Assembly (NCBI GenBank): GCA_041665405.1
Contig: JBAYIZ010000001.1
Span: 90,618-154,617, forward strand
Reading direction: 5' to 3'
DNA: 64,000 bases
DNA from: Candidatus Magasanikiibacteriota bacterium
GTDB taxonomy: Bacteria > Patescibacteriota > Patescibacteriia > Magasanikbacterales > GWA2-37-8
A program made the position numbers and the translations under genes. A model generated the notes under the pieces. That model was not told the origin of the DNA. It was given only the letters and a program-made list of their open reading frames with translations, and ran no database searches. This document shows positions 1 to 64,000 of the stretch, one piece after another. Numbering within the stretch: the stretch's first letter is position 1; the number at the start of each line of letters is the position of its first letter.

Positions 1-300
1 AATATCAATTCAGTAAAATCGGATGCTAAAATTCAATTGATAAAATCTTCTTATGCCCAAATCGAGGATGTTTCACCCAATGAATTTACAGTAAAAAAAG
101 GTCAGCCGGTAAAATGGGTGATTGCCATGAACGAGCCGCCGACCGGTTGTATGCACAATATAGTAATTCGCGAAATTGGTGTTTCGCAACCAATGAATCA
201 ATCAGGTGATACTATTGTTGAATTCACTCCAACCGAAACAGGTGATTTGTGGGTAACTTGTAGTATGGGAATTCATCGCGCTACTATTCATGTTGTTTAA
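1..300 (+). CDS. Cupredoxin-like (blue-copper type) domain protein, 5'-truncated by the window edge. The reading frame is open from position 1, and the TTG at 37 in the ORF track is probably internal.
   Basis: Frame 1 is open from nt 1. The C-terminal region carries Cys/His/Met motifs (TGCMHNIV ... CSMGIH) typical of type-1 copper sites. It sits immediately upstream of copZ/copA. Confidence 0.5.
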   Translation, partial: NINSVKSDAKIQLIKSSYAQIEDVSPNEFTVKKGQPVKWVIAMNEPPTGCMHNIVIREIGVSQPMNQSGDTIVEFTPTETGDLWVTCSMGIHRATIHVV

Positions 301-305
301 ATAAT

Positions 306-512
306 ATGTATAAACTAAATTTTAAAATTACCAATTTAGATTGTGAGGCATGTATAAAATTGAGTACATCGGCATTGAAAACACTGTCTAGTGTGCAGAC
401 GGTCAAGATTGATCTTAAATCGGGATTGGCTGAAGTGGAATCAAATCAGGAGTTGAATTGGGAGGATGTCAAAAAAAGTTTGGCGGAAGTAAGTAAAAAT
501 GCGGAAAAGTAA
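306..512 (+). CDS. copZ: Heavy-metal-associated (HMA) domain copper chaperone, CopZ-like
   Basis: 68 aa with a CxxC metal-binding motif (DCEAC) in the HMA position, directly upstream of the copper ATPase gene. Confidence 0.7.
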   Translation: MYKLNFKITNLDCEACIKLSTSALKTLSSVQTVKIDLKSGLAEVESNQELNWEDVKKSLAEVSKNAEK

Positions 513-533
513 TTTCTGATATAATTTAAAAAT

Positions 534-3473
534 ATGAGCAAGAAAATACATCTCAAAATTTCTGGCATGCATTGCGAATCATGTGAAAAAATAATTTCAG
601 CTGAATTGGCTGGCGTGCCAGGAATAATTAGTTCACATATCGATGCCAAAGCCGGAAACGGGATTGTGGAAGTGGAAGATTCAGTGGTAGAGAGCGCGGT
701 CGTAGCGGCCATCAAAGTGGCTGGCTATGATTCGGAAATTTTACAGATAGAAAAACCAGAAATTGTAGAACCTCCAATAATTTTTGAAAAAAAGATTGTC
801 GATAGTCAGGCACCATTTAGAGTAAAATTGGAATCATCTACAGTGGCCGATGGCAAAATCAGCACCAATAATGGCGAACCAAATTTTACCGGAAAAATTA
901 CTCAAAATAAAAAAGGAGAGTTTGAAATTCCTCAGGGTCGTAATGATTTGGAAAAGATAGTGCAAAATCTATTTGATGCATCAAAGATGGGACAGTTGTT
1001 TGGAATGTTATCAGGAGATTCACATCAAACGAATTCTGCGCCAGCTGATCATTCGACGCACAATTTGCCAACTACCGCTTCGGTCGCCGTAAAAAGCAAA
1101 ACTGGCGATGAAAGTATAAATCTCAGTTTAGGTGGAATGCATTGTGCTTCGTGCTCTCTTTTGATTGAAAAAAGTTTGAAAAAAGTTCCGGGTGTAAAAC
1201 AAGCGCATGTAAATTTTGCAGCAGAAAAAGCCAGAATTATTTTTGATTCCAGTAAAGCGACTGTTGATAATTTTATCAAGGCGGTCAAAGACGCGGGCTA
1301 TAGTGCCGAGCTGTCTAGTAGTGATCCAGAAATCGATCGTCAGAAAAAAGCACAGGAAATAAAAGCTTTGAAAAAGAAATTTTGGTTTAGTTTTGTCTTT
1401 AGTGTACCGATGCTATATTTCATGATGTTCGATTTTGCCTCTTTTTGGCCAGGACGAGCAGTCATGCCTTACATCGGAATTATTTCATTGGTCTTAACTT
1501 TGCCGGTGCAATTTATTATCGGTGCCGGATTTTACAAAGGATTATGGAGTGGGTTGAAAATGAAAATGTTCAACATGGACAGTCTGATTGCTATCGGTAC
1601 CAGTACTGCCTTTTTTTATAGTGTCTGGCAATTTATTAATTATTGGATAATAAACAAATCAATCATTGGATTGAATGGCGATAAAATTCCAGAATTATAT
1701 TTTGAAACTGCCGCCTTTTTAATAACCTTTGTAATTTTAGGCAAATGGTTGGAAGCACGGGCTAAAGGCGGAACTTCGGAAGCAATAAAAAAATTAATGG
1801 GAATGCAACCAAAAACTGCCCGCGTGATTCGCAGTGGTGTGGAAAAAGATTTGTCGCTTGATGAAGTTGTGGTTGGTGATGTGGTAGTAGTCCGTCCAGG
1901 AGAAAAAATTCCGGTTGACGGAGAAGTAGTAAAAGGTAGTTCGAGTGTTGATGAAAGTATGTTGACGGGCGAAAGTATTCCAGTTGAAAAAAATGTTGGT
2001 GATAAAGTGGTAGGTGCAACTATAAATAAACATGGTAGTTTTGAATTTAAAGTGACCAAAGTTGGACAAGAAACCGCTCTGTCGCAAATTATTCGCTTGA
2101 TTGAAGATGCTCAAGGAAGTAAAGCGCCGATTCAAAATTTGGCGGATAATATTTCCGGTTGGTTTGTGCCTGCAGTTTTAATTATTGCGGCTTTAACATT
2201 TGTGATTTGGTTTTTCTTCTTAGGAGCCGGACTGACATTTAGTTTGATGGCCTTCACATCGGTTATCGTGATTGCCTGTCCATGTGCTCTAGGTTTGGCA
2301 ACACCAACGGCAATCATGGTAGGTACTGGTAAAGGGGCAGAATATGGCGTGTTAATAAAAGGTGGTGAACCACTTGAAGCCGCCTGCAAAGTAAAAGTAA
2401 TCGTTTTCGATAAAACCGGTACATTGACCAACGGTACACCAGAAGTGACCGACATTGTTCCGATGGGTCACTATGATGAAGATGAGGTGATGATAATGGC
2501 GGCGGGACTGGAGAAAACTTCCGAACATCCTTTGGCTGAAGCAATTATAAAATATACTCAAGAAGAATCAATTTTATTTGAGAGTGCGACAAATTTTAAA
2601 GCCATTCCTGGTCATGGAGTGGAAGGTACGATCAATGGTAAAAAATATTATTTTGGCAATCGAAAATTAATGACGGATGTGGTCAAAATTAGCATTGAAA
2701 ATGTAGAACGCAAAATGCGCAAACTCGAAGATGCAGGAAAGACTGCAATGATATTGGCCAATGAAACGGAAGTGATGGGGTTGATAGCCGTGGCGGATAC
2801 TATCAAAGAGAGTTCACTTGAAGCTGTACAACAACTTCAAAAACGTGGTTTACAAGTTTATATGATTACCGGCGACAACCGTCGTACTGCAGAAGCAATC
2901 GCCAAACAAGCGGGTATAAAAAATGTTTTGGCCGAAGTGTTGCCTCAAGATAAAGCCAATGAGATTAAAAAATTACAAACCAATTTAGCAACGACGACTG
3001 GCAAGTCGGAGTCCCGACTCATAGTCGGGATGGTGGGTGATGGTATCAATGATGCACCAGCTTTGGCTCAAGCTGACGTTGGCATTGCGATGGGGTCAGG
3101 GACTGATGTGGCGATGGAAACAGGTGGCATTGTAATTATCAAAAATGATTTGCGTGATGTACTCACCGCGATAGATTTGAGTAAAGAAACGATGGGCAAA
3201 GTAAAACAGAATATGTTTTTCGCTTTATTATATAATGTGATTGGTATTCCGATTGCGGCACGTATCTTTGTTTCATTTGGTTTGGTTCTCAAGCCAGAAT
3301 TAGCCGGACTGGCGATGGCTTTTAGTTCCATCTCAGTAGTTTCCAATTCGTTGTTACTCAAAAATTTTCGGCCAGGCAAAAGAAATTGGATTTCTATGAT
3401 GGCTCCGATAATTATGGTTATAATTTTTACTTTTATATTTTTGCAGTTTGGGCGATTGAGTGGAATGAAATAA
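534..3473 (+). CDS. copA: Copper-translocating P-type ATPase (P1B-type) with two N-terminal HMA domains
   Basis: [11 protein letters not shown] and [12 protein letters not shown] (two MxCxxC HMA motifs), CPC motif ([11 protein letters not shown]), DKTGT phosphorylation site (FDKTGTLT), and hinge [10 protein letters not shown]. 979 aa. Confidence 0.93.
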
Positions 3474-3542
3474 AATAGGTATTTGAGCGTTTCCAAGCCA
3501 CATTAGGCTTGTAATTATTTATCTATTATGATAATATAAGCA

Positions 3543-3570
3543 GGCCTAAATCAGGCCTGTTTTTGTTTAA
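3543..3570 (+). terminator. Intrinsic terminator after copA
   Basis: Hairpin CAGGCCT-AAATC-AGGCCTG followed by TTTTTG. Confidence 0.55.
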
Positions 3571-3583
3571 ATATTGAGATATT

Positions 3584-6376
3584 ATGTCATTTTTTACAAA
3601 ATTATTTGGCGATCCAAACGCCAAAGCAGTAAAAGAAATTTTGCCCATTGTTGAACAGGTGAATGCTTTTGAGGTAGAAATACAGAAGTTGTCTTTGGAA
3701 CAATTGAAAAATAAAACTACTGAATTCAAAGAACGTCTTGTCAAAGGTGAAACTCTAGAAGATCTATTACCAGAGGCTTTTGCGGTCGTTCGTGAAACTT
3801 CCAAGCGTGTCACCGGCATGCGTCATTTTGACGTTCAGCTTATCGGTGGTATTGCTTTGCATCGAGGCCAAATTTCTGAAATGCGCACGGGTGAAGGTAA
3901 AACTTTGGTAGCTACTTTGCCAATATATTTGAATGCACTCGCTGGACGAGGTGTTCATTTGGTAACGGTCAATGATTATTTGGCCAAACGTGATGCTGTT
4001 TGGATGAGTCAGATTTATGATGCTCTTGGTTTGAGTGTTGGTATTATTCAACAACAATTGGTTTCATATAAATACAATCCAAACAAGTTAAAAATTTTGG
4101 ATGTAAATGGTCAGGATGCGATGAGTGAAGGTGGTTCGATAGACAAAGAACGTGATGCCAAAGGAGCATACAAAGTAGAATATGAATATTTGGAAACTTG
4201 TTCTCGAAAAGAAGCCTATGCTTGTGATATCACATATGGGACCAACAATGAATTTGGTTTTGATTATTTGCGTGACAATATGGTGGGCAGTCTGGAAGAA
4301 ATGTCTCAGCGCCCATTTTATTTTGCTATCGTCGATGAAGTCGATTCTATTTTGATTGACGAAGCACGTACCCCATTAATTATTTCTGCCCCCGCAGAAG
4401 AAGCGGCCGAGATGTATTATAAGTTTGCGGAAATTGTGGCACGAATGGAATTGGACGTAGATTATAATGTTGATGAAAAAATGCGCGCTTCTACTTTGAC
4501 AGAAGCCGGTTTGAAAAAAGTAGAACAAGCGCTGAATGTAGAAAATATTTATGCCGAAGGCGGTATGACGATGGTGCACCACATCGAACAGGCTTTGCGT
4601 GCACGGGCATTGTTCAAACGAGACCGCGATTATGTAGTAGATAATGGAGAAGTTATCATCGTGGATGAATTTACCGGACGTAAAATGCCAGGCCGTCGTT
4701 ATAGCGAAGGTTTACATCAAGCTATCGAGGCACAAGAGCATGTAAAAATTCAGCGCGAAAGTCAAACTATGGCGACTATTACTTTCCAAAATTATTTCCG
4801 TTTGTATGAGAAGTTGGCTGGTATGACGGGTACGGCTGTTACGGAAGCGGAGGAATTTGCCAAGATTTATAAACTAGAAGTAGTGGTAATTCCAACCAAC
4901 AAAGATAATTTGCGTGTTGATCATCCAGATAGAATTTACAAAACTGAAGAAACAAAATATAAAGCCATCGCGCAAACTGTAAAGGAACTACAAAAAAAGG
5001 GACAGCCGGTTTTAATAGGTACTATTTCGGTAGAAAAAAATGAAGAATTGAGTTTGTACCTAGAACGCGAAGGCATCACACATGAAATTTTGAATGCGAA
5101 AAACCATGAGCGTGAAGGTGAAATTATCGCTCAAGCTGGACGAGCGGGAGCAGTAACTTTGGCTACCAATATGGCTGGTCGTGGTGTGGATATTATTTTA
5201 GGTGGCAATCCACCAGATAAGACAGAAGGTGACAAAGTACGTGCTGTGGGTGGATTATTTGTGATTGGTACCGAACGTCACGAAAGTCGTCGTATTGATA
5301 ATCAGTTGCGCGGTCGTGCGGCTCGTCAGGGTGACTCAGGTGAGACTCAGTTTTATCTATCTACTCAAGATGACTTGATGCGTATTTTTGCCGGTGATAG
5401 AATTCGCAGTGTGATGCAAACTTTGCGTGTGCCAGATGATATGCCGATTGAACAACGCTCGATTACCAAAATTATTGAATCTGCTCAGAAAAAAGTAGAA
5501 GGTTTTAATTTTGATTCTCGTAAACACTTGCTCGAATATGATGATGTGTTGAATCGTCATCGTGAAGTGGTGTATGGAAAACGTCGCCTAGTTTTGGAAT
5601 TGTTTGATAAACAAAAAAACAACGCTGTCACAGGAACTGTCATCCCCGTGAAAACGGGGATTCTTGAGGAAGAAAAGACCCTGCAATCTTTGATTTTGGA
5701 TATGATGGAAGCGGAAATAGAGCAGATTGTTTCGTTTCACACCAACACCGAAGACAAACACGAATGGAATATCAAAGAAATTGCTGAAGTGGTTGGTACT
5801 ATTTATCCAATAACTGAAGAAGAAAAAAATATCATATTAAATTTTGGCGAACACGGCGAACAAAAAATGCAAGCGGTGATTGAGCGCACCCATATTATTG
5901 AATATTTGACTCAATTAGCTAAAGAAAAATACCAGAAACTATTAGTAGCCAGAATTGACAATAAGGATTTACAGATTGAAATGGAAAAACAAATTTTATT
6001 ACGTTCAATGGACATGCTTTGGATTGATCATTTGGTAGCTGTAGATTATTTGCGCACCGGTATCGGTTTGCGCGGATATGGCCAACGTGATCCATTGGTT
6101 GAATACAAAAAAGAGACGTACCAGATGTTTAACGAGTTGCTTTCTGCCATGCAACATGAAGTGGTGTATGCGATTTTTAAAGTAAGTATCGGAATGGATA
6201 TGGCGCCAAGTGTAATGAAGAAAAATAATTTAATTTTCAAAGGTGCAGTACATGAGGGTGAAGTGGTGGATATAAATACCAAAGTTAAAAATGAACAGGG
6301 CGAAAAAATTGGCCGCAACGAACCATGCCCGTGTGGGAGTGGGAAGAAGTTTAAGAAGTGTCATATGAATGTTTAG
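3584..6376 (+). CDS. secA: Preprotein translocase ATPase SecA
   Basis: 930 aa. SecA N-terminus (MSFFTKLFGDPNAK...), DEAD-like motor motifs (DEVDSILIDEARTPLIIS), and the C-terminal Zn-binding CPCGSGKKFKKCH. Confidence 0.95.
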   Translation: MSFFTKLFGDPNAKAVKEILPIVEQVNAFEVEIQKLSLEQLKNKTTEFKERLVKGETLEDLLPEAFAVVRETSKRVTGMRHFDVQLIGGIALHRGQISEMRTGEGKTLVATLPIYLNALAGRGVHLVTVNDYLAKRDAVWMSQIYDALGLSVGIIQQQLVSYKYNPNKLKILDVNGQDAMSEGGSIDKERDAKGAYKVEYEYLETCSRKEAYACDITYGTNNEFGFDYLRDNMVGSLEEMSQRPFYFAIVDEVDSILIDEARTPLIISAPAEEAAEMYYKFAEIVARMELDVDYNVDEKMRASTLTEAGLKKVEQALNVENIYAEGGMTMVHHIEQALRARALFKRDRDYVVDNGEVIIVDEFTGRKMPGRRYSEGLHQAIEAQEHVKIQRESQTMATITFQNYFRLYEKLAGMTGTAVTEAEEFAKIYKLEVVVIPTNKDNLRVDHPDRIYKTEETKYKAIAQTVKELQKKGQPVLIGTISVEKNEELSLYLEREGITHEILNAKNHEREGEIIAQAGRAGAVTLATNMAGRGVDIILGGNPPDKTEGDKVRAVGGLFVIGTERHESRRIDNQLRGRAARQGDSGETQFYLSTQDDLMRIFAGDRIRSVMQTLRVPDDMPIEQRSITKIIESAQKKVEGFNFDSRKHLLEYDDVLNRHREVVYGKRRLVLELFDKQKNNAVTGTVIPVKTGILEEEKTLQSLILDMMEAEIEQIVSFHTNTEDKHEWNIKEIAEVVGTIYPITEEEKNIILNFGEHGEQKMQAVIERTHIIEYLTQLAKEKYQKLLVARIDNKDLQIEMEKQILLRSMDMLWIDHLVAVDYLRTGIGLRGYGQRDPLVEYKKETYQMFNELLSAMQHEVVYAIFKVSIGMDMAPSVMKKNNLIFKGAVHEGEVVDINTKVKNEQGEKIGRNEPCPCGSGKKFKKCHMNV
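5638..5663. repeat. GNRA-capped hairpin TCATCCCCGTG-AAAA-CGGGGAT embedded in-frame in secA. It belongs to a small repeat family also seen at 12574-12635, 42186-42205 and 46350-46374.
   Basis: Near-identical to the 12574-12597 copy over 24 of 26 nt, with a compensatory C-G to T-A change that preserves the stem. It encodes IPVKTGI within the SecA ORF. Confidence 0.45.
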
Positions 6377-6387
6377 ACAAAAAAGAG

Positions 6388-6412
6388 CCTTCAGTGGCTC
6401 TTTTTAAAAGCT
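6388..6412 (+). terminator. Intrinsic terminator after secA
   Basis: AAAAAGAGCC-TTCAGT-GGCTCTTTTT hairpin followed by a T-run. Confidence 0.6.
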
Positions 6413-6496
6413 TTTATCCACTTGCCAAAATATCGGAAAAGGGGTAGAATTTGGCTGTTTAATTCTGCTTATAAAATTATTAAATTTATCTAATTT

Positions 6497-8569
6497 ATGG
6501 CTAAGAATGCAAAACCGGTCGTCAGTTTGTCCCGTTCTCAGATAAAGTGGAGAGTATTGTGGATTGGTATATTATTGGTTGTTTGTGGGCTCATTGTGGC
6601 TCCAACTTATGCTAACAAAGGTGTTGATTGGGTAAACAACAAAGTTAATTTAGGTTTGCCACGTTTGCCAGACAAAGGCTTCAATTTAGGCCTAGATTTG
6701 CAAGGTGGCGCTCATTTGGTTTACCAAGCAGATACCACACAGGTGCCAGATGCCGATCGTGTTGACGCAGTTGAAGGTGTACGTGATGTTATCGAACGTC
6801 GTGTACGCGGTGGTCTAGGTGTTGCTGAACCATTGGTGCAAACTACCAAAGTCGGTGAGGATTTTCGTATCATCGTTGAATTGCCAGGTGTGACTGATGT
6901 AAATACTGCTATTAAAATGATCGGTGAAACTCCAGTTTTGGAATTCAAAGAAGAAAACAACGAACCTCCACGTACTTTAACTACGGAAGAAAAGAAACAA
7001 ATGGATGATTTCAACAAAGCGGCAGACAAAACAGCCAAACTTGCTTTGAAAGAAGTAGTGAGTGGTGTAGATTTTGCCACTGTGGTTTCCAAATATACTC
7101 AAGATGAAAAAAGTAAAAACAATGGTGGCGATTTAGGTTTTGTTACAGAAACACTTTATCCAGAAATTTTTACTTGGGCTAGTACCCATAAGGATGGTGA
7201 AGTAAGTAAAGAGTTGGTAAAAAGTTTTGAAGGCTTAAATATTTTAAAAAGAATTGGTGAACGTCAAGGTGAAAAACAAGTTGACGCGGCTCATATCTTG
7301 GTTTGTTATAAAGGTGCCGAGCGTTGTGATAACCCACTATATACTCAAGAAGAAGCCAAAACTAAAATTACTGAACTGAAAGCGAAAGCCAATGCTGAAA
7401 ACTTTTCTCAATTGGCCAAAGAATTTTCTACTGAACCAAATGCAAAAACAAGTGGTGGTGATTTAGGTAAATTTGGCAAAGGTCAAATGGTGCCTGAATT
7501 TGAAACGGCTGTTTGGGATGCACCAGTAGGTACTATTTCAGCTGTGGTAGAAACACAGTTTGGCTATCATATTATTTATAAGAAAGGCGAAGATTTTGCC
7601 AAAGAATATCAAGTGGCTCGTGTGTTTATTAAAACACAGCAAGAAGCTGATATTGTACCTCCAACAGATCAATGGAAAACCACCGGTTTGTCTGGTAAAC
7701 AGTTGAAACGAGCAGAAGTAACTCAGGATTCACAGACTGGTCAGACTCAGGTAAATTTGAATTTTGATGAAAATGGTACAAAACTATTTGCTGAAATAAC
7801 TGCAAGAAATGTTGGTAAACCGGTGGCTATTTATTTGGATGGTCAGCCAATTAGTATTCCAAAAGTAAATGAAGCAATCACAAGTGGTAGTGCAGTAATA
7901 TCTGGTGGATTTACTTTACTCGAAGCCAAACAACTTTCTCAAAGATTGAATTCTGGCGCATTGCCAGTGCCAGTTGAGTTGATTAGTCAACAAAAAGTAG
8001 ACGCTACTTTGGGTGTTGATTCATTGACCAAAAGTTTCCATGCTGGTTTGATTGGTTTGCTGGGCGTGATGTTATTCATGGTTATTTATTATCGTTTTCC
8101 AGGTTTGTTATCTGTATTTTCTTTGATAGTTTATGCATTACTAAGTTTGGCTACTTTCAAATTATTGGGAGTGACCATCACTTTGTCTGGTATCGCCGGT
8201 TTTATCTTGTCTATTGGTATGGCTGTGGACACCAACGTTTTGGTGTTTGAACGTCTAAAAGAAGAATTACGTTCTGGTAAAAATTTACATTCCGCTTCCG
8301 AGGAATCGTTCCGTCGCTCTTGGCCGTCTATTCGTGATGGTCATATTGCTACTTTGGTAAGTTGTGTATTCTTGGTCTGGTTTGGTACTGGTTTTGTGCA
8401 AGGTTTTGCTGTGACGTTGGCCATTGGTGTGTTGTTCAGTTTGTTCACCGCTATTGTGGCTACTCGCGCTGTCTCACGTCTGATTTTCAAATTCTTTAGC
8501 GAATATGGTAATTGGATGTTTTTGGGCCATGTTAAACCAGATTCTTCTTCTGAAATTATAAACAAATAA
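6497..8569 (+). CDS. secD: Protein-export membrane protein SecD carrying an inserted parvulin-type (PpiC) peptidyl-prolyl isomerase module in the periplasmic P1 head
   Basis: SecD motifs (GLDLQGGAHLVYQ..., VELPGVTDV..., and after aa ~400 TGLSGKQL...VAIYLDGQPISIPKV..., followed by 6 TM helices). Between aa ~155 and ~395 (nt ~6960-7680) there are parvulin signatures: GGDLGFV... and AAHILV...SGGDLGKFGKGQMVPEFE...TQFGYHIIYK. Confidence 0.85.
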   Translation: MAKNAKPVVSLSRSQIKWRVLWIGILLVVCGLIVAPTYANKGVDWVNNKVNLGLPRLPDKGFNLGLDLQGGAHLVYQADTTQVPDADRVDAVEGVRDVIERRVRGGLGVAEPLVQTTKVGEDFRIIVELPGVTDVNTAIKMIGETPVLEFKEENNEPPRTLTTEEKKQMDDFNKAADKTAKLALKEVVSGVDFATVVSKYTQDEKSKNNGGDLGFVTETLYPEIFTWASTHKDGEVSKELVKSFEGLNILKRIGERQGEKQVDAAHILVCYKGAERCDNPLYTQEEAKTKITELKAKANAENFSQLAKEFSTEPNAKTSGGDLGKFGKGQMVPEFETAVWDAPVGTISAVVETQFGYHIIYKKGEDFAKEYQVARVFIKTQQEADIVPPTDQWKTTGLSGKQLKRAEVTQDSQTGQTQVNLNFDENGTKLFAEITARNVGKPVAIYLDGQPISIPKVNEAITSGSAVISGGFTLLEAKQLSQRLNSGALPVPVELISQQKVDATLGVDSLTKSFHAGLIGLLGVMLFMVIYYRFPGLLSVFSLIVYALLSLATFKLLGVTITLSGIAGFILSIGMAVDTNVLVFERLKEELRSGKNLHSASEESFRRSWPSIRDGHIATLVSCVFLVWFGTGFVQGFAVTLAIGVLFSLFTAIVATRAVSRLIFKFFSEYGNWMFLGHVKPDSSSEIINK

Positions 8570-8571
8570 TT

Positions 8572-9489
8572 ATGACTATACCATTTATAAAATATTCTAA
8601 ATATCTATTAGCTGTGAGTGCAATCGTGACAGTCATCAGTTTGGCTTCATTATTCACTTGGGGTTTAAAACCTGGTATTGATTTTACTGGTGGTTCATTG
8701 CTTGAAATTAGTTTCAGTCAAACTCGTCCAGATAATCAAGTTATGGAACAGGCATTTGCTGATCTTGATCATAAAAATATCGTAATTCAAAAAACTGGAG
8801 AAAAAGGGATGATTATTCGAACAGCCTTTTTGCCAGAAAATGAGCATCAAACTGTTTTAAAAGGTTTGCGTACACAATTTGAAAAAGACGGAAACACATT
8901 GCGTGAAGATCAGTTTCAAACAATTGGCGCCGCCGTTAGTAAACAATTACGTCAGCGTTCTATCTGGGCAGTATTTTTGGTCATTGTAAGTATTATTGCT
9001 TTTGTGGCGTATGCATTCCGTACTGTATCATTCCCAGTAGCTAGTTGGAAATATGGTGTGACTGCTATTATTGCCGCTTCACATGATGTGTTGTTGGTAA
9101 TTGGTGTTTTTGCTTTCTTGGGACATTATAATAATGTAGAAGTAGATATTGGTTTTGTGGTGGCTTTATTGACCGTATTGGGTTATTCAGTACAGGATAC
9201 TATTGTAGTGTATGATCGTATCCGTGAAAATTTATTACGTCGTCGTAATGTTAGTTTTAGAGAAATGGTAGATATTGGTTTGAATGAAACTTTGATGCGC
9301 TCAATTAATACTACATTAATTACCATGATTCCTCTTTCTGCCTTGTACTTCTTTGGTGGAGCAACAATCAAGAATTTTGCTTTGGCTCTATTGATTGGTA
9401 TCGCTAGTGGTGCTTATTCTTCCATTTTTGTGGCCAGCCCGTTGTTGGCTTATGTAGATAAATGGCAGAGAAATAAAGCTACAAAATAA
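8572..9489 (+). CDS. secF: Protein-export membrane protein SecF
   Basis: 305 aa starting 3 nt after the secD stop. N-terminal TM helix, periplasmic domain, C-terminal TM bundle typical of SecF. Confidence 0.85.
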   Translation: MTIPFIKYSKYLLAVSAIVTVISLASLFTWGLKPGIDFTGGSLLEISFSQTRPDNQVMEQAFADLDHKNIVIQKTGEKGMIIRTAFLPENEHQTVLKGLRTQFEKDGNTLREDQFQTIGAAVSKQLRQRSIWAVFLVIVSIIAFVAYAFRTVSFPVASWKYGVTAIIAASHDVLLVIGVFAFLGHYNNVEVDIGFVVALLTVLGYSVQDTIVVYDRIRENLLRRRNVSFREMVDIGLNETLMRSINTTLITMIPLSALYFFGGATIKNFALALLIGIASGAYSSIFVASPLLAYVDKWQRNKATK

Positions 9490-9507
9490 TACTAAAGATT
9501 CAAAAAC

Positions 9508-9540
9508 TCTCTCGCTTAAATCGGGGGAGTTTTTTCTTTT
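9508..9540 (+). terminator. Intrinsic terminator after secF
   Basis: ACTCTC-TCGCTTAAATCGG-GGGAGT hairpin followed by TTTTTTC. Confidence 0.5.
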
Positions 9541-9599
9541 TATCATTTTATGCTATACTATCTAGTAGTATAGTTAGAATTAATTTAGAATTTTTTAAT

Positions 9600-9776
9600 A
9601 TGTCTGGTCACGGTCATAGCGAAAGTGGTATCCGCCATATGATTGCCTTTCTAGGCACATTGGTGACAGTGTTTGCCTTTTGGGGAGGTTATGTTTCGGG
9701 CGCCCAGGGTTGGTGGTGGACAGCTTTTGGTTTGATAATTGTTTACGGTGGAATATATAAAATTATCGACAATTAA
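9600..9776 (+). CDS. Small (58 aa) two-TM membrane protein, below the ORF-track length cutoff
   Basis: ATG at 9600 and stop at 9774-9776. Product MSGHGHSESGIRHMIAFLGTLVTVFAFWGGYVSGAQGWWWTAFGLIIVYGGIYKIIDN. Ends 3 nt before the 9780 ORF, suggesting operon coupling. Confidence 0.4.
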   Translation: MSGHGHSESGIRHMIAFLGTLVTVFAFWGGYVSGAQGWWWTAFGLIIVYGGIYKIIDN

Positions 9777-9779
9777 TCT

Positions 9780-11216
9780 ATGGAGCCGATTACTTTTTCA
9801 TCCACTTTTGGCTTTTCGATCAATTGGGAGTTTTGGTCTTGGATGTTTTCTCAGCCACCTGCCGATTTGATTGCATATTTGTTCGCCATTATTGGTTGGG
9901 TAATTTTGGTTTTGATTTGTGTTAGTTTGGGGTCACAACTGTTGGCGCTTTATCGAGCAAAAAAAGCGGATGGTCAGTGGGAGTGGGTGTTGTTGGCCGT
10001 CGATGTACCGCCATTATTTATTCAATCACCAAAAGCCGTAGAGCAGATTTTTGCTCATCTTAGTGGGGCAAAAGTTAGTATTCGTTTGTCAGAAAAATAC
10101 TGGATTGGTAAACGACAGAAAAATTTTAGTTTTGAAATAATTTCTATTGAAGGTTATATACAGTTTTTAATTCGTACTGAAATAGCTTATCGCGATCTAG
10201 TAGAGGCGGCGGTTTACGCTCAGTATCCAGAGGCAGAAATTACCGAGGTGGAGGATTATGTGGATATGATTCCAGGATCTTACCCAAGTGCAACCCACCA
10301 TATGTTTGGAGTAGAATTCCAATTAGCTGATGTTGATGCTTATCCTATTCGTACTTATCCAAACTTTGAATATAAAATTAGTAAAGACGAAGTTTTTAGC
10401 GATCCAATGGCAGCGATTTTGGAAAATTTTTCACGTATTGGGCATGGCGAACATTTTTGGTTACAGATCATTATTGAACCAGTCGGTAATGATTGGAAAA
10501 CAAAAGGTATCCAGTTGGTAAAGGATATTATTGCCGGTCATATTGGTCATCATGGAAATTTCTGGGGTGATGTAGTAGCTATGATTGGGAATATTCCGCT
10601 GGCTATTATGAAGGAATTTTTTAAATATTTGAATGCCTCAGAACATGAAGAAGAGGAAGTTCACAAGGAAATGCCTGGCAAATTGACCGATGTATCTCCA
10701 GGTGGAAAAAGCACCATCGAGGCGATTGAGGACAAGATTGCCAAATTAGGTTTCAAAACCAAGATTCGCGCTTTGTATGTGGCGAGAAATGAAGTTTTTA
10801 ATCCTACCCGTTGTGTAGATGGTTTTATTGGTTCACTTAACCAATTTCATATTCAAAGTCGCAATGCAATTATCCCGCGTTTTATTACGCATACTCATTT
10901 TCTTTTTTACAACCACATGAGAGAGATCTGGGTACAAAATAAATTTTTTAAAGCTTTTGCCAAGAGAAAAATAAAAGTGGGTGGTACTCCTTATATTTTA
11001 AATATCGAAGAGCTGGCAACACTGTGGCATTTCCCATTACCGTTTGTGAAGACTCCGCTTGTACAAAAGGCTGGTGCCAAACGTGGCGAACCACCAATGA
11101 ACTTGCCGATAGAAGTGGAATCTGGACCGCTAAGACCAAAGGTGAGGCCGACTGGACAGGTTGGGGAGACTGTAGAGGTTCCGGAGCAGGAACCAGAGGA
11201 ATTGTTATATGGATAG
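9780..11216 (+). CDS. ATPase-less paralog of the N-terminal (membrane plus middle) domain of the T4SS coupling-protein-like gene at 21153-23714
   Basis: Alignable blocks with the 853-aa protein: AQYPEAEIT/AQYPHAEIT, DPMAAILENFSRI/DPLVAILNPLSKM, FWLQIIIEPVGNDWKTKGIQLVKDI/ALIQFIVRPATSHWRKQGVHMIRDI, ATLWHFP/AGLWHMP. It stops exactly where the Walker-A ATPase begins in the paralog. Confidence 0.75.
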   Translation: MEPITFSSTFGFSINWEFWSWMFSQPPADLIAYLFAIIGWVILVLICVSLGSQLLALYRAKKADGQWEWVLLAVDVPPLFIQSPKAVEQIFAHLSGAKVSIRLSEKYWIGKRQKNFSFEIISIEGYIQFLIRTEIAYRDLVEAAVYAQYPEAEITEVEDYVDMIPGSYPSATHHMFGVEFQLADVDAYPIRTYPNFEYKISKDEVFSDPMAAILENFSRIGHGEHFWLQIIIEPVGNDWKTKGIQLVKDIIAGHIGHHGNFWGDVVAMIGNIPLAIMKEFFKYLNASEHEEEEVHKEMPGKLTDVSPGGKSTIEAIEDKIAKLGFKTKIRALYVARNEVFNPTRCVDGFIGSLNQFHIQSRNAIIPRFITHTHFLFYNHMREIWVQNKFFKAFAKRKIKVGGTPYILNIEELATLWHFPLPFVKTPLVQKAGAKRGEPPMNLPIEVESGPLRPKVRPTGQVGETVEVPEQEPEELLYG

Positions 11217-11234
11217 AGAGGTGGAAAACAAAAA

Positions 11235-11335
11235 ACACCACCTACATAATGACTTTTTCGCTTTTTTCACCCGCGAGGGTGAAAGGATGAGCCTCGGGCT
11301 CATAACCCGCTCAAAAGTAATTATGTAGGTGGTGT
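11235..11335. repeat. Copy 1 of a ~62-nt GC-rich structured element (core 11253-11315) nested inside a 16-bp inverted repeat (ACACCACCTACATAAT / ATTATGTAGGTGGTGT)
   Basis: Core CTTTTTCGCTTTTTT-CACCC-GCGA-GGGTG-AAAGG-ATGAGCC-TCG-GGCTCAT-AACCCGCTCAAA is shared with 21043-21104. Hairpin 1 shows compensatory substitutions (CACCC/GGGTG versus TTGCCC/GGGCAA) around a GCGA tetraloop. Confidence 0.6.
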
Positions 11336-11373
11336 TTTTTTGTTTGTGTTTAGCGAAAATAGTGGGTGTGACA

Positions 11374-11402
11374 TTGACAAAAGAGGTGATTTGTGTTATA
11401 CT
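11374..11402 (+). promoter_or_regulatory. Sigma70-type promoter (TTGACA, 17-nt spacer, extended -10 TGTTATACT) driving the high-GC small ORF
   Basis: TTGACAaaagaggtgatttgtgtTATACT, followed by a structured ~140-nt leader (three hairpins) before the ATG at 11547. Confidence 0.5.
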
Positions 11403-11479
11403 GATTTGTTATTTGAAAATTTAATCAAATTTGACCGGTATCTAATTGTGTTGAGTAATCTCAATAGAATTTGGTACCG

Positions 11480-11960
11480 GTTTCGAGTGTCTTTCCCGCC
11501 GCATACTTTGCGGCCCATCCGGCGCTCATTGCGCCAGAGGTACGAGATGAGCCTGTTTTTCTTCTTCGCTCTGATGTCGATCGTCGCCAACGCTTTGACC
11601 TTCAAGGGGAAGAAATTCTCCTGGTGGGGGTTCGCGTTTGTCTTCGTGGGAGGGGCGCTCGCGGCTGTCGCGTTTTCGGAGAGCCGGGAACTGCCGATCC
11701 TCGACCACTCGTGGCAGGTCGCCGCCAGCTGGGCAGGCCTGTCCGGACTGATCGGACCGGTCGTTCAGGTGGCGTGGTTCTCCACGAACCCGCCCAAGTG
11801 CTCCGAGTGCGGGCGCAGCTGTTCCACCCACGAGAAGGTGGCGCGCATCTAGGTTTTTTGGACTTTTTCCTCCCCGAGTAAAATCGGGGGCAGTGTCGCA
11901 GACGGTCGAGCTAGTTTATTTAGCTCCCATCTGTGCCTGAAAAAAGTCCGCAATCCCTGA
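11480..11960. other. Compositionally anomalous high-GC cassette 1
   Basis: Abrupt shift from AT-rich host sequence to GC-rich sequence with GC-ending codons. Bounded by a host-like promoter at 11374 and the terminator at 11993. Confidence 0.6.
11547..11852 (+). CDS. Small (101 aa) membrane protein encoded by a GC-rich foreign-looking gene
   Basis: ATG at 11547 with an AGAGG Shine-Dalgarno 10 nt upstream. Product MSLFFFFALMSIVANALTFKGKKFSWWGFAFVFVGGALAAVAFSE... has 2-3 TM helices and a CSECGRSC tail. Codon usage is GC3-rich, unlike its neighbours. Confidence 0.6.
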   Translation: MSLFFFFALMSIVANALTFKGKKFSWWGFAFVFVGGALAAVAFSESRELPILDHSWQVAASWAGLSGLIGPVVQVAWFSTNPPKCSECGRSCSTHEKVARI

Positions 11961-11992
11961 GTGTCTAAAATATTTAGATATTGAGGAAAACA

Positions 11993-12022
11993 AAAAATCA
12001 CCATTTAATTGGTGATTTTTTG
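11993..12022. terminator. Bidirectional intrinsic terminator
   Basis: AAAAAATCACCA-TTTAAT-TGGTGATTTTTT, lying between the + strand cassette and the - strand gene ending at 12034. Confidence 0.65.
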
Positions 12023-12033
12023 TTTGTGTTTTT

Positions 12034-12555
12034 TTATTTTGTTTCTTGAACAATAGTTTTTGGTGATAGATTTTTTATCATTTCATATCCGCCTACCAGA
12101 CAAGTTACAAAAAAGATATTACCTAATAATTCATTTCGGAAAAAGGGAAGTGCCATATAATAACTTTGAACTAAGCCAGATAAATCGTGTGTGTACATTG
12201 TTCCAAAAGCCCAGACAGCTGTGTTGGTCAAAAGAAAGAAAACTACACTACCAGCGAATGTACTCAATGCAACATTGGTGAATTTAATATTATTGCGAAT
12301 TGCGCGTCCGATTAATACCACTAACAAGAAACCGATATACACCGAAGCCATAATATAAATACTATAAAATCCAATAAAGATGTCGCTGATAAACATTGCA
12401 ACTATTGGTAACCATAATGATTCTTTTTTTGTTAAATACAGTCCACCAAATAAAGCGATGGCACCAATAGCGGTAAAATTTGCTGGGTGCGGTACAAAAC
12501 GAGTAGCGATGGCTAGGATGATGAGAAGATAAGTGAGGACATTTTTGTTTATCAT
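12034..12555 (-). CDS. Small polytopic membrane protein (5-6 TM) resembling an ECF-transporter S-component. It could be a corrinoid- or vitamin-specific substrate-capture subunit.
   Basis: 173 aa, wholly hydrophobic helices, size and topology typical of ECF S components. It lies downstream on the same strand as the DUF4430 / transcobalamin-like genes. The functional assignment is inference. Confidence 0.4.
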   Translation of the reverse strand: MINKNVLTYLLIILAIATRFVPHPANFTAIGAIALFGGLYLTKKESLWLPIVAMFISDIFIGFYSIYIMASVYIGFLLVVLIGRAIRNNIKFTNVALSTFAGSVVFFLLTNTAVWAFGTMYTHDLSGLVQSYYMALPFFRNELLGNIFFVTCLVGGYEMIKNLSPKTIVQETK

Positions 12556-12573
12556 AGGTTATTATTTTTTAGT

Positions 12574-12635
12574 GTCATTCCCGTGAAAACGGGAATCAAT
12601 ATTAAATGCTGGATTCCCGTTTTCACGGGAATGAC
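12574..12635. promoter_or_regulatory. Leader/operator with two GNRA-type hairpins (TTCCCGT-GAAA-ACGGGAA and TTCCCGT-TTTC-ACGGGAA) whose outer 24-nt arms are mutually complementary
   Basis: GTCATTCCCGTGAAAACGGGAATC ... GATTCCCGTTTTCACGGGAATGAC. It lies between the -10 box at 12645-12650 and the start codon at 12555, so it is transcribed as the 5' leader of the membrane-protein gene. Confidence 0.55.
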
Positions 12636-12644
12636 GTGAACTAT

Positions 12645-12673
12645 ATTATACCATATTGCGCAGTAGTCTCAAA
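12645..12673 (-). promoter_or_regulatory. Sigma70-type promoter (minus strand) for the 12034-12555 gene
   Basis: On the minus strand: TTGAGA, 17-nt spacer, extended -10 TGGTATAAT. Confidence 0.5.
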
Positions 12674-14544
12674 CCTAGGTAAACACCTACCGCTAGAGCA
12701 CTTCCACCAGTTATTGCCAAGATTCTTTTGGCATGTTTTTTGGTGGGAGTATCCAAAGGTAAATCATCAATAATTTTATTTTCATTTTTAGTAGTTTCAG
12801 CTGAGTTCAAAGTAAACGTGGATGTTGGTATAGTTGTTTTTGGCTTTTTGGTTTCTGTTCTATTAGTCGTAGTCACTGGTTTGTTAGTTTTTGTATTTGT
12901 TATTTTTATTCCAGCAACTTGATTATTTATAGAAGAAATATTTACAGTAGTAGTTGCGACTGTTAATGTTGAAGTGGTAGCTAGAGTAGTGGTAGTGGTT
13001 AGAGTTGTTGTGGCGACTGTTGTAGTGACTATTAATGTACTTGTCACGTTTAAAGTGGTAGAGACTACTGAAGGTAAATTTGCCGAACCGCCGCCTTGGT
13101 TTTGATTATTATTGCTTTTTAATTGTGGTTCCAAAATTACCGGCCAATTTTTTCTCAACAAAGCTGGCACAGCATGTTTAGTAGCAAACCAATCAACACC
13201 ATCACTACTCCAAGCAGAGTTGTAGTGATCAGTACCATCTAGATTGGTAAGAATATACCAAGGATTTTTTCCAGCCGAATTAAACCAGTCACTTTGTGTT
13301 TTTCCTAAAGCGTTTATTCCCATTACCACCCAGCTGGTAGTGAGGGCATCAGAAGTGTTATTACACCAAGTGACATCATAACACCAACCACCATCGGAGA
13401 GTTGTGCACTTTTTAAATATTGTTCCGCTTTGGTAAAAATATTTTCATCAATATTTACCCCTTTATTTTGAACATATTTCAAGGCGTTAATAGCCGCCCC
13501 AGTAATATCTGAACTGGCCGCTCCCCAAGAAATAAAGGCGCCACTAGTCTGGTTTTGGTTGGCTGTAATTCCGTTTATGGTTGCTAAGACAGCTGGAGAG
13601 TCATTGCTTTCGTCGATCGCTTTCAAGGCAATTAGTCCAAAGACGTCATCATTTATTCCATCTTCTCCATAAGCGCCACTAACAACACACGTGTCATTGA
13701 TTTTATTTTTTAGATCAATAATTTTGGTATCAGTTTTGGATATGCCAGAAGCCAGAAGAGCTAAAATGTGGCGGGGATAACCGGCACATAAATTATTGTC
13801 AGAGGCGGAGGTAATAGTAAAGTTATGTATGTAATCTTTTAGGCTGGTAGTGCTATTTTTAATCGTATCAGAAAATATTCCTTTACTACCAAATGTCATT
13901 GCCGCCCAATCAGAGATTCCACTATCCAAAATCATTCCATCAGCACTTTGTTTTGATTTTAAGAAATTGACTAATTTGTTTACGCTATCGTTTATCTGAC
14001 TGTCAGTAATTAAAATGTTTGAATTGCCTCCACCACCACTGTTATCTCCACCAGAGTTGTCGCCAGAGTCATCAGTAGAAGTAGCTGTGGTAATAGTTGA
14101 TGTGGTCAAAGAAAAATCGCTATAATCTGTATCGTTGAATTCACGCACTTGAAAAAAATATTCAGTATTTGGTGTTAAATCAAAAAAGGTGGTACTAGTA
14201 TTGATAGTGCTAAAACTGGATGTAATAGTGGAACTTACTTCATATGAGGTGGCATCGATTATGTCGTTCCAAAATAGAGTAATAGTAGATGTCGTTGCTG
14301 AGATAGTCGTGATGTTTGGAGTGGAGGTGGTCTTTAGGATATTTTCAGTTGTTGTAGAAAAATCTGCAGCAGGTGGTGTTGTAGTGGATACAAGATCCAA
14401 GATAGTGGTAGTCGTAGAAGCAACAATGTCGTCAGTTATTGGTGTATCAAGAATTTCCGCATTAGCGCTACTAATGTTTCCAACTAGTATTACTATTGAA
14501 AAAAAAGTTAAAATTACTATTATTTTAAAATTTAGAGTGTTCAT
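12646..14544 (-). CDS. Cell-surface protein with signal peptide, fibronectin-III-like domain, prenyltransferase/terpene-cyclase-like alpha/alpha-toroid domain (QW motifs), Thr-rich stalk and a C-terminal TM anchor
   Basis: N-terminal signal peptide (MNTLNFKIIVILTFFSIVILVGNISSANA). FN3-like segment (TEYFFQVREFN). QxxDGGW-type motifs (KSAQLSDGGWCY, KQSADGMILDSG, QTSGAFISWG). Long T/S-rich low-complexity tract. C-terminal hydrophobic helix plus KR tail. Confidence 0.75.
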   Translation of the reverse strand: MNTLNFKIIVILTFFSIVILVGNISSANAEILDTPITDDIVASTTTTILDLVSTTTPPAADFSTTTENILKTTSTPNITTISATTSTITLFWNDIIDATSYEVSSTITSSFSTINTSTTFFDLTPNTEYFFQVREFNDTDYSDFSLTTSTITTATSTDDSGDNSGGDNSGGGGNSNILITDSQINDSVNKLVNFLKSKQSADGMILDSGISDWAAMTFGSKGIFSDTIKNSTTSLKDYIHNFTITSASDNNLCAGYPRHILALLASGISKTDTKIIDLKNKINDTCVVSGAYGEDGINDDVFGLIALKAIDESNDSPAVLATINGITANQNQTSGAFISWGAASSDITGAAINALKYVQNKGVNIDENIFTKAEQYLKSAQLSDGGWCYDVTWCNNTSDALTTSWVVMGINALGKTQSDWFNSAGKNPWYILTNLDGTDHYNSAWSSDGVDWFATKHAVPALLRKNWPVILEPQLKSNNNQNQGGGSANLPSVVSTTLNVTSTLIVTTTVATTTLTTTTTLATTSTLTVATTTVNISSINNQVAGIKITNTKTNKPVTTTNRTETKKPKTTIPTSTFTLNSAETTKNENKIIDDLPLDTPTKKHAKRILAITGGSALAVGVYLGLRLLRNMV

Positions 14545-15124
14545 ATTTCCAAGTTATTAAATCATTATTTTTTAAAATATATGAGGAAATGCCGATTTTG
14601 GCCGGTTGGCCGTTGATATAATAAATCCAGTATTCGCCAGTTTGGTTATTATTTTTTTGACCGTCAATTTCTTCTAAGAAATATCCAACACCTTTGTATT
14701 CTTTAAAAATTGCACTAATTTTTTTATCGGTAATTAATTTTTGCATAGCGTTGTAGCCAGTTGAATTTTCAGGAAGGTTCAGGGTGTATAGTTTGTCGAT
14801 TATTTTGATTGTGACATTGAGTGGATACTTGATTTCTTCTTTGTTAATAGTTTCGACAGTTGTGGTTGATTTGATTTCGTTTTCGACATTTGTTTTTTCA
14901 ATTTTTTCATTATCAAGCGGTTGGTTGGATTCAGTTACCAGTGTTTGGGCTGGTTGATTATCTGAGATAATAGTATTGGTAGTCACATCCGTCCAAGTGA
15001 TATTTTGTGGCGTTGGTTTAGGTGTCTCTATATTCGGTTTATCTGGTAATAGTAGATAGGCGCCAGTGGACAAGAACAAGAATGTAAGAATAAAGAATAG
15101 GCGGACAAGGTGTTTGTTTTGCAT
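14525..15124 (-). CDS. Secreted DUF4430-like (transcobalamin beta-domain-like) protein
   Basis: Signal/TM N-terminus. C-terminal ~80 aa (GEYWIYYINGQPAKIGISSYILKNNDLITWKY) match the DUF4430 pattern G..W.Y.VNG...G...L.DGD.I.W.Y. Overlaps the downstream gene by 20 nt, indicating an operon. Confidence 0.55.
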   Translation of the reverse strand: MQNKHLVRLFFILTFLFLSTGAYLLLPDKPNIETPKPTPQNITWTDVTTNTIISDNQPAQTLVTESNQPLDNEKIEKTNVENEIKSTTTVETINKEEIKYPLNVTIKIIDKLYTLNLPENSTGYNAMQKLITDKKISAIFKEYKGVGYFLEEIDGQKNNNQTGEYWIYYINGQPAKIGISSYILKNNDLITWKYEHSKF

Positions 15125-15325
15125 AAATTATTTTGGAGTTAAAAAAAATCCTTCCCGAGACGAAAAGATTCTAAAAGAGAAGATTCCTGCTCGGGATGGC
15201 TGTTATTTGAAGACCGGACTTGTTCCCGATTGAATCGGGACTTTACCGTTGCGGCACAGTGGAGGAATTGACCTCACTTCCACAAATAACACGTAAATTG
15301 TCTTGTTAGTACACTATCAGCCTTA
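15125..15325 (-). promoter_or_regulatory. Structured ~200-nt 5' leader, candidate cobalamin-riboswitch-like element, upstream of the DUF4430 gene
   Basis: Minus-strand RNA contains GGAAGUGAGGUCAAUUCCUCCACUGUGCCGCAACGG..., resembling the cobalamin-riboswitch core (GGGAAG..GGUGAGAAUCC..CCACUGUG). Followed by a UCCCGA-UUCAA-UCGGGA hairpin and CCCGAG...CUCGGG plus a U8 run just before the start codon. Not all canonical stems or the B12 box were convincingly found. Confidence 0.35.
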
Positions 15326-16042
15326 TCAAACTTTGTCAAAACGAGTTGTGCACAGTCGAAAAATCGTGATAAAAAATTCGACAATATCTTTGTTGGATAA
15401 TTTGGATAGTCCCATTGCGCGATCCTTGAAAGTTACTGGTATTTCTTTAATTTGGAATTTATTTTTTTGTGTGCGATACAACATTTCTTCTTGAAATGCA
15501 TAACCATTACTTTTGACATTGTCCAAATTTATTTTTTCCAATACTTCGCGTCGGTAACAACGAAAACCGGCAGTAACGTCTTTGACTTTCAAACGTAAAA
15601 TTATTCGAGCAACCACCATCGCTCCCTGACTCATCAATTTTCTTTTAAAATTCCAACCAATAATTTTTCCACCATTTATTTTTCTCGAACCGATGGCTAG
15701 ATGAAAGCCGTTGGCACAAGTTTCGATTAAGCGCGGTATATCTTTTGGATCATGAGAAAAATCAGCATCCATTTCCAATATAAACTCGGCGCCTAGGGCT
15801 AAGGCTTTTTTGAATCCCGCTATATAGGCGCTACCAAGTCCTAATTTGTTGTAGCGTTTGATTAGGTAAAGATTGGGGTAGGATTTCTGAGCTTCAGCTA
15901 CTAGTTCAGCAGTTTTATCAGGAGAATTGTCATCCACAACTATAATCTGCAAATTGTTTATTGATTGAGCAAAAATATCATTGATAAGGTTTACAATATT
16001 GTCCCGTTCATTATAAGTGGGTATGACGACAATAGTCTTCAT
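15326..16042 (-). CDS. Family 2 glycosyltransferase, polyprenol-phosphate mannose/glucose synthase-like (Dpm1-type)
   Basis: VVIPTYNERDNI, VVDDNSPDKT, EMDADFSHDP motifs, 238 aa. Confidence 0.85.
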   Translation of the reverse strand: MKTIVVIPTYNERDNIVNLINDIFAQSINNLQIIVVDDNSPDKTAELVAEAQKSYPNLYLIKRYNKLGLGSAYIAGFKKALALGAEFILEMDADFSHDPKDIPRLIETCANGFHLAIGSRKINGGKIIGWNFKRKLMSQGAMVVARIILRLKVKDVTAGFRCYRREVLEKINLDNVKSNGYAFQEEMLYRTQKNKFQIKEIPVTFKDRAMGLSKLSNKDIVEFFITIFRLCTTRFDKV

Positions 16043-16043
16043 A

Positions 16044-16898
16044 TTATTTTTTTATATTATGTTTGGCGCAGAGTACGGTATTTTGTAATAGTAGCGCCAC
16101 AGTGATCGGTCCGACTCCACCAGGAGTAGGAGTGAAGTAACTAGATTTTGGTAAAACTTCTTCTCTGTTAGAATCACCGTACATTTTTCCATTTTCAAAA
16201 ACAATACCAGTATCAATAATGATTGCACCTGGTTTGACCATATCACCGCGTAACAAATCTTTTTTTCCAACTCCGGTTACAATGACATCCGCCATCAAAC
16301 ATTTTTCTTTGATATCGCGAGTGCGACTATTACAGGTGATAACACTGGCTCCTTCATTTGATAAAATAATTGCCAACGGTTTCCCAACTAGCGCACCCAT
16401 ACCGACGATGGTAATATTTTTTCCTGCAATTTCACAATTTATTTCTTTCAAAATAGTGATAACTGCATAAGGAGTAGGTGGAAAGATGTAGTTGGTCCGC
16501 ATGACCAATTTTCCGATATTGGTGTCAGTCAAGCAATCCACGTCTATGCTAGGGTCAACTGCATTTAGTACTTCAGACACATAAAGTTTTTCTGGCAAAG
16601 GAAGCTGAATTATCAAGCCAGACAACCTTTCCTTTTTTTGTATCTTTTTTATTTCTTCCACAAGTTTGTTTTTGTAAATAGTGGCTGGAAATGTTTTTAA
16701 TACAAAACCAATTCCAGCAGTTTCAGCGGCCTGTTGTTTTTTTTCAACGTAAGTCTGAGATGGCTTATCATTGCCAACCAAAATCACACCAAGTTTTGGT
16801 TTGATGTTTTTCTTTTTTAATTTTTTTACGTCCATTGCGACTGAAGTTCGTATTTTTGCGGCAATGGCTAGGCCGTCAATAAGTTGTCCCATAGTCAC
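16044..16898 (-). CDS. folD: Bifunctional methylenetetrahydrofolate dehydrogenase / methenyl-THF cyclohydrolase
   Basis: 284 aa. Rossmann GxGxxVG (VGMGALVGKPLA) and a C-terminal PGGVGPITVALL signature. Confidence 0.9.
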   Translation of the reverse strand: MTMGQLIDGLAIAAKIRTSVAMDVKKLKKKNIKPKLGVILVGNDKPSQTYVEKKQQAAETAGIGFVLKTFPATIYKNKLVEEIKKIQKKERLSGLIIQLPLPEKLYVSEVLNAVDPSIDVDCLTDTNIGKLVMRTNYIFPPTPYAVITILKEINCEIAGKNITIVGMGALVGKPLAIILSNEGASVITCNSRTRDIKEKCLMADVIVTGVGKKDLLRGDMVKPGAIIIDTGIVFENGKMYGDSNREEVLPKSSYFTPTPGGVGPITVALLLQNTVLCAKHNIKK

Positions 16899-17011
16899 CT
16901 AATTATGACCATATTTTAACATAACTTAATAAAAAAATCCAGTATTGATTGTTGGAAGTGAATGTTTTTAGTATAGATGCTCGGTCTTTTTTTCAAGAGC
17001 GAACAGGTTAT

Positions 17012-18379
17012 TTATTTCCAGTTGAGGCCGTATCTCAGAGGACAGGTGGCAACATATTTGGTTCCTTTTGATTTGTCGGTATCGTCGGGTTTAAAAACAA
17101 AATTATAGTTTCTCTTTTTGAGTTCCTTACAAAGTTGTTTGATTTTCTTTGCAAATATTTCTTGAGGAATCAGACTAAAATTTGTCATGGATGAATCACT
17201 ATGGATATACTGTGCCCAATCTTCTGTTCCATTTGCATATTTTTTATAATATTCACTACCCAACCGTATTACGAGATGATGTATTCGAATCTCATCTGGT
17301 TCAAGATCCAGTATCAGATTGATTGTTTTGTCTAGAGAGGTAATATCGGTTTTTGGTAAATCCATAATCCAACTGGTTCTAACGCGTAAGCCGATGTCCT
17401 TTGTTTTTTTAACGACTTCAATAATCCTCTGGACGTTGGTATTTTTATTTACTTCGAGCAACACTGCATCATCACCAGATTCAATTCCATAATGTATCCA
17501 ACAAAAACCGGCTCGGCGCATTGTTTTTAGCATCTCATCATCGAAACATGAAATTGATCCTAAACAGCCAAGTGCTACACTAATTTTTCTATTTATAATT
17601 TCATTCGAAATCCCTATCATTCTTTTTTTGTCCACAATCGCATTATCGTCCAAGAAAAGTATTTTTTTAGCTTTACAAGTGCGGACCAGGTATTCAATCT
17701 CATCGACTACTGCCTTTGGATTTTTGCCTTTCCACATTTTCCAAAATCCAACTACATGGCAAAAATTGCACCTTTGACTACAACCTCGGCTAGAAAGAAT
17801 AGTTCGGACATCAATATAATCGGAGAGATCAATTAAACTCCTATCAGCGATAGGCGAAATATTCAAATCAAATTTTTCTTCACACAAGGTGGTTGAATAA
17901 ATATTCTTGCCACTCCAAAAGGAAATACCATTAATTGTTTTTAGTTTGTTCTGATCCCAATCACCTAGTTCTAACAATTTTTTCAAGGATATTTCCATCT
18001 CATGAGAAATGAGTATATCCACTGGTGTCTTTGGGAAAAGTAGCAGTTGTTTTTTATAAGTGGCAGTTTTGCCGCCAATTATTATTTTTGAGCCATGCTT
18101 CTTCAATAGGGATGAGATTTTTATGATATTTTTTTGTGCGAGATCAGTATGTAAGGGGATATGATAGTCATAAAGAATGACTGCTATGTCAAAATCTTTA
18201 TTCGCCAGATAATTATTCAATTTTTTTAGGTCCATTTGCTTCGCGTCCATGTCTATGATATTTACATTATGGCCTAATGATTTCGTATAGGTCGCCACAT
18301 TTAAAATATCTATCGGTTCTATGATTATCGCATGAGAAGTAAATGGTTTATTTGGGGGATTTACAAAAAGAATGTTCAT
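17012..18379 (-). CDS. B12-binding-domain radical SAM protein (class B radical SAM)
   Basis: N-terminal B12-binding-like Rossmann half and a CxxxCxxC cluster (SSRGCSQRCNFCHV). 455 aa. Confidence 0.75.
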   Translation of the reverse strand: MNILFVNPPNKPFTSHAIIIEPIDILNVATYTKSLGHNVNIIDMDAKQMDLKKLNNYLANKDFDIAVILYDYHIPLHTDLAQKNIIKISSLLKKHGSKIIIGGKTATYKKQLLLFPKTPVDILISHEMEISLKKLLELGDWDQNKLKTINGISFWSGKNIYSTTLCEEKFDLNISPIADRSLIDLSDYIDVRTILSSRGCSQRCNFCHVVGFWKMWKGKNPKAVVDEIEYLVRTCKAKKILFLDDNAIVDKKRMIGISNEIINRKISVALGCLGSISCFDDEMLKTMRRAGFCWIHYGIESGDDAVLLEVNKNTNVQRIIEVVKKTKDIGLRVRTSWIMDLPKTDITSLDKTINLILDLEPDEIRIHHLVIRLGSEYYKKYANGTEDWAQYIHSDSSMTNFSLIPQEIFAKKIKQLCKELKKRNYNFVFKPDDTDKSKGTKYVATCPLRYGLNWK

Positions 18380-18516
18380 ATTTGAATAGTGATTTGACCG
18401 GTCGATGATTGCTTTGTATAAATTAATTCTTCTAATTGTTTTTTCCTGAAAAAAACCAAGAAACTACAATTATTACAATAATAAATACAATTATTAGTAT
18501 GGCAATCATAAATTTG

Positions 18517-18587
18517 TTCCGAGACTTGGATTCGAACCAAGATAAGCAACTTCAGAGGCTGCTGTCCTACCATTAGACGATCTCGGA
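18517..18587 (-). tRNA. tRNA-Gln (anticodon CTG)
   Basis: Minus-strand cloverleaf: acceptor TCCGAGA/TCTCGGA, D-arm GTCT-AATGGTA-GGAC, anticodon arm GCAGC-CTCTGAA-GTTGC, T-arm CTTGG-TTCGAAT-CCAAG, discriminator A. CCA is not encoded. Confidence 0.85.
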
Positions 18588-18624
18588 ATGACAAATGCAA
18601 TTAAACTATATTTTTGGCCTATTG

Positions 18625-19455
18625 TCAAGATGAAATAGGGTCGCCAGTAATCAGATTATCTAGTTTTTTCTGTTCTACAATTTTAATTTTTTTCCATTGC
18701 CACCCATGTTTTTTGAATATGTCAGAGGAGGCGATATGGTATTTGACGTCGTGTTTTATTAGATAAACTTTCGGATCATTTTTTGCTTTATATAAAATCT
18801 TGGAGTCAGTAAACAGTACCCTAGCTGGTCCATCAGTGCGTCTAGTTTTTTGGTTGAAATCATGCAGATTGTCCATGATGTCGTCATATTTAAAACGATA
18901 GTCCGCCCCATTTATCGCATTGCCATTATCATTGGTGACAAATTCCTTAGTACTATCATCAAAACCTATAATTACTAACACATGATAATAAGATCCACCA
19001 GCACGGAAGCGATGATTTTTGTTTATTATGTTCTTCATGTTGAGCATCGCGATAACGGGATGTCCAGCACTAAGCTCATTTTTTATTTCATCTACAGTTG
19101 GGTTTTCTTTTACCTCGGCTGTAATGTCCGTATAATTATTGATAAGTTTCGCAGTTTGAGCGGCAGTGGTGTCCGCGTTACTGCCAAAAATTTTGTCTTC
19201 AATTTTAAACAGCGGCATCATATCAGCCGCCGCAATTTTTTTTGTAGTAGATTCATAACCGAAATAGTAGCCTTTGACCATCACTATGCTGGCTTCTTCA
19301 CAGGCGTTGTTCCAGGGTTTGGTCCAACTGCCAGTAGGGATCTCCGAAGTATAAGGGACTTTCAAAATCACTGAGGATTCATTTTGAGCCAAAGCGATAT
19401 TGTTCGAAAACAATAAAGAAAAAAATAAAAATATCGCTAAATATTTTTTGGTCAT
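18625..19455 (-). CDS. Secreted C39-like (papain-fold) cysteine peptidase domain protein
   Basis: Signal peptide. Catalytic-type Cys in NACEEASIVMV and His in YYHVLVIIGFD, resembling the Peptidase_C39_2 / BtrH-like family. Confidence 0.55.
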   Translation of the reverse strand: MTKKYLAIFLFFSLLFSNNIALAQNESSVILKVPYTSEIPTGSWTKPWNNACEEASIVMVKGYYFGYESTTKKIAAADMMPLFKIEDKIFGSNADTTAAQTAKLINNYTDITAEVKENPTVDEIKNELSAGHPVIAMLNMKNIINKNHRFRAGGSYYHVLVIIGFDDSTKEFVTNDNGNAINGADYRFKYDDIMDNLHDFNQKTRRTDGPARVLFTDSKILYKAKNDPKVYLIKHDVKYHIASSDIFKKHGWQWKKIKIVEQKKLDNLITGDPISS

Positions 19456-19460
19456 ATTGT

Positions 19461-21005
19461 CTAAATCACTTCACCACCAAAATCTGCAGCCAAATTATTT
19501 AAATCTGTTTGATCACTGTTGCATATCTCTGGGGTTTTGACACTGCATGACACTCTTATTCTTTCGCCAATTATTTTTTCAATTTCATCCTCCAGACATT
19601 TTTTTGTTTTGCATTCTTCTATTTTGTCTTTGTGAATAGCAAAATCAAAAATAAGGCTTAGCCCAGTTTCATCCAAACTTGCCAAGGTACAACTTTTTAG
19701 TACAAAAGTTAATGAAGGTATTTTTTGTGACAAGCCTGATATAATTTCATTCCATTTGGTTTTCATTTCTTCCAGAGAAGTTTTTGGTGGTGAAATGTGG
19801 GTAAGATTTGTGATAGCACTCTTTATGGAAGTTATAATCGTGTTTGGTTTTGCGGTTTCAGTTTTTTTTTCTGTTTGTTTGGTATCACTTTTTATATCGG
19901 GAGTGTTTGTTTCAATATTATTATTGCAAAATTGAACTGTAAACAATTCTAATGGAAGTTGTGGTATTGGCGATTGTTTGATCTCACGTCTGCGTAGTGA
20001 GATTGAGTCAATCATTGCGATAATTTTTGGAGTTAAAAATTTAGCGGACAATTTTTTAATTTTCGCGAGGGTATCCTTGTCGGTGTTGATAGTGGAGGAA
20101 ATATCATAGCCAGTCTGAGCAATCATTGTTTGGCGCAAAATATCGATAAGATCCAAAGCGAATTGTTCTAGATTGTTGCCTTCGCTGGTAATTTTATTTA
20201 AATGTTCAATAGCAGATTTTGTGTCAGAATCGGCAATAAATTCTATAAACTTTAAAACAGAATTTAAATCAGAAGAGGGGAGGAAGGCAACAATATCTTC
20301 GTCCGTTATTTCCTTTAAATTTAATGTTAAAATTTGTCCGAGTAAACTCTCGGCGTCTCTCATACCGCCTTCACTTTTATCAATAATTTTTTCTAAAACT
20401 GTTTTATCAACTTTAATTTTTTCCTGTTTGCAAATACTTTCCAACTTTTTTAACATGCCTTCGCGGGAAATTTTTTTGAAAGCAAAACGCTGACAGCGAG
20501 AAATAATAGTAGCGGGTAATTTTTGGAGTTCGGTGGTGGCTAAAATAAATACCACGTGAGCAGGTGGCTCCTCGATAGTCTTGAGCAGGGCATTGAAGGC
20601 ACTGGTAGAAAGCATGTGCACCTCATCAATGATAAAAATTTTGTATTTGGATTGAGTTGGTTTGAACTGAGCGTTTTCAATAATATTTTCACGAACATTA
20701 TCAACGCCAGTGTGAGAAGCCGCATCAATTTCTATTACATCAATATTGCGTCCTTGAGCTATCTCAGTACAAGACGAGCATTCGTTGCATGATTCAAATT
20801 GACATTCCTTGCGATTTTTGCAATTTAGAGCTTTGGCCAAAAGACGGGCAATAGTAGTTTTGCCAACCCCGCGCGGACCAGTAAAAAGATAAGCATGAGC
20901 AATTTTGTTGCCAGCTATTTCATTGGTGATGGTTTTGACAATATGTTCCTGATCGTGAATATCAGCAAAAACCTGTGGGCGATATTTTCTATACAGTGTG
21001 GACAT
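19461..21005 (-). CDS. dnaX: DNA polymerase III subunit gamma/tau
   Basis: YRPQVFADI..., Walker A GPRGVGKTT, Zn-module CKNRKECQFESCNECSSC, DEVHML box. Confidence 0.93.
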   Translation of the reverse strand: MSTLYRKYRPQVFADIHDQEHIVKTITNEIAGNKIAHAYLFTGPRGVGKTTIARLLAKALNCKNRKECQFESCNECSSCTEIAQGRNIDVIEIDAASHTGVDNVRENIIENAQFKPTQSKYKIFIIDEVHMLSTSAFNALLKTIEEPPAHVVFILATTELQKLPATIISRCQRFAFKKISREGMLKKLESICKQEKIKVDKTVLEKIIDKSEGGMRDAESLLGQILTLNLKEITDEDIVAFLPSSDLNSVLKFIEFIADSDTKSAIEHLNKITSEGNNLEQFALDLIDILRQTMIAQTGYDISSTINTDKDTLAKIKKLSAKFLTPKIIAMIDSISLRRREIKQSPIPQLPLELFTVQFCNNNIETNTPDIKSDTKQTEKKTETAKPNTIITSIKSAITNLTHISPPKTSLEEMKTKWNEIISGLSQKIPSLTFVLKSCTLASLDETGLSLIFDFAIHKDKIEECKTKKCLEDEIEKIIGERIRVSCSVKTPEICNSDQTDLNNLAADFGGEVI

Positions 21006-21042
21006 ATATTATTATTACATTTATGGCAGTCTGTCGGATTGT

Positions 21043-21104
21043 CTTTTTGCTTTTTTTGCCCGCGAGGGCAAAAGGATGAGCCTCGGGCTCATAACCCGCT
21101 CAAA
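21043..21104. repeat. Copy 2 of the ~62-nt GC-rich structured element
   Basis: CTTTTTGCTTTTTTT-GCCC-GCGA-GGGC-AAAAGG-ATGAGCC-TCG-GGCTCAT-AACCCGCTCAAAG. Lies ~50 nt beyond the stop of the 21153-23714 gene and upstream of the dnaX start. Confidence 0.6.
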
Positions 21105-21152
21105 GAAAACCCGCCAGCCTGTGACGTACTGTGGCATATTTTCAGCTATATT

Positions 21153-23714
21153 CTACAGTGTTGCCTCACTTAAATCAATATGCGCTGGCATCGGCGTTCC
21201 TAGGGCAGATCGCTCCATTATTTCCGCTTCTACTATCTCACGTGGGCGACCATATTTGAGACGAGAAAGTTCTTTGATTGCTTCAGCTAGTTCTTTGTTG
21301 CCAGGTTTAGGAGGATAGGTAGTCATACTAAATGGTTTGGCGGCGGTGTTGTTGATAAGCAATTTGCAATAGGCGGTATATTGTTCGACATTGACCAAAT
21401 CATAAGCAGAAAAAACTGGAGCAAATTCTTTTTGTAAAATATCAGCATCTTCTACACCAATACGGAAGGACACGATAGTACCCGCGTTACCAAGCACCGC
21501 ATCACGCACTGTGGATTTGCCTTTGTTATCTTCCAACTGTTTCATGTATTGGTGAGCAATAATCAGTTCCAAACGATATTTACGAGCCTCAGAAAGAATC
21601 GTGGCGATAGAATCGGTAATAAAGTTTTGAAACTCATCAATGTATAAATAAAAATCATGGCGTTCTTCTTCTGGAATAGCGGCTCGTTCCAGAGCGGCCA
21701 TCTGTAACTTTGACACGATAATCATACCCAATAAATTGGAGTTGATCTCACCGGTCAAACCTTTGGCCAAATTTACAATTAAAATTTTCTTTTGATCCAT
21801 CACTTCACGGAAACTAAAACCGGAATGACTTTGGCCGATAATATTTCGCACCATGGCATTTTCAGTAAAGCGGCCTACTTTGGAAATCAAATAGCCCAAC
21901 ATTTCTGATTTGTGGAAGTCCGAAGTCTTGGCCATTTCTTTATCCCAGAAAGCCATAACTACCGGATCCTTTAATTTCTTTTTCCATTTGGCGACATACG
22001 TATCGTCGGTAAACATACGAGGCACTTCGGCAATGGTACCAGGATTTTCTAAGTCGGACATCAAGGTCAACATCACGTTGCGCATCTGATGCTCAAACAT
22101 CGGGCCGATCATCGAAGGATCAGTTACCATTTTGTAAAAAATGGAAATCATTTCTTGAGTAGCAAAATCTTTTTGACTTTCGGTTTTTACTTCCAACATA
22201 TTCAGACCAATCGGACGATCAGTGTCGGAAGGATTAAAATAAATAACATCATCAGCACGTTCTTTGGGCACGTGTTGCAAAACATATTCTGCAAAATCAC
22301 CATGCGGATCGACAATACAAACACCTTCGCCGTTTTGCACATCTTGAATAGCCAAATTTTGGATAAAAACAGATTTTCCACCACCGGATTTACCGACAGT
22401 ATATAGATGGCGGCGACGATCGCTACGGGTCATGCGCACGATGGTTTCTTCGCCGCGATAGACAGCTCGGCCCAAAATAATACCTTCTTTTGGCATATTG
22501 ACTGGTGGTGGAGCTTTGCGTGCACCAAGCCAGTTGATGTGAGGTGTTTCAGTATTTGGAATAGGCATGTGCCATAAGCCAGCAAACTCTTCGGTGTTGA
22601 CCACCATATAGTGTTTGGTATCCATCGAACGATAAATCGAATCACGAATCAATTTGTTTTGTTTGCGCGGTACGGCCGCTCCAAATGAGTTTCCGTAACG
22701 ATAAATGTTGTATTGGCTAAAAGAATTCACCATATTTTCCAGGTTGAGTTGAGCTGTTTGTTTGTTGTCGGCAGAACTGATCAAACGCACAGTAATTTCT
22801 AGCCCACCATGTGAAATTTTTTCTTCCATACTCTTTACCATCTCTTCTTCCATCTGAGTGAGGTGATAATCTTGAGTGTGGCTTTGTTTGGCTGGGTCTT
22901 TACTTTTTGGAAATAATGTTTTTTTCCATTTAACCAAAGAACGCATAAAGGCTCCGCGTCTGGCGACATATTCGAATTTTTGTCCTTCACGAATATCGCG
23001 AATCATATGGACACCCTGTTTGCGCCAATGAGAAGTGGCTGGTCTAACAATAAATTGGATTAGGGCGCCATCATTTTGAGACATTTTACTAAGTGGATTT
23101 AAAATAGCTACTAACGGATCACTATCCATTTTTTTGAATGTTTTTAGAGGAAACGCCGACCTGCTCTTCAAATTCAAATAGGCGCCAACTATATGGCTGG
23201 TTGGTTTGAAAATATTATAATCATTTTCTGGAGTAATCTCTGCGTGCGGATATTGAGCATGGATCTGTTGTTCGACAAATTCCTTCCAACGGTCGGGGAC
23301 AGCGACATAAAAAGAAATAGTGCCGTCTTTCACTACTATTTCAAAAGCGATATGATCATTGCGTCCGTATAGCCACTTGGTAAATCCTTTTTCGCCTTTT
23401 AAGCCAGCGATAGAGGAAAACATAGTTTCCGCCGTGGCGATATATTCGCGCGTTTGGTTTATATTTTGTTCTTGGTTTCCCTGATTTTGTGCACCTTCAT
23501 TCTTTTTTTCTTTTGGAACACGGACCAGGATGATAACCTTGTGAAAGGCCTTGCTTTCCAATCCTCTAGCATGCAAAATAGCACGTAATAAAAACAAAAG
23601 TCCGAACAGAATGATTAGCGCTAAAATAAAAAGCATGATAGCCAGAAAAATCGGATTGGCAATCCCATCGGAAATCATTTGAATTATATAATTTAAAAAG
23701 CTAACGGAATCCAT
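21153..23714 (-). CDS. Type IV secretion coupling-protein-like ATPase (TraD/TraG/VirD4 family) with an N-terminal membrane domain
   Basis: N-terminal TM helices. Walker A VGKSGGGKS, CIVDPHGDF, Walker B/arginine region FYLYIDEFQNF ... ARKYRLELIIAHQ. 853 aa. Confidence 0.65.
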   Translation of the reverse strand: MDSVSFLNYIIQMISDGIANPIFLAIMLFILALIILFGLLFLLRAILHARGLESKAFHKVIILVRVPKEKKNEGAQNQGNQEQNINQTREYIATAETMFSSIAGLKGEKGFTKWLYGRNDHIAFEIVVKDGTISFYVAVPDRWKEFVEQQIHAQYPHAEITPENDYNIFKPTSHIVGAYLNLKSRSAFPLKTFKKMDSDPLVAILNPLSKMSQNDGALIQFIVRPATSHWRKQGVHMIRDIREGQKFEYVARRGAFMRSLVKWKKTLFPKSKDPAKQSHTQDYHLTQMEEEMVKSMEEKISHGGLEITVRLISSADNKQTAQLNLENMVNSFSQYNIYRYGNSFGAAVPRKQNKLIRDSIYRSMDTKHYMVVNTEEFAGLWHMPIPNTETPHINWLGARKAPPPVNMPKEGIILGRAVYRGEETIVRMTRSDRRRHLYTVGKSGGGKSVFIQNLAIQDVQNGEGVCIVDPHGDFAEYVLQHVPKERADDVIYFNPSDTDRPIGLNMLEVKTESQKDFATQEMISIFYKMVTDPSMIGPMFEHQMRNVMLTLMSDLENPGTIAEVPRMFTDDTYVAKWKKKLKDPVVMAFWDKEMAKTSDFHKSEMLGYLISKVGRFTENAMVRNIIGQSHSGFSFREVMDQKKILIVNLAKGLTGEINSNLLGMIIVSKLQMAALERAAIPEEERHDFYLYIDEFQNFITDSIATILSEARKYRLELIIAHQYMKQLEDNKGKSTVRDAVLGNAGTIVSFRIGVEDADILQKEFAPVFSAYDLVNVEQYTAYCKLLINNTAAKPFSMTTYPPKPGNKELAEAIKELSRLKYGRPREIVEAEIMERSALGTPMPAHIDLSEATL

Positions 23715-23722
23715 TTTATAAA

Positions 23723-24241
23723 TTATAAAATTTTATTTATATCTTTCCCTTGTTGTTTTTTATGTAGACCAACGATCAAGTCGGTTTTTATTTTGGCTTC
23801 TTGTTCTAGGAAGAATTTATTTATCCCTGGCAAAATCCTTAACCACTCGATAATTAAATAAAATATTTTTTTTACTTTGACGTGAGTAGATCGAAGTAGC
23901 TCTCTAATTTTGGCAGTGGTTTCTTCTCCTTTGATTTTGAATTCTTGTTTTGCGATGGGGGAGAGTTTGGCGAATTCATCACCTAGCCCACTTTCCAATA
24001 TCTGTTCAATCTTAACGGACATCTCATCTTGAACTTGAGGAATAGGCCGAACTACTTTTTTGGCTTTGGCTGGGACAAGTTTATGGGCAAATTTTTCCAA
24101 AGTAGATTTCTTCTCAAGTGTTTTTTCAGTCGTTGTCTTTTCATGTTCTTTACCAACATTAGTCTCTGGAGTGGTACGTCCCGATTCCGAAACGGCCTGC
24201 TCAGCAGGGTCTTTTAGATTGTCTAGGTTTTTATCTATCAT
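23723..24241 (-). CDS. Hypothetical protein, upstream in an operon with the coupling-protein-like gene
   Basis: 172-aa ORF ending 9 nt before the next gene. Charged, coiled-coil-like N-terminus. Confidence 0.5.
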   Translation of the reverse strand: MIDKNLDNLKDPAEQAVSESGRTTPETNVGKEHEKTTTEKTLEKKSTLEKFAHKLVPAKAKKVVRPIPQVQDEMSVKIEQILESGLGDEFAKLSPIAKQEFKIKGEETTAKIRELLRSTHVKVKKIFYLIIEWLRILPGINKFFLEQEAKIKTDLIVGLHKKQQGKDINKIL

Positions 24242-24350
24242 AATGGTAACTATTATAGCACTAATTTATCCAAAATAAAAGTCAATTTGATTTACTTGTG
24301 GATGGATGGTATTTTGAGCGATTTTGAATTTTGTGGTATAATAGATTCAT

Positions 24351-25283
24351 ATGAAAATAAAAAATATCTTTGAGGTAGAAAACCAAGGGCGATTATGGGT
24401 CAATGTGACTCATCAAGGAGAAAAAGAATTGCATGAGATTCAAAAGCGGTTTGGTTTTGACGAGTCTGATGTCAAAGAAAGTTTGCCACCATTTCAGAGA
24501 CCAAAAATAGTGAAAAGAGAACACTATTATTTTATGGTCTTGCATTTTCCTGTGTTTGATCGCGAGACATTTAGGTTGGGCTTTACAGAAGTAGATTTCT
24601 TTTTGAGTCAAAATGTTTTAGTTACGGTTCACGACAACAAGTTGCCGGCAATCGAGGCGATGTTCAATGAGTGTAAAAAGAATCAATCCAATCTTACCGA
24701 ATATTTCTCAGGTACGGCTGTTCATGTTTTGTTTGAATTGTTGAGCCGGTTGTTTGACGGCACATTTCCGATTTTATTGCATGTCAACGATGATATCAAT
24801 TTGGTGGATAGGAAATTATTTACCAAGACGTCTGGTAGGCATATAACAGAGGAAATTTTGCGTCTTAAAACTAATATTGTGACCTTCCGTCGTACTATGC
24901 AAGGGCATCGTACAGTATTGGAGAGGCTGTTGTCATATGCCGGACGTGAGCTAGATTTGGGTTCATACCAATCGTACATAAACTCCTTACGTGAGTTTAC
25001 CAATGAGATTTGGCATATACTGGAAAGCCAAAAAGAGAGTATCAACGCTCTTCACGAAACTAATGAGTCTCTGTTGACTTTGCGTACCAACAACGTGATG
25101 AGAGTGCTCACTATTATTTCGGTAACTACTTTTCCACTTACCCTATTGGCCACTATTTTTGCTATTCCTACATTAGGTAATCCAATTACCAATTTGATAG
25201 GTGGCTTTTGGGTGGTTTTAATTTTAATGTTATTCGGAGCGGTGGGGATGTTTACAATTTTCAAAAAGAAGGATTGGGTTTAA
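24351..25283 (+). CDS. CorA-family divalent cation transporter-like protein in which the GMN loop is replaced
   Basis: C-terminal two-TM pattern TIISVTTFPLTLLATIF...IFKKKDWV resembles the CorA TM1-loop-TM2 and the KKW/KDW tail. The loop reads AIPTLGNP instead of YGMN. Confidence 0.6.
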   Translation: MKIKNIFEVENQGRLWVNVTHQGEKELHEIQKRFGFDESDVKESLPPFQRPKIVKREHYYFMVLHFPVFDRETFRLGFTEVDFFLSQNVLVTVHDNKLPAIEAMFNECKKNQSNLTEYFSGTAVHVLFELLSRLFDGTFPILLHVNDDINLVDRKLFTKTSGRHITEEILRLKTNIVTFRRTMQGHRTVLERLLSYAGRELDLGSYQSYINSLREFTNEIWHILESQKESINALHETNESLLTLRTNNVMRVLTIISVTTFPLTLLATIFAIPTLGNPITNLIGGFWVVLILMLFGAVGMFTIFKKKDWV

Positions 25284-25399
25284 TTAATAATTTGGTTTAA
25301 AATAAAATTAAAATGACTTTTTATTGACAAGGAGTCATTTTTGTGTTATTGTTATCAGTTGTTCTTTAAAAATCAAAAGACCAACGGTGTGTTATTTTG

Positions 25400-26640
25400 T
25401 GCTTATTTGAGCCCAGAATAGCACACCGTTTCGTAAATCGGTGCGGCCGCCCTAAATCGCTTGGCCAGTTGGTTGAGTTGATAAAAGGGCAAACATGTCA
25501 GGAGTAAATCATGAGGAAGATTTTGTTCGTCCTGGTGGTCGCGGTTCTGGGTGCTTGCTCGCAGGAGCCCTGTACCAGCTCGGAAGAGTGGTGCACCGGT
25601 GTCGATACGTCGTCCGATTCGGACGTGTCGTCCGACGCGCAGACCGACTCGGGCATCAAGAAGCAGGAGTGCCTCGTGGCGACCGACTGCGATGACGGCA
25701 ACGCGTGCACTTTCGACTACTGCGACGGCGGCAACCCATGCACCTTCGAATATTGCAACCCCCGCGTCTGTCGGCACATTGCCATCGAGGGGGCGATTTG
25801 TGACGACGTCATCGCCGACGCCGACACCACCGCCGACGTCATCGCCGACACCGCCGCCGACACCGCCGACGTCGGCCCGGCACTCGAATGTGCCAAGGCC
25901 ATCGACTGCGACGACAAGAATCCGTGCACATTCAGTTTCTGCGACGCTGGCGTCTGCACACACATGGCCACCACGGACACGTGCGACGACGGCGATGTTT
26001 GCACGGTGAATGATGTTTGCTCGGCTGGGAAGTGCGTCTCTGGCGCTCCGGTCGTATGCGACGACAAGAATCCGTGCACCACCGACTCGTGCGACGCGGC
26101 CAAGGGTTGCGTGTACGCGGCTCCGGTCGTATGCGACGACGACAACGCTTGCACGACCGACGGTTGTGCGGCTGGCGCCTGCACCCACGTCGCCGTCGAC
26201 TGTAACGACGACAAGGTCTGCACCGCCGACTCGTGCGACCCGGCCAAGGGTTGTGCTCACAAGAACCTTGACAGTATCTGCAACGACGGTGACGCCTGCA
26301 CGATCGATAAGTGCGTCAACGACAAGTGCGTATGGTGGCCAAACCCTTGTGACGACGACAACGTCTGCACCGACGATTCGTGCGACGCGGTCAAGGGTTG
26401 CCAGAACAAGTCAACGATGGCGCCATGCGACGACGGAGACGTCTGCACGACGGGCGACACCTGCGGCAGTGACATGTATCAGCAGTGTGACGGAACTCCC
26501 ATCCTCTGCGATGGAGAACAGGCCAACGAGGAGAACTGCCACCCCGAGTTTGGCTGCTTCTAAGCCAACAACCTCCACACCAACCGAGGTAAGACAGTCG
26601 CAAGATCGTCCCAACTCGTTTTCATCATAAAAATTGTGGT
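25400..26640. other. Compositionally anomalous high-GC cassette 2
   Basis: GC-rich block with GC3-biased codons between an AT-rich region containing a promoter-like sequence/CorA terminator and the terminators at 26590-26697. Confidence 0.65.
25511..26563 (+). CDS. Cysteine-rich tandem-repeat lipoprotein (about ten ~26-aa repeats, C-D-D-x-N-x-C-T-x-D-x-C-x(3-5)-G-C), a paralog of the protein at 54712-56352
   Basis: AGGAG Shine-Dalgarno. Lipoprotein signal MRKILFVLVVAVLGAC (lipobox LGAC). Repeats CDDGNACTFDYCDGGNPCTFEYC, CDDKNPCTFSFCDAGVC, CDDGDVCTVNDVCSAGKC, and so on. Confidence 0.75.
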   Translation: MRKILFVLVVAVLGACSQEPCTSSEEWCTGVDTSSDSDVSSDAQTDSGIKKQECLVATDCDDGNACTFDYCDGGNPCTFEYCNPRVCRHIAIEGAICDDVIADADTTADVIADTAADTADVGPALECAKAIDCDDKNPCTFSFCDAGVCTHMATTDTCDDGDVCTVNDVCSAGKCVSGAPVVCDDKNPCTTDSCDAAKGCVYAAPVVCDDDNACTTDGCAAGACTHVAVDCNDDKVCTADSCDPAKGCAHKNLDSICNDGDACTIDKCVNDKCVWWPNPCDDDNVCTDDSCDAVKGCQNKSTMAPCDDGDVCTTGDTCGSDMYQQCDGTPILCDGEQANEENCHPEFGCF

Positions 26641-26660
26641 GAGAACGAGGACGATCTTGT
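26590..26660 (+). terminator. Long imperfect hairpin after the Cys-rich gene
   Basis: CAAGATCGTCC ... GGACGATCTTG with an inner CTCGTTTTC ... GAGAACGAG pairing. Confidence 0.45.
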
Positions 26661-26665
26661 CTAAA

Positions 26666-26697
26666 TAAAAAATTCCGATTTATGTCGGAATTTTTTT
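26666..26697. terminator. Bidirectional terminator shared with cysS
   Basis: AAAAAATTCCGA-TTTATGT-CGGAATTTTTTT. Confidence 0.6.
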
Positions 26698-26702
26698 GTT
26701 TT

Positions 26703-28112
26703 TTATATATTACTTACTTTCGTTCCATCTTTATTATCCTTAACTTTATATCCCAATTTTTCCAATTGTCGACGCAACTCATCGCTCTTGCCCCAGTCTT
26801 TCTTGTGGCGCGCTTGGTCGCGTTCGGCTATTAGAATAGAAATTTCTTCTGGCAACGGCTCTTCCTTTTTTTCAAGCGCTTCTTTTATTTGCAAACCAAA
26901 AATTTTATCAAACTCGAATAAAGTTTCATGAGTAATTTTTTCACTCTTTACCGCTTCCCAAATAAGACCAAGTGCGGAAGGAATATTGAGGTCGTCACTA
27001 ATAAATTCATTAAACTTATTTATTATTTCCTTTTCTTCTTTTTGTTGTAGGGATTCCTCCACTTTGCTTCGCTTCGGTCGGAATGACACTGCAGAAAGTT
27101 TTTTTGCGGCGTTATATAAGTGTGTCAAACCAGCTTGAGCACCACGCAGAGCTTCCCAAGAAAAAGTGAGTTGTTTGCGGTAATGAGTCTGCAACAATAA
27201 ATATCGATAGGCGAGTGGACTGATTTCCTTTTCACGTAATGTTTGTAGAGTAACAAAATTATCTCCAGATTTGGCCATTTTATCACTACCCATCAATAGA
27301 AATTCACCATGCATCCAAAAATTGGCCAATGGTTCACCGTTGGCCGCTTCGCTCTGAGCGATTTCATTGGTGTGATGTACTGGTATGTGGTCTACTCCGC
27401 CACAGTGGATATCGAAAGGTTGCCCCAAATATTTTGTAGCCATCGCGCTACATTCAATATGCCAACCAGGAAAGCCGACACCCCACGGACTTTTCCACTC
27501 CATTTGTCGTTTTTGGAGTTTGGGAGAAAATTTCCATAATGCGAAATCAGTAGTATTTTTTTTGTCGCCTACATCTACTCGTACGCCAGCACGTAATTCC
27601 TGGTTTTGTAAATTGGCCAATTTGCCGTAGTCTTTTAATTTGCTAGTATCAAAATATATACCATCAGAGGTAGCATATGTGAAATCATTTTTTTCAAGTT
27701 TTTTTATTAATTTTATTTGTTCCTTGATATGATCGGTAGCACGACACCACAAAGTTGGTTCTAAAACATTGAGCTGTTCCAAATCCAAACGAAATGCATG
27801 AGTATAAAATTCAGCCAATTCCCAAGCAGTTTTTCCTTCACGTGCCGACCCTTTTTCCATTTTGTCTTCACCGGCATCGGCGTCATCAGTCAAATGACCA
27901 ACGTCTGTAATATTCATTACATGTTTTACTTTATAATCATTATATTGCAAAACTCGTTTCAAAATATCCTCAAATACATAAGTGCGCAAATTTCCAATGT
28001 GAGCATAATTGTAAACAGTAGGACCACAAGTATATAGCCCCACCCTCATTTTTTTAATAGATTTAAATTCGTCTAGTCGTCTCGTAAGGGTATTGTACAA
28101 ATAAATAGGCAT
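26703..28112 (-). CDS. cysS: Cysteine--tRNA ligase
   Basis: HIGN (HIGH-type) motif, KMAKSGDNF (KMSKS-type), Zn-binding Cys/His. 469 aa. Confidence 0.93.
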
Positions 28113-28255
28113 AAAAATAATATTTTATTCAATTAAGATAATAAATTTTTAACATTGAACAAGTGAGGATATAGTCTATATTTTATCCTATTTATCCACA
28201 GTTTTCAATAGGCGTATATCAGTAATTGCTTTTTTTTGCTATAATTATTATATAA

Positions 28256-29401
28256 ATGCTAAAAATTATGTCATTCTTCAAACCTAAATCTTATCTGGGG
28301 ATAGATTTGGGTGCTGGTGGTGTTAAAATTGTTGAGCTAAAACTAGAAAAGAAAAGACCAATGTTGTATACATATGGCCTGACTTCACAGATGCAAGATG
28401 TACACCGCTTGTTTGATGTGTCTGCGAACACCAATGTTTCGTTGTTGCCAGAGGATCAAAAAAAGAAAAGTGCAGAATCGCGAATTGATCCAGAACAGGT
28501 CAAAAAATACGCAAATTTAGTTAAGGCTGTTTGTGTTGGGGCTAGAACTACTGCCACATCTGCGACTGTTAGTTTGCCAGTATCCGTAGTTTTTCACGCT
28601 GTCATAAATTTACCATTATTGAAAAAAGAAGAACTAGACAGAGTGCTACGTGCAGAAGTAAAAAAACTTTTGCCTCGTCCGATTGACGAAATGGTACTGG
28701 ATTATCAGATGATAAAAAATGCCCCTGGATCCAAAACTCAGAGGGTATTGGTAAACGCTGTTCCAAAAGAATTAGTAATTTTTTATACACAAGTTTTCAA
28801 ATTAGCGGGTATTGAATTGGAATCTCTGGAGCCAGAGTCTATCGCTATTGAGCGATCATTGGTGGGACGTGATCAGAGCGTTTCGATGATTATAGATATC
28901 GGAGCAGAACGAACCAATTTCTACATTATTGATCAAGGTTATGCTATTACTCATCACAGTACTGAAATTGGTGGTGGTAGAATAAACAAAATTCTTTCCC
29001 ATACACTTGGTGTCAAAGATGATTTGGTCGAACAATTAAAATATGATTATTTTGGTAGTTTGTTGAAAAAAAATAATCACAGCCAAATGACCAAAGATAA
29101 GTTTTATGGATTATTTTCTACAATCATTGATCCGATAGTAAAGGAGATTGAATATAGTTTCGATATATATTTAAAACAAACAGGCAATGAGAACAAACGA
29201 CCAGAAAAAGTGATATTAACTGGCGGTGGCAGTTCTTTACCATATCTAGCTGAATTCATTTCAGAAAAGTTTAACATCAAATGTTATGTGGGAGACCCGT
29301 GGGGTCGGGTGGTTTATCAGGAAGGCTTGAAGCCGGCGCTGGCAAAGATTGGTCCACGTATGTCGGTGGCGGTTGGGCTGGCATTGCGAAAATTAGTGTG
29401 A
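28256..29401 (+). CDS. pilM: Type IV pilus assembly ATPase-fold protein PilM
   Basis: Actin-like fold N-terminus (LGIDLGAGGVKIVEL), 381 aa, upstream of pilin and prepilin peptidase genes. Confidence 0.7.
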   Translation: MLKIMSFFKPKSYLGIDLGAGGVKIVELKLEKKRPMLYTYGLTSQMQDVHRLFDVSANTNVSLLPEDQKKKSAESRIDPEQVKKYANLVKAVCVGARTTATSATVSLPVSVVFHAVINLPLLKKEELDRVLRAEVKKLLPRPIDEMVLDYQMIKNAPGSKTQRVLVNAVPKELVIFYTQVFKLAGIELESLEPESIAIERSLVGRDQSVSMIIDIGAERTNFYIIDQGYAITHHSTEIGGGRINKILSHTLGVKDDLVEQLKYDYFGSLLKKNNHSQMTKDKFYGLFSTIIDPIVKEIEYSFDIYLKQTGNENKRPEKVILTGGGSSLPYLAEFISEKFNIKCYVGDPWGRVVYQEGLKPALAKIGPRMSVAVGLALRKLV

Positions 29402-29436
29402 TACAATAAATACAAGTTAAATAACTGTTTTCTAAT

Positions 29437-29814
29437 ATGGCAGAAAAAATTCATGTGTTACTGGTAGAGGACGATGTTTTCCTCGCTGGCATTTATCAGA
29501 AAAAGTTTGAAATGGAGGGGTACAAGGTAACACTAGCCGACAATGGTGAAAAGGCCTTGGTTGAAGTTAAAAAGAAAAAACCAGATATTGTAATGCTGGA
29601 TATTTTATTACCAAAGCTTGATGGTTTTGCAGTATTGTCCAAAATGAAGGCCGGTCCAGACACCCAAAATATCCCGGTAATTTTATTGACCAATCTAGGT
29701 CAAAAAGATGATGTGGAAAAAGGGTTGCAAATGGGAGCGGCAGATTATTTGATAAAAGCTCATTTCAAACCATCGGAAGTTGTGGACAAGATTAAAAAGG
29801 TATTACACCTTTGA
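29437..29814 (+). CDS. Single-domain response regulator (CheY-like receiver)
   Basis: VLLVEDD..., phospho-acceptor Asp in IVMLDILLP, and conserved T/K (LLTNLG, ADYLIKAH). Confidence 0.85.
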   Translation: MAEKIHVLLVEDDVFLAGIYQKKFEMEGYKVTLADNGEKALVEVKKKKPDIVMLDILLPKLDGFAVLSKMKAGPDTQNIPVILLTNLGQKDDVEKGLQMGAADYLIKAHFKPSEVVDKIKKVLHL

Positions 29815-29888
29815 TTGTTCTGTGCTATAATTATATTAATATAAAGATTTGTTATGAAAACAATTCTATATGAAAAGGGGGTGAATTT

Positions 29889-30308
29889 ATGAATAAGAAA
29901 GGTTTTACATTGATTGAATTGCTTATCGTGATTGCTATCATCGGTTTGTTATCTACTCTAGCAGTAGTAGCGTTAGGTTCCGCTCGTGTTAAAGCGCGCG
30001 ACTCAAAACGTCTAGCCGATTTGAAACAATTACAAACAGCTCTTGAATTATACTACACTGATCAGAATGCATATCCAGTTGGCGCCGCTGTCACTTTAGG
30101 TGATGACACCCACGCTTGTTTGAATTCTGCTGGTTTTGCAGCTGCTGGTTGTGCTTCCCCATACATGGGTCAAGTTCCAGTAGATCCTCAATCTGGTACC
30201 TATACGTATAATGCTGCTTCTAGTAGTTATACTATCGATGCCACTTTGGAAGGTACAGTTAGTGGTCTTAACGGTGCTATACAATTGAGCCCGGCTGGTA
30301 TCAAATAA
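29889..30308 (+). CDS. Type IV pilin / pseudopilin with prepilin N-methylation motif
   Basis: [21 protein letters not shown] (class III signal peptide G|FTLIE). Confidence 0.88.
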
Positions 30309-30387
30309 CTCGTTTTTTTAAACTAGCCCTCCTAGATTTTAGGAGGGTTTTGTTTTTTATATGATTGTGATATAATCTAGTATATAT

Positions 30388-31194
30388 ATGTTAGATTTAG
30401 GAAGTTATATCGTCCTGGTGGGCGGAATAGTTTATTTTTTTGTTTTTGTGCTAGGTTTGATTCTGGGCAGTTTTTTGAATTCCTGGATGTGGCGGGTGCG
30501 TGATAATATCAGGATTTTGTCCAATAGTCGTAGTATGTGTCCCAACTGCCATTATCAACTGCGTTGGTATGAAAATATTCCATTGATTAGCTGGTTGGTG
30601 TTGCGGGCTCACTGTAGTAATTGCAAAAAACCAATTCATTGGTCGTATTTTGTGGTGGAATTGGCGACTGGTTTTTTGATGATGTATGTAGTCGGACAAC
30701 ATGTAAAGTTGGTACATTTTAGTGAATGGGTGCTGTTAAGAGATGTTTGTTTTTTAACTTTTCTGATAATCATCTTCATGTATGATTTGCGCTACAAAAT
30801 TATTTTGTCTCGCGTAATATGGGCCGGTACAATTATTGGTTTTTTAATTAATATTTTAATTTTGAATTTTTCTGCTTCCTCATTGCTGTTAGGTATGTTA
30901 ATTGGTGGAGGGTTTTTTCTAATTCAATATATTGTTTCTAGTGGTAGATGGATCGGTGGCGGAGATATCCGAATGGGGGTAATGATGGGTGCGTGGTTGG
31001 GATGGCAGAATACTATTTTGGCATTATTTGTTGCCTATATTTTGGGAGCGATAGTTGGGATTGGTTTGATGTTGATAAAAAAAGCTGACGGTAAAACAGA
31101 GCTCCCATTTGGTATGTTTTTGGCAGTAGCGACTTTTATAACTTTATATTACGGTGATAGTTTGATTGGTTGGTATTTACAGTTTTTGAGATAG
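30388..31194 (+). CDS. pilD: Prepilin peptidase (A24 family) with an N-terminal zinc-finger
   Basis: CPNC...CSNC tetracysteine and polytopic membrane segments with conserved Asp residues (GGGDIRMG). Confidence 0.85.
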   Translation: MLDLGSYIVLVGGIVYFFVFVLGLILGSFLNSWMWRVRDNIRILSNSRSMCPNCHYQLRWYENIPLISWLVLRAHCSNCKKPIHWSYFVVELATGFLMMYVVGQHVKLVHFSEWVLLRDVCFLTFLIIIFMYDLRYKIILSRVIWAGTIIGFLINILILNFSASSLLLGMLIGGGFFLIQYIVSSGRWIGGGDIRMGVMMGAWLGWQNTILALFVAYILGAIVGIGLMLIKKADGKTELPFGMFLAVATFITLYYGDSLIGWYLQFLR

Positions 31195-31202
31195 GGTTTT
31201 GA

Positions 31203-33245
<2,043 letters not shown>

Positions 33246-33283
33246 TTTAAAATAGTATCATTAACTTATTAATGTAAAATCGT

Positions 33284-33682
33284 ATGGTGGATTTCCCAAA
33301 ATTTTTATCTGACTCTGTACCTGGAATAGGGGATGCTAGAGCGAAAAGAGATTTAAAATTAGAACATAACGCCGGATTAGATGCAGATAAAACAGCTCTT
33401 GATGCAGAAATTACATCTAGATTTGATATTAAGGGGTGGGAAGGTATGGACATAAAAGAGAAGAGAGAAAATTTACAAAATCTGTTTAATGATGTAAAGA
33501 AACATGTAGAAGGAATAACTCACGAAAAGTTTAGCCATGATGATTGGTATCCAGATATTTCAAAAATGGACGAAGAAAACCTGCGTCTTACTTTTGAAAA
33601 TTTGAAATCGAGAGTTAAACATGCTGGCGATAGTCACTCAATGACGGTTAAAAAGGCTCGTATTGATGATTTAAAAGTTTAA
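33284..33682 (+). CDS. Hypothetical protein
   Basis: 132-aa ORF with its own terminator at 33697-33732. Confidence 0.5.
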   Translation: MVDFPKFLSDSVPGIGDARAKRDLKLEHNAGLDADKTALDAEITSRFDIKGWEGMDIKEKRENLQNLFNDVKKHVEGITHEKFSHDDWYPDISKMDEENLRLTFENLKSRVKHAGDSHSMTVKKARIDDLKV

Positions 33683-33696
33683 ACTTTATAGTTTAA

Positions 33697-33732
33697 TCAA
33701 AAAAACATCTCGACAAAATCGGGATGTTTTTT
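33697..33732 (+). terminator. Intrinsic terminator
   Basis: CATCTCG-ACAAAAT-CGGGATG followed by TTTTTTTG. Confidence 0.6.
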
Positions 33733-33798
33733 TGCTGAAGTATATGGATGTTATCAATATTTTGTAAAATATATAAAATATGATATAATATCGCCACT

Positions 33799-36747
33799 AT
33801 GAATATTCGTTGGTTTGAAGATCTGACAATTAAAGACATTCCCTCTGTTGGTGGCAAAAACGCCTCATTGGGAGAGATGTATTCCAAATTGACCAAAAAG
33901 GGGATGAAAGTTCCCAATGGTTTTGCGTTGACCTCAAAGGCCTATTGGAGTTTTATTAAAGAAAATAAGTTGGATAAAAAAATTAAAGAAATTTTAAAAA
34001 ATCTGGATGTTAAAAATGTACGGGCATTATCCGCGGCTGGTGGAAAAGTGCGTAAACTTATTTTGGATGCGAAATTTCCAAAAGACATTGAGAAAGATAT
34101 TTCAAAGGCCTATAAAGATTTAACCAAAAAATCCAAGAAAAATGTTTTGGATGTGGCGGTGCGTTCATCTGCCACAGCTGAAGATTTACCAGATGCAAGT
34201 TTTGCTGGACAGCAAGAAACATATTTAAATGTGCGTGGTGAAAAAGAATTATTGTTGGCTTGCAAAAAATGTGTGGCCTCATTGTTTACCGATCGCGCGA
34301 TTTCATATCGTGAAGCCAAAGGGTTTGATCACCTCGCTGTTGCATTGTCTGTCGGTGTTCAAGAAATGGTGCGTAGTGATTTGGGTGCATCGGGCGTAAT
34401 GTTTACTTTGGACACTGAATCTGGTTTCAAAGGTGTGGTTTTGGTTAATGCTTCATATGGTCTAGGTGAATATGTGGTAAAGGGCCGAGTAACACCGGAT
34501 CAATTTTATGTTTTCAAAGATGGAGTAAAAAATGGTTTTAAATCTATTATTTCTCATCGTTTGGGTAGCAAAGAAGTGAAATTAATTTATGGAAAAATCG
34601 GCACCAAACAAGAAAAAGTAAAAATTGTTGACCAAAAACAATATTGCCTGACCGATGATGAAGTGATTCAGCTTGCCAAATGGGGTGTGGAGATTGAAGA
34701 GCATTATGGTCATGCGATGGATATCGAATGGGCCAAAGACGGTGTGACTGGCAAATTGTATATTGTGCAGGCCCGCGGAGAGACCGTGAAATCACAAGAA
34801 AAACAAACCTATATTGAGACCTATGTTTTGCAGAAAAAGGGTGATGTATTGGTAGAGGGTGCAAGTGTCGGACAAAAAATCGGACAAGGTAGAGCGCACA
34901 TTATCAATTCACCAAAACAGATGAAAGAGTTCAAGGCTGGTGAAGTATTGGTGACTAGAATTACTGATCCAGATTGGGAGCCGATTATGAGATTAGCTAG
35001 TGCTATTGTCACCGAACAGGGTGGCAAAACTTCGCACGCCGCGATTGTGTCGCGTGAGTTGGGAGTTCCTTGTATTGTTGGCGCCAACAAAGCCAGACAA
35101 ATTATCAAAAACGGTCAAGAAATTACCGTGTCATGTGCGGAAGGTGAAGTGGGTTTTGTATACAAAGGCCATTTACCATTTAGTGTAGAGCGCGCGGAAT
35201 TGAAAAATTTGCCGGTGACCAAAACCAAAATCATGATCAATGCGGGTAATCCAGATAGTGCGTTTGCGTTGTCGGCGATTCCAAATGATGGAGTTGGTCT
35301 AGCTCGTGAAGAATTTATTTTTACAAATTTTATCAAAATTCATCCGTTGGCTTTGGTACATTTCAAAGATTTGCAAGATAAAAAAGCTAAGGCACGAATC
35401 GAAGAATTAACAGTAGGGTATAAAGACAAATCACAATATTGTGTGGACAAACTAGCCGAAGGTATCGCTTTCTTGGCCAGTGCTTTTCATCCTCATGATG
35501 TGATTGTGCGTTTGTCTGATTTTAAAACCAATGAATATGCCACATTGATTGGTGGAAAAGAATTTGAACCGCACGAAGAAAATCCGATGATGGGTTGGCG
35601 TGGTGCGTCTCGTTATTATGATCCCAAATATAAACCTGGTTTCAAACTAGAATGTGCGGCCTTGAAAAAAGTGCGCGAGGTTTGGGGATTAAAAAATATT
35701 ATTGTGATGGTGCCATTTTGTCGCACTGTAGAAGAAGGCAAAAAAGTTTTGGATACGATGAAAGAATTTGGATTGGAACGCGGTAAAGACGGATTGCAAG
35801 TATATGTAATGTGCGAGATTCCATCCAATGTAATTTTGGCCAAAGAATTTGCACAGATTTTTGATGGATTTAGTATTGGCAGTAACGATCTCACTCAATT
35901 GACTTTGGGTGTGGACAGAGATTCGTCTTTGGTGTCGCATGTGTATGATGAAAATAACATGGCGGTCAAAACCTTGATCCGTCAAGTGATTCAAGTGGCA
36001 CATCAATACAAACGCAAAGTCGGAATTTGCGGACAAGCGCCAAGTGATTATCCAGAGTTTGCAGAATTTTTGGTGCAGGAGGGGATAGATAGTATTTCTC
36101 TCAATCCAGATACAGCTTTGAAAACTCGTACACGTATTGCAGCTATGGAAAAGAAAGTGGGTAACAGTAAAGGCAAGGCGTTCAAAGTTGCTTTGGCGGC
36201 GAAGTCGTTGCTCGTGTTGGGTGTAGTTGGTTTGACCTCAATTTTGGGAGGATATGGTTGTCAGACGGTGAATAATCAGACGGTGGCAGACAATCTCAAA
36301 GTTTCTATGCAACAACAGGTTTTGGAAATCAAAGCACAGTTGCGACAAGAAATTGTAAATGAGTTGGCCAAACAATTACCAACTGAATCCATTTATACTG
36401 ATGATAGTTTTGTAAAAATAAAATTAAAATATCCGAATGTTTGGCAGACCAATCGCTGGGAGGACGGAGTGAAATTTATGAATGCGGATGAATCGCAATA
36501 TCTGATGGTGTTTGTACAAAAGATGGGGCATCCAGTACCTGAGGAAAAAATTTCGACTACTACCTGGAATGGATATCCGGCGAAACGATTGCAAGATGGT
36601 AGCCAAAAGGATGGCACACCGTATGAAGTGCTAGAAGTTTATCCATTGGGATATAAAAAAACTAGTGAGATAATCGAGTTGCGTGGTGATCCTGCGACAT
36701 TTGAAAACAGTTTAAAAAATATTTTAGAGTTTTCGGTGCCAAAATAA
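33799..36747 (+). CDS. ppsA: Phosphoenolpyruvate synthase (pyruvate, water dikinase) with a ~200-aa C-terminal extension containing a TM helix
   Basis: PEP-utilizing enzyme mobile domain GGKTSHAAIVSRELGVPCIVG, N-terminal ATP-grasp, C-terminal TIM barrel. Then LVLGVVGLTSILGGYGC plus an extra domain. Confidence 0.85.
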   Translation: MNIRWFEDLTIKDIPSVGGKNASLGEMYSKLTKKGMKVPNGFALTSKAYWSFIKENKLDKKIKEILKNLDVKNVRALSAAGGKVRKLILDAKFPKDIEKDISKAYKDLTKKSKKNVLDVAVRSSATAEDLPDASFAGQQETYLNVRGEKELLLACKKCVASLFTDRAISYREAKGFDHLAVALSVGVQEMVRSDLGASGVMFTLDTESGFKGVVLVNASYGLGEYVVKGRVTPDQFYVFKDGVKNGFKSIISHRLGSKEVKLIYGKIGTKQEKVKIVDQKQYCLTDDEVIQLAKWGVEIEEHYGHAMDIEWAKDGVTGKLYIVQARGETVKSQEKQTYIETYVLQKKGDVLVEGASVGQKIGQGRAHIINSPKQMKEFKAGEVLVTRITDPDWEPIMRLASAIVTEQGGKTSHAAIVSRELGVPCIVGANKARQIIKNGQEITVSCAEGEVGFVYKGHLPFSVERAELKNLPVTKTKIMINAGNPDSAFALSAIPNDGVGLAREEFIFTNFIKIHPLALVHFKDLQDKKAKARIEELTVGYKDKSQYCVDKLAEGIAFLASAFHPHDVIVRLSDFKTNEYATLIGGKEFEPHEENPMMGWRGASRYYDPKYKPGFKLECAALKKVREVWGLKNIIVMVPFCRTVEEGKKVLDTMKEFGLERGKDGLQVYVMCEIPSNVILAKEFAQIFDGFSIGSNDLTQLTLGVDRDSSLVSHVYDENNMAVKTLIRQVIQVAHQYKRKVGICGQAPSDYPEFAEFLVQEGIDSISLNPDTALKTRTRIAAMEKKVGNSKGKAFKVALAAKSLLVLGVVGLTSILGGYGCQTVNNQTVADNLKVSMQQQVLEIKAQLRQEIVNELAKQLPTESIYTDDSFVKIKLKYPNVWQTNRWEDGVKFMNADESQYLMVFVQKMGHPVPEEKISTTTWNGYPAKRLQDGSQKDGTPYEVLEVYPLGYKKTSEIIELRGDPATFENSLKNILEFSVPK

Positions 36748-36757
36748 TAATATAAGG

Positions 36758-36800
36758 ATAAAAAAGGCACGGCCAAAAGTAACTTTTGGCTGTGCCTTTT
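36758..36800. terminator. Bidirectional terminator between ppsA and the helicase gene
   Basis: AAAAAGGCACGGCCAAAAG-TAA-CTTTTGGCTGTGCCTTTTTT. Confidence 0.7.
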
Positions 36801-36805
36801 TTGAT

Positions 36806-38620
36806 TTATATAATACATAATTTAACGTTTCCCATCACGTGTAATTCAGACATTGCGCGAGTGAGGGCTACGTATAGTAAATCATGTTGCACTTTTTTGA
36901 ATTCTTCTGTTACCCCAGATGGCAATCCGTCCACATCAAACGAGCGTTCATTTATCCCGACCAAACAAACTGTTTCAAACTCCACACCCTGTGCTTCCTG
37001 CATACTTAGACAGCGCACGTTTTTATTATCTTTAAATATTTTTTTGAATTCATCCAGATATTCTTTTTCTTTAGCCAGTATGCCGATGGTACCATTATCC
37101 ATGGTGTTTAGAATTTGTTTTATCTGTCCAATTTCTTGTTCCTTTGTTTCGAAAACATATTCCATCACTGGTTGGCCATCTTTTATTTCTACTGGGATAG
37201 AAACCGTGTATCCCAAACCGCGAATATAATTTAAAATTTGTTTGGTGTTGCGATAAACTTTTTGCAGAGATACCAAGCGTTCGTTTTCAATGTTTTCCCC
37301 GATGTCACTCCAAGCCGTTATCGTACCTAGTTGGGTTTGTTGGGCGAGGTCACCAACATATACCACAGATTCCAGGCGATGGTTTTGGCAATTTTTTAGT
37401 AATGCTAGTTGTTCTGGTAAATAATTTTGGAATTCATCTACAATCGTCAAATTATATTGCACTGGAAAAGCTTTGTTTTTCTTGCGGTAGGTGCCTTTGG
37501 CAGATTGTTCGTAATAATCACTTTTGATAGTAAATTGTCCAAAAGTTTTGAGGTAACATTTTAATAGAATAGTAAGATCAAAACGATCTAGTACTAGTTC
37601 GTTTTTTTGTTTAGCAAAAAGTTCAAATTGTGACTTATCAAAATTTGAATAAACTTTTTGAAGTAGTCCCCAAATATTTTTGTTATAATTTAATTCTGTT
37701 GGTAATTGTCTCAAGGTAGTGAGCTTTTTATATTCATACAAATTTCTTTCTTTCTCATTTGATCCATAACGAGTGGTCACTCTATAATTTTCTCCCAAAT
37801 TTAATATCGTAAACGCCCACTCTGCGAAGGTGATAATATTCACTCCACGTATTCCAAGCTCTGGTAATAGATGCGAGAAGTATTCTCTGGTACCGGCATC
37901 TTGAACCAACACCAAAATTGCATCAGTAGGGAATAGTTCGGTAGTTTCTGGGGATTGCATTAGATAGGCGACACGATGCAATGCCATCGTTGTTTTGCCT
38001 GAACCGGCTGGACCGGAAATTAAAAACGGACCGCGATAGGAGGTGCGCACTATTTGGTCTTGGGCTTTTTCCATTTGTTCGACTACTTCTGGCAATACAA
38101 AGCCAGCTTTTTGGCGGGTAAAATGTTCTTGATAAATTAATTCTCTTGGGTGTTCTGTGCTCTCGGTGGAAAGAAAAATTAATTTTCCATCCACAATCAT
38201 GTATTGGTCTTTGCTGAGCAATTTTCCAGATTGTGTTTTACCATCTGGTCGGGTGTAAGAGGCTGGTCCAGGATCTTCAAAACGTAACATCGCCGCTGGT
38301 GTAATCCATGAATATATTTTTTCATTGCTAAACGAAAATTTGGCGAAATACATTATCTTATTCTCGCCATTTATTTCAAATTCACAGCGGGTGAAATATG
38401 GTGAAGGATAAAGCTGTTTCAAATTTTCTACCTGTTCTTGATTGTGAGCAGCGAGTTTTTGTTGTGCTATAGCATCGCCAGGTAACATGTTGATGGCCGA
38501 CTTTTTCATCACCGATCCTTTTGCTTCGCGATGAATAATATCATCGGTAATTTTTTTGCGAATATCGCCAATGTGTTCTCGCGATTGTTCAAGTAGTATT
38601 TTCTTTTGTTCTTCATTCAT
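36806..38620 (-). CDS. UvrD-family DNA helicase, HelD (helicase IV)-like
   Basis: Walker A GPAGSGKTT, DEFQNY (DExx box), C-terminal LYVALTRA. N-terminal accessory domain as in HelD. Confidence 0.7.
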   Translation of the reverse strand: MNEEQKKILLEQSREHIGDIRKKITDDIIHREAKGSVMKKSAINMLPGDAIAQQKLAAHNQEQVENLKQLYPSPYFTRCEFEINGENKIMYFAKFSFSNEKIYSWITPAAMLRFEDPGPASYTRPDGKTQSGKLLSKDQYMIVDGKLIFLSTESTEHPRELIYQEHFTRQKAGFVLPEVVEQMEKAQDQIVRTSYRGPFLISGPAGSGKTTMALHRVAYLMQSPETTELFPTDAILVLVQDAGTREYFSHLLPELGIRGVNIITFAEWAFTILNLGENYRVTTRYGSNEKERNLYEYKKLTTLRQLPTELNYNKNIWGLLQKVYSNFDKSQFELFAKQKNELVLDRFDLTILLKCYLKTFGQFTIKSDYYEQSAKGTYRKKNKAFPVQYNLTIVDEFQNYLPEQLALLKNCQNHRLESVVYVGDLAQQTQLGTITAWSDIGENIENERLVSLQKVYRNTKQILNYIRGLGYTVSIPVEIKDGQPVMEYVFETKEQEIGQIKQILNTMDNGTIGILAKEKEYLDEFKKIFKDNKNVRCLSMQEAQGVEFETVCLVGINERSFDVDGLPSGVTEEFKKVQHDLLYVALTRAMSELHVMGNVKLCII

Positions 38621-38646
38621 AATATTTTTAAATATATAAAAATTAA

Positions 38647-38672
38647 AAAAATCCCGATTTTTCGGGATTTGG
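38647..38672 (-). terminator. Intrinsic terminator (minus strand) downstream of the 39018-39554 gene
   Basis: Minus strand: AAATCCCGA-AAAAT-CGGGATTTTTTT. Confidence 0.55.
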
Positions 38673-39017
38673 TCTAATCTGGGCGATTGTAATAATTCAG
38701 TCTAGTATGTTGTGATATATAATCTTTCATACTTTATAAAATGATTATAAATCATGTTTTGGTATTTGTCAAGAAAAACAAAAACCGCCCTTGCCTAAAT
38801 TCGGAAAATTCATTCTGAACTTGGGCAAGTTGGGCGGTCGATGTGTCTGACCATTTCCTCCTTGTCGGCTCGGGTGAGCCATATGTACATCCTTGCGGAC
38901 GGAACGACGGTCAGCGTCGCTCTACCCCACCGTATTTCGGAGGATGGGGTGTTTGATATTAGCCTTTCGCTTCCACGGCGTCAGCAAGCTTTTGTTCAAG
39001 CGTGCGAAATCGGGCCT

Positions 39018-39554
39018 CTACTTCTTGCCGCGGAAGCGTTGGAGCACCTTCTTGTTGATGCTGTATTTCGAGGGCACGGTGCCCTCGAGGCAGGCTCTCG
39101 CGACCGCTTCGCTCGGGAAGAGCCGCACCCACGTACGGCGTTGCACCTGCAGCTTTTCGAGGATCACTCGTTTGCCGTTGGTGAAGCCGTCCATTCCGAA
39201 GAGGCTCTCATCCGTGAGAGTGATCTCGCGACGGACCTGCTCCGTGCCGATGTCCTCGTCGAAGTAGAGCTTGCCGAAGTCCATCAAGTCGCCGGCGTCG
39301 CGGAACTGATCGACCATGGTGGGCTCGAGCCCCGGAACGAGCGACATCATGAAGCTCTGCAACCGCTCGGCTTCGAAGATTCCCTCCTTGGGAGCGACGA
39401 CGAAGCTCATCGTCTGGCTCCAGTAGCCGTCCCTGTGGGGGATGTAGTTGATGTCGCAGCAGTTCACCACGACGATGGACGTGTTCCCCTCGAGAGCTTC
39501 GCGAACCTGCGAGAGTTTGTTCATCTTTTGATCTCCCTTCGAAGTCTTATCCAT
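39018..39554 (-). CDS. Hypothetical protein (178 aa), GC-rich foreign-looking gene
   Basis: The minus-strand product has a natural composition (MDKTSKGDQKMNKLSQVREALEG...). The overlapping plus-strand ORF is A/L/R/E-rich, typical of an antisense artefact. A promoter lies at 39678-39707. Confidence 0.6.
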   Translation of the reverse strand: MDKTSKGDQKMNKLSQVREALEGNTSIVVVNCCDINYIPHRDGYWSQTMSFVVAPKEGIFEAERLQSFMMSLVPGLEPTMVDQFRDAGDLMDFGKLYFDEDIGTEQVRREITLTDESLFGMDGFTNGKRVILEKLQVQRRTWVRLFPSEAVARACLEGTVPSKYSINKKVLQRFRGKK

Positions 39555-39677
39555 GCGTTCGGGTACGCTTGGATGTGGTGATTTGGTTCAAAGAACTCAA
39601 AACAGTATTTCGCCCGATCTGCTTCGACGACTTAGGGCGTTACAAAGATAACGAACTAAATCGTCAAAACAACTTGT

Positions 39678-39707
39678 AATGTTACCATAAAAATGAGCTT
39701 TCGTCAA
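39678..39707 (-). promoter_or_regulatory. Sigma70-type promoter (minus strand) for the 39018-39554 gene
   Basis: Minus strand TTGACGaaagctcatttttatggTAACAT. Same architecture as the promoters at 11374, 25324 and 52075. Confidence 0.45.
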
Positions 39708-39765
39708 CCCCCTTGCCCTAAAGTAAAAGCACACTATCGTAATAGTGTGCTCTATCTAAAAAATT

Positions 39766-39788
39766 TGGCGGGTCGGACGGGACTCGAA
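39766..39788 (-). repeat. Duplicate of the tRNA-Asp 3' end (23 nt, TGGCGGGTCGGACGGGACTCGAA), a candidate att/recombination scar
   Basis: Identical over 23 nt to 40925-40947. The adjacent downstream hairpin (AAAAGCACAC...GTGTGCTCT at 39722-39752) parallels the terminator next to the intact tRNA (AAAAGCAC...GTGCTCT at 40878-40908). Confidence 0.7.
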
Positions 39789-40086
39789 ACCTTCCTCCAC
39801 ACCTTATAGATTAGCAAAAAAATATGTATTTTGCTAAGACTACACATTATTCATTATCGTTGTTAGTCATTGTTAGTATCAATTAGTAAACTTTCGTCAC
39901 CTTTTTGGGCAACCGGTGGGCAACACTTCTGGAGGAGGTGACGAGGTTTATTAAAAACAGATATAAAAAAACCGCCAACCACTCTGTCCTATATACAATA
40001 TTATAATTATATACAAAACAGTTCGGTGGTCGGCGGTCTCTTTCAAGCCCGCCAACTCCTTACTGCGTCCTTTCGGGCTAGCTGGA

Positions 40087-40728
40087 CTAGCGGGGCCTGC
40101 GGGGGATCTCGACGCCGAGGAGGTGCTCGAGGAGGGTGATGTCGAGAATGGTCATCCCCAGCGGTCCGAATGGCATGTCGATGGACGGACGACGGTCATC
40201 GACGGGCGCGTCGTTGATGGGCAGACCGGCCGCCATCATCTGCTTGAGGAGCATGATGCCGTCGAGGACATGCATCACAACTTCTCGCGAGTTGATGAGA
40301 TTGGCCACCTTCTCCAGGCCTTCGGCCATGCTGTGGATCTCCTTGCTGAATGCGCCGTCTTCGCGGACGATCTGGCCACGAGGGGTGGGGTAGGAGCCAT
40401 CCTTGCATACCGCGAAGCGGAACGCCGGCATGAAGTCCGCGAAGAATTCGTACGCGGACACCTTCTCGAACACCTTCTCGATCGTCTGGCAAACGCCAGC
40501 TTCTTCGATCTGCGCGAGGATGTCCAGCATCTCCTGCTCTTCGATCTTGCCGTCGTTAGCCACTGCTTGCAGCGTGGCCTTGGCGTTCTCGATGAAGAGG
40601 AGTGTACCTTCCAAGGGGACGCCTTCCAGGTGGATCTCGCCATAGGCGATACCCAGCTCATTGAGCAACTTCTGCTTTTTCCCGACGATGAACATGGCTG
40701 TCTCCAGAGCAGAACATCCACGCATCAC
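40087..40728 (-). CDS. Hypothetical protein (213 aa), GC-rich foreign-looking gene
   Basis: The minus-strand product is plausible (MMRGCSALETAMFIVGKKQKLLNELGIAYGEIHLEG...). The plus-strand overlapping ORFs are Arg/His-rich artefacts. Confidence 0.6.
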   Translation of the reverse strand: MMRGCSALETAMFIVGKKQKLLNELGIAYGEIHLEGVPLEGTLLFIENAKATLQAVANDGKIEEQEMLDILAQIEEAGVCQTIEKVFEKVSAYEFFADFMPAFRFAVCKDGSYPTPRGQIVREDGAFSKEIHSMAEGLEKVANLINSREVVMHVLDGIMLLKQMMAAGLPINDAPVDDRRPSIDMPFGPLGMTILDITLLEHLLGVEIPRRPR

Positions 40729-40924
40729 GCGTGCCCTCTTCGATGTTACTCCGTTGAATGGAAGGTTGTGAGGGGGGAGAAAAATCCTTTTTTAGACTCT
40801 TTTCCCCGCTCATAACTCTGATTTAAAAGAACAATATAATACATTCTCACAAAAAGAGGTAAAAGTCAAGTATATAAACAAAAAAGCACTTTCTTTCGAA
40901 TGGTGCTCTTTATGCGAAACTCCC

Positions 40925-41001
40925 TGGCGGGTCGGACGGGACTCGAACCCGCAACTTCTGCCGTGACAGGGCAGTGCTCTAACCAGTTGAACTACCGACC
41001 C
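40925..41001 (-). tRNA. tRNA-Asp (anticodon GTC), CCA encoded
   Basis: Minus strand GGGTCGG-TA-GTTC-AACTGGTTA-GAGC-A-CTGCC-CTGTCAC-GGCAG-AAGTT-GCGGG-TTCGAGT-CCCGT-CCGACCC-G-CCA. A terminator hairpin lies at 40878-40908. Confidence 0.9.
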
Positions 41002-41004
41002 AAT

Positions 41005-41071
41005 AACCCAAGTCAGTAATCCTACCGTGACAGGCTCGCCTAGGCGAGTCTAGCCAGTTGAACTACCGACC
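41005..41071 (-). pseudogene. Degenerate partial copy of tRNA-Asp (5' acceptor, D-arm and anticodon loop retained; anticodon stem and 3' half lost)
   Basis: GGGTCGGTAGTTCAACTGGCTAGAC...CCTGTCACGG... matches the 5' half of the adjacent tRNA-Asp. It does not fold into a full cloverleaf. Confidence 0.6.
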
Positions 41072-41172
41072 CAAATTTTACTTGTTTCATTATAATAAAG
41101 AAAAGCGGTTTAGTCAATAGGTCTAAAAACAAAAAACCTGTCATGCTTGGACAGGTTTCCTGTTTAAACTGT

Positions 41173-41508
41173 TTATTGGTTTGCTGGAATAGTAGTGGTT
41201 GGAGCGGGGATATTCTGTTCCAAGACGGGAATATTTTGTCCAACGGGTCCTGTACAGTTCGCAGTACCGTTTTGAAAGTTCTTGAAATTTCTTTCACCGC
41301 CTCTTTGTCCACGTCCGCGCATCATCTGATTAAAGCCAGCTTTCTGATTGTTGAATCCGTATTGCTCACCACGATGATATCCTGCGAATCTTCCAGATGC
41401 CATACCAGCACAAAATACTAACACTAATACCACTGCACCAATTAACCAATATAACCAGTTTTTTGGATTGTGGCACCACTGACAAAATTTATTTCCTGTA
41501 TTTTCCAT
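41173..41508 (-). CDS. Small membrane protein with a Gly/Arg/Asn/Gln-rich tail
   Basis: 111 aa, one TM helix (WLYWLIGAVVLVLVFCAGMA), low-complexity C-terminus. Confidence 0.45.
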   Translation of the reverse strand: MENTGNKFCQWCHNPKNWLYWLIGAVVLVLVFCAGMASGRFAGYHRGEQYGFNNQKAGFNQMMRGRGQRGGERNFKNFQNGTANCTGPVGQNIPVLEQNIPAPTTTIPANQ

Positions 41509-41589
41509 AGAGTATATTATGTAAATGAAAGTTCGAGTGATCGACTTCTATATATAATACAGACGAGGGTATATATTTATTTCAAATAA

Positions 41590-41685
41590 CAAAAAAGGTC
41601 CTAGGAGTGTTCAGGCTAAGCAATAAGCAAAGGAGGGGGTGCTTACACTTAACCGAACACTCTCAGGACCTTTTTATTTTTGATG
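41590..41685 (-). terminator. Long-stem terminator downstream of rplT (minus strand)
   Basis: GGTCCTGAGAGTGTTC ... GAACACTCCTAGGACC followed by a T-run on the minus strand. Confidence 0.55.
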
Positions 41686-41748
41686 TTCTAATTATATCAA
41701 CCAGTTTCAACCGTGTCAAACATTCTGGTTGTGGATAAGATTGTCCAA

Positions 41749-42096
41749 TTATTTTTTTACTGCTTCTACCAATTTTGCAAATACAGCTGGGTAGTTCAAA
41801 GCCAATTCGGACAACACTTTGCGATCCAATTCGATGTTGGCTTTTTTTAGCAAGTTGATAAACTTACTATAAGACAAATCGTATTTGCGTACAGCGGCGT
41901 TCAAGCGGATGGACCACAAAGCGCGGGCAGTACGTTTCTTTTTGCGACGATCAACAAATGCATGTTGGCCGGCTTTCATTTTGGCTACTTTGGCAACTTT
42001 GATTTTGGATTTGCGACCCCAGCGGAAACCTTTGGTGTGCTTCAAAATCCCAGCTCTGCGTTTGCGGTGCAATAGACCGCCTTTAATTCTGGTCAT
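41749..42096 (-). CDS. rplT: 50S ribosomal protein L20
   Basis: MTRIKGGLLHRKRR...; infC-rpmI-rplT operon order. Confidence 0.93.
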   Translation of the reverse strand: MTRIKGGLLHRKRRAGILKHTKGFRWGRKSKIKVAKVAKMKAGQHAFVDRRKKKRTARALWSIRLNAAVRKYDLSYSKFINLLKKANIELDRKVLSELALNYPAVFAKLVEAVKK

Positions 42097-42106
42097 AGTT
42101 TAAAAA

Positions 42107-42301
42107 TTAGTTAGGTAATGTAATTTGAATAACGCGATTTACTGTCGGACTCAAGACAGTATCGGATTTCTTATTACGTCCTACCTTGCCGTTTTCACGG
42201 GAATTAAAATGATTTTGTCCGGCTGTGCGTTTGATAACTTTTCCATTTTTGGTCACACGAAATCTTTTCGATGTACCTTTGTGTGTCTTTAACTTTGGCA
42301 T
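42107..42301 (-). CDS. rpmI: 50S ribosomal protein L35
   Basis: MPKLKTHKGTSKRFRVTKNGK... Confidence 0.9.
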   Translation of the reverse strand: MPKLKTHKGTSKRFRVTKNGKVIKRTAGQNHFNSRENGKVGRNKKSDTVLSPTVNRVIQITLPN

Positions 42302-42311
42302 ACATTATGAA

Positions 42312-42857
42312 TTAATTTTTTACAATAATAACAGTAATTTTGTTTCCTTGTCTTTCTGTCGGCTGTTCAAATCTGGTATTTATTTCAGCATTTATTTCGG
42401 CAAGGAATTTTTTCAAACTTTCAAAGGCCAATCCAGCCTGTTGATTTTCGCGACCGCGTAAAACTATTTCTATTTTTACTTTGTCGCCTTCATTTAAAAA
42501 CTTGATTGTTTGTGTTTTGCGAATATCGATATCGTGTTTGCCGATGCGCAGTGACATGCGTACTACTTTGGTATCTATAACATGTTGGTGAGCTTTGCGG
42601 ATGCGCTGTTCTTTTTCTTGTTGATAACGGAACTGTCCATAGTCCATGATCTTGGCAATCGGTGGTTCAGCCTTTGGGTTGATTACCACCAAATCCAATT
42701 CTTGTTCTCTAGCCATGCGAATAGCATCGGCGGTGTTGAGTACACCCAGTGATGCGCCATCTGTGCCTAGAGTAAAGACTTGTGGATAAGAAATACTTTC
42801 ATTGAATGAAAAGTTTTTCTTTGGTTCTTCTTTTTTTCGTTTGTGCGATATACGCAT
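42312..42857 (-). CDS. infC: Translation initiation factor IF-3
   Basis: IF3 N- and C-domain motifs (LDLVVINPKAEPPIAKIMDYGQFRYQQEK). The true start may be a non-ATG codon further downstream, as is usual for infC. Confidence 0.88.
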   Translation of the reverse strand: MRISHKRKKEEPKKNFSFNESISYPQVFTLGTDGASLGVLNTADAIRMAREQELDLVVINPKAEPPIAKIMDYGQFRYQQEKEQRIRKAHQHVIDTKVVRMSLRIGKHDIDIRKTQTIKFLNEGDKVKIEIVLRGRENQQAGLAFESLKKFLAEINAEINTRFEQPTERQGNKITVIIVKN

Positions 42858-42890
42858 AAGCTAATAAATTTGTCTGATAAAACAGACAAT

Positions 42891-43294
42891 GTGGAGGTGG
42901 CGAGAGTTGAACTCGCGTCCAGATAATTTTGAATATACCTTCTACATGCTTAGTCCACTTAGGATTTAACTATAGAGATAATAGGTGAACGAAACTCTCT
43001 ATGAGCGAGCCAGATTTACTTTCGGAATAAAGCATCTGACAATACCTTAAACCTACATCTCGTAAGTGACACCGTGTTGCGCTACGAAATCTCACGCAGG
43101 CGATGGGAAGCAACTATTAAGCTGCTACCGGAGCAAAATTGCAACAACCTTCGCCGATGAAGGCGTTGGTGAAAGCAATTTTAGCTTTTGAAAATAAGTT
43201 TGCACTTATAATTTGTTTTAGGGATTTATGAGGGCTAAAACATCCTCAGCATGCGAGTGTACGCAGAAACTTCTGTCAAAAGCACGGCACCCCC
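42891..43294 (-). ncRNA. ssrA: tmRNA (SsrA), ~400 nt
   Basis: 5' end GGGGGUGCCGUGC..., 3' tRNA-like end GGACGCGAGUUCAACUCUCGCCACCUCCA (T-arm plus acceptor). Internal tag reading frame ending ...NFAPVAA-stop. Lies 3 nt after the smpB stop. Confidence 0.8.
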
Positions 43295-43296
43295 GT

Positions 43297-43779
43297 TTAG
43301 TTTGTAAATTTTAAAACTTGACGCAACTCTCGTTGTGTATCGCGTTTCTTCAAGGCTTCACGTTTGTCGTATTGTTTTTTGCCTTTAGCTAGTGCGATTT
43401 CCATCTTTACAAAACGTTGTTTAGTATACACTGAAAGAGGGACGATTGTCAAGCCTTTTTCTTCCAATTTCCCTTGCAAATAGCGGATTTCTTTTTTTCG
43501 GAGTAATAATCGGCGGCTGTGGGTAGGGTCGTAGTCTGGAATATCGCCAGCTTGCTTATATTTAGTAATATGGGCATTGGTGAGGTAAGCGTCGCCATTG
43601 TGGAAGGTGATATAGGCACCCTTTAGTGATAAATGGCCGTCTTTGACTGATTTGACTTCTTGACCAGTGAGCACTAAGCCTGCCTGGAATTTTTCCAAGA
43701 TCTCAAAATCGAATAGGGCCTTGCGGTTATCAGCTAAAGTCATATGGGTGATGGTATCATAATTTAGCGGAGAATTCAA
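43297..43779 (-). CDS. smpB: SsrA-binding protein SmpB
   Basis: 160 aa, FEILEKFQAGLVLTGQEVKS ... C-terminal basic tail. Confidence 0.9.
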   Translation of the reverse strand: MNSPLNYDTITHMTLADNRKALFDFEILEKFQAGLVLTGQEVKSVKDGHLSLKGAYITFHNGDAYLTNAHITKYKQAGDIPDYDPTHSRRLLLRKKEIRYLQGKLEEKGLTIVPLSVYTKQRFVKMEIALAKGKKQYDKREALKKRDTQRELRQVLKFTN

Positions 43780-43844
43780 GTTTTTAGCCTAGCTGAGAAA
43801 ACATTTGTAAAAAGTTTCGTTTTGTGCTATGATTTGTTCATATT

Positions 43845-44639
43845 ATGTCTATAAAATCACTTTCTTTACACCCCAAATTTGCTGGCTTTTTGGATGTGGT
43901 GGTCGGCCTCCTACTTTTGCTTGTTTTGAAGCAGGTGACACTGTGGTGGCTGTTGGCCATTTTTTTGGTTTTACGTATCGTTTTTTGGATGGTTTTGATC
44001 CGTTTAGTGTATTATCCTGAAAATATAAAACGCTTTTGGCATCTTTTGACTTTGACAGTCTTTCATTTGGGGGCTGTTTTATTATTGTTGTTTATCGAAT
44101 GGGCGCCGTCTTGGTATTTGGTTGGACTGATTTATCTGTTATTTCCTCTGATTAGTTTTTGGTTATTACCATCCAAGAGTGAGGGGCCGCTTTCGTTTAT
44201 GATGAAGCCATATCGTCGCTGGCGATTTTGGATGAGTACGTTTGGTGTGTTTGGTTTGTGGTGTGGAATTTTTGCTTCTGTATTTTTACAAGTTTTGAAT
44301 ATTAGCTATTGGATTTTATTAGTTATTGGCTCAGTCGTCACCGCCGCCGTTTCGATGTGGTGGTGGAAAGAATATAATATTGAAAAAAATTCTCGGTATT
44401 GGTGGTGGACTGTATGCGTTGGTATTTTTATGTTAGAAATTGCCTGGGCTTTGTTTCGTTGGCCACTGGGATATTTTGCCAGTGCGATGATTTTGGTTTG
44501 GTTTTGGTATGATATTTGGTTGTTGGCTCGGTTTCATTTGTTGCCGGCGGGCATTCACTGGCCCAAACAAATTTTCTTTTTTATTGTTAATGGTGTTTTG
44601 TTGTTATCTTTTTTAATTTTAATCGTAAAATGGAAATAA
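43845..44639 (+). CDS. Polytopic Trp-rich membrane protein, function unknown
   Basis: 264 aa, 7-8 hydrophobic helices. Confidence 0.5.
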   Translation: MSIKSLSLHPKFAGFLDVVVGLLLLLVLKQVTLWWLLAIFLVLRIVFWMVLIRLVYYPENIKRFWHLLTLTVFHLGAVLLLLFIEWAPSWYLVGLIYLLFPLISFWLLPSKSEGPLSFMMKPYRRWRFWMSTFGVFGLWCGIFASVFLQVLNISYWILLVIGSVVTAAVSMWWWKEYNIEKNSRYWWWTVCVGIFMLEIAWALFRWPLGYFASAMILVWFWYDIWLLARFHLLPAGIHWPKQIFFFIVNGVLLLSFLILIVKWK

Positions 44640-44642
44640 ACT

Positions 44643-45710
44643 ATGTCAATTGTCCCTCCTCATTTGCCAGCTCCAGTTTGTAATCTAGAAGATCATCGAA
44701 AATGGCAACGCATAAAAGTATTATTTGTGGCTGTTGTTTTTGGTTTGTTTGCAGGAGCGACTGGAGCATCGATGTGGCTTGGTTGGGTGTGGCCAGGATT
44801 TGGTGGTGGTGATAATTGGATTTTGTCTAGCGGTGTTAGCAATACTTCACGTGATTTATTGGATGCTCGAGCGCGAGTTGAGCTAGAGGATAGGGTTGGT
44901 GCAGTATATCGTGATTTATCAGGCGCGACCGGATTGACTTATTTGAGTCCAGACAAAAAAATCGGTGAAGCGATTTTTGTTTCTTCGGACGGTTGGTTGG
45001 CCTTGTATTATCCAACCTATAGTGGAGATTATAAAAATTGGCGCGTGTTGTTGAATAGCGGACGTTCATATACAGTCCAAAAAGTTTTGAAAGATAATAA
45101 CTCGAATTTGGTATATTTAAAAATTGTTTCAGATCAAGTCGGTGCACAATTTAAAGTGGTAAATTTTGGAGCGGAAACAAAACAATTGCAGGATGTGTAT
45201 GTGTTTAGCCATAATACTTGGCACCATACTTGGGTCACCAATAAAATTGTAAAATCATTTTCTCTGCCACATTTGGATTCGGCGCCGAGTACCGAAGTTG
45301 AGTTAAACGAAAGTTTTTCCGCCGGTGATTTGGTAGTAGATATACAGGGGAAAATTTTGGGAGTGGTTAGCAACGGGCAATATTTTTTGCCTAGTCAGTA
45401 TATTTCCAATATATTACCAAGTGTTTTGAGTACACAGAAAATTGTTTATCGCACTCTAGGTACGTATGGATGGTTTTCTTCTGAGCAGCCAATTATTATA
45501 AAAAACGAACTCACTGCCGGTTATGCGGTTTCGCGAGTGTTTTTGAACACCTCGAAATTAAAAGCAGGGGATATTATTTTTGAAGTAAATGGACAAATAG
45601 CTGAGAGCGAAAATTTGTGGTATAATATAATTAGTAATCAAAATCTAAAATTAAAAGTTTTGCGTAAGGGCAAAATTGTTGAATTTACGCAAGACGTTTT
45701 AAAGAATTAA
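44643..45710 (+). CDS. Membrane-anchored protein with a possible degenerate trypsin-like/PDZ-type domain
   Basis: N-terminal TM. The segment SAGDLVVDIQGKILGVVSNGQ loosely resembles GDSGGP...G.L.GI. Weak assignment. Confidence 0.4.
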   Translation: MSIVPPHLPAPVCNLEDHRKWQRIKVLFVAVVFGLFAGATGASMWLGWVWPGFGGGDNWILSSGVSNTSRDLLDARARVELEDRVGAVYRDLSGATGLTYLSPDKKIGEAIFVSSDGWLALYYPTYSGDYKNWRVLLNSGRSYTVQKVLKDNNSNLVYLKIVSDQVGAQFKVVNFGAETKQLQDVYVFSHNTWHHTWVTNKIVKSFSLPHLDSAPSTEVELNESFSAGDLVVDIQGKILGVVSNGQYFLPSQYISNILPSVLSTQKIVYRTLGTYGWFSSEQPIIIKNELTAGYAVSRVFLNTSKLKAGDIIFEVNGQIAESENLWYNIISNQNLKLKVLRKGKIVEFTQDVLKN

Positions 45711-45733
45711 AAAAATAATTTTAATTTTTATTT

Positions 45734-46339
45734 ATGTTTGCAATGCTATTTCGTCACGCCAAACTTATTTTGGTTTGGGGTGTATTGGTCGCCATATTAT
45801 CAGCGGCGGTAAGTTTGTTATTTCCGTGGCAGTATAGTGCACAAAGTCAGGTGCTCATTATATCTCGTGATCGCAGTGGAGTAGATCCATATACTCAGTC
45901 CAAAGCGGCTGAACGTATCGGAGAAAATTTGGCACAAGTAATGCAGACAGATGATTTCAAAAATAAAGTGCTGGCTTCACCAACAGCGTCATTTGATAAA
46001 ACTCGCTGGACAAGTTTGACCGACAGAAAACAAAAAAAACAATGGCAGAAAGATGTGGCCGGACAGATGGTGTATGGTACCAGTCTGATGAACATCACAG
46101 TCTATAGTACCAAAGAAGATGTCTTACCATTGGCGACTACTATTACCGAAACTCTCACCACTGCTGGTTGGGAATATGTCGGTGGTGATGTAGCTATCAA
46201 AACTGTGAACCAACCTATAGTATCTGCTTGGATCACTAGACCAAATATTTTATTCAATGGATTACTCGGCTTTTTGGCTGGAGTGGTTTTGTCTTGTGTT
46301 TGGGTGATAAAGTATAGACGTCATTTGTTTGGATTTTAA
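45734..46339 (+). CDS. Polysaccharide chain-length determinant-like protein (Wzz/CpsC family)
   Basis: 201 aa with N- and C-terminal TM helices and an N-terminal YSAQSQVLI-type Wzz motif. Confidence 0.45.
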   Translation: MFAMLFRHAKLILVWGVLVAILSAAVSLLFPWQYSAQSQVLIISRDRSGVDPYTQSKAAERIGENLAQVMQTDDFKNKVLASPTASFDKTRWTSLTDRKQKKQWQKDVAGQMVYGTSLMNITVYSTKEDVLPLATTITETLTTAGWEYVGGDVAIKTVNQPIVSAWITRPNILFNGLLGFLAGVVLSCVWVIKYRRHLFGF

Positions 46340-46349
46340 TTTTTAAAAT

Positions 46350-46374
46350 TGTCATCCTCGCGAATGCGGGGATC
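46350..46374. repeat. GC-rich hairpin TCATCCTCGC-GAAT-GCGGGGAT of the same TCATYCC...GGRAT hairpin family
   Basis: GTCATCCTCGCGAATGCGGGGATC, immediately upstream of a TATATAAT -10-like box for the 46401 operon. Confidence 0.35.
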
Positions 46375-46400
46375 TATATAATAATTTATAAATAAAATAT

Positions 46401-46715
46401 ATGCCAGAACAAAATCCATTAGAAGATTTAATTTTACAGGCTTTAAAACCAAAAGGTTTTGATAAACTCAGTCAAACAGATCAAACTGTATATTTGGCTC
46501 AATTTGTCGCTGAGGCAGATAGACGACTAAGTATCGGTTTGGTGCCATTGTTGTCCGAAGATGGTATGAAGGAGCATTTGTCTATGACCCAAAACAATGC
46601 CACCCCACAACAATGGTCTGATTTTTGGAATAAAAATATTGAAGATTTTCCTGCAGTTATAAGTAAAATTTTAGCAGACTATATAAAAGAAATCAGCGCC
46701 GCATTTAACATGTGA
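46401..46715 (+). CDS. Hypothetical protein (104 aa)
   Basis: First gene of a tightly spaced three-gene operon ending in the giant ORF. Confidence 0.5.
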   Translation: MPEQNPLEDLILQALKPKGFDKLSQTDQTVYLAQFVAEADRRLSIGLVPLLSEDGMKEHLSMTQNNATPQQWSDFWNKNIEDFPAVISKILADYIKEISAAFNM

Positions 46716-46719
46716 TTTT

Positions 46720-46914
46720 ATGTCGGACGAGAATTTATTAAATTATAACACTGGTACCGCTGGTTTAGGTATTATTTTTGCTACTCAGAAATTTTTGCAA
46801 CGTATGGACGCATTGACTAAGGAAGAAAATGTTTTGAGAAATGAACTATTAGAAATGTTGGATAATGCTAAAAAGAAAAAAATCAATAAAGTAATTAAGA
46901 ATTTCAAATCATAA
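46720..46914 (+). CDS. Hypothetical small protein (64 aa)
   Basis: 4-nt intergenic gaps on both sides. Confidence 0.45.
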   Translation: MSDENLLNYNTGTAGLGIIFATQKFLQRMDALTKEENVLRNELLEMLDNAKKKKINKVIKNFKS

Positions 46915-46918
46915 TTTT

Positions 46919-49900
46919 ATGAAAAAATCCGAATCTTCCTTAAATGCTCCAGAGCGTGTTAGTAAATTTGACGCAGATAAATTTGCAGTAAATGATGAAA
47001 TAATTTATCGTGATCCGTCCGCTGGTTGGGTACGTGGTAAGTTGGCCAGAAAGCCTGAAGTGACTCCAGATAAGGCTATCAAAATTACCTTAACTGGTAG
47101 AGTGGAACACGTTGTACATATACCGCCAAAATTGGTTGAATTTTCGTCAACTACTGGTCGGGTGAGACGGGTGAAATATGATGGTAAGGAATATGGCGTG
47201 GGCGATGTTCACATCGGACCAAACGGAGAAATTTGGTATGATCTGACAGATCCTGCTACTCCGACTCGTGTAGTATTGAGAAAAATAGATCAAGAGGTGA
47301 TTCGTAATTTGAGTGAAATTTCAAAAATTGAAACCAAGCTAACAACTGCGGGTACTGGTGATATTGCACGCTTGGTTACTGAAGTAAAAAAAGTTCAAGG
47401 CGAGAAGCGCACAGAATTAATGAAACAAATAAATGATTTGGAATTAAAAATCAAGGAAATGCATCACCAAATATCTGATTTAGGTGAATTGTCTGAATTG
47501 GAAGCTGGACAGATGGTGACTGTGTCTGCAGAAATTAAAAAAATAAAATCTGCGATAGATGCGGCGATAAGAAAATTGGATACCGAAATTAGTGAAATCA
47601 TTGCCAAGGAGGAAAAAAGTGGGGAAGTTAAAGAAAGAAAAGAAAATGCCGAGACATTTCAAACTATGATTGATAGAGAGTTTGCTGGTATTGATAGAAC
47701 TGCAAAAATAAAATTTGACAGTGAACATGCTAAATGGGTAAAAAAATCTGAAGCATTTGAACGTTGGGATAGCGAAAGAAAGGTGTTGACGGAAGCGTTG
47801 AAGGCTGCCAAAAATGATAATGCTTTGAAAGCCGTAGCACAAAGAGCTATCGATGATTTTGACCGTGATCCACGAAATATACCGCGTCCTGTAAAACCAC
47901 CACCAGAAAAGACATTTGAAAAACCAAGTGGTAATCCAATAAAACAAGAAGAAATTACTATACAAATATTTAATGATTTGACAGCTGCTAGGTTGGCTTT
48001 TGATACTGCCAATGCAGTTGTTCCACCAGCCACTCCACCAGTTTTTAGATTTGCAGATTTTTTGGATTCAGTTGATGCAAAAAGAAAAGCAAACGCTGCA
48101 AAGGAGGGTCTTACGGATTATCTGCACCCTGGTCGAGTTCTGTCACAGTTGAGTCCTCGTGCTATTGAAACAATAAAAATAATAAAGGAGATGATTGAAG
48201 AATGGAAAAATCTACAAGAAACCGAAGCTTTCAATTTCAAAAAAGAAAAAGCCGAATTGGAAGCAGACGTAGAAAGATTGGTCTTCAAACTACAAACACA
48301 AACAGGTGTTTCAAGATTAGAGACAAGACTTGAGGCTATCCGAACTAATATTACAGCATTAAAATCGTCTACTGCGGGTGTGGACAAAGTTATGATTGAT
48401 TATTGGCGTGAGTTAGGTAACTTAGAAAAAGATATATTGAGTGCTGAACTAAAGACAAAAGCCAGTACAACAGAAAGAGAAGTGAAATTTGTCGATTTAC
48501 CCCGCGGTATAATGAAGGAAATGATGTTGGCCAAGCCAGCTGAGTTCAAAGAGGTTGTAAAACAATCCTATGACGCAGTTATCAGTGAAGGCAAATCTAC
48601 TAGTGATCTTGAACTAGCGATGGCCAAATGGTTGGATGGAATAGATGTGGATGCGACGACACCACCACTACGAGGCAGGATGGCCCAATATGGTATCAAA
48701 GATTGGGAAGGTTTTAGAAAACAATTCAAAAATAAATTATCCAAGGATTTTTCACTGTTGATGATGGCCAATACTGATAGTCAGTTGCGCAATTTGTTGA
48801 CTCAAAAAATTGCTGATATAAAAAATAATCCGGCTCGTTGGAAATTCTATACAAAAGATTTTTGGAGGGAAATAAGACAAGAACACTGGGACACTTCGAC
48901 CTTTGTTAATATGAAAGCCTCGATGGCTGCGCGTATGGGAATAAATATAGCTGTGTTGGGTACTATCGGCGGCGGTCTTAGCCTTGCGTTAAAATTGGTA
49001 CCTATTCCAGGGGTGGTGAAAGCAGGTATAGTTGGTAGTGCTGTTGGTTTTGCCAAGGCAGGAATACAAAGAATAATGGGCAAAGACACAAACTATTATT
49101 CGAAAGAACAAGAAAGAGCAAAAAAAGTTGCTGATGAAAAGAAAAAACAATTTATTACCGATGAACTAATGAGTAAAATGTTTACCACAGATGTTTTAAA
49201 TCCAGGAATAAAACCAGAACAGGTTGATATGATGGCTGACATGTTTACTATATCCATGCGTAAAGTGACTGGTAAAAAAGAAGGTCAAGAATTAGCTGTG
49301 ACTGATGGCACTGAAACTATCACTCTAAAGGGTGATACTGTGTGTATGTTCCATGAGATGTTGAAAAATGCGGCAGAGGCGGAGGGAGTAGATGTTGAAG
49401 ACAAAAAAATTCGATTGGAATTTGCCAAAGCATTATATGCGTTACACAATAATGATGCAATAAAAGTACAAGAACAAGATCCTATAGAAGTACGCGCATG
49501 GCAAAAAATAATAGATATATATTCTGGAAAAAGTTCGGTTGCTTCGCGTGGTGGACAATCCCCAGATATGTTGCGCAGACAAGGACTAGGAGCGCAAGCA
49601 GATGAATTGGAGAAAAAACAAAAAATGGATTTTGGTACTCAAGCTATGATAACTGCCGGCATGGGTGGTTCTGTTGCAGCGGTGATGGTTTATAATAGTG
49701 ATATTGGTCGTGGTGTTTTGGGAGCTACCATTTTTGGTTTGGCTGGAGAGAAAGCCGGTTTGAAATCAGAGCGCAATTCAGCAGATAGAGATAGTATCCA
49801 GCATGTTGAGTCAAATTTGTTTCAAATAAATACACATATAAATGATGCTTTGACAGGAGGTTCACACACGGTCTCTGATGGTCATACAAAAATGACCAAA

Positions 49901-51958
49901 GAGTATTATGATTTATTTTCGGTACTTTTGGCAGGTCGTTCGTTGAATGAATTGACTTTGACCAACATTCCAGCGGACGATTTAAAATATTATCAGAAAC
50001 ACGCGAAAGACGTGGCGGGAATGTTACAAAGAAATACAAAATATCGCAGTATCGTTGAAGGAACAATCCGCGAAATTTCACGTTCTGGTTTGTTGGAAAA
50101 AGCTGGCTTTATGGCTTGCTTGGCAAATATCCAAAATACTACTACTCACATGGGTAAAGCGGCAGAGAATAGTATGGGTACAAAATTTGGTAGCGCCGCT
50201 CGAAGACATATTAGAGCTGTTATATATGCTGGAATTGGTTTAGGAACATTTTTGCTTGTTGGTCAAGGTATTGAGGCAGCAAAACACCATTTATCCACTG
50301 AGACATCAGCATCTGGAACTGGTCGCCCTGAAGGTTCAGCTATCGTCGGAGGTGCTAGAGTTGTGGCTGGAGGAATTCCATCGGATCACGTACCTATGGC
50401 TCATTATGCGGATGTTCATCCATCTGCCCCAAAAGATGTTTTTGAAGCGTCCCGTCCAGATGTAGTACCAACCGCCGAAGTTCCAGAATCATTCAATGTT
50501 CGTCCTGCCGGTTTAGTTGAAGCTCCGACAAAAGTTTCTGGTGGTGTGTCAGATTGGGAACATCAGATGAAAGCGAAACTTGGTATCACAGAACATTATA
50601 ATAAAAACGGATCACTAAAATTTGTTGAGCATTCATTGCGTTTCCATCCTGATAAACCAAATGTGGTGGATGGTATTAATACAAAAGAAATAATTCCAGG
50701 CGCGAAAATTACTTTGACCCATTCTGATGGTACAGATGTAAAAGATGTTCACGGTAAAGTGGTGGAATTTAAATTTTCAAAAGGTGACAGTGTGTCACGT
50801 GCTATGGATCATTTGCGAAGTAGCGCCAAAGGTTTGTTGAAAGCAGGCGAGATACCAACAGTCAGAGTGTCTGGCAATGTCCAAGTTGGTGATGATAATG
50901 GTCACTCCATGATCGAAAAGCATGTGGGAGGAAAAACTCATATTGAACAAGGTGATCGCATTCCTAAAGGTGGTAAATTTACAAAAGAGGGAGCGGGTGA
51001 TTTATTTGAACCGATTACTGGTGAGCCGACTGGTTTTAATAAAACTGGTGCCGGTCATCTTTTTGATGATATTCCTAGTCACTCAGCCGGTTTCAATAAA
51101 AGTGGTGCAGGTGAACTCTTTGATGATATTCCTAGTCCGCGTAGTGGGGTGGCTGAAGTGCAACCTTTTGTTGCCGAAAGCTCAGGTTCTTCAATCAAAT
51201 GGTCCACTGGTGGCGCGATAGAAAATAAGGCTGGTCTTGAGGCGATGCTTCATGGTACACAACCAGGCGGAGCTGTCGAAGCTGGCGCGCCACAAGTTGC
51301 AAAAGTTGGTGGGGTGGTTGAAGCTGCTGGTGCAGGTGGTGTCAAAGGTGGAACTCCAGAAGTAGCGGTACAATCTGTCGGGAATAAAATTGAGACAGTC
51401 GCCTCTATAGAAAGCGCAGTAGAAATTCCTGCTGAAATTCCTGAGGAGTTGAGACCACAATATTTGGAATGGGCGGATGTCAAAGAAAATTTTGTTAGTT
51501 CATTTAGCAAGGATCTAAATATTGATATAAAAGACAATAGTGGAATTTTGTCGAAGTTGATGAATCAATTGGATGCTGGTATTAAGGCAAATCCAAATTG
51601 GTTGAAGGATGCTGATGTCCGACAAATTTTGGATAATCCTAATTTGACTACCGGAGATAAATTGAGTAATTTGATGGTGGTGATGGGTGAAAAAAATCTA
51701 TTAATACCACCACTTTCTCCAGAAGAGCAATTGATTTTTAGTGATGTTTCCAAAATTGAACCCGATGATAATACTTTTGAAAGGTTTAATATGAAAGATG
51801 CTAAGGGAAATGAGTATATAGCAGGGGTGGTAAAAGGGGAAGGTTCCCATGTGGCAGTTTATCAAGATGTTGCCACCGGAAAAACCTTTATTCAGACCGA
51901 TCCAAATATATCGTTTACTCGCAAATGGTTTGGGAACCTATTTAAGGATGTCAAGTAG
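46919..51958 (+). CDS. Giant (1679 aa) protein with an N-terminal coiled-coil region, a central cluster of Gly-rich TM helices and a C-terminal region with short GAG(D/H/E)LF(E/D)(P/D)I repeats
   Basis: Single uninterrupted ORF. TM-like segments (GINIAVLGTIGGGLSLALKLVPIPGVVKAGIVGSAVGFA and others). Three ~20-aa repeats at ~50990-51130. Terminator at 51981-52006. Confidence 0.7.
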   Translation: MKKSESSLNAPERVSKFDADKFAVNDEIIYRDPSAGWVRGKLARKPEVTPDKAIKITLTGRVEHVVHIPPKLVEFSSTTGRVRRVKYDGKEYGVGDVHIGPNGEIWYDLTDPATPTRVVLRKIDQEVIRNLSEISKIETKLTTAGTGDIARLVTEVKKVQGEKRTELMKQINDLELKIKEMHHQISDLGELSELEAGQMVTVSAEIKKIKSAIDAAIRKLDTEISEIIAKEEKSGEVKERKENAETFQTMIDREFAGIDRTAKIKFDSEHAKWVKKSEAFERWDSERKVLTEALKAAKNDNALKAVAQRAIDDFDRDPRNIPRPVKPPPEKTFEKPSGNPIKQEEITIQIFNDLTAARLAFDTANAVVPPATPPVFRFADFLDSVDAKRKANAAKEGLTDYLHPGRVLSQLSPRAIETIKIIKEMIEEWKNLQETEAFNFKKEKAELEADVERLVFKLQTQTGVSRLETRLEAIRTNITALKSSTAGVDKVMIDYWRELGNLEKDILSAELKTKASTTEREVKFVDLPRGIMKEMMLAKPAEFKEVVKQSYDAVISEGKSTSDLELAMAKWLDGIDVDATTPPLRGRMAQYGIKDWEGFRKQFKNKLSKDFSLLMMANTDSQLRNLLTQKIADIKNNPARWKFYTKDFWREIRQEHWDTSTFVNMKASMAARMGINIAVLGTIGGGLSLALKLVPIPGVVKAGIVGSAVGFAKAGIQRIMGKDTNYYSKEQERAKKVADEKKKQFITDELMSKMFTTDVLNPGIKPEQVDMMADMFTISMRKVTGKKEGQELAVTDGTETITLKGDTVCMFHEMLKNAAEAEGVDVEDKKIRLEFAKALYALHNNDAIKVQEQDPIEVRAWQKIIDIYSGKSSVASRGGQSPDMLRRQGLGAQADELEKKQKMDFGTQAMITAGMGGSVAAVMVYNSDIGRGVLGATIFGLAGEKAGLKSERNSADRDSIQHVESNLFQINTHINDALTGGSHTVSDGHTKMTKEYYDLFSVLLAGRSLNELTLTNIPADDLKYYQKHAKDVAGMLQRNTKYRSIVEGTIREISRSGLLEKAGFMACLANIQNTTTHMGKAAENSMGTKFGSAARRHIRAVIYAGIGLGTFLLVGQGIEAAKHHLSTETSASGTGRPEGSAIVGGARVVAGGIPSDHVPMAHYADVHPSAPKDVFEASRPDVVPTAEVPESFNVRPAGLVEAPTKVSGGVSDWEHQMKAKLGITEHYNKNGSLKFVEHSLRFHPDKPNVVDGINTKEIIPGAKITLTHSDGTDVKDVHGKVVEFKFSKGDSVSRAMDHLRSSAKGLLKAGEIPTVRVSGNVQVGDDNGHSMIEKHVGGKTHIEQGDRIPKGGKFTKEGAGDLFEPITGEPTGFNKTGAGHLFDDIPSHSAGFNKSGAGELFDDIPSPRSGVAEVQPFVAESSGSSIKWSTGGAIENKAGLEAMLHGTQPGGAVEAGAPQVAKVGGVVEAAGAGGVKGGTPEVAVQSVGNKIETVASIESAVEIPAEIPEELRPQYLEWADVKENFVSSFSKDLNIDIKDNSGILSKLMNQLDAGIKANPNWLKDADVRQILDNPNLTTGDKLSNLMVVMGEKNLLIPPLSPEEQLIFSDVSKIEPDDNTFERFNMKDAKGNEYIAGVVKGEGSHVAVYQDVATGKTFIQTDPNISFTRKWFGNLFKDVK

Positions 51959-51980
51959 TGATAGTAAAATAATAAGCCTT

Positions 51981-52006
51981 AAAGCCCTGAAATTCAGGGC
52001 TTTTTT
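51981..52006 (+). terminator. Intrinsic terminator after the giant ORF
   Basis: AAAGCCCTGA-AAT-TCAGGGCTTTTTT. Confidence 0.7.
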
Positions 52007-52074
52007 AATTTGTATAGATTGGCTAAAATAAAGCAAAATATGTCCAAAAACTACCTTTTATTCGTAATGGGGTA

Positions 52075-52103
52075 TTGACAAGGTTCCTATATTATGCTAT
52101 ACT
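52075..52103 (+). promoter_or_regulatory. Strong sigma70-type promoter (TTGACA, 17-nt spacer, TGCTATACT)
   Basis: TTGACAaggttcctatattatgcTATACT in the AT-rich spacer ahead of high-GC cassette 4. Confidence 0.5.
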
Positions 52104-52109
52104 TATCCG

Positions 52110-52243
52110 TTATGCTGATGAATAGGTAAAGACTGTCAGCAAGCATCTATTTATAGATCTGAGAGAGGTCTAGAGATAGATAGGTCAAGATACTATATAT
52201 TATCATTATATATTGCCGACTCTCTCACCATGGAGAGTTTTTT
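52110..52243 (+). ncRNA. Candidate ~135-nt small RNA or leader bounded by the promoter at 52075 and an intrinsic terminator (ACTCTC-TCACCATG-GAGAGT followed by T7)
   Basis: No credible ORF. Promoter-to-terminator unit entirely within noncoding DNA. Confidence 0.3.
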
Positions 52244-52348
52244 TACATCATTGTCAGCCAGAGTTTAGTGAATGAGAATTTCTTTAAACTCGGACTGATA
52301 AAGTCCATTAAGTTCTTTACAATATATACGCAACTACTAAAAAATCAT

Positions 52349-52395
52349 CTGTGTGGGAGTAAGTCTGTGATAGTCATAGCTTTACTCCCACACAG
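52349..52395. repeat. 14-bp perfect inverted repeat CTGTGTGGGAGTAA / TTACTCCCACACAG with a 19-nt spacer, exactly at the AT-to-GC transition of cassette 4
   Basis: The motif CTGTGTGGGAGT recurs at 54569-54580, again upstream of a cassette gene. Confidence 0.6.
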
Positions 52396-52537
52396 GTGGA
52401 GGTGAGTGACTTCGGTTGCTCTTCTCCCTGGGTTAGGGAGAAACGTCGGAAGATCGTCGAAACGTTCGTCAACGTCCGAAAGTCTCAACAAGTCGGTAAC
52501 CAACCACGACTGTGAGAGACACCTCAAGGAGTCCCAG

Positions 52538-53320
52538 ATGAAGTGCCCGAACTGCTCCCATGAGATCGCTGTCAATCCCACCCCGAACAACTGCCCGGAG
52601 TGCGGGTACCTGCTGCTGACCGCTCCGATCGCGATGCGGCCGCCGCGTCTGGTCGGTTCCTTCGATTGCGTCCAGCAGGAAGAGGAGCCGCGCCAGCAGC
52701 CTCGTCCCGCCCAGCGCCAGCCGGAAGTCGCCGCGCCCAAGAAGTCGTTCCCGTGGCTGCTCACGCTCATCGCGATTTTCGCGGTGGTGGGAGCGGCCGC
52801 CTCGGTCGGCCACTGGATCCACTGGGGAGAGGTCGGAACGACCGTCGGCGACATGGCGAGCAGCGCCAAGACCCACGAGAACCAGACCGTCACCCGCGTC
52901 AACAGCGCGATCGTCGGTTCGGTTGGTTACGTGGTCGCCCAGGCGCGCGTCAACGCATCCGCCATTCGTGGCGATGTGGCTGGTGTTCTCGCGCAAGAGA
53001 ACGTCAACGCATCCGCCATTCGCGGCGACGTGGCTGGCGCTCGAAGTGACGTGGCCGCGGTGAAGGCTCAGATCATGGCCAATGACTCGGTGATCCGCCG
53101 GGACATCATCAACCAGGGTCAGAGCACTCGCCGGGCCATCTGGCGCATCCGCTCCGAGCAAGTCCGCCCCAACGCGGTCGACAACAACACGGCCACCAAG
53201 GCCGACGTCGACCAGGCCAAGCGCGATTTGCAGGACTGGATGACGGCCAACCGGATGAAGGTCGTCGTGGCCCCTTCGGCCGCCCCGACTCCGACTCCGA
53301 CGGCCGCTCCGGCCCGCTAG
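52538..53320 (+). CDS. Zinc-ribbon (CPNC...CPEC) single-pass membrane protein with an external Ala/Val-rich domain containing a tandem 11-aa repeat (NASAIRGDVAG, twice) and a PT-rich tail
   Basis: AAGGAG Shine-Dalgarno 7 nt upstream of the ATG at 52538. MKCPNCSHEIAVNPTPNNCPECGYLL, TM helix WLLTLIAIFAVVGAAASVGHW. Architecture is reminiscent of zinc-finger anti-sigma-factor-like proteins (inference). Confidence 0.6.
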   Translation: MKCPNCSHEIAVNPTPNNCPECGYLLLTAPIAMRPPRLVGSFDCVQQEEEPRQQPRPAQRQPEVAAPKKSFPWLLTLIAIFAVVGAAASVGHWIHWGEVGTTVGDMASSAKTHENQTVTRVNSAIVGSVGYVVAQARVNASAIRGDVAGVLAQENVNASAIRGDVAGARSDVAAVKAQIMANDSVIRRDIINQGQSTRRAIWRIRSEQVRPNAVDNNTATKADVDQAKRDLQDWMTANRMKVVVAPSAAPTPTPTAAPAR

Positions 53321-53701
53321 CCTCCCCGGCTAGCAGTAGTTGCGTAGGGGACCAGGTGCGACTTTCGCCCTGGTCCCCGCCAACTTCTCCTCTGTCTTTA
53401 GAGGAGACACTATTATCTGACGACGCTGATTATTGAGCGTCGAAAGGTTAGTGGCAAGACAAAAATCCCAAACAGGGTGCCCGAGCAATCGGGCCACTGG
53501 TTTAGATAATAAGAGATTGTTATCTGAAACGGTGGTATAAAAACCATCTCGTTCCTTTCAATATTATCCCAGCAAAATTTCCCATCGCGAAGAAAGAGTA
53601 TTGTAATAATATTTTTTCTTAGCGATGGGAGAATGTCCTCCCCACGTGAGCCGGAACCGCTCCGGTAAATATGGTTGGGGACCACCCACAAGGAGAGGCA
53701 G

Positions 53702-54298
53702 ATGCTTCGCAGTTTCCTCGTGGCGACCATCGTCGCCATCACCGCGTTCGCGGTCGGGGCCAAGCCGTGCTTGGCGCAAGAGCAGGATACCGTCGTCACC
53801 CCCCAGCCGAACCAGACCGTCGAGGTCACGGTTTTGCCTGGTGGTGATGTGACGGTGGTCACCCCTCCCACCATCACGAAGCCGTCGTTGATTCACGCAG
53901 AACTCGGCCTCAAGGCCGGCTACATCGCGGGCAACGCGCCCTCGATGGTGGTCATGCCGAACGTCGGCTTGACCCTGCGTCTCTCGAACGACTGGTTCCT
54001 TCGCGCCTCGGCCGCTGGTGGCCTCGCTCGGCATGGTTCCGTGACCGACTTCAACGTCGGCCTCGGGGTGTGGGTTTCCGATTACTTCCGCCTGACGCTT
54101 TCGGGTGGGCAGATTGTCCAACGGACACCTGCCTTCGCCTGGAACCAGGGCGCGCTGGTCGGATCTCTTTCCGCCGATTACTTCCTCGGCCCCCACGCGT
54201 TCGTCGGGGTGGAAGGTTTCGGTGGTCCGAGCTGGGACCAACTCGATCAGCTCAGTAGCTCCCTCGGGGGCAAGCTGAACATCGGCTGGCGTTTCTGA
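53702..54298 (+). CDS. Outer-membrane beta-barrel-like protein (OmpA-like / OmpW-size, ~8 strands) with signal peptide and a C-terminal aromatic signature
   Basis: Signal MLRSFLVATIVAITAFAVGAKPCLA. Alternating hydrophobic beta-strand pattern. C-terminus ...GGKLNIGWRF ends in Phe, the classic OMP sorting signal. Confidence 0.55.
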   Translation: MLRSFLVATIVAITAFAVGAKPCLAQEQDTVVTPQPNQTVEVTVLPGGDVTVVTPPTITKPSLIHAELGLKAGYIAGNAPSMVVMPNVGLTLRLSNDWFLRASAAGGLARHGSVTDFNVGLGVWVSDYFRLTLSGGQIVQRTPAFAWNQGALVGSLSADYFLGPHAFVGVEGFGGPSWDQLDQLSSSLGGKLNIGWRF

Positions 54299-54505
54299 TC
54301 TACGGATCAGGCACCATGCTCCTTCTCGCGTCATGTTTATGATGATGCGAAGAGTGAGCGGTGAGCCAGCATTCCTGACACCGGGGGGAGCTATGATAGC
54401 ACCTTGTGTCAGGCTCCCTTCTTAGTGAATATATTATGTGTTCATTGAGAAGGGAAGTTACTGATAGCTATTTGACAATTTAAAGACTAGTTAAAAAATA
54501 ATAAA

Positions 54506-54559
54506 CCTGCGCGGGGAATTTAGCATATATCCAAATATATTCTGAATTCCCCGCGCAGG
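54506..54559. promoter_or_regulatory. 15-bp perfect inverted repeat CCTGCGCGGGGAATT / AATTCCCCGCGCAGG with a 24-nt AT-rich spacer, ~150 nt upstream of the Cys-rich gene
   Basis: Seen directly. Could be a terminator for the OMP-like gene or an operator. Confidence 0.5.
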
Positions 54560-54711
54560 CAGCCTTCGCGCTGTGTGGGAGTTTCGGTCCTAGACCGAAG
54601 CGACTCCCGCACTACGCGGGGGAGTGTGCTGTGAGAGGTACGAGACAGTCTCCGACGGTTGGCAACTTCGCTGACCTGAGGAAAAGGGTTTCTTTTGGAG
54701 GATACGTCCAG

Positions 54712-56352
54712 ATGGCTACCAAGCTCATCAAGCTGGCCGCGAGCTGCGCGGCGGTGTTCTGTTTCTTCACCCTTTCGGTCGGTTGCGAAAGCGCTCCGAC
54801 CATCCCGGCCGACATCGATGGCGGTTCGGTCGACACCGGCACCATCGACAACGACGCCGATGCGGGCACGACTGACGCCAACCCGTGCGACGACGGCAAC
54901 GCCTGCACGACCGACAAGTACGTCGCCGACACGTGCATCTACATCGCCATCGTCGCGCCCTGCGACGACGGCAACGCCTGCACGACTGGCGAGATGTGCA
55001 ACTTCGTCGGCATCTGCGGCGGCGCCACGCCCACGCAGTGCGACGACAACAGCGCCTGCACCACTGATACCTGCGACTCGACCAAGGGTTGTGTCTTCGC
55101 GGCCAACGCGGCCTGCGACGACGGTGACCTTTGCACCACCGACACCTGCGACCCGACCAAGGGCTGCGTCTTCGCGGCGAATACCTGCGACGACGGCAAC
55201 GCCTGCACCACCGACCTCTGCACCACCGGGGGCAACTGCTCCCACCTGCCGACGTCGGCTGCTTGCGACGACGGCAACGTGTGCACCTCGGGCGACACCT
55301 GCGTGACCGGCACCTGCGCCGGAACCGCCGTCACCTGCGACGACGGCAACGTGTGCACCGACGACGCCTGCGTTCCAAACGTGGGCTGCATGCATGGCAT
55401 CAACGTGATGCCCTGCGACGACGGCAGCGCGTGCACCTCGGGCGACACCTGTTTCGGTGGCGCTTGCGCCGGAACGGCGGTCTCGTGCGACGACAACAAC
55501 CCGTGCACGAACGACCTGTGCGACGGGGCCGTGGGGTGCGACTTCGCCCCCGCGACCTGCGACGACGGCGATCCGTGCACCATCGACACCTGCGACGCGG
55601 CAACCGGCTGCGCCTTCGCCGACAAGGTCTGCGACGACGGAAAAGTCTGGACCTGGGACAACTGTGACGCCTCTGGGTGGTACACCGGAACGGCCGGCGC
55701 GTGCTATTTCGACAACAAGTCGGGCGCCTGCCAGAAGGACTCGGACTGCACGGACAGCAATCCGTGTACGTTCGACGTGTGCAACCCGTTCACCGGGACC
55801 TGCAACGCGCCGTTGCAGGTCAGCTGCAACGACGGCAATCCCTGCACCTTGGATTATTGCCTCCCCGCACCCGGCTGCGTCAACGACGCGAAGGTGTGCA
55901 ACGACGGCAACGCCAAGACAGCGGACTCCTGCAGCGCAGCCACGGGAGTCTGTGTCTTCACGCCCATTTCGCAACCGCCCGTCAACCCGCCCGACACCGT
56001 CAAGATCGAAGTCCAGTGCGGAGCGTTTTCCGGGGAAGTTCATCCCATGTACGGGCTGACGGCTGATGGCAAGGGGTTCGATCCCTTCGGCCTGACGACC
56101 GGCACCGCGCCGTATGTGAACAACCTGCTCAAGGCGCAACTGTGCGTCTGGGGTTCGGAGATCGCGGTGCGTGACCTGTCCACGCCGTACCAGCTGTGGT
56201 TCGGTTGCGACAGCCCCACGAAGCTGGACGTCTGCGTCGTCAAGGTGAACGGTTTGCTCGTGCCCAACAAGTACGTGCATCACCTCAACGCCTGCATGGG
56301 CGGCGGCCAGGGCAACATCCAGCTTACCCCGGAGGACTTCGGCTGCAAGTAG
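54712..56352 (+). CDS. Cysteine-rich tandem-repeat secreted (lipo)protein (~14 CDDGNxCTxDxC...GC repeats) with a distinct ~130-aa C-terminal domain. A larger paralog of the protein at 25511-26563.
   Basis: GGAGG Shine-Dalgarno. Signal MATKLIKLAASCAAVFCFFTLSVGC. Repeats CDDGNACTTDKYVADTC, CDDGNACTTGEMC, CDDNSACTTDTCDSTKGC, CDDGDLCTTDTCDPTKGC, and so on. C-terminal domain carries conserved Cys pairs. Confidence 0.75.
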   Translation: MATKLIKLAASCAAVFCFFTLSVGCESAPTIPADIDGGSVDTGTIDNDADAGTTDANPCDDGNACTTDKYVADTCIYIAIVAPCDDGNACTTGEMCNFVGICGGATPTQCDDNSACTTDTCDSTKGCVFAANAACDDGDLCTTDTCDPTKGCVFAANTCDDGNACTTDLCTTGGNCSHLPTSAACDDGNVCTSGDTCVTGTCAGTAVTCDDGNVCTDDACVPNVGCMHGINVMPCDDGSACTSGDTCFGGACAGTAVSCDDNNPCTNDLCDGAVGCDFAPATCDDGDPCTIDTCDAATGCAFADKVCDDGKVWTWDNCDASGWYTGTAGACYFDNKSGACQKDSDCTDSNPCTFDVCNPFTGTCNAPLQVSCNDGNPCTLDYCLPAPGCVNDAKVCNDGNAKTADSCSAATGVCVFTPISQPPVNPPDTVKIEVQCGAFSGEVHPMYGLTADGKGFDPFGLTTGTAPYVNNLLKAQLCVWGSEIAVRDLSTPYQLWFGCDSPTKLDVCVVKVNGLLVPNKYVHHLNACMGGGQGNIQLTPEDFGCK

Positions 56353-56659
56353 CCGTCTAGTCGCTCGGGAATTTATCCGATTTATATTAATCGGCGGGGA
56401 TACCAGCTTGACAACTGGGATTCCTCGAGAGGCCATTGTGGCCAAACCTGACCCATTTCGGGTCGCCGTATTTCGCGACGAGAGATCGTAGCGGAGTCGG
56501 TCAGCCGGGGCACTCAAAGGAGTGCCCCACCGTCTTGAATTCATAATCTCGGTTGTGAGTTGAAGATGGAAATACTATTATCTCCATTACAAAAACACCG
56601 CCCTTCTCTCGGGTGGTTTTTTGTTTGTCTTTTTAGTGAATTTTTGATACAATATTTAT

Positions 56660-58108
56660 ATGTTTAAAAGAAATAATCAAGACAATCCGCCAAATTTATT
56701 ATTTCCGCGTCTATCTCCCTGGGAGCAAGAATTTACCATGGGTGCTGCGGCGATTTTATTATTTTGGTCGCTGTTGTTGCTTTTGCCATTGCAGATGTTT
56801 TTGAGTTTTGGTGTGGCCATACTGGCGATATTTTTGGTGATTGCCTTTATTTTTAAACTAGAATTACTTTTTTATATTCTTACCACCGTCTCTTTTTTCA
56901 CCGGTTGGGAGATTTCTTTTTCGAAATATGAATGGGCGAGAAATGTGGTTTATCTTTCTTCGGTGAATGCGCCGCTAGGGGATTTTATCGGGGTAATGTT
57001 GCTCGGTTTGTCTCTGTTGGCGATTATTTTTGGGCGTTTACATCCGGTTTGGAAAGATAAAAAGATTTTAATTAAACTATCTGGTTTGTATTTATTATTC
57101 TTGTTGTGGTCGTTAGTCTGCGCTTTATTTGCGTATGATCACAATTGGTCTGCCAGCATGAAATACTTGGCACGTAACATGACTTTTGTGTATGTGGTGT
57201 TTGTGGTAATGCCGGTGATTTTGATAGACAAATTAGAAACGGTAAAAAACATTTTGAAAATTTGGTTTGGAGTGGGACTATTAGCGGCACTGTTCGGTCT
57301 GTCTTCCTTGTATTTTTTCGCTCAGACTGGTTGGCCACGGGTGACACCGTACGGCATCGCTGGTTTTGCTCCGCTAGGTTATAACCATAATTTGATTGCT
57401 GAAGTTTTGGTAGTGGTACTACCAGCGGGATTGTATTTATTTTTGAAAGCCAAAACTGATAAATTGAAACAAAGATATTTTTGGGGGATGATTTTGACTT
57501 TACTCGCGGCACTTCTAACATTGTCTCGTGCGGCATGGGTTACTATTTTTGCTCAGTTGGCAGTATTGGGTGTTGTTTATTTTGAAGAGATAAAATTAAG
57601 ATTTAAGAAAATTTCTAATTTTAATTTTTTGATATCGCTGTTGGTGGCGGCGGTGTTTGCATATATGGTGTTCTTTTTGACCACTCCGATTGTCCAAAGT
57701 TCTACCAGCTCACGTTTTGCGATGACGGAAATTTCATTTTTCTATGCCAATCGTTCACCAGTGTTTGGTTATGGACCAGGGATGTTTGTCCAGTTGCTTA
57801 GTTCAGTCCAAGATTGGACACAGGAATATGGTTCAGCATTAGATTCTCATGGGATTGTACAAAAAATAATTGTCGAAGATGGTTATGTTGGTTTGATTTT
57901 AATCTTGATATTTTTGACATATTTGTTTAAAACATTGTGGACGGCGTATAAGGTGAGTGATGACAAGGAATTGTATATGATATTGTTTATGTCGGTAGTT
58001 GGAGCGGTGATTTTCCAATTTTTTAATACTTCTTATTTTACCAGTGTGATGTGGCTACCGATTGGATTGGCTTTGAGCGCGGCTACTTTTTTGAAAAAAG
58101 ATTTGTAA
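56660..58108 (+). CDS. O-antigen ligase / polymerase-like (Wzy/WaaL family) polytopic membrane protein
   Basis: 482 aa, ~10-12 TM helices, and a Wzy_C-type motif (LLTLSRAAWVTIFAQLAVLGV). Confidence 0.6.
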   Translation: MFKRNNQDNPPNLLFPRLSPWEQEFTMGAAAILLFWSLLLLLPLQMFLSFGVAILAIFLVIAFIFKLELLFYILTTVSFFTGWEISFSKYEWARNVVYLSSVNAPLGDFIGVMLLGLSLLAIIFGRLHPVWKDKKILIKLSGLYLLFLLWSLVCALFAYDHNWSASMKYLARNMTFVYVVFVVMPVILIDKLETVKNILKIWFGVGLLAALFGLSSLYFFAQTGWPRVTPYGIAGFAPLGYNHNLIAEVLVVVLPAGLYLFLKAKTDKLKQRYFWGMILTLLAALLTLSRAAWVTIFAQLAVLGVVYFEEIKLRFKKISNFNFLISLLVAAVFAYMVFFLTTPIVQSSTSSRFAMTEISFFYANRSPVFGYGPGMFVQLLSSVQDWTQEYGSALDSHGIVQKIIVEDGYVGLILILIFLTYLFKTLWTAYKVSDDKELYMILFMSVVGAVIFQFFNTSYFTSVMWLPIGLALSAATFLKKDL

Positions 58109-58111
58109 TTT

Positions 58112-59179
58112 ATGAAACACATTGTACAGATCATTCCGGCACTAGGATATGGGGGAGCCGAACGAATGGTAGTGGATTTGATAAACAATAGTGATAGTGC
58201 AAAATATCGTTTTTCGGTAATTGTTTTTTTTGATAATACACCACTGAAAGCTCTGGTTGAAAAAAAGGCAGAAGTGATTTTGATAGAAAAAAAATCCAAA
58301 TTTGATCTGGGTTTTTTAAAACGTTTAGAAAAAAAATTGATCGAATTGAAACCAGACGTTGTACACGGACATTTATTTGCTGGTGATTTTTGGGGACGAT
58401 TGGCGGCTCACAAAGTGGGTGTGCCATTTTTGAGTACTGAACATAATCTCAACTATGAGGATGGGCGGTTGAAAAATTTTATTAAAAAATATTTGTCCAA
58501 AGACCACGATTATTATGTAGCCTGTTCCGAAGCTGTCTCGAAATATATGCGTGTGGTTTATGATAACCGGAATAAAATCACGGTAATTTATAATGGCATT
58601 GATTTGAATCGGTTTGCCAATATACCGCCTTCTACATGGCAAGAACCGTTGCAATTTTTGATGATGGGACGTTTAGTGGAACAGAAGGGTCATTTTTTTG
58701 CTTTGGCCGCACTGAACAAATTGAAAAATCTTTCTTGGCACTTGACTATAGTGGGAGCGGGGATTGAAAAAAATAGTTTGATGGAATTCGTTAAAATAAA
58801 TAATTTTGCCGACAGGGTCACATTTGTAGAGCCAGTGGCACAAGTAGAAAAATATTATAGCCAAGCCGATGTTTTGCTGATACCGTCTATTTGGGAAGGA
58901 TTGGGAGTGGTGGCGATGGAAGCTATGGCCAGTGGACGATTGGTATTGGCTTCTAGTGTAGATGGTTTGAAAGAAATAATAGAGGGCAAAGAAACTGGTA
59001 TATTGGTCGAACCAAAAAATATTTCAGATTGGGTAGAAAAAATTAAATATATTTTTGAACATCAGGATGAAAGTAAACAGTTGGCAAAAAACGCACAAAA
59101 ATACGCCAAAGATAATTTTAGCGTAGAGTTGATGGTAAAAAAATACGATGAAGTCTATTCTTTGGTAGCTAATAAATAA
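58112..59179 (+). CDS. Family 1 (GT4) glycosyltransferase
   Basis: GT-B fold. EGLGVVAMEAMASGRLVLAS (E-x7-E motif). Confidence 0.85.
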   Translation: MKHIVQIIPALGYGGAERMVVDLINNSDSAKYRFSVIVFFDNTPLKALVEKKAEVILIEKKSKFDLGFLKRLEKKLIELKPDVVHGHLFAGDFWGRLAAHKVGVPFLSTEHNLNYEDGRLKNFIKKYLSKDHDYYVACSEAVSKYMRVVYDNRNKITVIYNGIDLNRFANIPPSTWQEPLQFLMMGRLVEQKGHFFALAALNKLKNLSWHLTIVGAGIEKNSLMEFVKINNFADRVTFVEPVAQVEKYYSQADVLLIPSIWEGLGVVAMEAMASGRLVLASSVDGLKEIIEGKETGILVEPKNISDWVEKIKYIFEHQDESKQLAKNAQKYAKDNFSVELMVKKYDEVYSLVANK

Positions 59180-60066
59180 CAATCCAAAATTTCCATTTGT
59201 TTTTCTTTTTTTCTAAATTGTTTGTTGAGATGGGGAGTAAGGTTGTCAATATAATCGTCTTGCAGAACAGTGATAGGTACAATTTTGATTTTGCCAAAAC
59301 CAGCTTTATTAAATTCTGTTACATAATCATTTGGCCTCCAACGGTTTGGTGAACCAAGAAACTTGGTCAGTTGATAAAAAATATTTGAGTAGCGATAGAT
59401 ATTTTGTGGGTCCACATCTTTTATCCACCTAGAGTGGGTCATCATGTCGATTTGTATCACTACTTTGGTACCAGATTTACTGATTTGTCCGATTTCTTTG
59501 ATTACTTGTGCTGGGTCGACAAAATGTTCAAAGGCGGCTTGACTGACAATCAGGTCTATTTTTTTATCCAAAAAATGTTGCAAAGAAAATTTTTTGTCTG
59601 CTATGTATTGAATTTTTCCAGTTTGGTTGTTTTTAAATAATCCGATTTCTTTTTCCAGGTAGTTTTTTTGTTTTTCATCTGTGGCGATAGTATTAATAAA
59701 TTTATCATAAAGTTCACTCGAGGCTTGGTCAATCAATTTAAATTTATCTAAGGCAAAATATCGGTTAGCACCACGCGCTAAAAAATTCAAACCCACGCCC
59801 AAATCAGCACCTGGACCAAGCTCTAGGATATTTAGATTGGTGATGTCGTTGTTTTGGCAATATTTTTTTAGTTGTTCGAGCCAATCGTTGACCACTTTGA
59901 TATCATAATCTATCACTTTTTCCAAATCCAAAGTGGAAAATGTACGTGGTGTTAGGTAGCCTTTTACTTCGTGGCGAATTTTATTTAAAACTAAAATTCC
60001 TGTTCCAGCGCAATGATAATAGCAATGAGTTAGCCAATTTTTTTTAGAAATTTTTGTGTAGTCCAT
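59155..60066 (-). CDS. Class I SAM-dependent methyltransferase
   Basis: Motif I ILELGPGADLG, acidic post-I residue (ALDKF). 303 aa. Confidence 0.75.
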   Translation of the reverse strand: MDYTKISKKNWLTHCYYHCAGTGILVLNKIRHEVKGYLTPRTFSTLDLEKVIDYDIKVVNDWLEQLKKYCQNNDITNLNILELGPGADLGVGLNFLARGANRYFALDKFKLIDQASSELYDKFINTIATDEKQKNYLEKEIGLFKNNQTGKIQYIADKKFSLQHFLDKKIDLIVSQAAFEHFVDPAQVIKEIGQISKSGTKVVIQIDMMTHSRWIKDVDPQNIYRYSNIFYQLTKFLGSPNRWRPNDYVTEFNKAGFGKIKIVPITVLQDDYIDNLTPHLNKQFRKKEKQMEILDCYLLATKE

Positions 60067-60136
60067 ATTTATAAATAATAAGTTGATTATACCACAGATT
60101 TAAGGTAAAATATATACATCATATATAACTGTTTTT

Positions 60137-61129
60137 ATGTCTGTAAAAATGCCGGTGGATTGTGTGGTGGCTCTGACCTATCGTTGCAATTCACGTTGTA
60201 CCATGTGTGATATATGGAAGATAAAAGATTCTCCCGAATTGATGTTGTCCGATTTGGAAAAATTGCCGGATAGTTTGCGAGATGTAAACTTGTCTGGTGG
60301 TGAACCATTTTTGCGCACAGATTTACCAGAGATTGTGGCGACGATAAAAAAGACCTGTCCCAAGGCTCGCATTGTGATTTCTTCCAACGGTTTTCTTACT
60401 TCGACTATAGACAAGATAATGACCAAGATTTTGAAAATCGCTCCTGATGTTGGGGTAGCGTTTTCTATTGATGGTATTGGCGAGATGCACAATGAGATGC
60501 GTGGCATCCCAGGTGGGTTTGATCGTGTGATGGATACCATCAAACTGCTCAAAGGTATGGGCGTGACCAATCTGCGCTTGGCGTTTACCATTACCGAACA
60601 AAATGTAAATCATTTTACAAAAGTTTACGATTTGGCGCAGGAACTTGGTGTTCAGTTCACTCATAGTTTTGCTCAGAGTAGTGAATTTTATTTTGGTGGA
60701 AAACAAAATGTGAATAGTCCGCGACGCGATTTACTTGAGACAGCTTATCAATATATTATCAACCAAGAATTAAAAAGTTGGAATATCAAACGCTGGGCAC
60801 GCGCCTATTTTGCCAACGGGATGTTTCAATTTATTACCAGCAAAAATCCGGTTTTAGACAATGCACCAGGGCGCGAGTTTTTCTTTTTAGATCCTAGTGG
60901 TGATATTTATCCATCTGTCGTACACAATGTGATCTTGGGTAATATCCATACAATTAGTAATTTTACGGATTTTTGGAAAAGTTTATCAGTAGAGGAACAA
61001 AGAAAAAAAGTAGACGAACTGAAAGTGCCCGTCTGGATGATTTGTACCGCGCGTACGGCTATCATGCATCATCCGTTGGCGGTTGGATTTTGGATTTTAA
61101 AAAATAAGTTTTTTGGTTATAAAGTTTAA
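60137..61129 (+). CDS. Radical SAM domain protein
   Basis: CNSRCTMCDIW (CxxxCxxC), NLSGGEPFL (SAM-binding GGEP). Confidence 0.8.
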   Translation: MSVKMPVDCVVALTYRCNSRCTMCDIWKIKDSPELMLSDLEKLPDSLRDVNLSGGEPFLRTDLPEIVATIKKTCPKARIVISSNGFLTSTIDKIMTKILKIAPDVGVAFSIDGIGEMHNEMRGIPGGFDRVMDTIKLLKGMGVTNLRLAFTITEQNVNHFTKVYDLAQELGVQFTHSFAQSSEFYFGGKQNVNSPRRDLLETAYQYIINQELKSWNIKRWARAYFANGMFQFITSKNPVLDNAPGREFFFLDPSGDIYPSVVHNVILGNIHTISNFTDFWKSLSVEEQRKKVDELKVPVWMICTARTAIMHHPLAVGFWILKNKFFGYKV

Positions 61130-61134
61130 CTGTT

Positions 61135-62331
61135 ATGAAAATATTACTTGTAAACAAATTCTGGTATCCACGAGGTGGAACAGAGAAGATGGCGTTGTTG
61201 ACAAAGGAGCTTTTGGAAAAGGCCGGCCATCAAGTTGAAGTGTTTGGGATGAATCACCCAGAAAATTTATTTTTTAATAAATATTTCACCGATTTTGTTG
61301 ATTATAAAAATTTGGGTTTTTTTTCAAAAATAAAGTTTGGCGCACGCGTGATTTATAATGCTCAGGCGAAGCGCAATCTGTCCAAATTATTGTCCGATTG
61401 GAAACCAGACGTAGTTCATTTTCACAATGTCTATCACCAGCTTTCATGTTCGGTGGTTGAGGCCGTGGCGGAGAAAAAAATAAAATCGGTAATGACCCTA
61501 CATGATTATAAATTCATCAGCCCAAATTACAGTTTGTATCATCATGGTAAAATTTTTCAAGAGGGTGTGGGTGGAAAATATTACCGCTGTCTTTTGAATA
61601 ATTGTATGGAAAACATTTCAGATAGTTTGCTGGCTACGCTCGAGGCCTATTTTGTGGATGGCAAAGGATACAAAGAGATGATTGGTAAATATCTCAGTCC
61701 AAGTAATTTTTTACGTGATAAATTTATCAAGGCGGGTTTTAAGGCCGAATCGATTTTACATCTACCCAATGCACTCGCGGATAGCGAATTTAATTTTTCA
61801 AAAGGGGATAATGGTTATGTGGCGTACGTGGGGCGTCTGTCTAGTGAAAAAGGCGCGCGCTTTTTGTTATCTGCCGCTCAACAGTTGCCTAAAATTAATT
61901 TTAAAATAGTAGGTGACGGTCCAGAGAGAAAAGAATTAGAAAAAATCAAAACAGATAAAAAATTGACCAACGTCGAATTTGTCGGACAAAAAAATGGTAT
62001 AGAATTTGAAAAATTAATAGCAGGTGCACGATTATTGGTAGCACCATCGGTCTGGTATGAAAATGCGCCACTAAGTATTTTGGAAGCCAAAGCGCATGGT
62101 AAAATCGTAATCGCCAGTGATATTGGGGGAATTGCTGAAATGTTACCAAAAGAATTATTGGTCAATCCAGCCGACGAAAATGCGCTAGCAAAAAAAATAA
62201 AAGAGTGGTTTGATAAAAATGAAGATGAGCGCCAAGCGATGGGCGATAAATTATTTGCTCAGGCGCAATCAGAAAACAGTTCAGAAGTTTATCTAAAAAA
62301 TTTATTAAAAGTTTATTCTGCGAATGAATAA
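61135..62331 (+). CDS. Family 1 (GT4) glycosyltransferase
   Basis: GT-B fold. ENAPLSILEAKAHGKIVIAS motif. Confidence 0.85.
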   Translation: MKILLVNKFWYPRGGTEKMALLTKELLEKAGHQVEVFGMNHPENLFFNKYFTDFVDYKNLGFFSKIKFGARVIYNAQAKRNLSKLLSDWKPDVVHFHNVYHQLSCSVVEAVAEKKIKSVMTLHDYKFISPNYSLYHHGKIFQEGVGGKYYRCLLNNCMENISDSLLATLEAYFVDGKGYKEMIGKYLSPSNFLRDKFIKAGFKAESILHLPNALADSEFNFSKGDNGYVAYVGRLSSEKGARFLLSAAQQLPKINFKIVGDGPERKELEKIKTDKKLTNVEFVGQKNGIEFEKLIAGARLLVAPSVWYENAPLSILEAKAHGKIVIASDIGGIAEMLPKELLVNPADENALAKKIKEWFDKNEDERQAMGDKLFAQAQSENSSEVYLKNLLKVYSANE

Positions 62332-64000
62332 AAATTTTTACAGGACAATCGTCGCCATTTTCTTTGGGCTATTCGTGTCCGTGTTTTGTTATTTCAATTT
62401 TTTTGCCAAGTCAGCACCTATTTTAGCCAATTACTATTTACGTTGGGATATACCTTCCAGTGAATTGGAAAATTTGGCCAAATGGGATCTGATAATTATC
62501 GACATGGAAAACCAGGTTTCCAATCCGGATAAAATAAGAAGAATTAGACAGCTGAATCCGAATATAAAAATTTTGGCTTATGTCACTTCTCAAGAAATAA
62601 AGAGTGGTACCATGGGAACGATGCGCACCAAATTAAAAAATGGTATTAGTGATAGTTGGTATTTGCGTCGCAGTAATGGTGATAAAATGTCATATTGGCC
62701 AGGCACGACCATGTTGAATCCTACCAATCTCTGTCCGCTTAGCGGTGGTCAGAGATGGAATGATTATCTAGCCAGTTTTATGACCAACGAAGTTTTGTCC
62801 ACCGGTCTGTGGGACGGAATTTTTTATGATAATGCTTGGGGTGATCTCACTTGGTTTTCTGGCAGTGATGTGGATTTGAATTTTGATGGACAACCAGATA
62901 GTGATATCAATAAAAATTGGAATACTGGCATGACGAGAATTTTTAATCTCACTCGCGATTTGTCCGGTGCCAAATATGTGATCGTAGGCAATGCTATGAC
63001 TCGTGAATATGCCAACGATCTCAATGGTATGATGTATGAAAATTTTCAGAATCATGTTTGGCGTGATGTGATGTATGCCATTCGCACGGAGATGAACGGC
63101 AATTTGAAACCCCGCATTATCATTATTAATGGTAATACCAACAACACCGGCAACAAACAAGATTACCAAACTATGCGCTATGGATTGGGGAGTGCGTTGG
63201 TTGGTGGTGCCTATTATTCTTTTGATTATGGTGACCAAAATCACGAACAAACTTGGTGGTATGATGAATATGATGTGGAGTTGGGTAATCCAACAGGTGA
63301 AGCGCGTACTAACAGCGGTGGCACTCAAGTTAAAGAAGATGTCTGGCGCCGAGATTTTGAAAATGGAATTGCACTGGTAAATTCTACTGGTAATACTCAA
63401 ACGGTGAATTTGGGAGAAGATTATGAAAAAATAATTGGCAAACAGGATCCGTCCACCAATGATGGTTCGATAGTCGATAAGGTATCGCTCAATGCACGTG
63501 ATGGTTTGGTGTTGAGAAAAGTAACTCAAAATTTATTTGATGTTCCTTTCAAAAATGGTAACTTAGTAACATTTTATAATATTAGAGGACAGAGAGCACG
63601 AAACGGTTTCTTTGCATTCGTTTCGGATGTCGCTGGTGGCGCGCGCGTGTTTGTAGGAGATTTGAACGGTGACGGTAATAATGAAAAAATAGTTGGAAAT
63701 AGTGGCCGAGTACAAATTTTTAATTCTACCAATCAAAATTGGTTTGATAGTTATCCATTTGGCGGAAGTAATACTAGAGAAATACGTTTTAGTGTTGGTG
63801 AAAGTGCCAACGGTGAAATAAAAATTTTGGTTACACCGACAGTCGGCAATCGTGGTGAATTGTACAATTATCACGGTGGCATGATTAAAGAAGATTTTTA
63901 TCCGTTTGGTACAAAATATAATGCTGGTTTTTATGGGGCATTGGGAAATTTTAGTGGTGGTTTTGATTTGGAAGCGGTGATTGGCTCTGGCGGTGGTAGA
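62324..64000 (+). CDS. Putative glycoside-hydrolase-like (GH114/GHL-type TIM-barrel) protein with C-terminal FG-GAP-like beta-propeller repeats. 3'-truncated by the window edge and absent from the ORF track because no stop is reached.
   Basis: ATG at 62324 overlapping the previous stop. Open frame to nt 64000 (>555 aa). N-terminal TM. DGIFYDNAWGD, and VGDLNGDGNNE / GSGGG-type FG-GAP signatures. The GH assignment is tentative. Confidence 0.7.
   Translation, partial: MNKNFYRTIVAIFFGLFVSVFCYFNFFAKSAPILANYYLRWDIPSSELENLAKWDLIIIDMENQVSNPDKIRRIRQLNPNIKILAYVTSQEIKSGTMGTMRTKLKNGISDSWYLRRSNGDKMSYWPGTTMLNPTNLCPLSGGQRWNDYLASFMTNEVLSTGLWDGIFYDNAWGDLTWFSGSDVDLNFDGQPDSDINKNWNTGMTRIFNLTRDLSGAKYVIVGNAMTREYANDLNGMMYENFQNHVWRDVMYAIRTEMNGNLKPRIIIINGNTNNTGNKQDYQTMRYGLGSALVGGAYYSFDYGDQNHEQTWWYDEYDVELGNPTGEARTNSGGTQVKEDVWRRDFENGIALVNSTGNTQTVNLGEDYEKIIGKQDPSTNDGSIVDKVSLNARDGLVLRKVTQNLFDVPFKNGNLVTFYNIRGQRARNGFFAFVSDVAGGARVFVGDLNGDGNNEKIVGNSGRVQIFNSTNQNWFDSYPFGGSNTREIRFSVGESANGEIKILVTPTVGNRGELYNYHGGMIKEDFYPFGTKYNAGFYGALGNFSGGFDLEAVIGSGGGR

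Follow-up and report, generated by a model that had tools for sequence, protein, structure and literature searches.

The locus lies in a 64-kb window, the whole stretch of DNA analysed, from Candidatus Magasanikbacteria (Patescibacteria/CPR), a tiny-genome bacterium of the Candidate Phyla Radiation. Three co-directional genes occupy the minus strand, at the coordinates given in the preliminary description of this DNA. They encode a DUF4430/SLBB protein of 199 aa (14525-15124), a surface toroid protein of 632 aa (12646-14544), whose gene overlaps the first by 20 nt, and a DUF6580 membrane protein of 173 aa (12034-12555), a probable corrinoid translocator. Just past the stop codon of the DUF6580 gene lies a palindromic hairpin with T-runs on both sides (11988-12025), which probably closes the operon as a bidirectional terminator. 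A promoter-like site on the minus strand at the end of the toroid gene (TTGAGA, 16 nt, TG-TATAAT; 12645-12672; 11 of 12 matches) may drive transcription of the DUF6580 gene from within the operon, and could decouple this gene from the riboswitch upstream. Such sites are common in this AT-rich window (22 observed against 15.2 expected), making the site weak evidence of an internal promoter.

The leader ahead of the DUF4430 gene, initially called riboswitch-like, is matched end to end by the Rfam model RF01482 for AdoCbl-type cobalamin riboswitches (model positions 1-149, window positions 15306-15141, minus strand), with the core aptamer running from P1 to P1 at 15293-15197. The score of 44.7 bits (E=5.7e-7 in a 601-nt search) is below the Rfam gathering score of 50, and the element is therefore absent from the whole-window gathering scan. 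Orthologous leaders and their covariation back the assignment. Three of these leaders reach or exceed the RF01482 gathering score (L005 and L011 at 54.5 bits, L006 at 50.0 bits), and the leader itself scores 99 bits against a family model, R2, which finds the element upstream of the cluster on the coding strand in 50 of 80 homologous loci. Pairing extends to 95% of cells across 38 orthologous leaders, compared with 67.7% in shuffles; compensatory changes occur in 21 of 26 aptamer pairs, and covariation scores 0.602, where shuffles give 0.147 and slid partners no more than 0.141. Upstream on the minus strand, the letters themselves suggest a possible sigma-70-type promoter (15311-15339), in which TTGACA (15339-15334) is separated by 17 nt from an extended -10 element, TGaTAGTGT (15319-15311). 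Transcription from it would start near 15304-15306, where the riboswitch match has its 5' end; its -10 element fits just three of six positions, which is why the consensus scan left it out.

The expression platform (15141-15199, minus strand) consists of a hairpin at 15199-15150 (-18.3 kcal/mol), a single A and a U8 tract at 15148-15141, together a probable intrinsic terminator. The hairpin and U-run are thus as first described, although they do not abut the start codon, since the U8 tract ends 16 nt ahead of the ATG of the DUF4430 gene. In most of 19 leaders inspected, a conserved 5' arm, CCCGAGCAGGAA, is followed by its complement and then by a U-run. Directly 3' of P1, and overlapping the 5' arm of the terminator hairpin, is a mini-hairpin, UCC-CGAGCA-GGA (15185-15196, minus strand), which sequence comparison identifies as a conserved element of the riboswitch subgroup to which this locus belongs. 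Of 51 riboswitch matches, 37 have the CGAGCA hexamer no more than 100 nt downstream of the aptamer, against a chance expectation of 0.02, and its flanking pairs are retained in 37/37, 37/37 and 32/37 cases, with changes from CC/GG to UU/AA. Because this mini-hairpin competes with the terminator stem, OFF-switch polarity is assumed here rather than derived.

The first gene product carries a DUF4430 domain well above threshold (PF14478, 61 bits against a cut-off of 23.8, E=1.6e-16, residues 122-195). It begins with a hydrophobic segment (residues ~6-28), taken from its sequence to be an N-terminal membrane anchor, followed by a low-complexity linker and a transcobalamin-beta-like domain (~100-199). 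The proposed likeness to the beta-domain of cobalamin carriers was borne out by searching the DUF4430 profile A3 against the PDB, where it matched the beta-domains of intrinsic factor (E=0.004) and haptocorrin (transcobalamin-1, E=0.006) and otherwise gave one weak unrelated match. An hhalign comparison with the L. plantarum DUF4430 protein that adjoins CbrT gave 96.4% probability, and by this homology the 199-aa protein is the counterpart of firmicute CbrS.

Gene linkage was counted in one set of 80 loci from 80 other species-level genomes. The DUF6580 gene follows a DUF4430 gene in 68 of these loci, arranged as DUF4430-toroid-DUF6580 in 35 and as DUF4430-DUF6580 in 33, and the toroid gene, where present, is always between the riboswitch and DUF6580. 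In one protein (P0333), DUF6580 is naturally fused through an additional transmembrane helix to DUF4430. The neighbours point to B12: 11 loci have nrdJ upstream in the same orientation (TIGR02504, 575 bits), eight contain a gene for a cobA-type adenosyltransferase and six contain nrdR, and B12-binding radical SAM genes are found within 6 kb of DUF6580 in six of the 80. In an Ignavibacteriota locus the order is RF00174 riboswitch (93.6 bits), TonB-dependent receptor, DUF6580 and metH. Firmicutes offer a parallel: Lactobacillales clusters are ordered nrdJ-DUF4430-CbrT-adenosyltransferase, and in Brevibacillus a small lipoprotein gene and a CbrT-like gene directly follow an RF01482 riboswitch (116.7 bits).

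The riboswitch, the linkage and the B12-related neighbours together lend good comparative support to the corrinoid-scavenging locus originally suggested, and the operon most probably serves cobalamin-riboswitch-controlled capture and import of corrinoids. It is unlikely that the cargo is instead another tetrapyrrole such as heme, or a corrinoid precursor or lower-ligand fragment (cobinamide, alpha-ribazole) rather than complete cobalamin. This reading draws on a homologous split transcobalamin-like pair in L. sakei which, with its ECF transporter, has been linked experimentally to heme uptake (bioRxiv 10.1101/864751), on the transport of cobinamide by CbrT (PMC5997447), and on Burroughs et al. 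(PMC1796856), who left open 'B12 or its precursors'. However, a cobalamin riboswitch precedes the operon in the 50 loci mentioned above, the neighbouring genes (nrdJ, cobA, metH and those for B12-binding radical SAM enzymes) act on complete corrinoids, either using or adenosylating them, and no cobinamide-salvage genes are among the recurrent neighbours in the 80 loci. Co-transport of cobinamide alongside cobalamin is possible.

The six-helix product of the third gene belongs to PF20221 (DUF6580, E=1.4e-49). Its predicted structure (pLDDT 88) has fold matches above TM 0.5 with S-components and BtuM only, the best being BtuM (8ovv, TM 0.69, rmsd 3.7 Å), followed by FolT-type (4huq_S), RibU and ThiT S-components (TM 0.56-0.61). 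No sequence similarity to BtuM is detectable, and the sole PDB sequence match is CbrT (6fnp_A, E=0.055). Comparison of DUF6580 with a CbrT alignment by hhalign gave 54.6% (E=1.2e-4), about 55-62% overall, which is borderline, and 5.7% against one single CbrT sequence. The DUF6580 invariants R19, N26, D58 and G62 align with R25, N33, N65 and G69, which are invariant in CbrT. The preliminary description took this protein for an ECF substrate-capture subunit; the modelled fold agrees, but the protein is a DUF6580 member rather than a member of a recognised S-component family. Genes for ECF A and T components were found neither in the window nor adjoining any of the 80 homologous loci, so that the term 'ECF S-component' holds at the level of fold. 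A solitary, BtuM-like mode and a mode dependent on an ECF module are equally open for DUF6580.

Somewhat less likely than a different cargo is that DUF6580 serves as a membrane dock or a corrinoid-processing protein, for instance in decyanation or ligand exchange, with import carried out by another transporter. BtuM, its best fold match, also chemically modifies its substrate (PMC6072759), and the nearly invariant H23 and D58 could be catalytic or cobalt-ligating. Against this, the 80 loci have no second recurrent transporter gene and just five scattered ABC-like ORFs, the modelled fold is that of substrate-translocating S-components, and in the Ignavibacteriota locus DUF6580 replaces the inner-membrane transporter behind the TonB-dependent receptor. 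DUF6580 is a probable corrinoid translocator, and the link to B12, which is new, provides a probable function for a previously uncharacterised family.

The 632-aa protein comprises a signal peptide (1-29), a Thr/Ser-rich linker, an FN3-like domain (77-147), a single alpha/alpha toroid (~176-470) and a Thr-rich stalk, ending in a segment (~608-628) whose sequence suggests a probable C-terminal membrane anchor. The toroid itself is well supported, by PF13243 (29.4 bits against a cut-off of 26.1, residues 306-419) and by an AlphaFold2 model of residues 170-490 (pLDDT 93.7), whereas the several QW motifs first reported reduce to one QW-like motif, QLSDGGW. The fold does resemble the transcobalamin alpha-domain, as had been proposed, but this is not the closest resemblance: Foldseek places squalene-hopene cyclases (TM 0.67) and unsaturated glucuronyl hydrolases at the top, with transcobalamin (2bb6, TM 0.59, E=1.5e-4) among the best matches but lower, and no Pfam match to the eukaryotic cobalamin-binder family was obtained. 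Alpha/alpha toroids cannot be distinguished by fold alone, and the link of this gene to B12 rests on fusions and gene context. In all eight homologues checked, toroid and DUF4430 form one polypeptide with DUF4430 first, while another locus (L082) has a toroid-DUF4430 fusion in transcobalamin order. The least probable alternative is that the toroid is a merely co-transcribed extracellular enzyme or cell-envelope protein of terpene-cyclase, prenyltransferase or glycoside-hydrolase type, with DUF4430 and DUF6580 alone acting on B12: its top folds and its Pfam and NCBIfam matches are of this kind and 33 of the 80 loci have no toroid gene, which makes it dispensable for the core system, but the repeated fusions in both orders reproduce the transcobalamin architecture, the gene's position between riboswitch and DUF6580 is constant, the DxDD cyclase motif is absent from its sequence, its NCBIfam cyclase scores are ~25 bits against cut-offs above 320, and a distant toroid ORF in Streptomyces likewise follows a cobalamin riboswitch.

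In the proposed mechanism of corrinoid capture and import, by analogy with known switches, high intracellular B12 would be bound by the leader RNA and transcription would end at the hairpin and U8 tract, while at low B12 the three genes would be transcribed. The DUF4430 and toroid proteins, tethered on the outer face of the membrane by long flexible linkers, would act as beta-like and alpha-like halves that together clamp the corrinoid, as homology and the domain fusions in relatives suggest. The corrinoid would then pass to DUF6580 and be carried across the membrane, either by this protein alone, as in BtuM, or with an ECF module encoded elsewhere, as for CbrT. The imported cofactor could feed B12-dependent enzymes, a likely consumer being the radical SAM enzyme encoded 2 kb away, outside the operon (17012-18379, minus strand). 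This gene is present as first reported and has a Radical_SAM domain (64 bits), but its B12-binding domain scores 24.2 bits, under the cut-off of 32.1; its top NCBIfam match is BchE-like (139.6 bits, below the equivalog cut-off).

A split transcobalamin analogue displayed at the surface had been put forward as a notable uptake strategy. It varies a design that had already been predicted for Gram-positive bacteria, and its novelty is lower than was claimed. Surface SLBB-plus-toroid scavengers of B12, in either domain order, were predicted in bacteria in 2007 by Burroughs, Balaji, Iyer and Aravind (PMC1796856); their secreted or surface SLBB proteins, fused to or encoded with a toroid in B12 auxotrophs, match the first two genes here. 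However, those operons carry CbiO-/CbiQ-like components and the SLBB clade was considered a Gram-positive innovation, whereas here the partner is DUF6580 and the host belongs to Patescibacteria. A split pair is also known from the L. sakei locus Lsa1836-1840, reported to import heme, which encodes ECF S, A and T components with beta-like Lsa1839 and alpha-like Lsa1840 (bioRxiv 10.1101/864751). In both, separate beta-like and toroid alpha-like genes adjoin an S-component gene, a likeness judged from the published description, but the L. sakei system has its own ATPase and T component, while the present locus has no ECF module, its membrane protein is DUF6580 and a cobalamin riboswitch controls it.

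Eukaryotic transcobalamin, intrinsic factor and haptocorrin likewise combine a DUF4430-type beta-domain with an alpha6/alpha6 toroid. Here, in contrast, each domain is a polypeptide of its own, tethered to the membrane, and most relatives place beta before alpha. At the sequence level the toroid does not match the eukaryotic family, and delivery to a membrane transporter is proposed instead of receptor-mediated endocytosis. BtuM of Thiobacillus denitrificans, a solitary S-component-like B12 transporter (Rempel et al. 2018, PMC6072759), shares with DUF6580 its fold and the lack of a nearby ECF module, and DUF6580 in a Gram-negative genome, next to a TonB-dependent receptor and downstream of a cobalamin riboswitch, occupies the context predicted for BtuM. 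However, the essential cobalt-ligating Cys80 of BtuM has no counterpart among 147 diverse DUF6580 proteins, which have no conserved Cys, the sequences are not detectably similar, and DUF6580 is paired with surface binding proteins.

The remaining comparison is with ECF-CbrT of Lactobacillus delbrueckii (PDB 6FNP; nrdJ-cbrS-cbrT-pduO; Santos et al. 2018, PMC5997447), where a DUF4430 gene precedes firmicute CbrT genes. The two differ in that the membrane protein is PF20221 here and PF12822 in CbrT, with borderline sequence similarity, the small-xxx-small motif of CbrT helix 1 is not conserved in DUF6580, no ECF module adjoins the loci studied here, and the DUF4430 protein has a transmembrane helix and a long linker, compared with a protein or lipoprotein of ~130 aa, with a toroid added. 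In both, the gene immediately following a DUF4430 gene encodes a small six-helix membrane protein, and genes for nrdJ and an adenosyltransferase often accompany the two. Further likenesses are the RF01482 riboswitch ahead of the Brevibacillus pair, the clearly homologous DUF4430 proteins, and CbrT as the only PDB sequence match of DUF6580. The system corresponds, in the CPR, to the firmicute CbrS (DUF4430)-CbrT pair with a toroid subunit added, and its occurrence across Patescibacteria is new.

Three open reading frames run on the minus strand from 15124 to 12034: gene 1 (199 aa, 14525-15124), gene 2 (632 aa, 12646-14544), whose start overlaps gene 1 by 20 nt, and gene 3 (173 aa, 12034-12555), which follows gene 2 after a 90-nt gap. 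The closest protein matches are from Candidatus Magasanikbacteria MAGs, including one copy 100% identical to the 199-aa protein, which places the window in a CPR/Patescibacteria genome. A 201-nt spacer separates the stop codon of a glycosyltransferase gene (15326) from the ATG of gene 1 (15124), and nearly all of it is filled by a minus-strand match (15306-15141) to RF01482, the AdoCbl riboswitch of Rfam clan CL00101. The reading frames and the match lie where the preliminary description had placed a three-gene minus-strand locus with a riboswitch-like leader, which is thereby confirmed. A promoter-like site (TTGACA-17 nt-TGaTAGTGT, 15339-15311, minus strand) was seen by eye but not called by the consensus scan, and is a possible promoter ending 5-7 nt ahead of the riboswitch match. 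A second, strong promoter-like site on the same strand (TTGAGA-16 nt-TG-TATAAT, 11/12 matches, 12645-12672) lies at the extreme 3' end of gene 2, the toroid gene, and could provide riboswitch-independent transcription of gene 3, which encodes a DUF6580 protein.

The RF01482 match extends over the full model (positions 1-149) with 44.7 bits (E=5.7e-7, 601 nt searched). Since the family has a curated gathering score of 50, the leader is missing from a whole-window scan at gathering threshold. This threshold is reached in orthologous leaders, with 54.5 bits in the comparison loci L005 and L011 and 50.0 bits in L006. The comparison sample consists of 80 species-level loci, each encoding a relative of the 173-aa protein, and of the 13 loci scanned first, three carry an RF01482 match that reaches the gathering threshold, some 3.5 kb ahead of the DUF6580 gene. 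A covariance model built from four leaders returned 38 matches, in whose alignment 95% of base-pair cells hold standard pairs (67.7% in shuffles) and compensatory double changes occur at 21 of 26 aptamer pairs. Covariation scores 0.602, compared with 0.147 in shuffles and at most 0.141 with partners slid by 1-3 columns; although an alignment fitted to the model favours the structure, the difference is large. A second covariance model, trained on those 38 sequences, detects the riboswitch in 50 of the 80 loci and scores 99 bits in the window; in every case the element precedes the cluster's first gene and lies on the coding strand. Orthologues and covariation thus back the sub-threshold match, and indicate that the predicted cobalamin riboswitch ahead of gene 1 is real.

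Downstream of P1 there is a hairpin of -18.3 kcal/mol (15199-15150, minus strand) followed by an A and a U8 tract (15148-15141, minus strand). The terminator-like hairpin with a U8 run that had been described earlier is therefore present, but the tract does not abut the start codon, ending 16 nt before the gene 1 ATG. Most of 19 folded leaders share this layout, with a conserved 5' arm CCCGAGCAGGAA, its complement and then a U-run. We read the hairpin and U8 tract as a putative intrinsic terminator, and the riboswitch would be an OFF switch by its likeness to those of other B12 uptake operons. Just after P1 lies a mini-hairpin with a 3-bp stem and the 6-nt loop CGAGCA (15185-15196, minus strand). 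Of 51 related leaders, 37 have it downstream of the aptamer, with an invariant loop and a stem that covaries (UCC/GGA, CUU/AAG, ACC/GGU, CCC/GGG). The mini-hairpin shares sequence with the 5' arm of the terminator hairpin, so the two structures are mutually exclusive. A search of the aptamer found no partner complementary to the CGAGCA loop. The mini-hairpin may be an antiterminator, a docking element or part of this riboswitch subclass. An L5-L13 kissing loop, pairing L5 with the expression platform (GAAU/AUUC), is not claimed, since the apparent complementarity shows no convincing covariation across relatives.

In the 199-aa protein a hydrophobic anchor at the N-terminus (residues ~6-28) is followed by a low-complexity linker and, at the C-terminus, by DUF4430, an assignment that holds in the HMM search (PF14478, 61 bits against a gathering score of 23.8). 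A profile of 41 relatives run against the whole PDB matches intrinsic factor (E=0.004) and transcobalamin-1 (E=0.006), in both cases over the beta-domain, and the sole further match is weak and unrelated (E=0.45). The proposed similarity of this protein to the beta-domain of eukaryotic cobalamin carriers is thereby borne out. No published binding study of a bacterial DUF4430 member was found in the literature searched. Bacteroides BtuH was considered as a possible DUF4430 protein and dropped, because the literature naming DUF4430 does not include the BtuH study.

The 632-aa protein comprises a signal peptide, Thr/Ser-rich linkers (Thr + Ser ~40%), an FN3-like domain, one alpha/alpha toroid and a probable C-terminal membrane anchor; the only Pfam families it resembles are SQHop_cyclase_C and fn3, the FN3-like domain falling just under the cut-off. 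It belongs to no eukaryotic cobalamin-binder family by Pfam, and a PDB sequence search returned no cobalamin carrier. An AlphaFold2 model of the toroid (pLDDT 93.7, pTM 0.91) matches alpha/alpha toroids throughout in Foldseek, with squalene-hopene cyclases ranked first (TM up to 0.67), unsaturated glucuronyl hydrolases at 0.59 and bovine transcobalamin (2bb6_A) at rank 8 (TM 0.59, E=1.5e-4); transcobalamin chains account for 11 of the 33 matches at E<0.001. Because other toroids outrank transcobalamin, the fold alone does not single it out. Of the earlier claim of a toroid with QW motifs and the fold of the transcobalamin alpha-domain, the toroid stands, but only one QW-like motif is present. 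A terpene-cyclase function, to which the best fold matches would point, is rejected: the D.DD/DxDD cyclase motif was sought in the protein and is absent, NCBIfam cyclase models give 22-25 bits where their cut-offs lie at 323-851, and there is a single, extracellular toroid with a signal peptide. The gene itself pairs with the SLBB (DUF4430) gene through the 20-nt overlap, and the two are fused in homologues. The NCBIfam model 'SCO2321 family membrane protein' also matches the toroid weakly. In a tblastn search of plasmids the toroid domain gave one weak match (27.7% identity), on a plasmid of Streptomyces sp. NBC_01237 (locus L090, 4692-6317), where the toroid-like ORF lies directly downstream of a fragment of an RF00174 cobalamin riboswitch (35.3 bits).

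The order DUF4430-toroid-DUF6580 recurs in 35 of the 80 loci, and in a further 33 DUF4430 is followed directly by DUF6580 without a toroid; three loci are cut by a contig end, and nine have DUF6580 without an upstream DUF4430 gene, two of these with DUF4430 downstream. DUF4430 and DUF6580 therefore form the conserved core, to which Magasanikbacteria and their relatives typically add the toroid. That the components cooperate physically is supported by fusions. A homologous protein, P0333, is a single chain of DUF6580, one extra transmembrane helix and DUF4430, a topology that fits the expected cytoplasmic C-terminus and external SLBB domain. DUF4430 is N-terminal to the toroid in all eight PF14478-bearing toroid homologues checked, matching the gene order in the window, and locus L082 encodes a toroid-DUF4430 fusion in the opposite, transcobalamin-like order. 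P0320, a 372-aa DUF6580 protein from the set of representative proteins, begins with 200 residues that look like the C-terminal end of the toroid proteins, with DGG and W-rich motifs; it represents either a fusion of toroid and DUF6580 or run-through during gene calling.

Neighbouring genes link the cluster to B12. Across the 80 loci, same-strand neighbours include nrdJ, encoding class II ribonucleotide reductase NrdJ (11 loci; TIGR02504, 575 bits), CobA-type corrinoid adenosyltransferases (8), NrdR (6) and B12-binding radical SAM enzymes (6). An Ignavibacteriota MAG (L072, 3617-10058) carries, in this order, an RF00174 riboswitch (93.6 bits), a TonB-dependent receptor, DUF6580 and the methionine synthase gene metH; three or more ORFs make up the receptor, which is broken by a sequencing frameshift or is a pseudogene. 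The corrinoid-scavenging function proposed earlier is thus well supported, by inference from gene context in relatives (nrdJ, cobA, metH and the riboswitch). A 478-aa predicted membrane protein (9780-11216, plus strand, no Pfam match) has homologues in 19 of the 80 loci, encoded immediately downstream of DUF6580 but on the other strand, a conservation that probably reflects lineage synteny and not a functional link. Just downstream of the operon there is also a G+C-rich island (11500-11900; 59-65% G+C compared with 40.6% in the window and ~30% in the flanks) with overlapping Arg/Gly-rich ORFs on both strands, one of them a 170-aa ORF (11340-11852, plus strand) without a Pfam match. A long palindromic hairpin beside it (11221-11353) reaches no Rfam family at threshold and gives only weak matches, on both strands, to miRNA-precursor models. 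Elsewhere the minus strand carries a tmRNA gene (42889-43294, 122.6 bits) and two tRNA genes, at 40928-41001 and 18517-18587, one of which separates the B12-binding radical SAM gene from the gene next to it.

The 173-aa protein belongs to Pfam DUF6580 (E=1.4e-49) and to no other Pfam family. NCBI labels its relatives 'DUF6580 family putative transport protein', and the literature searched contains no mention of the family. Searching 1.84 billion representative proteins with a profile puts DUF6580 at no fewer than 6,010 clusters (50% identity, E<=0.001), and the family occurs in many Patescibacteria lineages. A profile of 39 relatives run against PDB sequences has a sole match, chain A of 6FNP (E=0.055), the structure of the ECF-CbrT vitamin B12 transporter (PMC5997447); this chain is CbrT, the B12 S-component, since it matches the ECF S-component family PF12822. 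In hhalign, DUF6580 aligns with six CbrT homologues at 54.6% probability (E=1.2e-4), such comparisons ranging from 54.6 to 62%, and with a single CbrT sequence at 5.7%. The DUF6580 invariants R19, N26, D58 and G62 align with the CbrT invariants R25, N33, N65 and G69. This profile-profile alignment is suggestive but falls short of proof. One family member matches ECF-ribofla_trS (E=0.003). The AlphaFold2 model (pLDDT 88.3) resembles only S-components and the solitary B12 transporter BtuM at TM >0.5, with weak Foldseek E-values (0.09-3): BtuM with hydroxycobalamin (8ovv; TM 0.69, rmsd 3.7 Å), 4huq_S (0.61), RibU (0.61) and ThiT (0.56-0.57). The likeness to an ECF S-component noted earlier therefore holds for the modelled six-helix fold; Pfam membership is DUF6580 only, and the CbrT match is borderline.

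No ORF with both Walker A and ABC signature motifs occurs in the 64-kb window, and within 6 kb in the 80 loci only five such ABC-like ORFs are found, scattered, with none adjoining the cluster. In ThiT and other S-components a small-xxx-small motif in helix 1 contacts EcfT. The CbrT alignment has this motif (AxxxA) as [AGS]xxx[AS] at -10 and -6 from the invariant Arg, and it is not conserved in DUF6580, where I, L, V or A predominate at the equivalent positions. On these two points we lean towards DUF6580 being a solitary transporter like BtuM, although shared ECF modules are often encoded elsewhere in the genome. Membership of BtuM itself is rejected. BtuM depends on an essential cobalt-ligating Cys80 in loop 3 (PMC6072759), for which DUF6580 has no counterpart: no cysteine is found among the columns at least 80% conserved in 147 diverse DUF6580 proteins, and the single Cys of the window protein, C152, lies in the last helix. 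Conserved in at least 95% of these proteins are R19, H23, N26, D58, G62, Y73, F106, N111, W115, Y121, G127, P137 and F138.

CPR/Patescibacteria have minimal biosynthetic capacity. The locus and its relatives offer a concrete candidate B12 acquisition system for this group, whose parts are a riboswitch, a surface binder or two, and a single small transporter, and a probable function for two families, DUF6580 and the bacterial DUF4430/CbrS proteins (CbrS being the neighbour of CbrT). Riboswitch control, a surface clamp, import by DUF6580 and cofactor use would be the successive steps, each drawn from homology, fusion and gene context. A further proposal, which we hold tentatively and think somewhat less probable than its converse, is that DUF6580 is a large family of ECF-module-independent corrinoid transporters loaded by a membrane-tethered 'transcobalamin' made of separate beta (DUF4430) and alpha (toroid) components. 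If so, this relay would be the main B12 route of ultra-small, host- or community-dependent CPR bacteria, and DUF6580 would join ECF-CbrT and BtuM as a third mechanistic class among S-component-like importers of B12, perhaps holding the cofactor with the nearly invariant His23 and Asp58 in place of a cysteine. The system could also help to account for B12 dependence in groundwater and sediment communities.

The principle itself has precedents. A transcobalamin-like SLBB clade was defined by Burroughs et al. (2007), who predicted a role in B12 scavenging; in bacteria it shows alpha/alpha toroid fusions in either order and signal peptides, occurs in B12 auxotrophs and has operons that include CbiO- and CbiQ-like genes (PMC1796856). 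An ECF operon of L. sakei, which a preprint links to heme uptake, encodes separate transcobalamin beta-like and alpha-like proteins (10.1101/864751). The split, surface-displayed transcobalamin analogue is consequently not the new strategy it was first taken for: the principle was already predicted for Gram-positive bacteria, and the advance lies in its extension and in functional annotation. No literature on Patescibacteria/CPR with a cobalamin riboswitch or ECF transport was found. CbrT has been characterised as the B12 S-component of a firmicute ECF transporter in the cluster nrdJ-cbrS-cbrT-pduO (PMC5997447). On annotated plasmids, for instance in L. plantarum, L. intestinalis, B. mycoides and E. 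gilvus, a 'DUF4430 domain-containing protein' always precedes the CbrT homologue, so CbrS is evidently a DUF4430 protein, and the one from L. plantarum is homologous to the DUF4430 family of the window (96.4%, hhalign). In Brevibacillus, genes for a small lipoprotein and a CbrT-like protein follow immediately after an RF01482 riboswitch (116.7 bits); the CbrT clusters of L. plantarum (L084) and L. intestinalis have no cobalamin riboswitch at or above the gathering score. The L. plantarum plasmid pLp900-2 (L084) also carries, beside its nrdJ-cobA-DUF4430-CbrT cluster, an azaaromatic (yjdF) riboswitch (1199-1295, 91.4 bits) adjoining a YjdF gene. CbrT belongs to PF12822, whereas the membrane protein of the window belongs to DUF6580 alone. 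What is new is a strong B12 assignment for the large DUF6580 family, which would possibly work without an ECF module. Overall, the locus is best described as a putative Patescibacteria variant of the riboswitch-controlled CbrS-CbrT type of B12 uptake system, in which the toroid subunit would extend the surface binder to resemble a two-chain transcobalamin and DUF6580 would replace the canonical S-component.

Follow-up and report, generated by a model that had tools for sequence, protein, structure and literature searches.

A slightly unusual form of tRNA-gene island at the tRNA-Asp locus of a Candidatus Magasanikbacteria genome, with two pseudo-halves of the tRNA and two GC-rich cassettes

Insertion hotspots at tRNA genes are textbook knowledge, and what a classic tRNA island leaves behind is a displaced 3′ fragment of its target and nothing else. 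The tRNA-Asp locus analyzed here lies in a window of 64,000 nucleotides (the whole stretch of DNA that was studied) from a member of the Candidate Phyla Radiation (Candidatus Magasanikbacteria), a host with a reduced genome in a group whose routes of gene gain are poorly known. The locus carries such a 3′ fragment (here ψ3′), but also a decayed 5′ part (ψ5′) on the other side of the intact gene, as well as two GC-rich genes. How did one tRNA come to be present both whole and in two pieces, and how did the genes arrive? An earlier note had seen in this arrangement the classic footprint of site-specific integration at a tRNA gene, lacking a surviving integrase and apparently repeated. Our analysis shows that the locus can be recognized as a genomic island of the well-known tRNA-gene kind, although in a slightly unusual form. 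For its origin, we put at a little under an even chance that incoming DNA with a complete replacement tRNA-Asp split the resident tRNA-Asp gene. The features, all on the minus strand, are as follows in the direction of transcription.

41089–41117, minus strand: native tRNA-Asp promoter, TTGACT-17-TATAAT (promoter scan, 11/12), 83% identical to and contiguous with the region upstream of tRNA-Asp in relative L005
41002–41074, minus strand: ψ5′, remnant 5′ part of an older tRNA-Asp copy (repeats and alignment)
40925–41001, minus strand: intact, functional-looking tRNA-Asp(GTC) with encoded CCA (ARAGORN; Rfam tRNA, 66.8 bits)
40876–40924, minus strand: terminator A, with spacer GGGAGTTTCGCATAAAG, hairpin and tail TTTTTTGTTT; its type is shared with the tRNA-Asp terminators of L005 and L002
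39957–40875, minus strand: cassette 1, a discrete unit from promoter to terminator, homologous to cassettes of L090 and L091–93
39792–39956, minus strand: AT-rich 165-bp spacer between cassette 1 and ψ3′, outside the homolog-defined cassette 1
39766–39791, minus strand: ψ3′, displaced tRNA-Asp 3′ end (nt 52–77 at 25/26)
39720–39765, minus strand: terminator B, with a hairpin of 12 perfect base pairs (GAGCACACTAT/ATAGTGTGCTT), a short T-run and spacer AATTTTTTAGAT
38775–39707, minus strand: cassette 2, comprising promoter, long 5′ UTR, coding sequence and terminator
38744–38772, minus strand: native promoter, TTGACA-17-TATAAT (12/12), of a UvrD-like helicase gene (36806–38620)

ARAGORN and Rfam agreed on the intact tRNA-Asp(GTC), and its terminator hairpin folds (−12.3 kcal/mol, z −2.2, for positions 40870–40924). 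The tRNA has the same sequence as the L001 tRNA-Asp (100% identity) and, over 75 shared nt, as the L006 tRNA-Asp. As previously described, its last 23 nt recur exactly and in the same orientation at 39766–39788, corresponding to nt 55–77 (23/23), a stretch that begins with the first base of the T loop, nt 55, and ends with CCA. By arithmetic, ~3e-5 exact 23-mer repeats are expected per 64 kb, so the 3′ repeat is not a product of chance. No tRNA similarity was found in the 55 nt upstream of ψ3′. The decayed 5′ copy upstream of the live gene is likewise real: positions 41072–41049 match tRNA-Asp nt 1–24 (23/24), an inserted 14-nt palindrome, CTCGCCTAGGCGAG, follows at 41048–41035, and CCTGTCACGGTAGGA at 41034–41020 corresponds to nt 30–44 (13/15). 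Past nt 44, the tail at 41019–41002 showed no demonstrable tRNA-Asp similarity in the alignment, and the break point is therefore bracketed rather than fixed. ψ5′ RNA folds as one long hairpin (−34.5 kcal/mol, z −4.9) with G-U in 8 of 18 outer pairs, and neither ARAGORN nor Rfam called it as a tRNA. Together, ψ5′ (nt 1–44) and ψ3′ (nt 52–77) approximate one whole tRNA with a single break region. A second tRNA or an intron-split tRNA-Asp was excluded, as searches of 36–44 kb (ARAGORN; Rfam, E ≤ 1) returned one intact tRNA-Asp and neither another tRNA nor a group I intron, a type of element reported at tRNA position 35/36 in Patescibacteria (PMC13011429).

An uninterrupted order of tRNA-Asp, terminator and helicase promoter was found in L002, L005 and L006, where the tRNA lies ~200 bp from the helicase start, which implies that ~2.1 kb were inserted here. 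The distal edge of the insert is marked by the helicase promoter and leader, homologous in L001–L006. In L001, the closest relative identified, the same site holds 9.8 kb of mobile DNA with a methylase/HNH pair and two modules, each made up of a large serine recombinase and a Rep gene (REP_ORF2-G2P). These recombinase-bearing elements abut tRNA-Asp, and the region upstream of the L001 tRNA is unlike the native promoter. None of the relatives carried the arrangement seen here with low-GC genes. Judged by these comparisons, the tRNA-Asp 3′ flank is a true strain-variable insertion hotspot and the genes are foreign to the site, in agreement with the hotspot claim of the earlier note.

The upstream side departs from the classic pattern. 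The native upstream region (L005 9599–9750, 83%) leads directly into ψ5′ (41049–41074) and not into the live tRNA, which starts 71 nt further along. Because the promoter is contiguous with ψ5′, the live tRNA lies within the inserted DNA, and its transcript would have to carry a leader of ~80 nt. The live tRNA and terminator A together are 96% identical to L005 over 128 nt, as compared to 83% and 71% in the flanks; outside the tRNA, terminator A and its L005 counterpart share 46 of 49 positions (P = 0.024 against the 83% background and 8e-5 against the 71% background). This anomalous likeness to L005 is consistent with an imported block. Terminator B also folds (−16.4 kcal/mol, z −6.4, positions 39712–39765). 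The earlier description of two related hairpins behind the tRNA 3′ ends thus holds for their presence but not for their kinship: they are of different types with the AGAGCAC...GTGCT clamp alone in common, and the post-CCA spacers are unrelated (GGGAGTTTCGC versus AATTTTTTAGAT) despite identical tRNA parts.

The inserted genes have the composition previously noted, one between the repeats and one just beyond, with GC3 values of 0.82 and 0.87 versus 0.32–0.47 for host neighbor genes. Each is part of a cassette in which the promoter is AT-rich and of sigma-70 type, the UTR structured, the open reading frame (ORF) GC-rich and the terminator hairpin long. In cassette 1, a −35 hexamer TTGACT (40864–40869) and a 5′ UTR with a GGGGAAAA..TTTTCCCC hairpin precede gene 1 (40087–40695, minus strand; 202 aa, GC 0.59, Shine–Dalgarno-like sequence), followed by an 80-nt terminator hairpin at ~39965–40042 (−44.3 kcal/mol, z −9.1). 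Promoter, UTR and terminator align with those of L090 and L091–93, with one compensatory stem change, and homology ends just before the −35 hexamer and directly past the T-run. From these alignments, cassette 1 is a discrete unit with conserved boundaries. The boundaries (40875–39957) do not coincide with the tRNA repeats, and the cassette, promoter and terminator included, was met again in two different sequence contexts, where no tRNA fragments border it. The protein of gene 1 has a single close match, the source genome's own protein, and belongs to a remote family of ~200-aa proteins. The spacer behind cassette 1 contains a promoter-like site at 39882–39853 (10/12), a tandem ACTAACAA repeat and a small hairpin.

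Cassette 2 occupies the interval between terminator B and the helicase promoter. Its promoter (TTGACG-17-TAACAT, 39707–39679) precedes gene 2 (39018–39524, minus strand; 168 aa, GC 0.60, Shine–Dalgarno-like sequence), and a terminator hairpin at 38784–38839 with tail TTTTTGTTTT closes the unit. As no repeat bounds gene 2, the proposed repetition of the integration was not borne out. Members of the gene 2 family occur recurrently downstream of tRNAs, often directly after a full tRNA. Among these, a distal tRNA repeat was found only in L085, which combines an intact tRNA-Pro, a small cassette of this family and a 26-nt 3′ repeat without a ψ5′. Elsewhere, family 2 cassettes have tRNA 3′-like ends, for example, in L062. 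In other genomes, family 2 cassettes are bordered by a 24-nt motif, TAAGGGCAAAAGAAATTTTTTCAT, which was absent from the window at ≤3 mismatches.

Neither protein matched a known function in Pfam, NCBIfam, PHROGs or PADLOC, and Foldseek against the PDB retrieved nothing for the 168-aa protein. A phage or plasmid origin of the 168-aa family was rejected, as IMG/VR, the INPHARED phages and the PLSDB plasmids contain no members. GC-rich genes are not peculiar to the tRNA-Asp locus, as the window holds at least five more single-gene GC-rich islets, of which the one at 11.35–12.03 kb is flanked by an exact 16-nt repeat, TTTTTTGTTTGTGTTT. An assembly chimera was dismissed as their source, since seven islets are bounded by promoters and terminators and the same cassettes appear in independent assemblies. 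The sequence TTTTTGTTT is present at both edges of the 2.1-kb insert. With 14 copies versus 1.7 expected, it is a generic terminator tail of this genome, so the flanking ‘repeat’ is little informative and was discarded as a target-site duplication.

The absence of a surviving integrase, as stated earlier, was confirmed. The L001 serine recombinases and Rep proteins, used as tblastn queries, had no match in the window, and Pfam returned no matches, tyrosine recombinases included, for ten ORFs covering the main alternative frames of 38.8–40.9 kb. An integrase pseudogene in that interval was thereby ruled out. Pfam also revealed no GIY-YIG or other nuclease ORF at the locus, and neither a gene nor a relic of a nuclease or recombinase was found in 38.6–41.2 kb. 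The enzymes seen at tRNAs in relatives were serine recombinases and a nuclease of the GIY-YIG type rather than tyrosine integrases.

We favor, tentatively, a scenario in which the resident tRNA-Asp was broken between ~nt 44 and nt 52, that is, between the variable loop and the T-stem, by incoming DNA that brought a complete tRNA-Asp with its own L005-type terminator. ψ5′ would have stayed beside the old promoter, which would now drive the new tRNA via the structured leader, and ψ3′ beside the old terminator B. The cassettes would be self-contained, horizontally mobile units that accumulated later or alongside, an order of events that we infer; cassette 1 lies within the insert, directly past terminator A, and cassette 2 farther on, flanked by the old terminator B on one side and the helicase promoter on the other. 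A parallel exists in L006, which reads promoter, ψ5′ (nt 1–27 and 45–56), GIY-YIG ORF (9380–9640; Pfam, 2.4e-15), full tRNA-Asp, terminator, ψ3′ (~nt 38–77) and helicase promoter. By its gene order, L006 is an independent instance of the same topology, two pseudo-halves around a GIY-YIG gene and a full tRNA; in L036, GIY-YIG genes are also located between tRNA genes. By analogy with L006, the favored enzymatic route would be nuclease-triggered gene conversion, in which the conserved halves of the tRNA served as homology arms. The alternative would be action in trans by a large serine recombinase like those encoded at the L001 tRNA.

Support for a split resident gene comes from the uninterrupted relatives, the contiguity of promoter and ψ5′, the L005-like block, the complementary halves, the L006 topology, the recombinase elements of L001 and the conserved boundaries of cassette 1. 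Against it count the missing nuclease or recombinase, the bracketed ψ5′ break point and the fact that a homing nuclease could also attack a replacement tRNA with the same sequence as its target. Moreover, L085 is a clean classic case for the same gene family, so that a classic integrase event may have taken place here too, and either terminator type may be ancestral in this lineage, the relatives all being 73–79% identical in the helicase and L001 having neither type.

Such a classic event, as proposed in the earlier note, is somewhat unlikely in our assessment. An integrase supplied in trans, now lost or located elsewhere, would have recombined an attP with the T loop of tRNA-Asp, so that an element spanning 40924–39789 (terminator A, cassette 1 and spacer) supplied a new 3′ end to the tRNA and pushed the old one, ψ3′, away, where it was kept with the resident terminator B and an older cassette 2; ψ5′ would stem from an unrelated event. 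The identity block fits well, as a block from the T loop to CCA is the usual signature of tRNA islands (Islander, PMC4383910) and the 23/23 match covers exactly this part. L085 presents the same layout at tRNA-Pro, the gene 2 family often directly follows full tRNAs, and tandem elements separated by partial tRNAs, the newer pushing the older inward, have precedent in tycheposons (bioRxiv 10.1101/2020.12.28.424599). What this account leaves unexplained is the ψ5′ between the native promoter and the live tRNA. It also requires an element that carried a terminator near-identical to the native one of L005 and L002, offers no reason for cassette 1 ending off the repeats or for its homologs without tRNA fragments at their ends, and lacks an integrase or relic. 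Of the earlier reading, the true hotspot and the foreign genes therefore stand, but the footprint departs from the classic one in the promoter adjoining ψ5′, the differing terminators and the cassette ends.

Two further accounts forgo site-specific recombination at the tRNA, and we consider each of them improbable. Tandem tRNA genes are common in bacteria, and a local duplication in which slippage or unequal recombination gave two or three copies of tRNA-Asp, followed by decay of the outer copies and independent insertion of the cassettes, would account for the clamp common to both terminators and for the promoter-like site at 39882–39853, positioned at the distance expected for a former full copy ending at ψ3′. 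Tandem copies were, however, present in none of the four relatives with tRNA-Asp near the helicase gene. The unrelated post-CCA spacers beside identical tRNA parts, the lack of tRNA similarity upstream of ψ3′ and the truncation of both fragments in one tRNA region, as also in L006, argue against duplication as well. The cassettes might instead land after terminator T-tails anywhere in the genome, with ψ3′ and terminator B being the left end of cassette 2, acquired at an earlier tRNA-adjacent site. The other islets of the window, located off tRNAs with no convincing tRNA-like fragment near, point in this direction, as do the TTTTTGTTT copies on both edges, the 16-nt repeat around the 11.35–12.03-kb islet and family 2 cassettes with tRNA 3′-like ends such as L062. 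In a tRNA-blind process, though, a tRNA-Asp fragment 1.1 kb from a tRNA-Asp gene would be coincidence, and TTTTTGTTT loses weight as a generic tail.

A broader interpretation, which we regard as unlikely, makes the tRNA locus one landing pad of a wider, undescribed cassette system of Patescibacteria. Its units, consisting of a host-type promoter, a structured UTR, an ORF at GC3 0.8–0.9 and a long conserved terminator hairpin, would spread from one AT-rich genome to another, with tRNA 3′ ends and terminator/promoter junctions as landing sites and with large serine recombinases or homing nucleases mobilizing them in trans. Their high GC content would be under active maintenance and not just a transient trace of a recent transfer, as suggested by the cassette 1 homologs L090 and L091, which have GC3 values of 0.88–0.94 and conserved non-coding ends at protein identities of just 36–45%. 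Our literature search yielded no description of GC-rich cassettes in Patescibacteria. The cargo belongs to a set of GC-rich promoter-to-terminator cassettes that recur across Patescibacteria genomes of sharply lower GC content; if their mobility and maintained GC are confirmed, they would offer a tractable model for the flexible gene pool of ultra-small bacteria. Under the favored split of the resident gene, the live tRNA appears to have come as part of the insert, while the old gene stayed behind as two halves, and the recurrence of this topology in L006 with a GIY-YIG gene suggests that a universally conserved gene may provide mobile DNA with homology arms and yet survive the insertion.

Several known systems share parts of this architecture. 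Like integron cassettes, the units are small, single-gene and mobile, each with a long imperfect hairpin at its end, and L031 is array-like, with a repeated 24-nt motif beside a recombinase-gene remnant. Unlike integron cassettes, they have their own sigma-70-type promoters and intrinsic terminators and are dispersed through the genome. On this basis, and with no IntI-type tyrosine recombinase, attI or, by inspection, obvious R′/R″ core in the hairpins read, an integron was ruled out. CIMEs of streptococci are cis-mobilizable, att-flanked remnants without recombination genes. They resemble the present locus in having an att-like repeat pair around recombinase-less DNA, presumably movable in trans or by accretion, and differ in their conjugative element context, which is lacking here.

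Tycheposons and their remnants in Prochlorococcus share the setting of streamlined genomes and repeated tRNA integration with partial tRNA copies in between, along with fragmented integrases and scattered partial tRNAs, and a minority use a large serine recombinase with a small replication module (bioRxiv 10.1101/2020.12.28.424599), like the recombinase and Rep genes of L001. [quoted passage not shown] The units here are ~0.9-kb single genes rather than 10–20 kb, the host belongs to the Patescibacteria and the cargo deviates strongly in GC content. In islands of the Islander type, the attB of a tyrosine integrase lies in the T loop or anticodon loop. The present locus is alike in its intact tRNA, foreign DNA, displaced T-loop-to-CCA direct-repeat fragment and strain-variable content, with the island absent at the same tRNA in relatives. 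It differs in having no integrase in the island and a 5′ pseudo-copy between native promoter and live tRNA, whose 5′ part is thus not contiguous with native upstream DNA, and in the DNA between the repeats, which measures only 1.13 kb and holds one cassette that ends elsewhere than at the repeats. A further comparison is offered by free-standing GIY-YIG homing endonuclease genes beside tRNA genes, such as the Seg genes in the tRNA region of phage T4. The setting here is cellular rather than phage and the window has no GIY-YIG gene, but the hallmark of a homing endonuclease, a nuclease gene in the insert with the target halves around it, is present in L006, where the GIY-YIG gene and a full tRNA-Asp lie between the pseudo-halves, and L036 likewise places GIY-YIG genes among its tRNA genes.

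Housekeeping genes (tmRNA, smpB, infC-rpmI-rplT and ppsA) lie on either side of the tRNA-Asp locus, in an AT-rich bacterial genome with ~38–40% GC outside the GC-rich islets. All elements listed in the earlier note, comprising the tRNA-Asp gene, a repeat of its 3′ end, a copy of its 5′ part, hairpins and two GC-rich genes, were recovered.

41049–41072: 5′ repeat, equal to tRNA nt 1–24 with one mismatch
40925–41001, (−): single tRNA-Asp(GTC), called by ARAGORN and Rfam
40087–40695, (−): GC-rich gene 1, ~60% GC, GC3 0.82, inside the repeat interval
39766–39788: 3′ repeat, identical to tRNA nt 55–77 (25/26 when extended)
39018–39524, (−): GC-rich gene 2, ~60% GC, GC3 0.87, beyond the repeat interval

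The 3′ repeat starts at nt 55, the first T loop base, and ends with the encoded CCA. Hairpins follow both tRNA 3′ copies and fold better than shuffled sequences. Third-position GC identified the coding frames of the two GC-rich genes, with GC3 values of 0.57–0.60 for opposite-strand ORFs and 0.32–0.47 for host genes. The exact 202-aa and 168-aa products are on record only from the Candidatus Magasanikbacteria bacterium NCBI assembly.

For comparison, 30 related loci (L numbers) were fetched using the UvrD-like helicase gene (36806–38620) as anchor. In the relatives L002, L005 and L006, the tRNA-Asp gene ends ~200 bp before the helicase start, in the order tRNA, one terminator, helicase promoter and short leader. 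The promoter and leader of the window (38772 downward) are homologous to these counterparts and, therefore, ~2.1 kb are inserted in the window. The interval reaches 9.8 kb in L001, which at 79% helicase identity is the closest of the relatives recovered; the genes within this interval code for two large serine recombinases, two rolling-circle-type Rep proteins, a C5 methylase accompanied by an HNH protein, and a DUF4238 protein. L003 has still another arrangement, and the L004 contig covers only 230 bp of the sequence preceding the helicase gene. Because L001, L003 and the window each depart from the short junction of L002, L005 and L006, sequence comparison identifies the tRNA-Asp/helicase junction as a real strain-variable hotspot. 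The recombination hotspot proposed in the earlier note is thus borne out by the insert in the window, the long interval in L001 and the short junction in L002, L005 and L006. ARAGORN and Rfam detected no second foldable tRNA containing either fragment and no group I intron, a check made worthwhile by introns reported in tRNA-Asp of Patescibacteria, the same phylum (PMC13011429); nor did relatives show low-GC genes in the same arrangement. L001 84–9900 consists of two tandem small elements, each pairing a large serine recombinase with a REP_ORF2-G2P replication protein, with the methylase, HNH and DUF4238 genes between them; the last 18 codons of the first recombinase are encoded by the tRNA-Asp gene in antisense orientation.

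The native tRNA promoter (TTGACT-17-TATAAT, 41117–41089), preceded by DNA 83% identical to L005, runs straight into psi-5′ (41002–41074), the leftover 5′ part of an older tRNA-Asp copy, and the live tRNA starts 71 nt further downstream than psi-5′. Together with its terminator A (40876–40924), the live tRNA shares 96% identity with L005 across 128 nt, including 46/49 positions in the non-tRNA part; against the 83% and 71% identity of flanking intergenic DNA, binomial P values for this portion are 0.024 and 8e-5, respectively. Terminator B (39720–39765), which follows the displaced 3′ end psi-3′ (39766–39791), differs from terminator A, and the spacer is unrelated. Classic integration by an integrase displaces the 3′ fragment alone and leaves the resident 5′ portion attached to the tRNA promoter. 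The classic integration footprint suggested earlier, therefore, holds for the displaced 3′ fragment and the variable insert but not for the 5′ side, where a displaced 5′ part also lies between native promoter and live tRNA. The tRNA origin of psi-5′ is reliable through nt 44, psi-3′ begins at nt 52 and the block between them starts with a whole tRNA-Asp gene; from their sequences, the two look like the halves of a single older gene that was broken somewhere from the variable loop to the T-stem. L006, with the order promoter, psi-5′ (nt 1–27 and 45–56), GIY-YIG ORF (Pfam E 2.4e-15), full tRNA-Asp, terminator, psi-3′ (~nt 38–77) and helicase promoter, is, judged by this order, an independent example of the same topology.

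Several further features were seen around these tRNA remnants. In L006, the small repeated hairpin CCGACTNAGTCGG (9340–9356, 9770–9782, 9815–9827 and 9945–9960) replaces the psi-5′ anticodon arm and the psi-3′ T arm and recurs nearby. GIY-YIG genes also lie between tRNA genes in L036 (3669–3911 and 4158–4403). In the window, psi-5′ plus an 18-nt tail (41002–41085, (−)) is predicted to fold into a single long RNA hairpin immediately ahead of the mature tRNA. Since eight of the 18 outer pairs are G-U, this structure is restricted to the transcribed strand, and it may have been selected as a pre-tRNA leader and not be a product of decay alone. The sequence TTGATA-18-GATAAT, a promoter-like site accompanied by two ACTAACAA repeats (39712–39882, (−)), points at psi-3′ and terminator B; its predicted transcript of ~120 nt would end in the last 26 nt of the tRNA, CCA included. 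Partial pairing of psi-3′ with the 14 nt preceding it gives a minihelix-like stem.

Gene 1 encodes a 202-aa protein with only remote relatives (≤38% identity). The −35 hexamer, 5′ untranslated region (UTR) hairpin and 80-nt terminator hairpin of the gene align with the surroundings of two of these relatives, L090 and L091–L093 (74–83% over aligned columns, one compensatory stem change), and similarity is lost immediately before the −35 hexamer and immediately past the T-run. These sharp limits define a promoter-to-terminator unit, cassette 1 (40875–39957), conserved in three unrelated contexts (window 39957–40875, L090 1853–2800 and L091 3826–4760). The tRNA repeats do not coincide with its ends, and its homologs carry no tRNA fragments at theirs. 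Across the three contexts, the proteins are 36–45% identical with GC3 of 0.82–0.94 in 41%-GC hosts, so that the high GC of these sequences looks like a maintained feature and not a recent one.

The window contains seven single-gene islets (11461–11960, 25441–26620, 38821–39580, 39981–40760, 52401–53500, 53581–54420 and 54521–56540) with 57–63% GC and GC3 of 0.79–0.88, compared to ~38–40% GC outside, five of them nowhere near a tRNA. Those read in detail have an upstream sigma-70-type promoter-like sequence, a structured UTR and a host-type terminator. The motif TTTTTGTTT is conserved in terminator tails, with 14 window copies versus 1.7 expected (for example, at 11337, 12017, 26693, 38774, 40874, 41125 and 56618), and is also present in L002 and L005. 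An exact 16-nt TTTTTTGTTTGTGTTT (11336–11351 and 12016–12031) flanks one islet. Similar islets occupy other positions in relatives (L002 13061–14020, L005 11921–12340 and L006 11881–12300). Two islet genes (25511–26563 and 54712–56352, (+)) encode cysteine-rich, putatively secreted proteins (signal peptides by eye) with six and nine Dictyostelium-type CTDC repeats (Pfam E 1e-33 and 5e-50). The tmRNA (42891–43294, (−)) specifies an unusually long, cysteine-containing tag peptide, ANLFSKAKIAFTNAFIGEGCCNFAPVAA, with similar tags in L005 and L006.

The 168-aa protein of gene 2, carried by cassette 2 (38775–39707), belongs to a well-conserved family (family 2) without a Pfam match; its model (pLDDT 94) has a weakly nucleotidyltransferase-like fold. 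In many independent contexts, a same-strand tRNA precedes the family 2 gene by 150–700 bp: tRNA-Ser-GGA (L031 and L039), Ser-TGA (L035), Trp (L036), Lys (L074), Asn (L077/78) and an apparently intron-interrupted tRNA (L063/64). This applies to ~10 of roughly 25–30 loci with enough upstream sequence, all found via family 2 itself, compared to ~2% by chance as estimated from tRNA density without a formal test. L085 (365–1140) starts with an intact tRNA-Pro(CGG), followed by a cassette for a 78-aa membrane protein, an exact 26-nt tRNA 3′-end repeat and a family 2 gene; its layout copies that of the window, and it forms a clean recombinase-less mini-island of ~580 bp. Serine recombinase genes or remnants adjoin the tRNAs in L031/34 and L040. 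Conservation of the family 2 cassette extends for ~735 bp, beginning at the 24-nt motif TAAGGGCAAAAGAAATTTTTTCAT and ending at the terminator (L031 4397–6130; also L033, L034, L036, L039 and L062). Three TAAGGGCAAAAGAAATTTTTTCAT copies in L031 separate tRNA-Ser, a 39-codon N-terminal serine recombinase remnant and the cassette, in what looks like an array; 81–100-nt direct repeats also occur there. In L063 (528–812, same in L064), an apparent tRNA ~330 bp upstream of the family 2 gene, read by eye and lacking an ARAGORN call, has a ~200-nt intron-like insert in the anticodon loop, which would be consistent with reports of group I introns in tRNAs of Patescibacteria (PMC13011429).

For the origin of the locus, we tentatively favor a split gene, at a likelihood somewhat short of even. 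Incoming DNA carrying a complete replacement tRNA-Asp and terminator A would have interrupted the resident tRNA-Asp gene; the old halves would persist, and the old promoter would now drive the new tRNA via a structured leader (−34.5 kcal/mol). Cassette 1 would be part of the insert, with cassette 2 placed past the old terminator B and ahead of the helicase promoter. As for the enzyme, which we can only infer, it may have been a GIY-YIG nuclease, by analogy to L006, in which case the conserved tRNA halves would have served as repair templates, or serine recombinases acting in trans, as L001 points to. A T-loop integrase acting in the classic manner is a serious rival, given that the 23-nt block extends exactly as far as expected and that L085 presents a clean classic case; this account, which assigns psi-5′ a separate origin, appears rather unlikely for the window. 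Tandem duplication followed by decay is improbable, and we give equally little credence to cassette insertion irrespective of tRNAs, in which psi-3′ would have arrived as the left end of cassette 2.

Among known systems, the tRNA-Asp locus comes closest to tRNA-gene islands in the Islander definition (PMC4383910) and to Prochlorococcus tycheposon islands (bioRxiv 10.1101/2020.12.28.424599). In the latter, elements are stacked at one tRNA with partial tRNA copies between them and degraded remnants, and a minority of tycheposons carry large serine recombinases and a replication module (bioRxiv 10.1101/2020.12.28.424599). In contrast to both, the window has no hallmark gene, retains a displaced 5′ half and has very small units with strongly GC-deviant cargo.

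Follow-up and report, generated by a model that had tools for sequence, protein, structure and literature searches.

A large part of bacterial diversity belongs to CPR/Patescibacteria. They are regarded as monoderms in which the outer membrane has been lost, and little is known of how they attach to their hosts or feed on them. In a genome of this kind, a gene for an outer-membrane-type β-barrel raises a simple question: does it mark a foreign cassette from a diderm donor, as the original prediction suggested, or, in that prediction's alternative, an unusual feature of the envelope? The gene lies in a 64-kb stretch of DNA, hereafter the window. From the analyses below, we conclude with moderate confidence that the ORF is a functional, long-resident Magasanikbacteria gene, representing a new family of Sec-exported, eight-stranded barrels of the small-OMP type.

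The barrel gene belongs to a Magasanikbacteria chromosome

The barrel ORF spans positions 53702-54298 on the plus strand (ATG at 53702, stop codon at 54296-54298), exactly as first delimited, and is preceded by a ribosome-binding site, AGGAG, at 53690-53694, 6 nt 5′ of the ATG. Its 198-aa product is recorded at NCBI as hypothetical protein MFA6423814.1 (locus tag WCV83_00705), and the NCBI annotation of the 155,971-bp contig, from a Candidatus Magasanikbacteria MAG, agrees with the ORF. The host had been described as CPR-like, which was borne out by the CysRS of the source genome, 75-80% identical to those of Candidatus Magasanikbacteria MAGs, and by the NCBI organism name. One public annotation of the region around the gene calls ORFs on the wrong strand only, and the locus is in this respect a caution for annotators.

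Short-read metagenome assemblies may be chimeric, and the GC content shifts abruptly along the window. Both points would fit an assembly or binning artefact in which a high-GC stretch of another organism was joined to a CPR contig. However, a second, independent ENA assembly contains the identical barrel region on a 137,663-bp contig, and therefore the locus is not an assembly chimera. The junctions are identical in these two assemblies, each longer than 130 kb, and other samples show the same architecture with low-GC orthologous flanks. In addition, the five separate high-GC islands in the one window would require about ten chimeric joins. Given the two independent long assemblies and the synteny in other samples, we rejected an assembly chimera, and an artefact of this kind would be extraordinary.

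The product is predicted to be a Sec-exported, eight-stranded barrel

Read from its sequence, the protein has a Sec-type N-terminus (MLRSFLVATIVAITAFAVGA/KPCLA/Q) with a positive n-region, a hydrophobic core and an A-x-A-like site (AVGA/K or CLA/Q). The predicted signal peptide covers residues 1-25 (53702-53776, plus strand), with cleavage after A20 or A25; a second N-terminal type in the family carries the cleavage region ...FSAQA/E. The mature protein would comprise 173-178 aa, a correction of the ~180 aa first estimated, of which ~135 aa lie in the barrel. It begins with a variable segment of ~40 aa (residues 26-63; 53777-53890, plus strand) that is rich in Thr, Val and Pro, has low AlphaFold2 confidence and occurs in two sequence types within the family. 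The barrel domain follows (residues 64-198; 53891-54298, plus strand, stop codon included) and ends in GWRF.

AlphaFold2 predicted eight strands of 12-15 residues each in this domain (64-76, 81-93, 98-109, 112-124, 129-141, 147-161, 166-179 and 184-197), joined by loops of 2-5 residues on both sides. The alignment was shallow, with eight sequences, and runs on 4-sequence and 8-sequence alignments gave the same eight strands; pLDDT was 84-95 over residues 61-198, and the five models were concordant. Closure of the barrel and the inward or outward direction of its residues were taken from the Foldseek matches and the dyad pattern. Against the PDB, the top Foldseek matches were exclusively outer-membrane or designed transmembrane barrels (NspA 1p4t, E 1.8e-5), with OmpA, Ail, OmpX and OmpW among them, and the best 50 PDB matches were membrane barrels without a single lipocalin- or avidin-type soluble barrel. 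Against BFVD, phage-encoded OMPs came first. The eight predicted strands and these matches agree with the outer-membrane-type fold originally proposed.

The amphipathic periodicity noticed in the initial reading was likewise recovered. The beta-type hydrophobic moment of residues 63-198 was raised relative to shuffled sequences (z = 2.2; 39 of 2000 shuffles reached the value), and the alpha-type moment was not. Across the family, one face of the predicted strands is hydrophobic (mean KD +1.55) and the opposite face is made up of Gly, polar and charged residues (−0.79), with Gly, Asp, Arg and Glu positions that are invariant in the family alignment; aromatic residues (W/Y/F) stand at the strand ends. 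The C-terminus, ...KLNIGWRF, had been singled out for its terminal Phe, and this signature extends to the whole family: all eight members end in exactly W-R-F, with the consensus L-x-[LIF]-[GN]-W-R-F and nothing beyond the Phe, as expected of a β-signal, which closes with an aromatic residue (usually Phe) and has hydrophobic residues at −2, −4 and −6. Gly at −5 in most members, together with the invariant WRF, fits this assignment.

Could the protein nevertheless be a secreted or wall-associated soluble β-rich protein, whose AlphaFold model and OMP matches reflect generic up-and-down β-meander geometry? The organism is presumed to be without the usual target membrane, the alignment holds only eight sequences, the periodicity z-score is just 2.2 and there is no sequence-level match to an OMP family, all of which would suit such a protein. 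However, the agreement among high-confidence models in both AlphaFold2 runs, the makeup of the best 50 PDB matches, the aromatic residues at the strand ends and the terminal Phe speak for a membrane barrel, and a conserved hydrophobic face with invariant Gly and charged residues opposite is the reverse of a soluble barrel. A soluble protein is therefore very unlikely, and we propose that the product is a poreless, eight-stranded barrel with a hydrophobic outer belt and a predicted Gly/salt-bridge interior.

The barrel resembles small outer-membrane proteins in fold and not in sequence

Searches across 5.8 billion clusters and 1.84 billion representatives identified eight distinct homologous proteins, four of which were added only by a profile search of the 5.8-billion-cluster protein set. 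All eight are encoded on contigs with the same spacers or context as the gene islet in the window (see below). For the first four family members, hmmscan against Pfam and NCBIfam was empty even at E ≤ 10, and there was no gathering-score match to OMP_b-brl (PF13505), Ail_Lom (PF06316), OmpA_membrane (PF01389) or OmpW (PF03922). PDB sequence and profile searches were likewise empty, and PHROGs and PADLOC gave no match. No homologue emerged when GTDB genomes, JGI metagenome contigs and IMG/VR were scanned with protein patterns or when plasmids and phages were searched by tblastn, and an exact pattern of the spacer DNA had no match in the JGI metagenome contigs and IMG/VR. The databases searched thus yielded no homologue from a diderm, a phage or a plasmid. 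Because no known sequence family matches, we count the barrel as a new family, which by these searches has eight known members.

The closest class of known barrels is OmpX/Ail/Lom together with NspA-Opa, represented by OmpX of E. coli (1qj8/1qj9), Ail of Y. pestis (3qra) and NspA of Neisseria (1p4t), which gave the best Foldseek matches (TM-score 0.55-0.65 on the target). Like these proteins, the predicted barrel has a signal peptide, eight antiparallel amphipathic strands of 12-15 residues, a hydrophobic belt and a lumen that is polar, rich in Gly and lined with conserved charges, and its C-terminus is of the same G-x-G-aromatic-R/K-F type (GVGYRF in OmpX, GLGWRF in the barrel family). Unlike them, it carries an extra variable N-terminal tail of ~40 residues and comes from a CPR genome, that is, from bacteria for which the lack of an outer membrane has been proposed; sequence homology to the class is undetectable, with hhalign giving 0.15% probability against OmpX. 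Ail, OmpX and Opa function through protruding extracellular loops, whereas the barrel has none because all of its loops are 2-5 residues long.

Other known barrels share part of this design. The OmpA N-terminal domain (1bxw, 1qjp) and OmpW (2f1t), matched by Foldseek at E 2e-4 to 8e-4, also use a poreless eight-stranded barrel as a membrane anchor; the barrel protein differs in having no peptidoglycan-binding OmpA_C, long loops or Pfam match, and its extra segment is N-terminal rather than C-terminal. Phage “Outer membrane protein beta-barrel” models in BFVD (for example, Vibrio phage nt-1 R9TIU5 and Synechococcus phage S-CBWM1; E 5e-5 to 3e-3) are similar as a small OMP type carried on accessory DNA of differing composition, but the barrel gene has no PHROG match or nearby phage genes and occupies a fixed chromosomal site, not a prophage. 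The designed transmembrane β-barrels 6x9z and 8uzl (TM-score 0.50-0.64 on the target) have the same eight strands and minimal 2-5-residue hairpins on both sides, and they fold into bilayers without BAM. In contrast to these designs, the barrel is natural and carries a signal peptide and a β-signal-like C-terminus.

The barrel gene is the middle gene of a surface islet

Three genes make up a conserved, high-GC surface islet, in which the barrel gene stands between the gene for a membrane-anchored protein and that for a Cys-rich protein. The islet lies in a surface-glycan neighbourhood, with the gene for a giant surface protein on one side and a Wzy_C gene on the other. Islet gene 1 (52538-53320, plus strand; GC3 0.81) encodes the 260-aa protein MFA6423813.1 (NCBI), which has a C4 zinc ribbon at its N-terminus, a single TM helix, a repeat region on the outside and a tail rich in Pro, Thr and Ala. 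Its database search returned itself as the sole match and offered no guide by association; in relatives, a different TM protein with collagen-like repeats takes its position. Islet gene 3 (54712-56352, plus strand; GC3 0.87) encodes a 546-aa protein that bears a signal peptide or resembles a lipoprotein and in which at least 10 Cys-rich repeats of the Dicty_CTDC type (PF00526, 1e-49) are followed by a C-terminal domain; the gene has orthologues 3′ of the barrel gene at two related loci (L087 and L090). A terminator-like hairpin with a T-run (56597-56617, plus strand) closes the islet just 5′ of the low-GC Wzy_C gene (56660-58108). SecA and SecDF are also encoded in the window.

AT-rich, strongly structured and conserved spacers separate the islet genes. 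A TG-extended, sigma-70-like promoter, TTGACA-17-TATACT (52075-52103, plus strand), stands at the AT-rich left edge, and 5′ of islet gene 1 a long hairpin with 25-nt arms, CTGTGTGGGAGTAAG...CTTTACTCCCACACAG (52346-52398, plus strand), lies just 3′ of a TTTACA-18-AAAAAT promoter-like site at 52316. Spacer 1 (53321-53701, plus strand; ~42% GC) is strongly structured, contains a long hairpin at 53571-53639 and is 70-76% identical in nucleotides among loci of the same N-terminal type (L001, L004, L094). Directly 3′ of the barrel stop codon are three conserved stem-loops (54312-54363, 54374-54413 and 54414-54456, plus strand), in which pairing is kept through two-sided changes in 9 of 51 pairs (seven loci). 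In spacer 2, 5′ of islet gene 3, the promoter-like site TTGACA-16-AAAAAT (54472-54499, plus strand) is followed by a near-perfect long hairpin of the same motif type as that at 52346-52398 (54506-54559, plus strand; 25-nt arms, 92% complementary), and its arms covary between loci (GGGGAATT/AATTCCCC versus GGGAGTAA/TTACTCCC). The spacer hairpins tolerate G·U wobbles on the plus strand only, which points to structure at the RNA level. Rfam searches of the spacers, at gathering thresholds and at E ≤ 1, returned generic miRNA-like hairpin matches only and assigned the stem-loops to no family.

Elsewhere in the window, a promoter sequence similar to that at the left edge is found 5′ of another high-GC gene (25322-25365), where the general layout of promoter and long hairpin recurs (25322-25430). 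We rejected the idea that the spacer motifs are common to all high-GC islands of the window, as the spacer sequences are unique to the barrel islet. An integron cassette with attC sites was also rejected: RYYYAAC/GTTRRRY cores were absent by inspection, and the hairpins behave as RNA. The islet hairpins adjoin promoter-like sites 5′ of ORFs, whereas attC stands at the ORF 3′ end, and the window contains no intI or other recombinase gene.

The islet is long resident and its barrel gene under selection

The barrel gene has a GC content of 0.64 and a GC3 of 0.79, compared with 0.36-0.40 and 0.28-0.40, respectively, in the host. The original description of a foreign cassette therefore holds for composition; it does not hold for a recent cassette, as the gene occupies the same chromosomal site, with orthologous flanks, in related Magasanikbacteria (L087, L088, L089 and L090). 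There, the flanking orthologues show amino acid identities of 72% (Wzz-like), 54% (a 355-aa protein) and 66% (a 264-aa protein). The barrel dN/dS of 0.2-0.4, with dS saturated, indicates purifying selection.

Between L087 and L088, the flanks are 88-95% identical in nucleotides and the barrel gene 71%. The signal-peptide stretch and the upstream spacer of our locus are nearly identical to those of L001 (dS 0.06), and the remaining gene is saturated; with near-identity limited to this stretch, the gene is therefore a recombination mosaic. Both patterns point to fast evolution or allele exchange of the barrel. GC3 is 0.70-0.81 in all barrel alleles, and polarised synonymous changes imply an equilibrium GC3 of ~0.67, not 0.3, by a parsimony count in which distant outgroups inflate AT>GC changes. 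The GC-rich codon usage of the islet thus appears to be actively maintained.

These comparisons bear directly on whether the gene is a recent foreign cassette from a diderm donor, passive and functionless in the CPR cell. Such an event would explain the GC3 contrast and the sharp compositional boundaries; the window holds six other high-GC genes at four other sites, and Patescibacteria often show HGT and genomic islands (PMC12455944). It does not, however, explain the shared site in related genomes, the purifying selection, the lack of homologues beyond the clade in any database searched or the barrel's own conserved promoter/hairpin spacers, and no integrase, transposase, tRNA junction or flanking direct repeats were found in or beside the islet. 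The homologues all come from contigs with the same spacers or context, which wherever the flanks can be read is the shared site in related Magasanikbacteria, and none was found in diderms. By the original prediction's own criterion, closest homologues in a lineage regarded as monoderm, its diderm-donor part fails. With this reading largely refuted, a recent passive cassette is highly improbable.

Other mobile or repetitive origins fared no better. A prophage or defence island was rejected, with no phage or defence families found near the barrel in the window and no mobility genes. A diversity-generating retroelement or rRNA behind the GC peaks was rejected, since protein-coding genes with GC3 of 0.79-0.87 account for the peaks. 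The islet shares with Patescibacteria genomic islands (PMC12455944) a composition far from that of the host and ORFan genes of surface or unknown type. Unlike those islands, its genes are embedded singly between conserved, AT-rich, structured spacers, mobility genes are lacking, its position is conserved across related genomes, and its GC3 is unameliorated despite saturated synonymous divergence. Judging from these comparisons, the barrel gene is not a recent passenger, and the islet would have been in place since before the related lineages diverged. Its source may have been an old acquisition from a high-GC, presumably diderm, organism; because no sequence link to any OMP family exists, it is the fold alone that suggests a diderm origin.

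A proposed minimal-loop anchor in a presumed monoderm

CPR have been proposed to lack an outer membrane (PMC6744442, PMC10160955, PMC12102498). As a group, they are without TonB-ExbBD and PilQ and have a monoderm-type T4SS (PMC6744442, PMC12102498, PMC10160955), which is consistent with the absence of an outer membrane, and few CPR envelopes have been described (PMC8871954). Within the 64-kb window, BamA, Lpt, Lol and TolC were not found, and the type IV pilus genes are unaccompanied by a secretin. Purifying selection and long residence favour the other alternative of the original prediction, an unusual envelope feature.

We read the barrel as a probable functional, minimal-loop anchor at the cell surface or host interface. 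Each islet gene is preceded by an AT-rich, conserved spacer, highly structured as RNA, in which sigma-70-like promoters and a long hairpin are found. With its strong RBS and signal peptide, the barrel gene would direct export by the Sec system, for which SecA and SecDF are encoded in the window, yielding a mature protein in which the variable ~40-residue tail precedes the barrel. The minimal-loop barrel may then embed as an anchor in a cell-surface lipid bilayer, preferably the membrane of the cell itself or an outer layer so far unrecognised, and less preferably a host outer membrane at the contact site. The variable tail and the two neighbouring proteins might together form a fast-evolving surface or attachment module. 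The short loops resemble those of the designed, spontaneously folding barrels 6x9z and 8uzl, and lysolipids should ease barrel insertion without assistance. Enrichment of lysolipids in CPR bacteria has been reported (PMC7242380). Unassisted insertion fits poorly, however, with the strictly invariant WRF, which would be expected if a BAM-like machine still reads it and which favours explanations with a BAM of the cell's own or of the host. Moreover, we know of no bacterial precedent for a β-barrel in a cytoplasmic membrane.

One such explanation is a true second lipid membrane in this Magasanikbacteria clade, whole or in patches, that is served by a BAM-like insertase. In that case the barrel would be an ordinary resident OMP, tethered by the neighbouring membrane protein and lipoprotein. 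The β-signal-like terminus in all eight members, the purifying selection and two partners, one resembling a Pro-rich-tailed protein of the inner membrane and the other a lipoprotein, would all be expected, and to our knowledge the Magasanikbacteria envelope has never been imaged. This is at odds with the CPR-wide absence of TonB-ExbBD and PilQ and the monoderm-type T4SS, with the missing BamA, Lpt, Lol and TolC and the secretin-free pilus genes in the window, and with the fact that one tiny OMP family alone is seen. We regard a resident outer membrane as unlikely.

Alternatively, the barrel may be released at the contact site and end in the outer membrane of a diderm host, inserted by the host BAM or spontaneously. 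There, its N-terminal tail and the two neighbours would fasten the episymbiont to the host. A β-signal conserved in CPR, presumably without BAM (PMC6744442), would then make sense, and the minimal loops, like those of the designed barrels, speak for insertion without assistance. The barrel also outpaces its flanks in evolution and has mosaic alleles, both typical of interface proteins; it sits in a neighbourhood of surface-glycan and giant-surface-protein genes, and its codon usage is like that of a high-GC organism. Yet no host is known, and no route of delivery into the host periplasm, the side from which BAM acts, is evident. The barrel itself is conserved, with the tail alone variable, and the case is purely inferential. 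Delivery to a host is thus unlikely, and we attach equally little weight to its fuller form, in which the barrel, recognised by the host BAM at its invariant WRF or self-inserting by virtue of its minimal loops, is the host-side anchor of a three-protein attachment module whose GC-rich codon usage is actively maintained.

Implications

Functional residence in Magasanikbacteria remains our preferred reading, and it has consequences at two levels. For genome evolution, the islet suggests that strongly GC-rich single genes can persist for long periods between structured, AT-rich spacers in an AT-rich, streamlined genome; such long-lived GC-rich genes contradict simple amelioration. For cell biology, a clade-conserved, selected OMP-type barrel with an intact β-signal provides a clonable handle on the CPR envelope and host contact, and it implies that an assumption is wrong about either the Magasanikbacteria envelope or the manner of host contact. 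If borne out, some CPR would keep or rebuild an outer lipid layer, a barrel could work in a single-membrane cell, or the barrel would act in the membrane of a host. Any of these three outcomes would overturn a textbook assumption, and a single small protein suffices to test each of them.

The barrel gene and its predicted fold

The barrel open reading frame runs on the forward strand from an ATG at 53702, with AGGAG six bases upstream, to a stop codon at 54296–54298, the same interval (53702–54298) as in the original prediction. GenBank lists its 198-aa product under MFA6423814.1 ([quoted passage not shown]), on a contig of 155,971 bp. An assembly artefact is extremely improbable, since an independent ENA assembly (137,663 bp) includes the region as well. 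There, the gene caller replaced the barrel gene and its Dicty_CTDC neighbor with two spurious antisense ORFs, 256 and 674 aa long (53564–54334 and 54520–56544 on the reverse strand; locus L086). High GC content creates long spurious ORFs in several frames, and islet genes are therefore absent from some protein databases.

The protein begins with a Sec-type signal peptide, followed by ~40 low-confidence, Thr/Val/Pro-rich residues; the remainder comprises eight strands of 12–15 residues each, joined by turns of only 2–5 residues and ending in ...NIGWRF. Two AlphaFold2 runs, the first with a 4-sequence and the second with an 8-sequence alignment, returned the same eight strands, with pLDDT values of 84–95 over residues 61–198 and five concordant models. 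The top 50 Foldseek hits in the PDB were all membrane barrels, both designed ones and NspA, Ail, OmpX, OmpW, and the transmembrane domain of OmpA (E-values 2e-5 to 8e-4, target TM-scores up to 0.65); BFVD yielded phage-encoded "outer membrane protein beta-barrel" models. Across the eight family members, one face is hydrophobic in every strand (mean Kyte-Doolittle +1.55), whereas the opposite face (mean −0.79) bears invariant Gly, Asp, Glu, and Arg. Such a pattern is expected of a barrel that is embedded in lipid and has a polar lumen, and not of a soluble one; it makes it improbable that the protein is something other than a membrane barrel. Structure prediction, Foldseek, and the two-faced strands thus bear out the outer-membrane-type barrel that had been proposed, and the face means agree with the amphipathic periodicity noticed at the outset, which in the single sequence is only moderately significant (z = 2.2, reached by 39 of 2000 shuffles).

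The terminal NIGWRF signature recognized in the same reading generalizes to L-x-[LIF]-[GN]-W-R-F in all eight members, with W-R-F as the exact C-terminus and no residue after the Phe. It matches the C-terminal beta-signal of proteobacterial outer-membrane proteins; E. coli OmpX ends in GVGYRF. At the sequence level, the family matched nothing in Pfam, NCBIfam, PHROG, PADLOC, or the PDB, and hhalign against OmpX gave a probability of 0.15%. Membership in the OmpX/Ail, OmpA, or OmpW families was rejected for want of a sequence-level match. Given the barrel model, we filed the protein as a new sequence family functioning in the manner of a small OMP barrel. The structural kind is known, the lineage unexpected, and the genomic setting unusual.

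A resident gene in a compositionally foreign islet

The rest of the window is an ordinary CPR chromosome segment of ~38% GC, encoding SecA, SecDF, DnaX, CysRS, LigA, PPDK, IF3, tmRNA, a T4SS coupling protein, and type IV pilus genes without a secretin; its CysRS is 75–80% identical to those of Magasanikbacteria MAGs in GTDB. Compared with GC3 values of 0.28–0.40 for SecA, SecD, CysRS, DnaX, the giant protein, and Wzy, that of the barrel gene is 0.79, which is foreign by composition. The barrel gene is the second of three high-GC genes that form an islet (52538–56352). Gene 1, from 52538, encodes a membrane protein with a zinc ribbon, a single membrane pass, a region of external repeats, and a tail rich in Pro and Thr; gene 3, ending at 56352, encodes a 546-aa signal-peptide protein carrying at least ten Cys-rich Dicty_CTDC repeats. 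Four further high-GC single genes lie at 11.5, 25.5, 39.0, and 40.1 kb (11500–11850, 25511–26563, and, on the reverse strand, 39018–39554 and 40087–40728). The seven genes (GC3 0.79–0.87) occupy five sites, mostly singly with AT-rich DNA on both sides, and of their products none but the two Dicty_CTDC proteins matches a known family. Related Magasanikbacteria contigs (L006, L011, L013, L014, and L015) also show higher-GC stretches beside CysRS, which in the three examined (L011, L013, and L015) code for different proteins, lipoprotein or Cys-rich in type.

Scanning 1.84 billion representatives exhaustively with phmmer identified three proteins, and two word-indexed searches of 5.8 billion clusters, the later one using a profile, extended the family to eight distinct members of 197–205 aa. 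On the related contigs that are long enough (L087, L088, L089, and L090), the barrel occupies the window's site, 3′ of a giant protein of 1650–1740 aa and 5′ of Wzy_C, and is preceded by a high-GC membrane protein; those reaching beyond the barrel (L087 and L090) carry a high-GC Dicty_CTDC protein 3′ of it. The low-GC flanks are orthologous, with amino acid identities of 72% for the Wzz-like protein, 54% for a 355-aa protein, and 66% for a 264-aa protein. The proposed foreign cassette therefore stands as to composition but not as to history: the barrel gene is historically a resident. Searches of 185,579 GTDB species genomes, JGI metagenome contigs, IMG/VR, plasmids, and phages yielded no homologue, and neither mobility genes (integrase, transposase) nor a tRNA junction or flanking repeats were found at the islet. 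Together with the fixed site, these results leave the suggested diderm donor without direct support; judged by the refuting condition set in the original prediction (closest homologues in monoderm lineages), it is refuted as a recent event. An ancient diderm origin would be the simplest source of such a fold.

In L088 (8787–9665) and L087 (7372–8262), the gene before the barrel encodes not the zinc-ribbon protein but a 292–296-aa protein whose two ends both carry collagen-like G-x-y repeats, with a central TM helix and a GC3 of 0.92, indicating that the first islet position is exchangeable and the barrel is kept. The giant protein directly 5′ of the islet (46919–51958; L087 1696–6639; L088 2929–8148) has no Pfam match; the relatives L087 and L088 share a conserved N-terminus in it, and only a ~220-residue stretch aligns between the window and these two, at ~30% identity. 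Its position beside Wzz-like, DUF5663, Wzy_C, and GT4 genes marks this as a cell-surface locus. On two further contigs, the 3′ end of L002 (1515–1544) overlaps the 5′ start of L001 (1–30) by exactly 30 nt, which is k−1 for k = 31, and the two are elsewhere 100% identical across 1204 nt; the P0002 locus could thus be either a circle of ~2.28 kb or an array of [membrane protein-barrel] units in tandem.

Selection, recombination, and maintained GC3

Between alleles, the barrel domain shows saturated dS (0.8–1.8) and a dN/dS of 0.2–0.4, and is thus under purifying selection. With the shared site in L087–L090, this makes a passive recent transfer very improbable. The N-terminal tail is far less constrained (dN/dS 0.4–0.8 in most pairs, lowest 0.21) and occurs in two unrelated sequence types. 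Between L087 and L088, flanking DNA is 88–95% identical and the barrel 71% (65% at the amino acid level), showing faster evolution in the islet than in the DNA around it. A near-identical upstream spacer and signal peptide (dS 0.06) are common to the window and L001, and the mature part that comes next is saturated; the result is a recombination mosaic. Such fast evolution and mosaicism are the behavior of exposed surface or interface proteins.

All barrel alleles compared (window, L001, L004, L005, L087, L088, L094, and L095) have a GC3 of 0.70–0.81, and their islet neighbors reach 0.93, against 0.3–0.4 in the hosts. By our own simple two-state amelioration estimate, an ancestral GC3 >1 would be required at ≥0.5 substitutions per synonymous site per lineage; high GC3 at saturated dS contradicts neutral amelioration. 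Polarized synonymous changes in three closer triplets (45 GC>AT, 25 AT>GC) give an equilibrium GC3 near 0.67, a figure that is only suggestive because parsimony with distant outgroups inflates AT>GC. Some process maintains the GC-richness; candidates are selection at the codon or mRNA level, a recombination hot spot with biased gene conversion, and repeated import from an unseen reservoir.

Structured spacers and promoter-like sites

The islet genes are separated by AT-richer spacers of 380–410 nt, whose nucleotide identity among the loci sharing them (70–79%; window, L001, L002, L004, L005, L087, L090, L094, and L095 compared) is far above synonymous-site conservation. The upstream spacer (53321–53701), unlike the one after the barrel (54299–54711), occurs only in loci with the window's N-terminal type. 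RNAalifold folded the two spacers into series of stem-loops (−151 and −103 kcal/mol) in which 11 and 13 pairs show compensation on both sides, and in three stem-loops directly 3′ of the barrel stop (seven loci) 9 of 51 pairs are kept through double changes. One spacer helix changes from CCTGACAC/GTGTCAGG to CCCGACGA/TCGTCGGG between loci, and G·U wobbles on the forward strand indicate that the structure acts in RNA. Hairpins of 50–70 nt with a sigma-70-like promoter site precede gene 1 (52346–52398) and gene 3 (54506–54559), a layout that recurs at 25322–25430 before another high-GC gene. A comparable hairpin precedes the barrel gene (53571–53639); no promoter-like site was found ahead of it on its strand. 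Rfam contained no family for the spacers or hairpins, which are probably expression, stability, or processing elements.

A unit comprising a TTTACAA promoter and a CCTGYGYGG... long hairpin lies before genes 1 and 3 in the window and before the barrel in L087, L088, and L095; it is a candidate for a novel structured RNA or expression cassette. Just 5′ of two high-GC islands (52073–52245 and 25322–25365) are strong promoter-like sequences that resemble each other (TATTGACAAGG...TATACT or TATTGT); ~115 nt downstream of the site at 52075, a terminator-like hairpin and T-run (52218–52239) suggest a short independent transcript. Elsewhere, there are two copies of a 61-nt sequence containing two GC-rich hairpins (11255–11315 and 21044–21104; 92% identity), with a compensatory change from CACCC/GGGTG to GCCC/GGGC and no Rfam match at gathering score. 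Inverted repeats of 33 nt (11225–11257/11313–11345) flank the first copy, and the sequence may be a small RNA or miniature mobile element.

A candidate anchor at the cell surface

The absence of an outer membrane has been proposed for CPR bacteria: they have no TonB-ExbBD or PilQ (PMC6744442), possess a monoderm-type T4SS (PMC12102498), and are described as having "lost theirs" (PMC10160955). Neither BamA nor Lpt or Lol components were found within the 64-kb window. Both observations weigh against an outer layer of the organism's own, equipped with BAM. We consider such an own outer layer unlikely, and insertion into the outer membrane of a diderm host, whose BAM-like reader the invariant WRF could serve, slightly less likely still.

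Minimal loops, by analogy with designed self-folding barrels, favor unassisted barrel insertion, and lysolipid-enriched membranes would be expected to ease it as well. CPR membranes are described as lysolipid-enriched in one account (PMC7242380). Against unassisted insertion, the strict invariance of the terminal WRF speaks for a continued role of a BAM-like reader, be it the organism's own or a host's. The window's SecD (6497–8569) carries two PpiC-type parvulin (rotamase) domains as a fusion, which would place a foldase directly on a translocon accessory protein.

Starting from the gene, its signal peptide, the predicted minimal-loop barrel, the selection on it, its long residence, and its partners, we favor a functional, resident barrel anchor as the probable reading. 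The protein would be exported via Sec, and its poreless barrel would then be embedded as an anchor in a surface bilayer, where the variable tail and the two neighboring proteins may complete a fast-evolving surface or attachment module.
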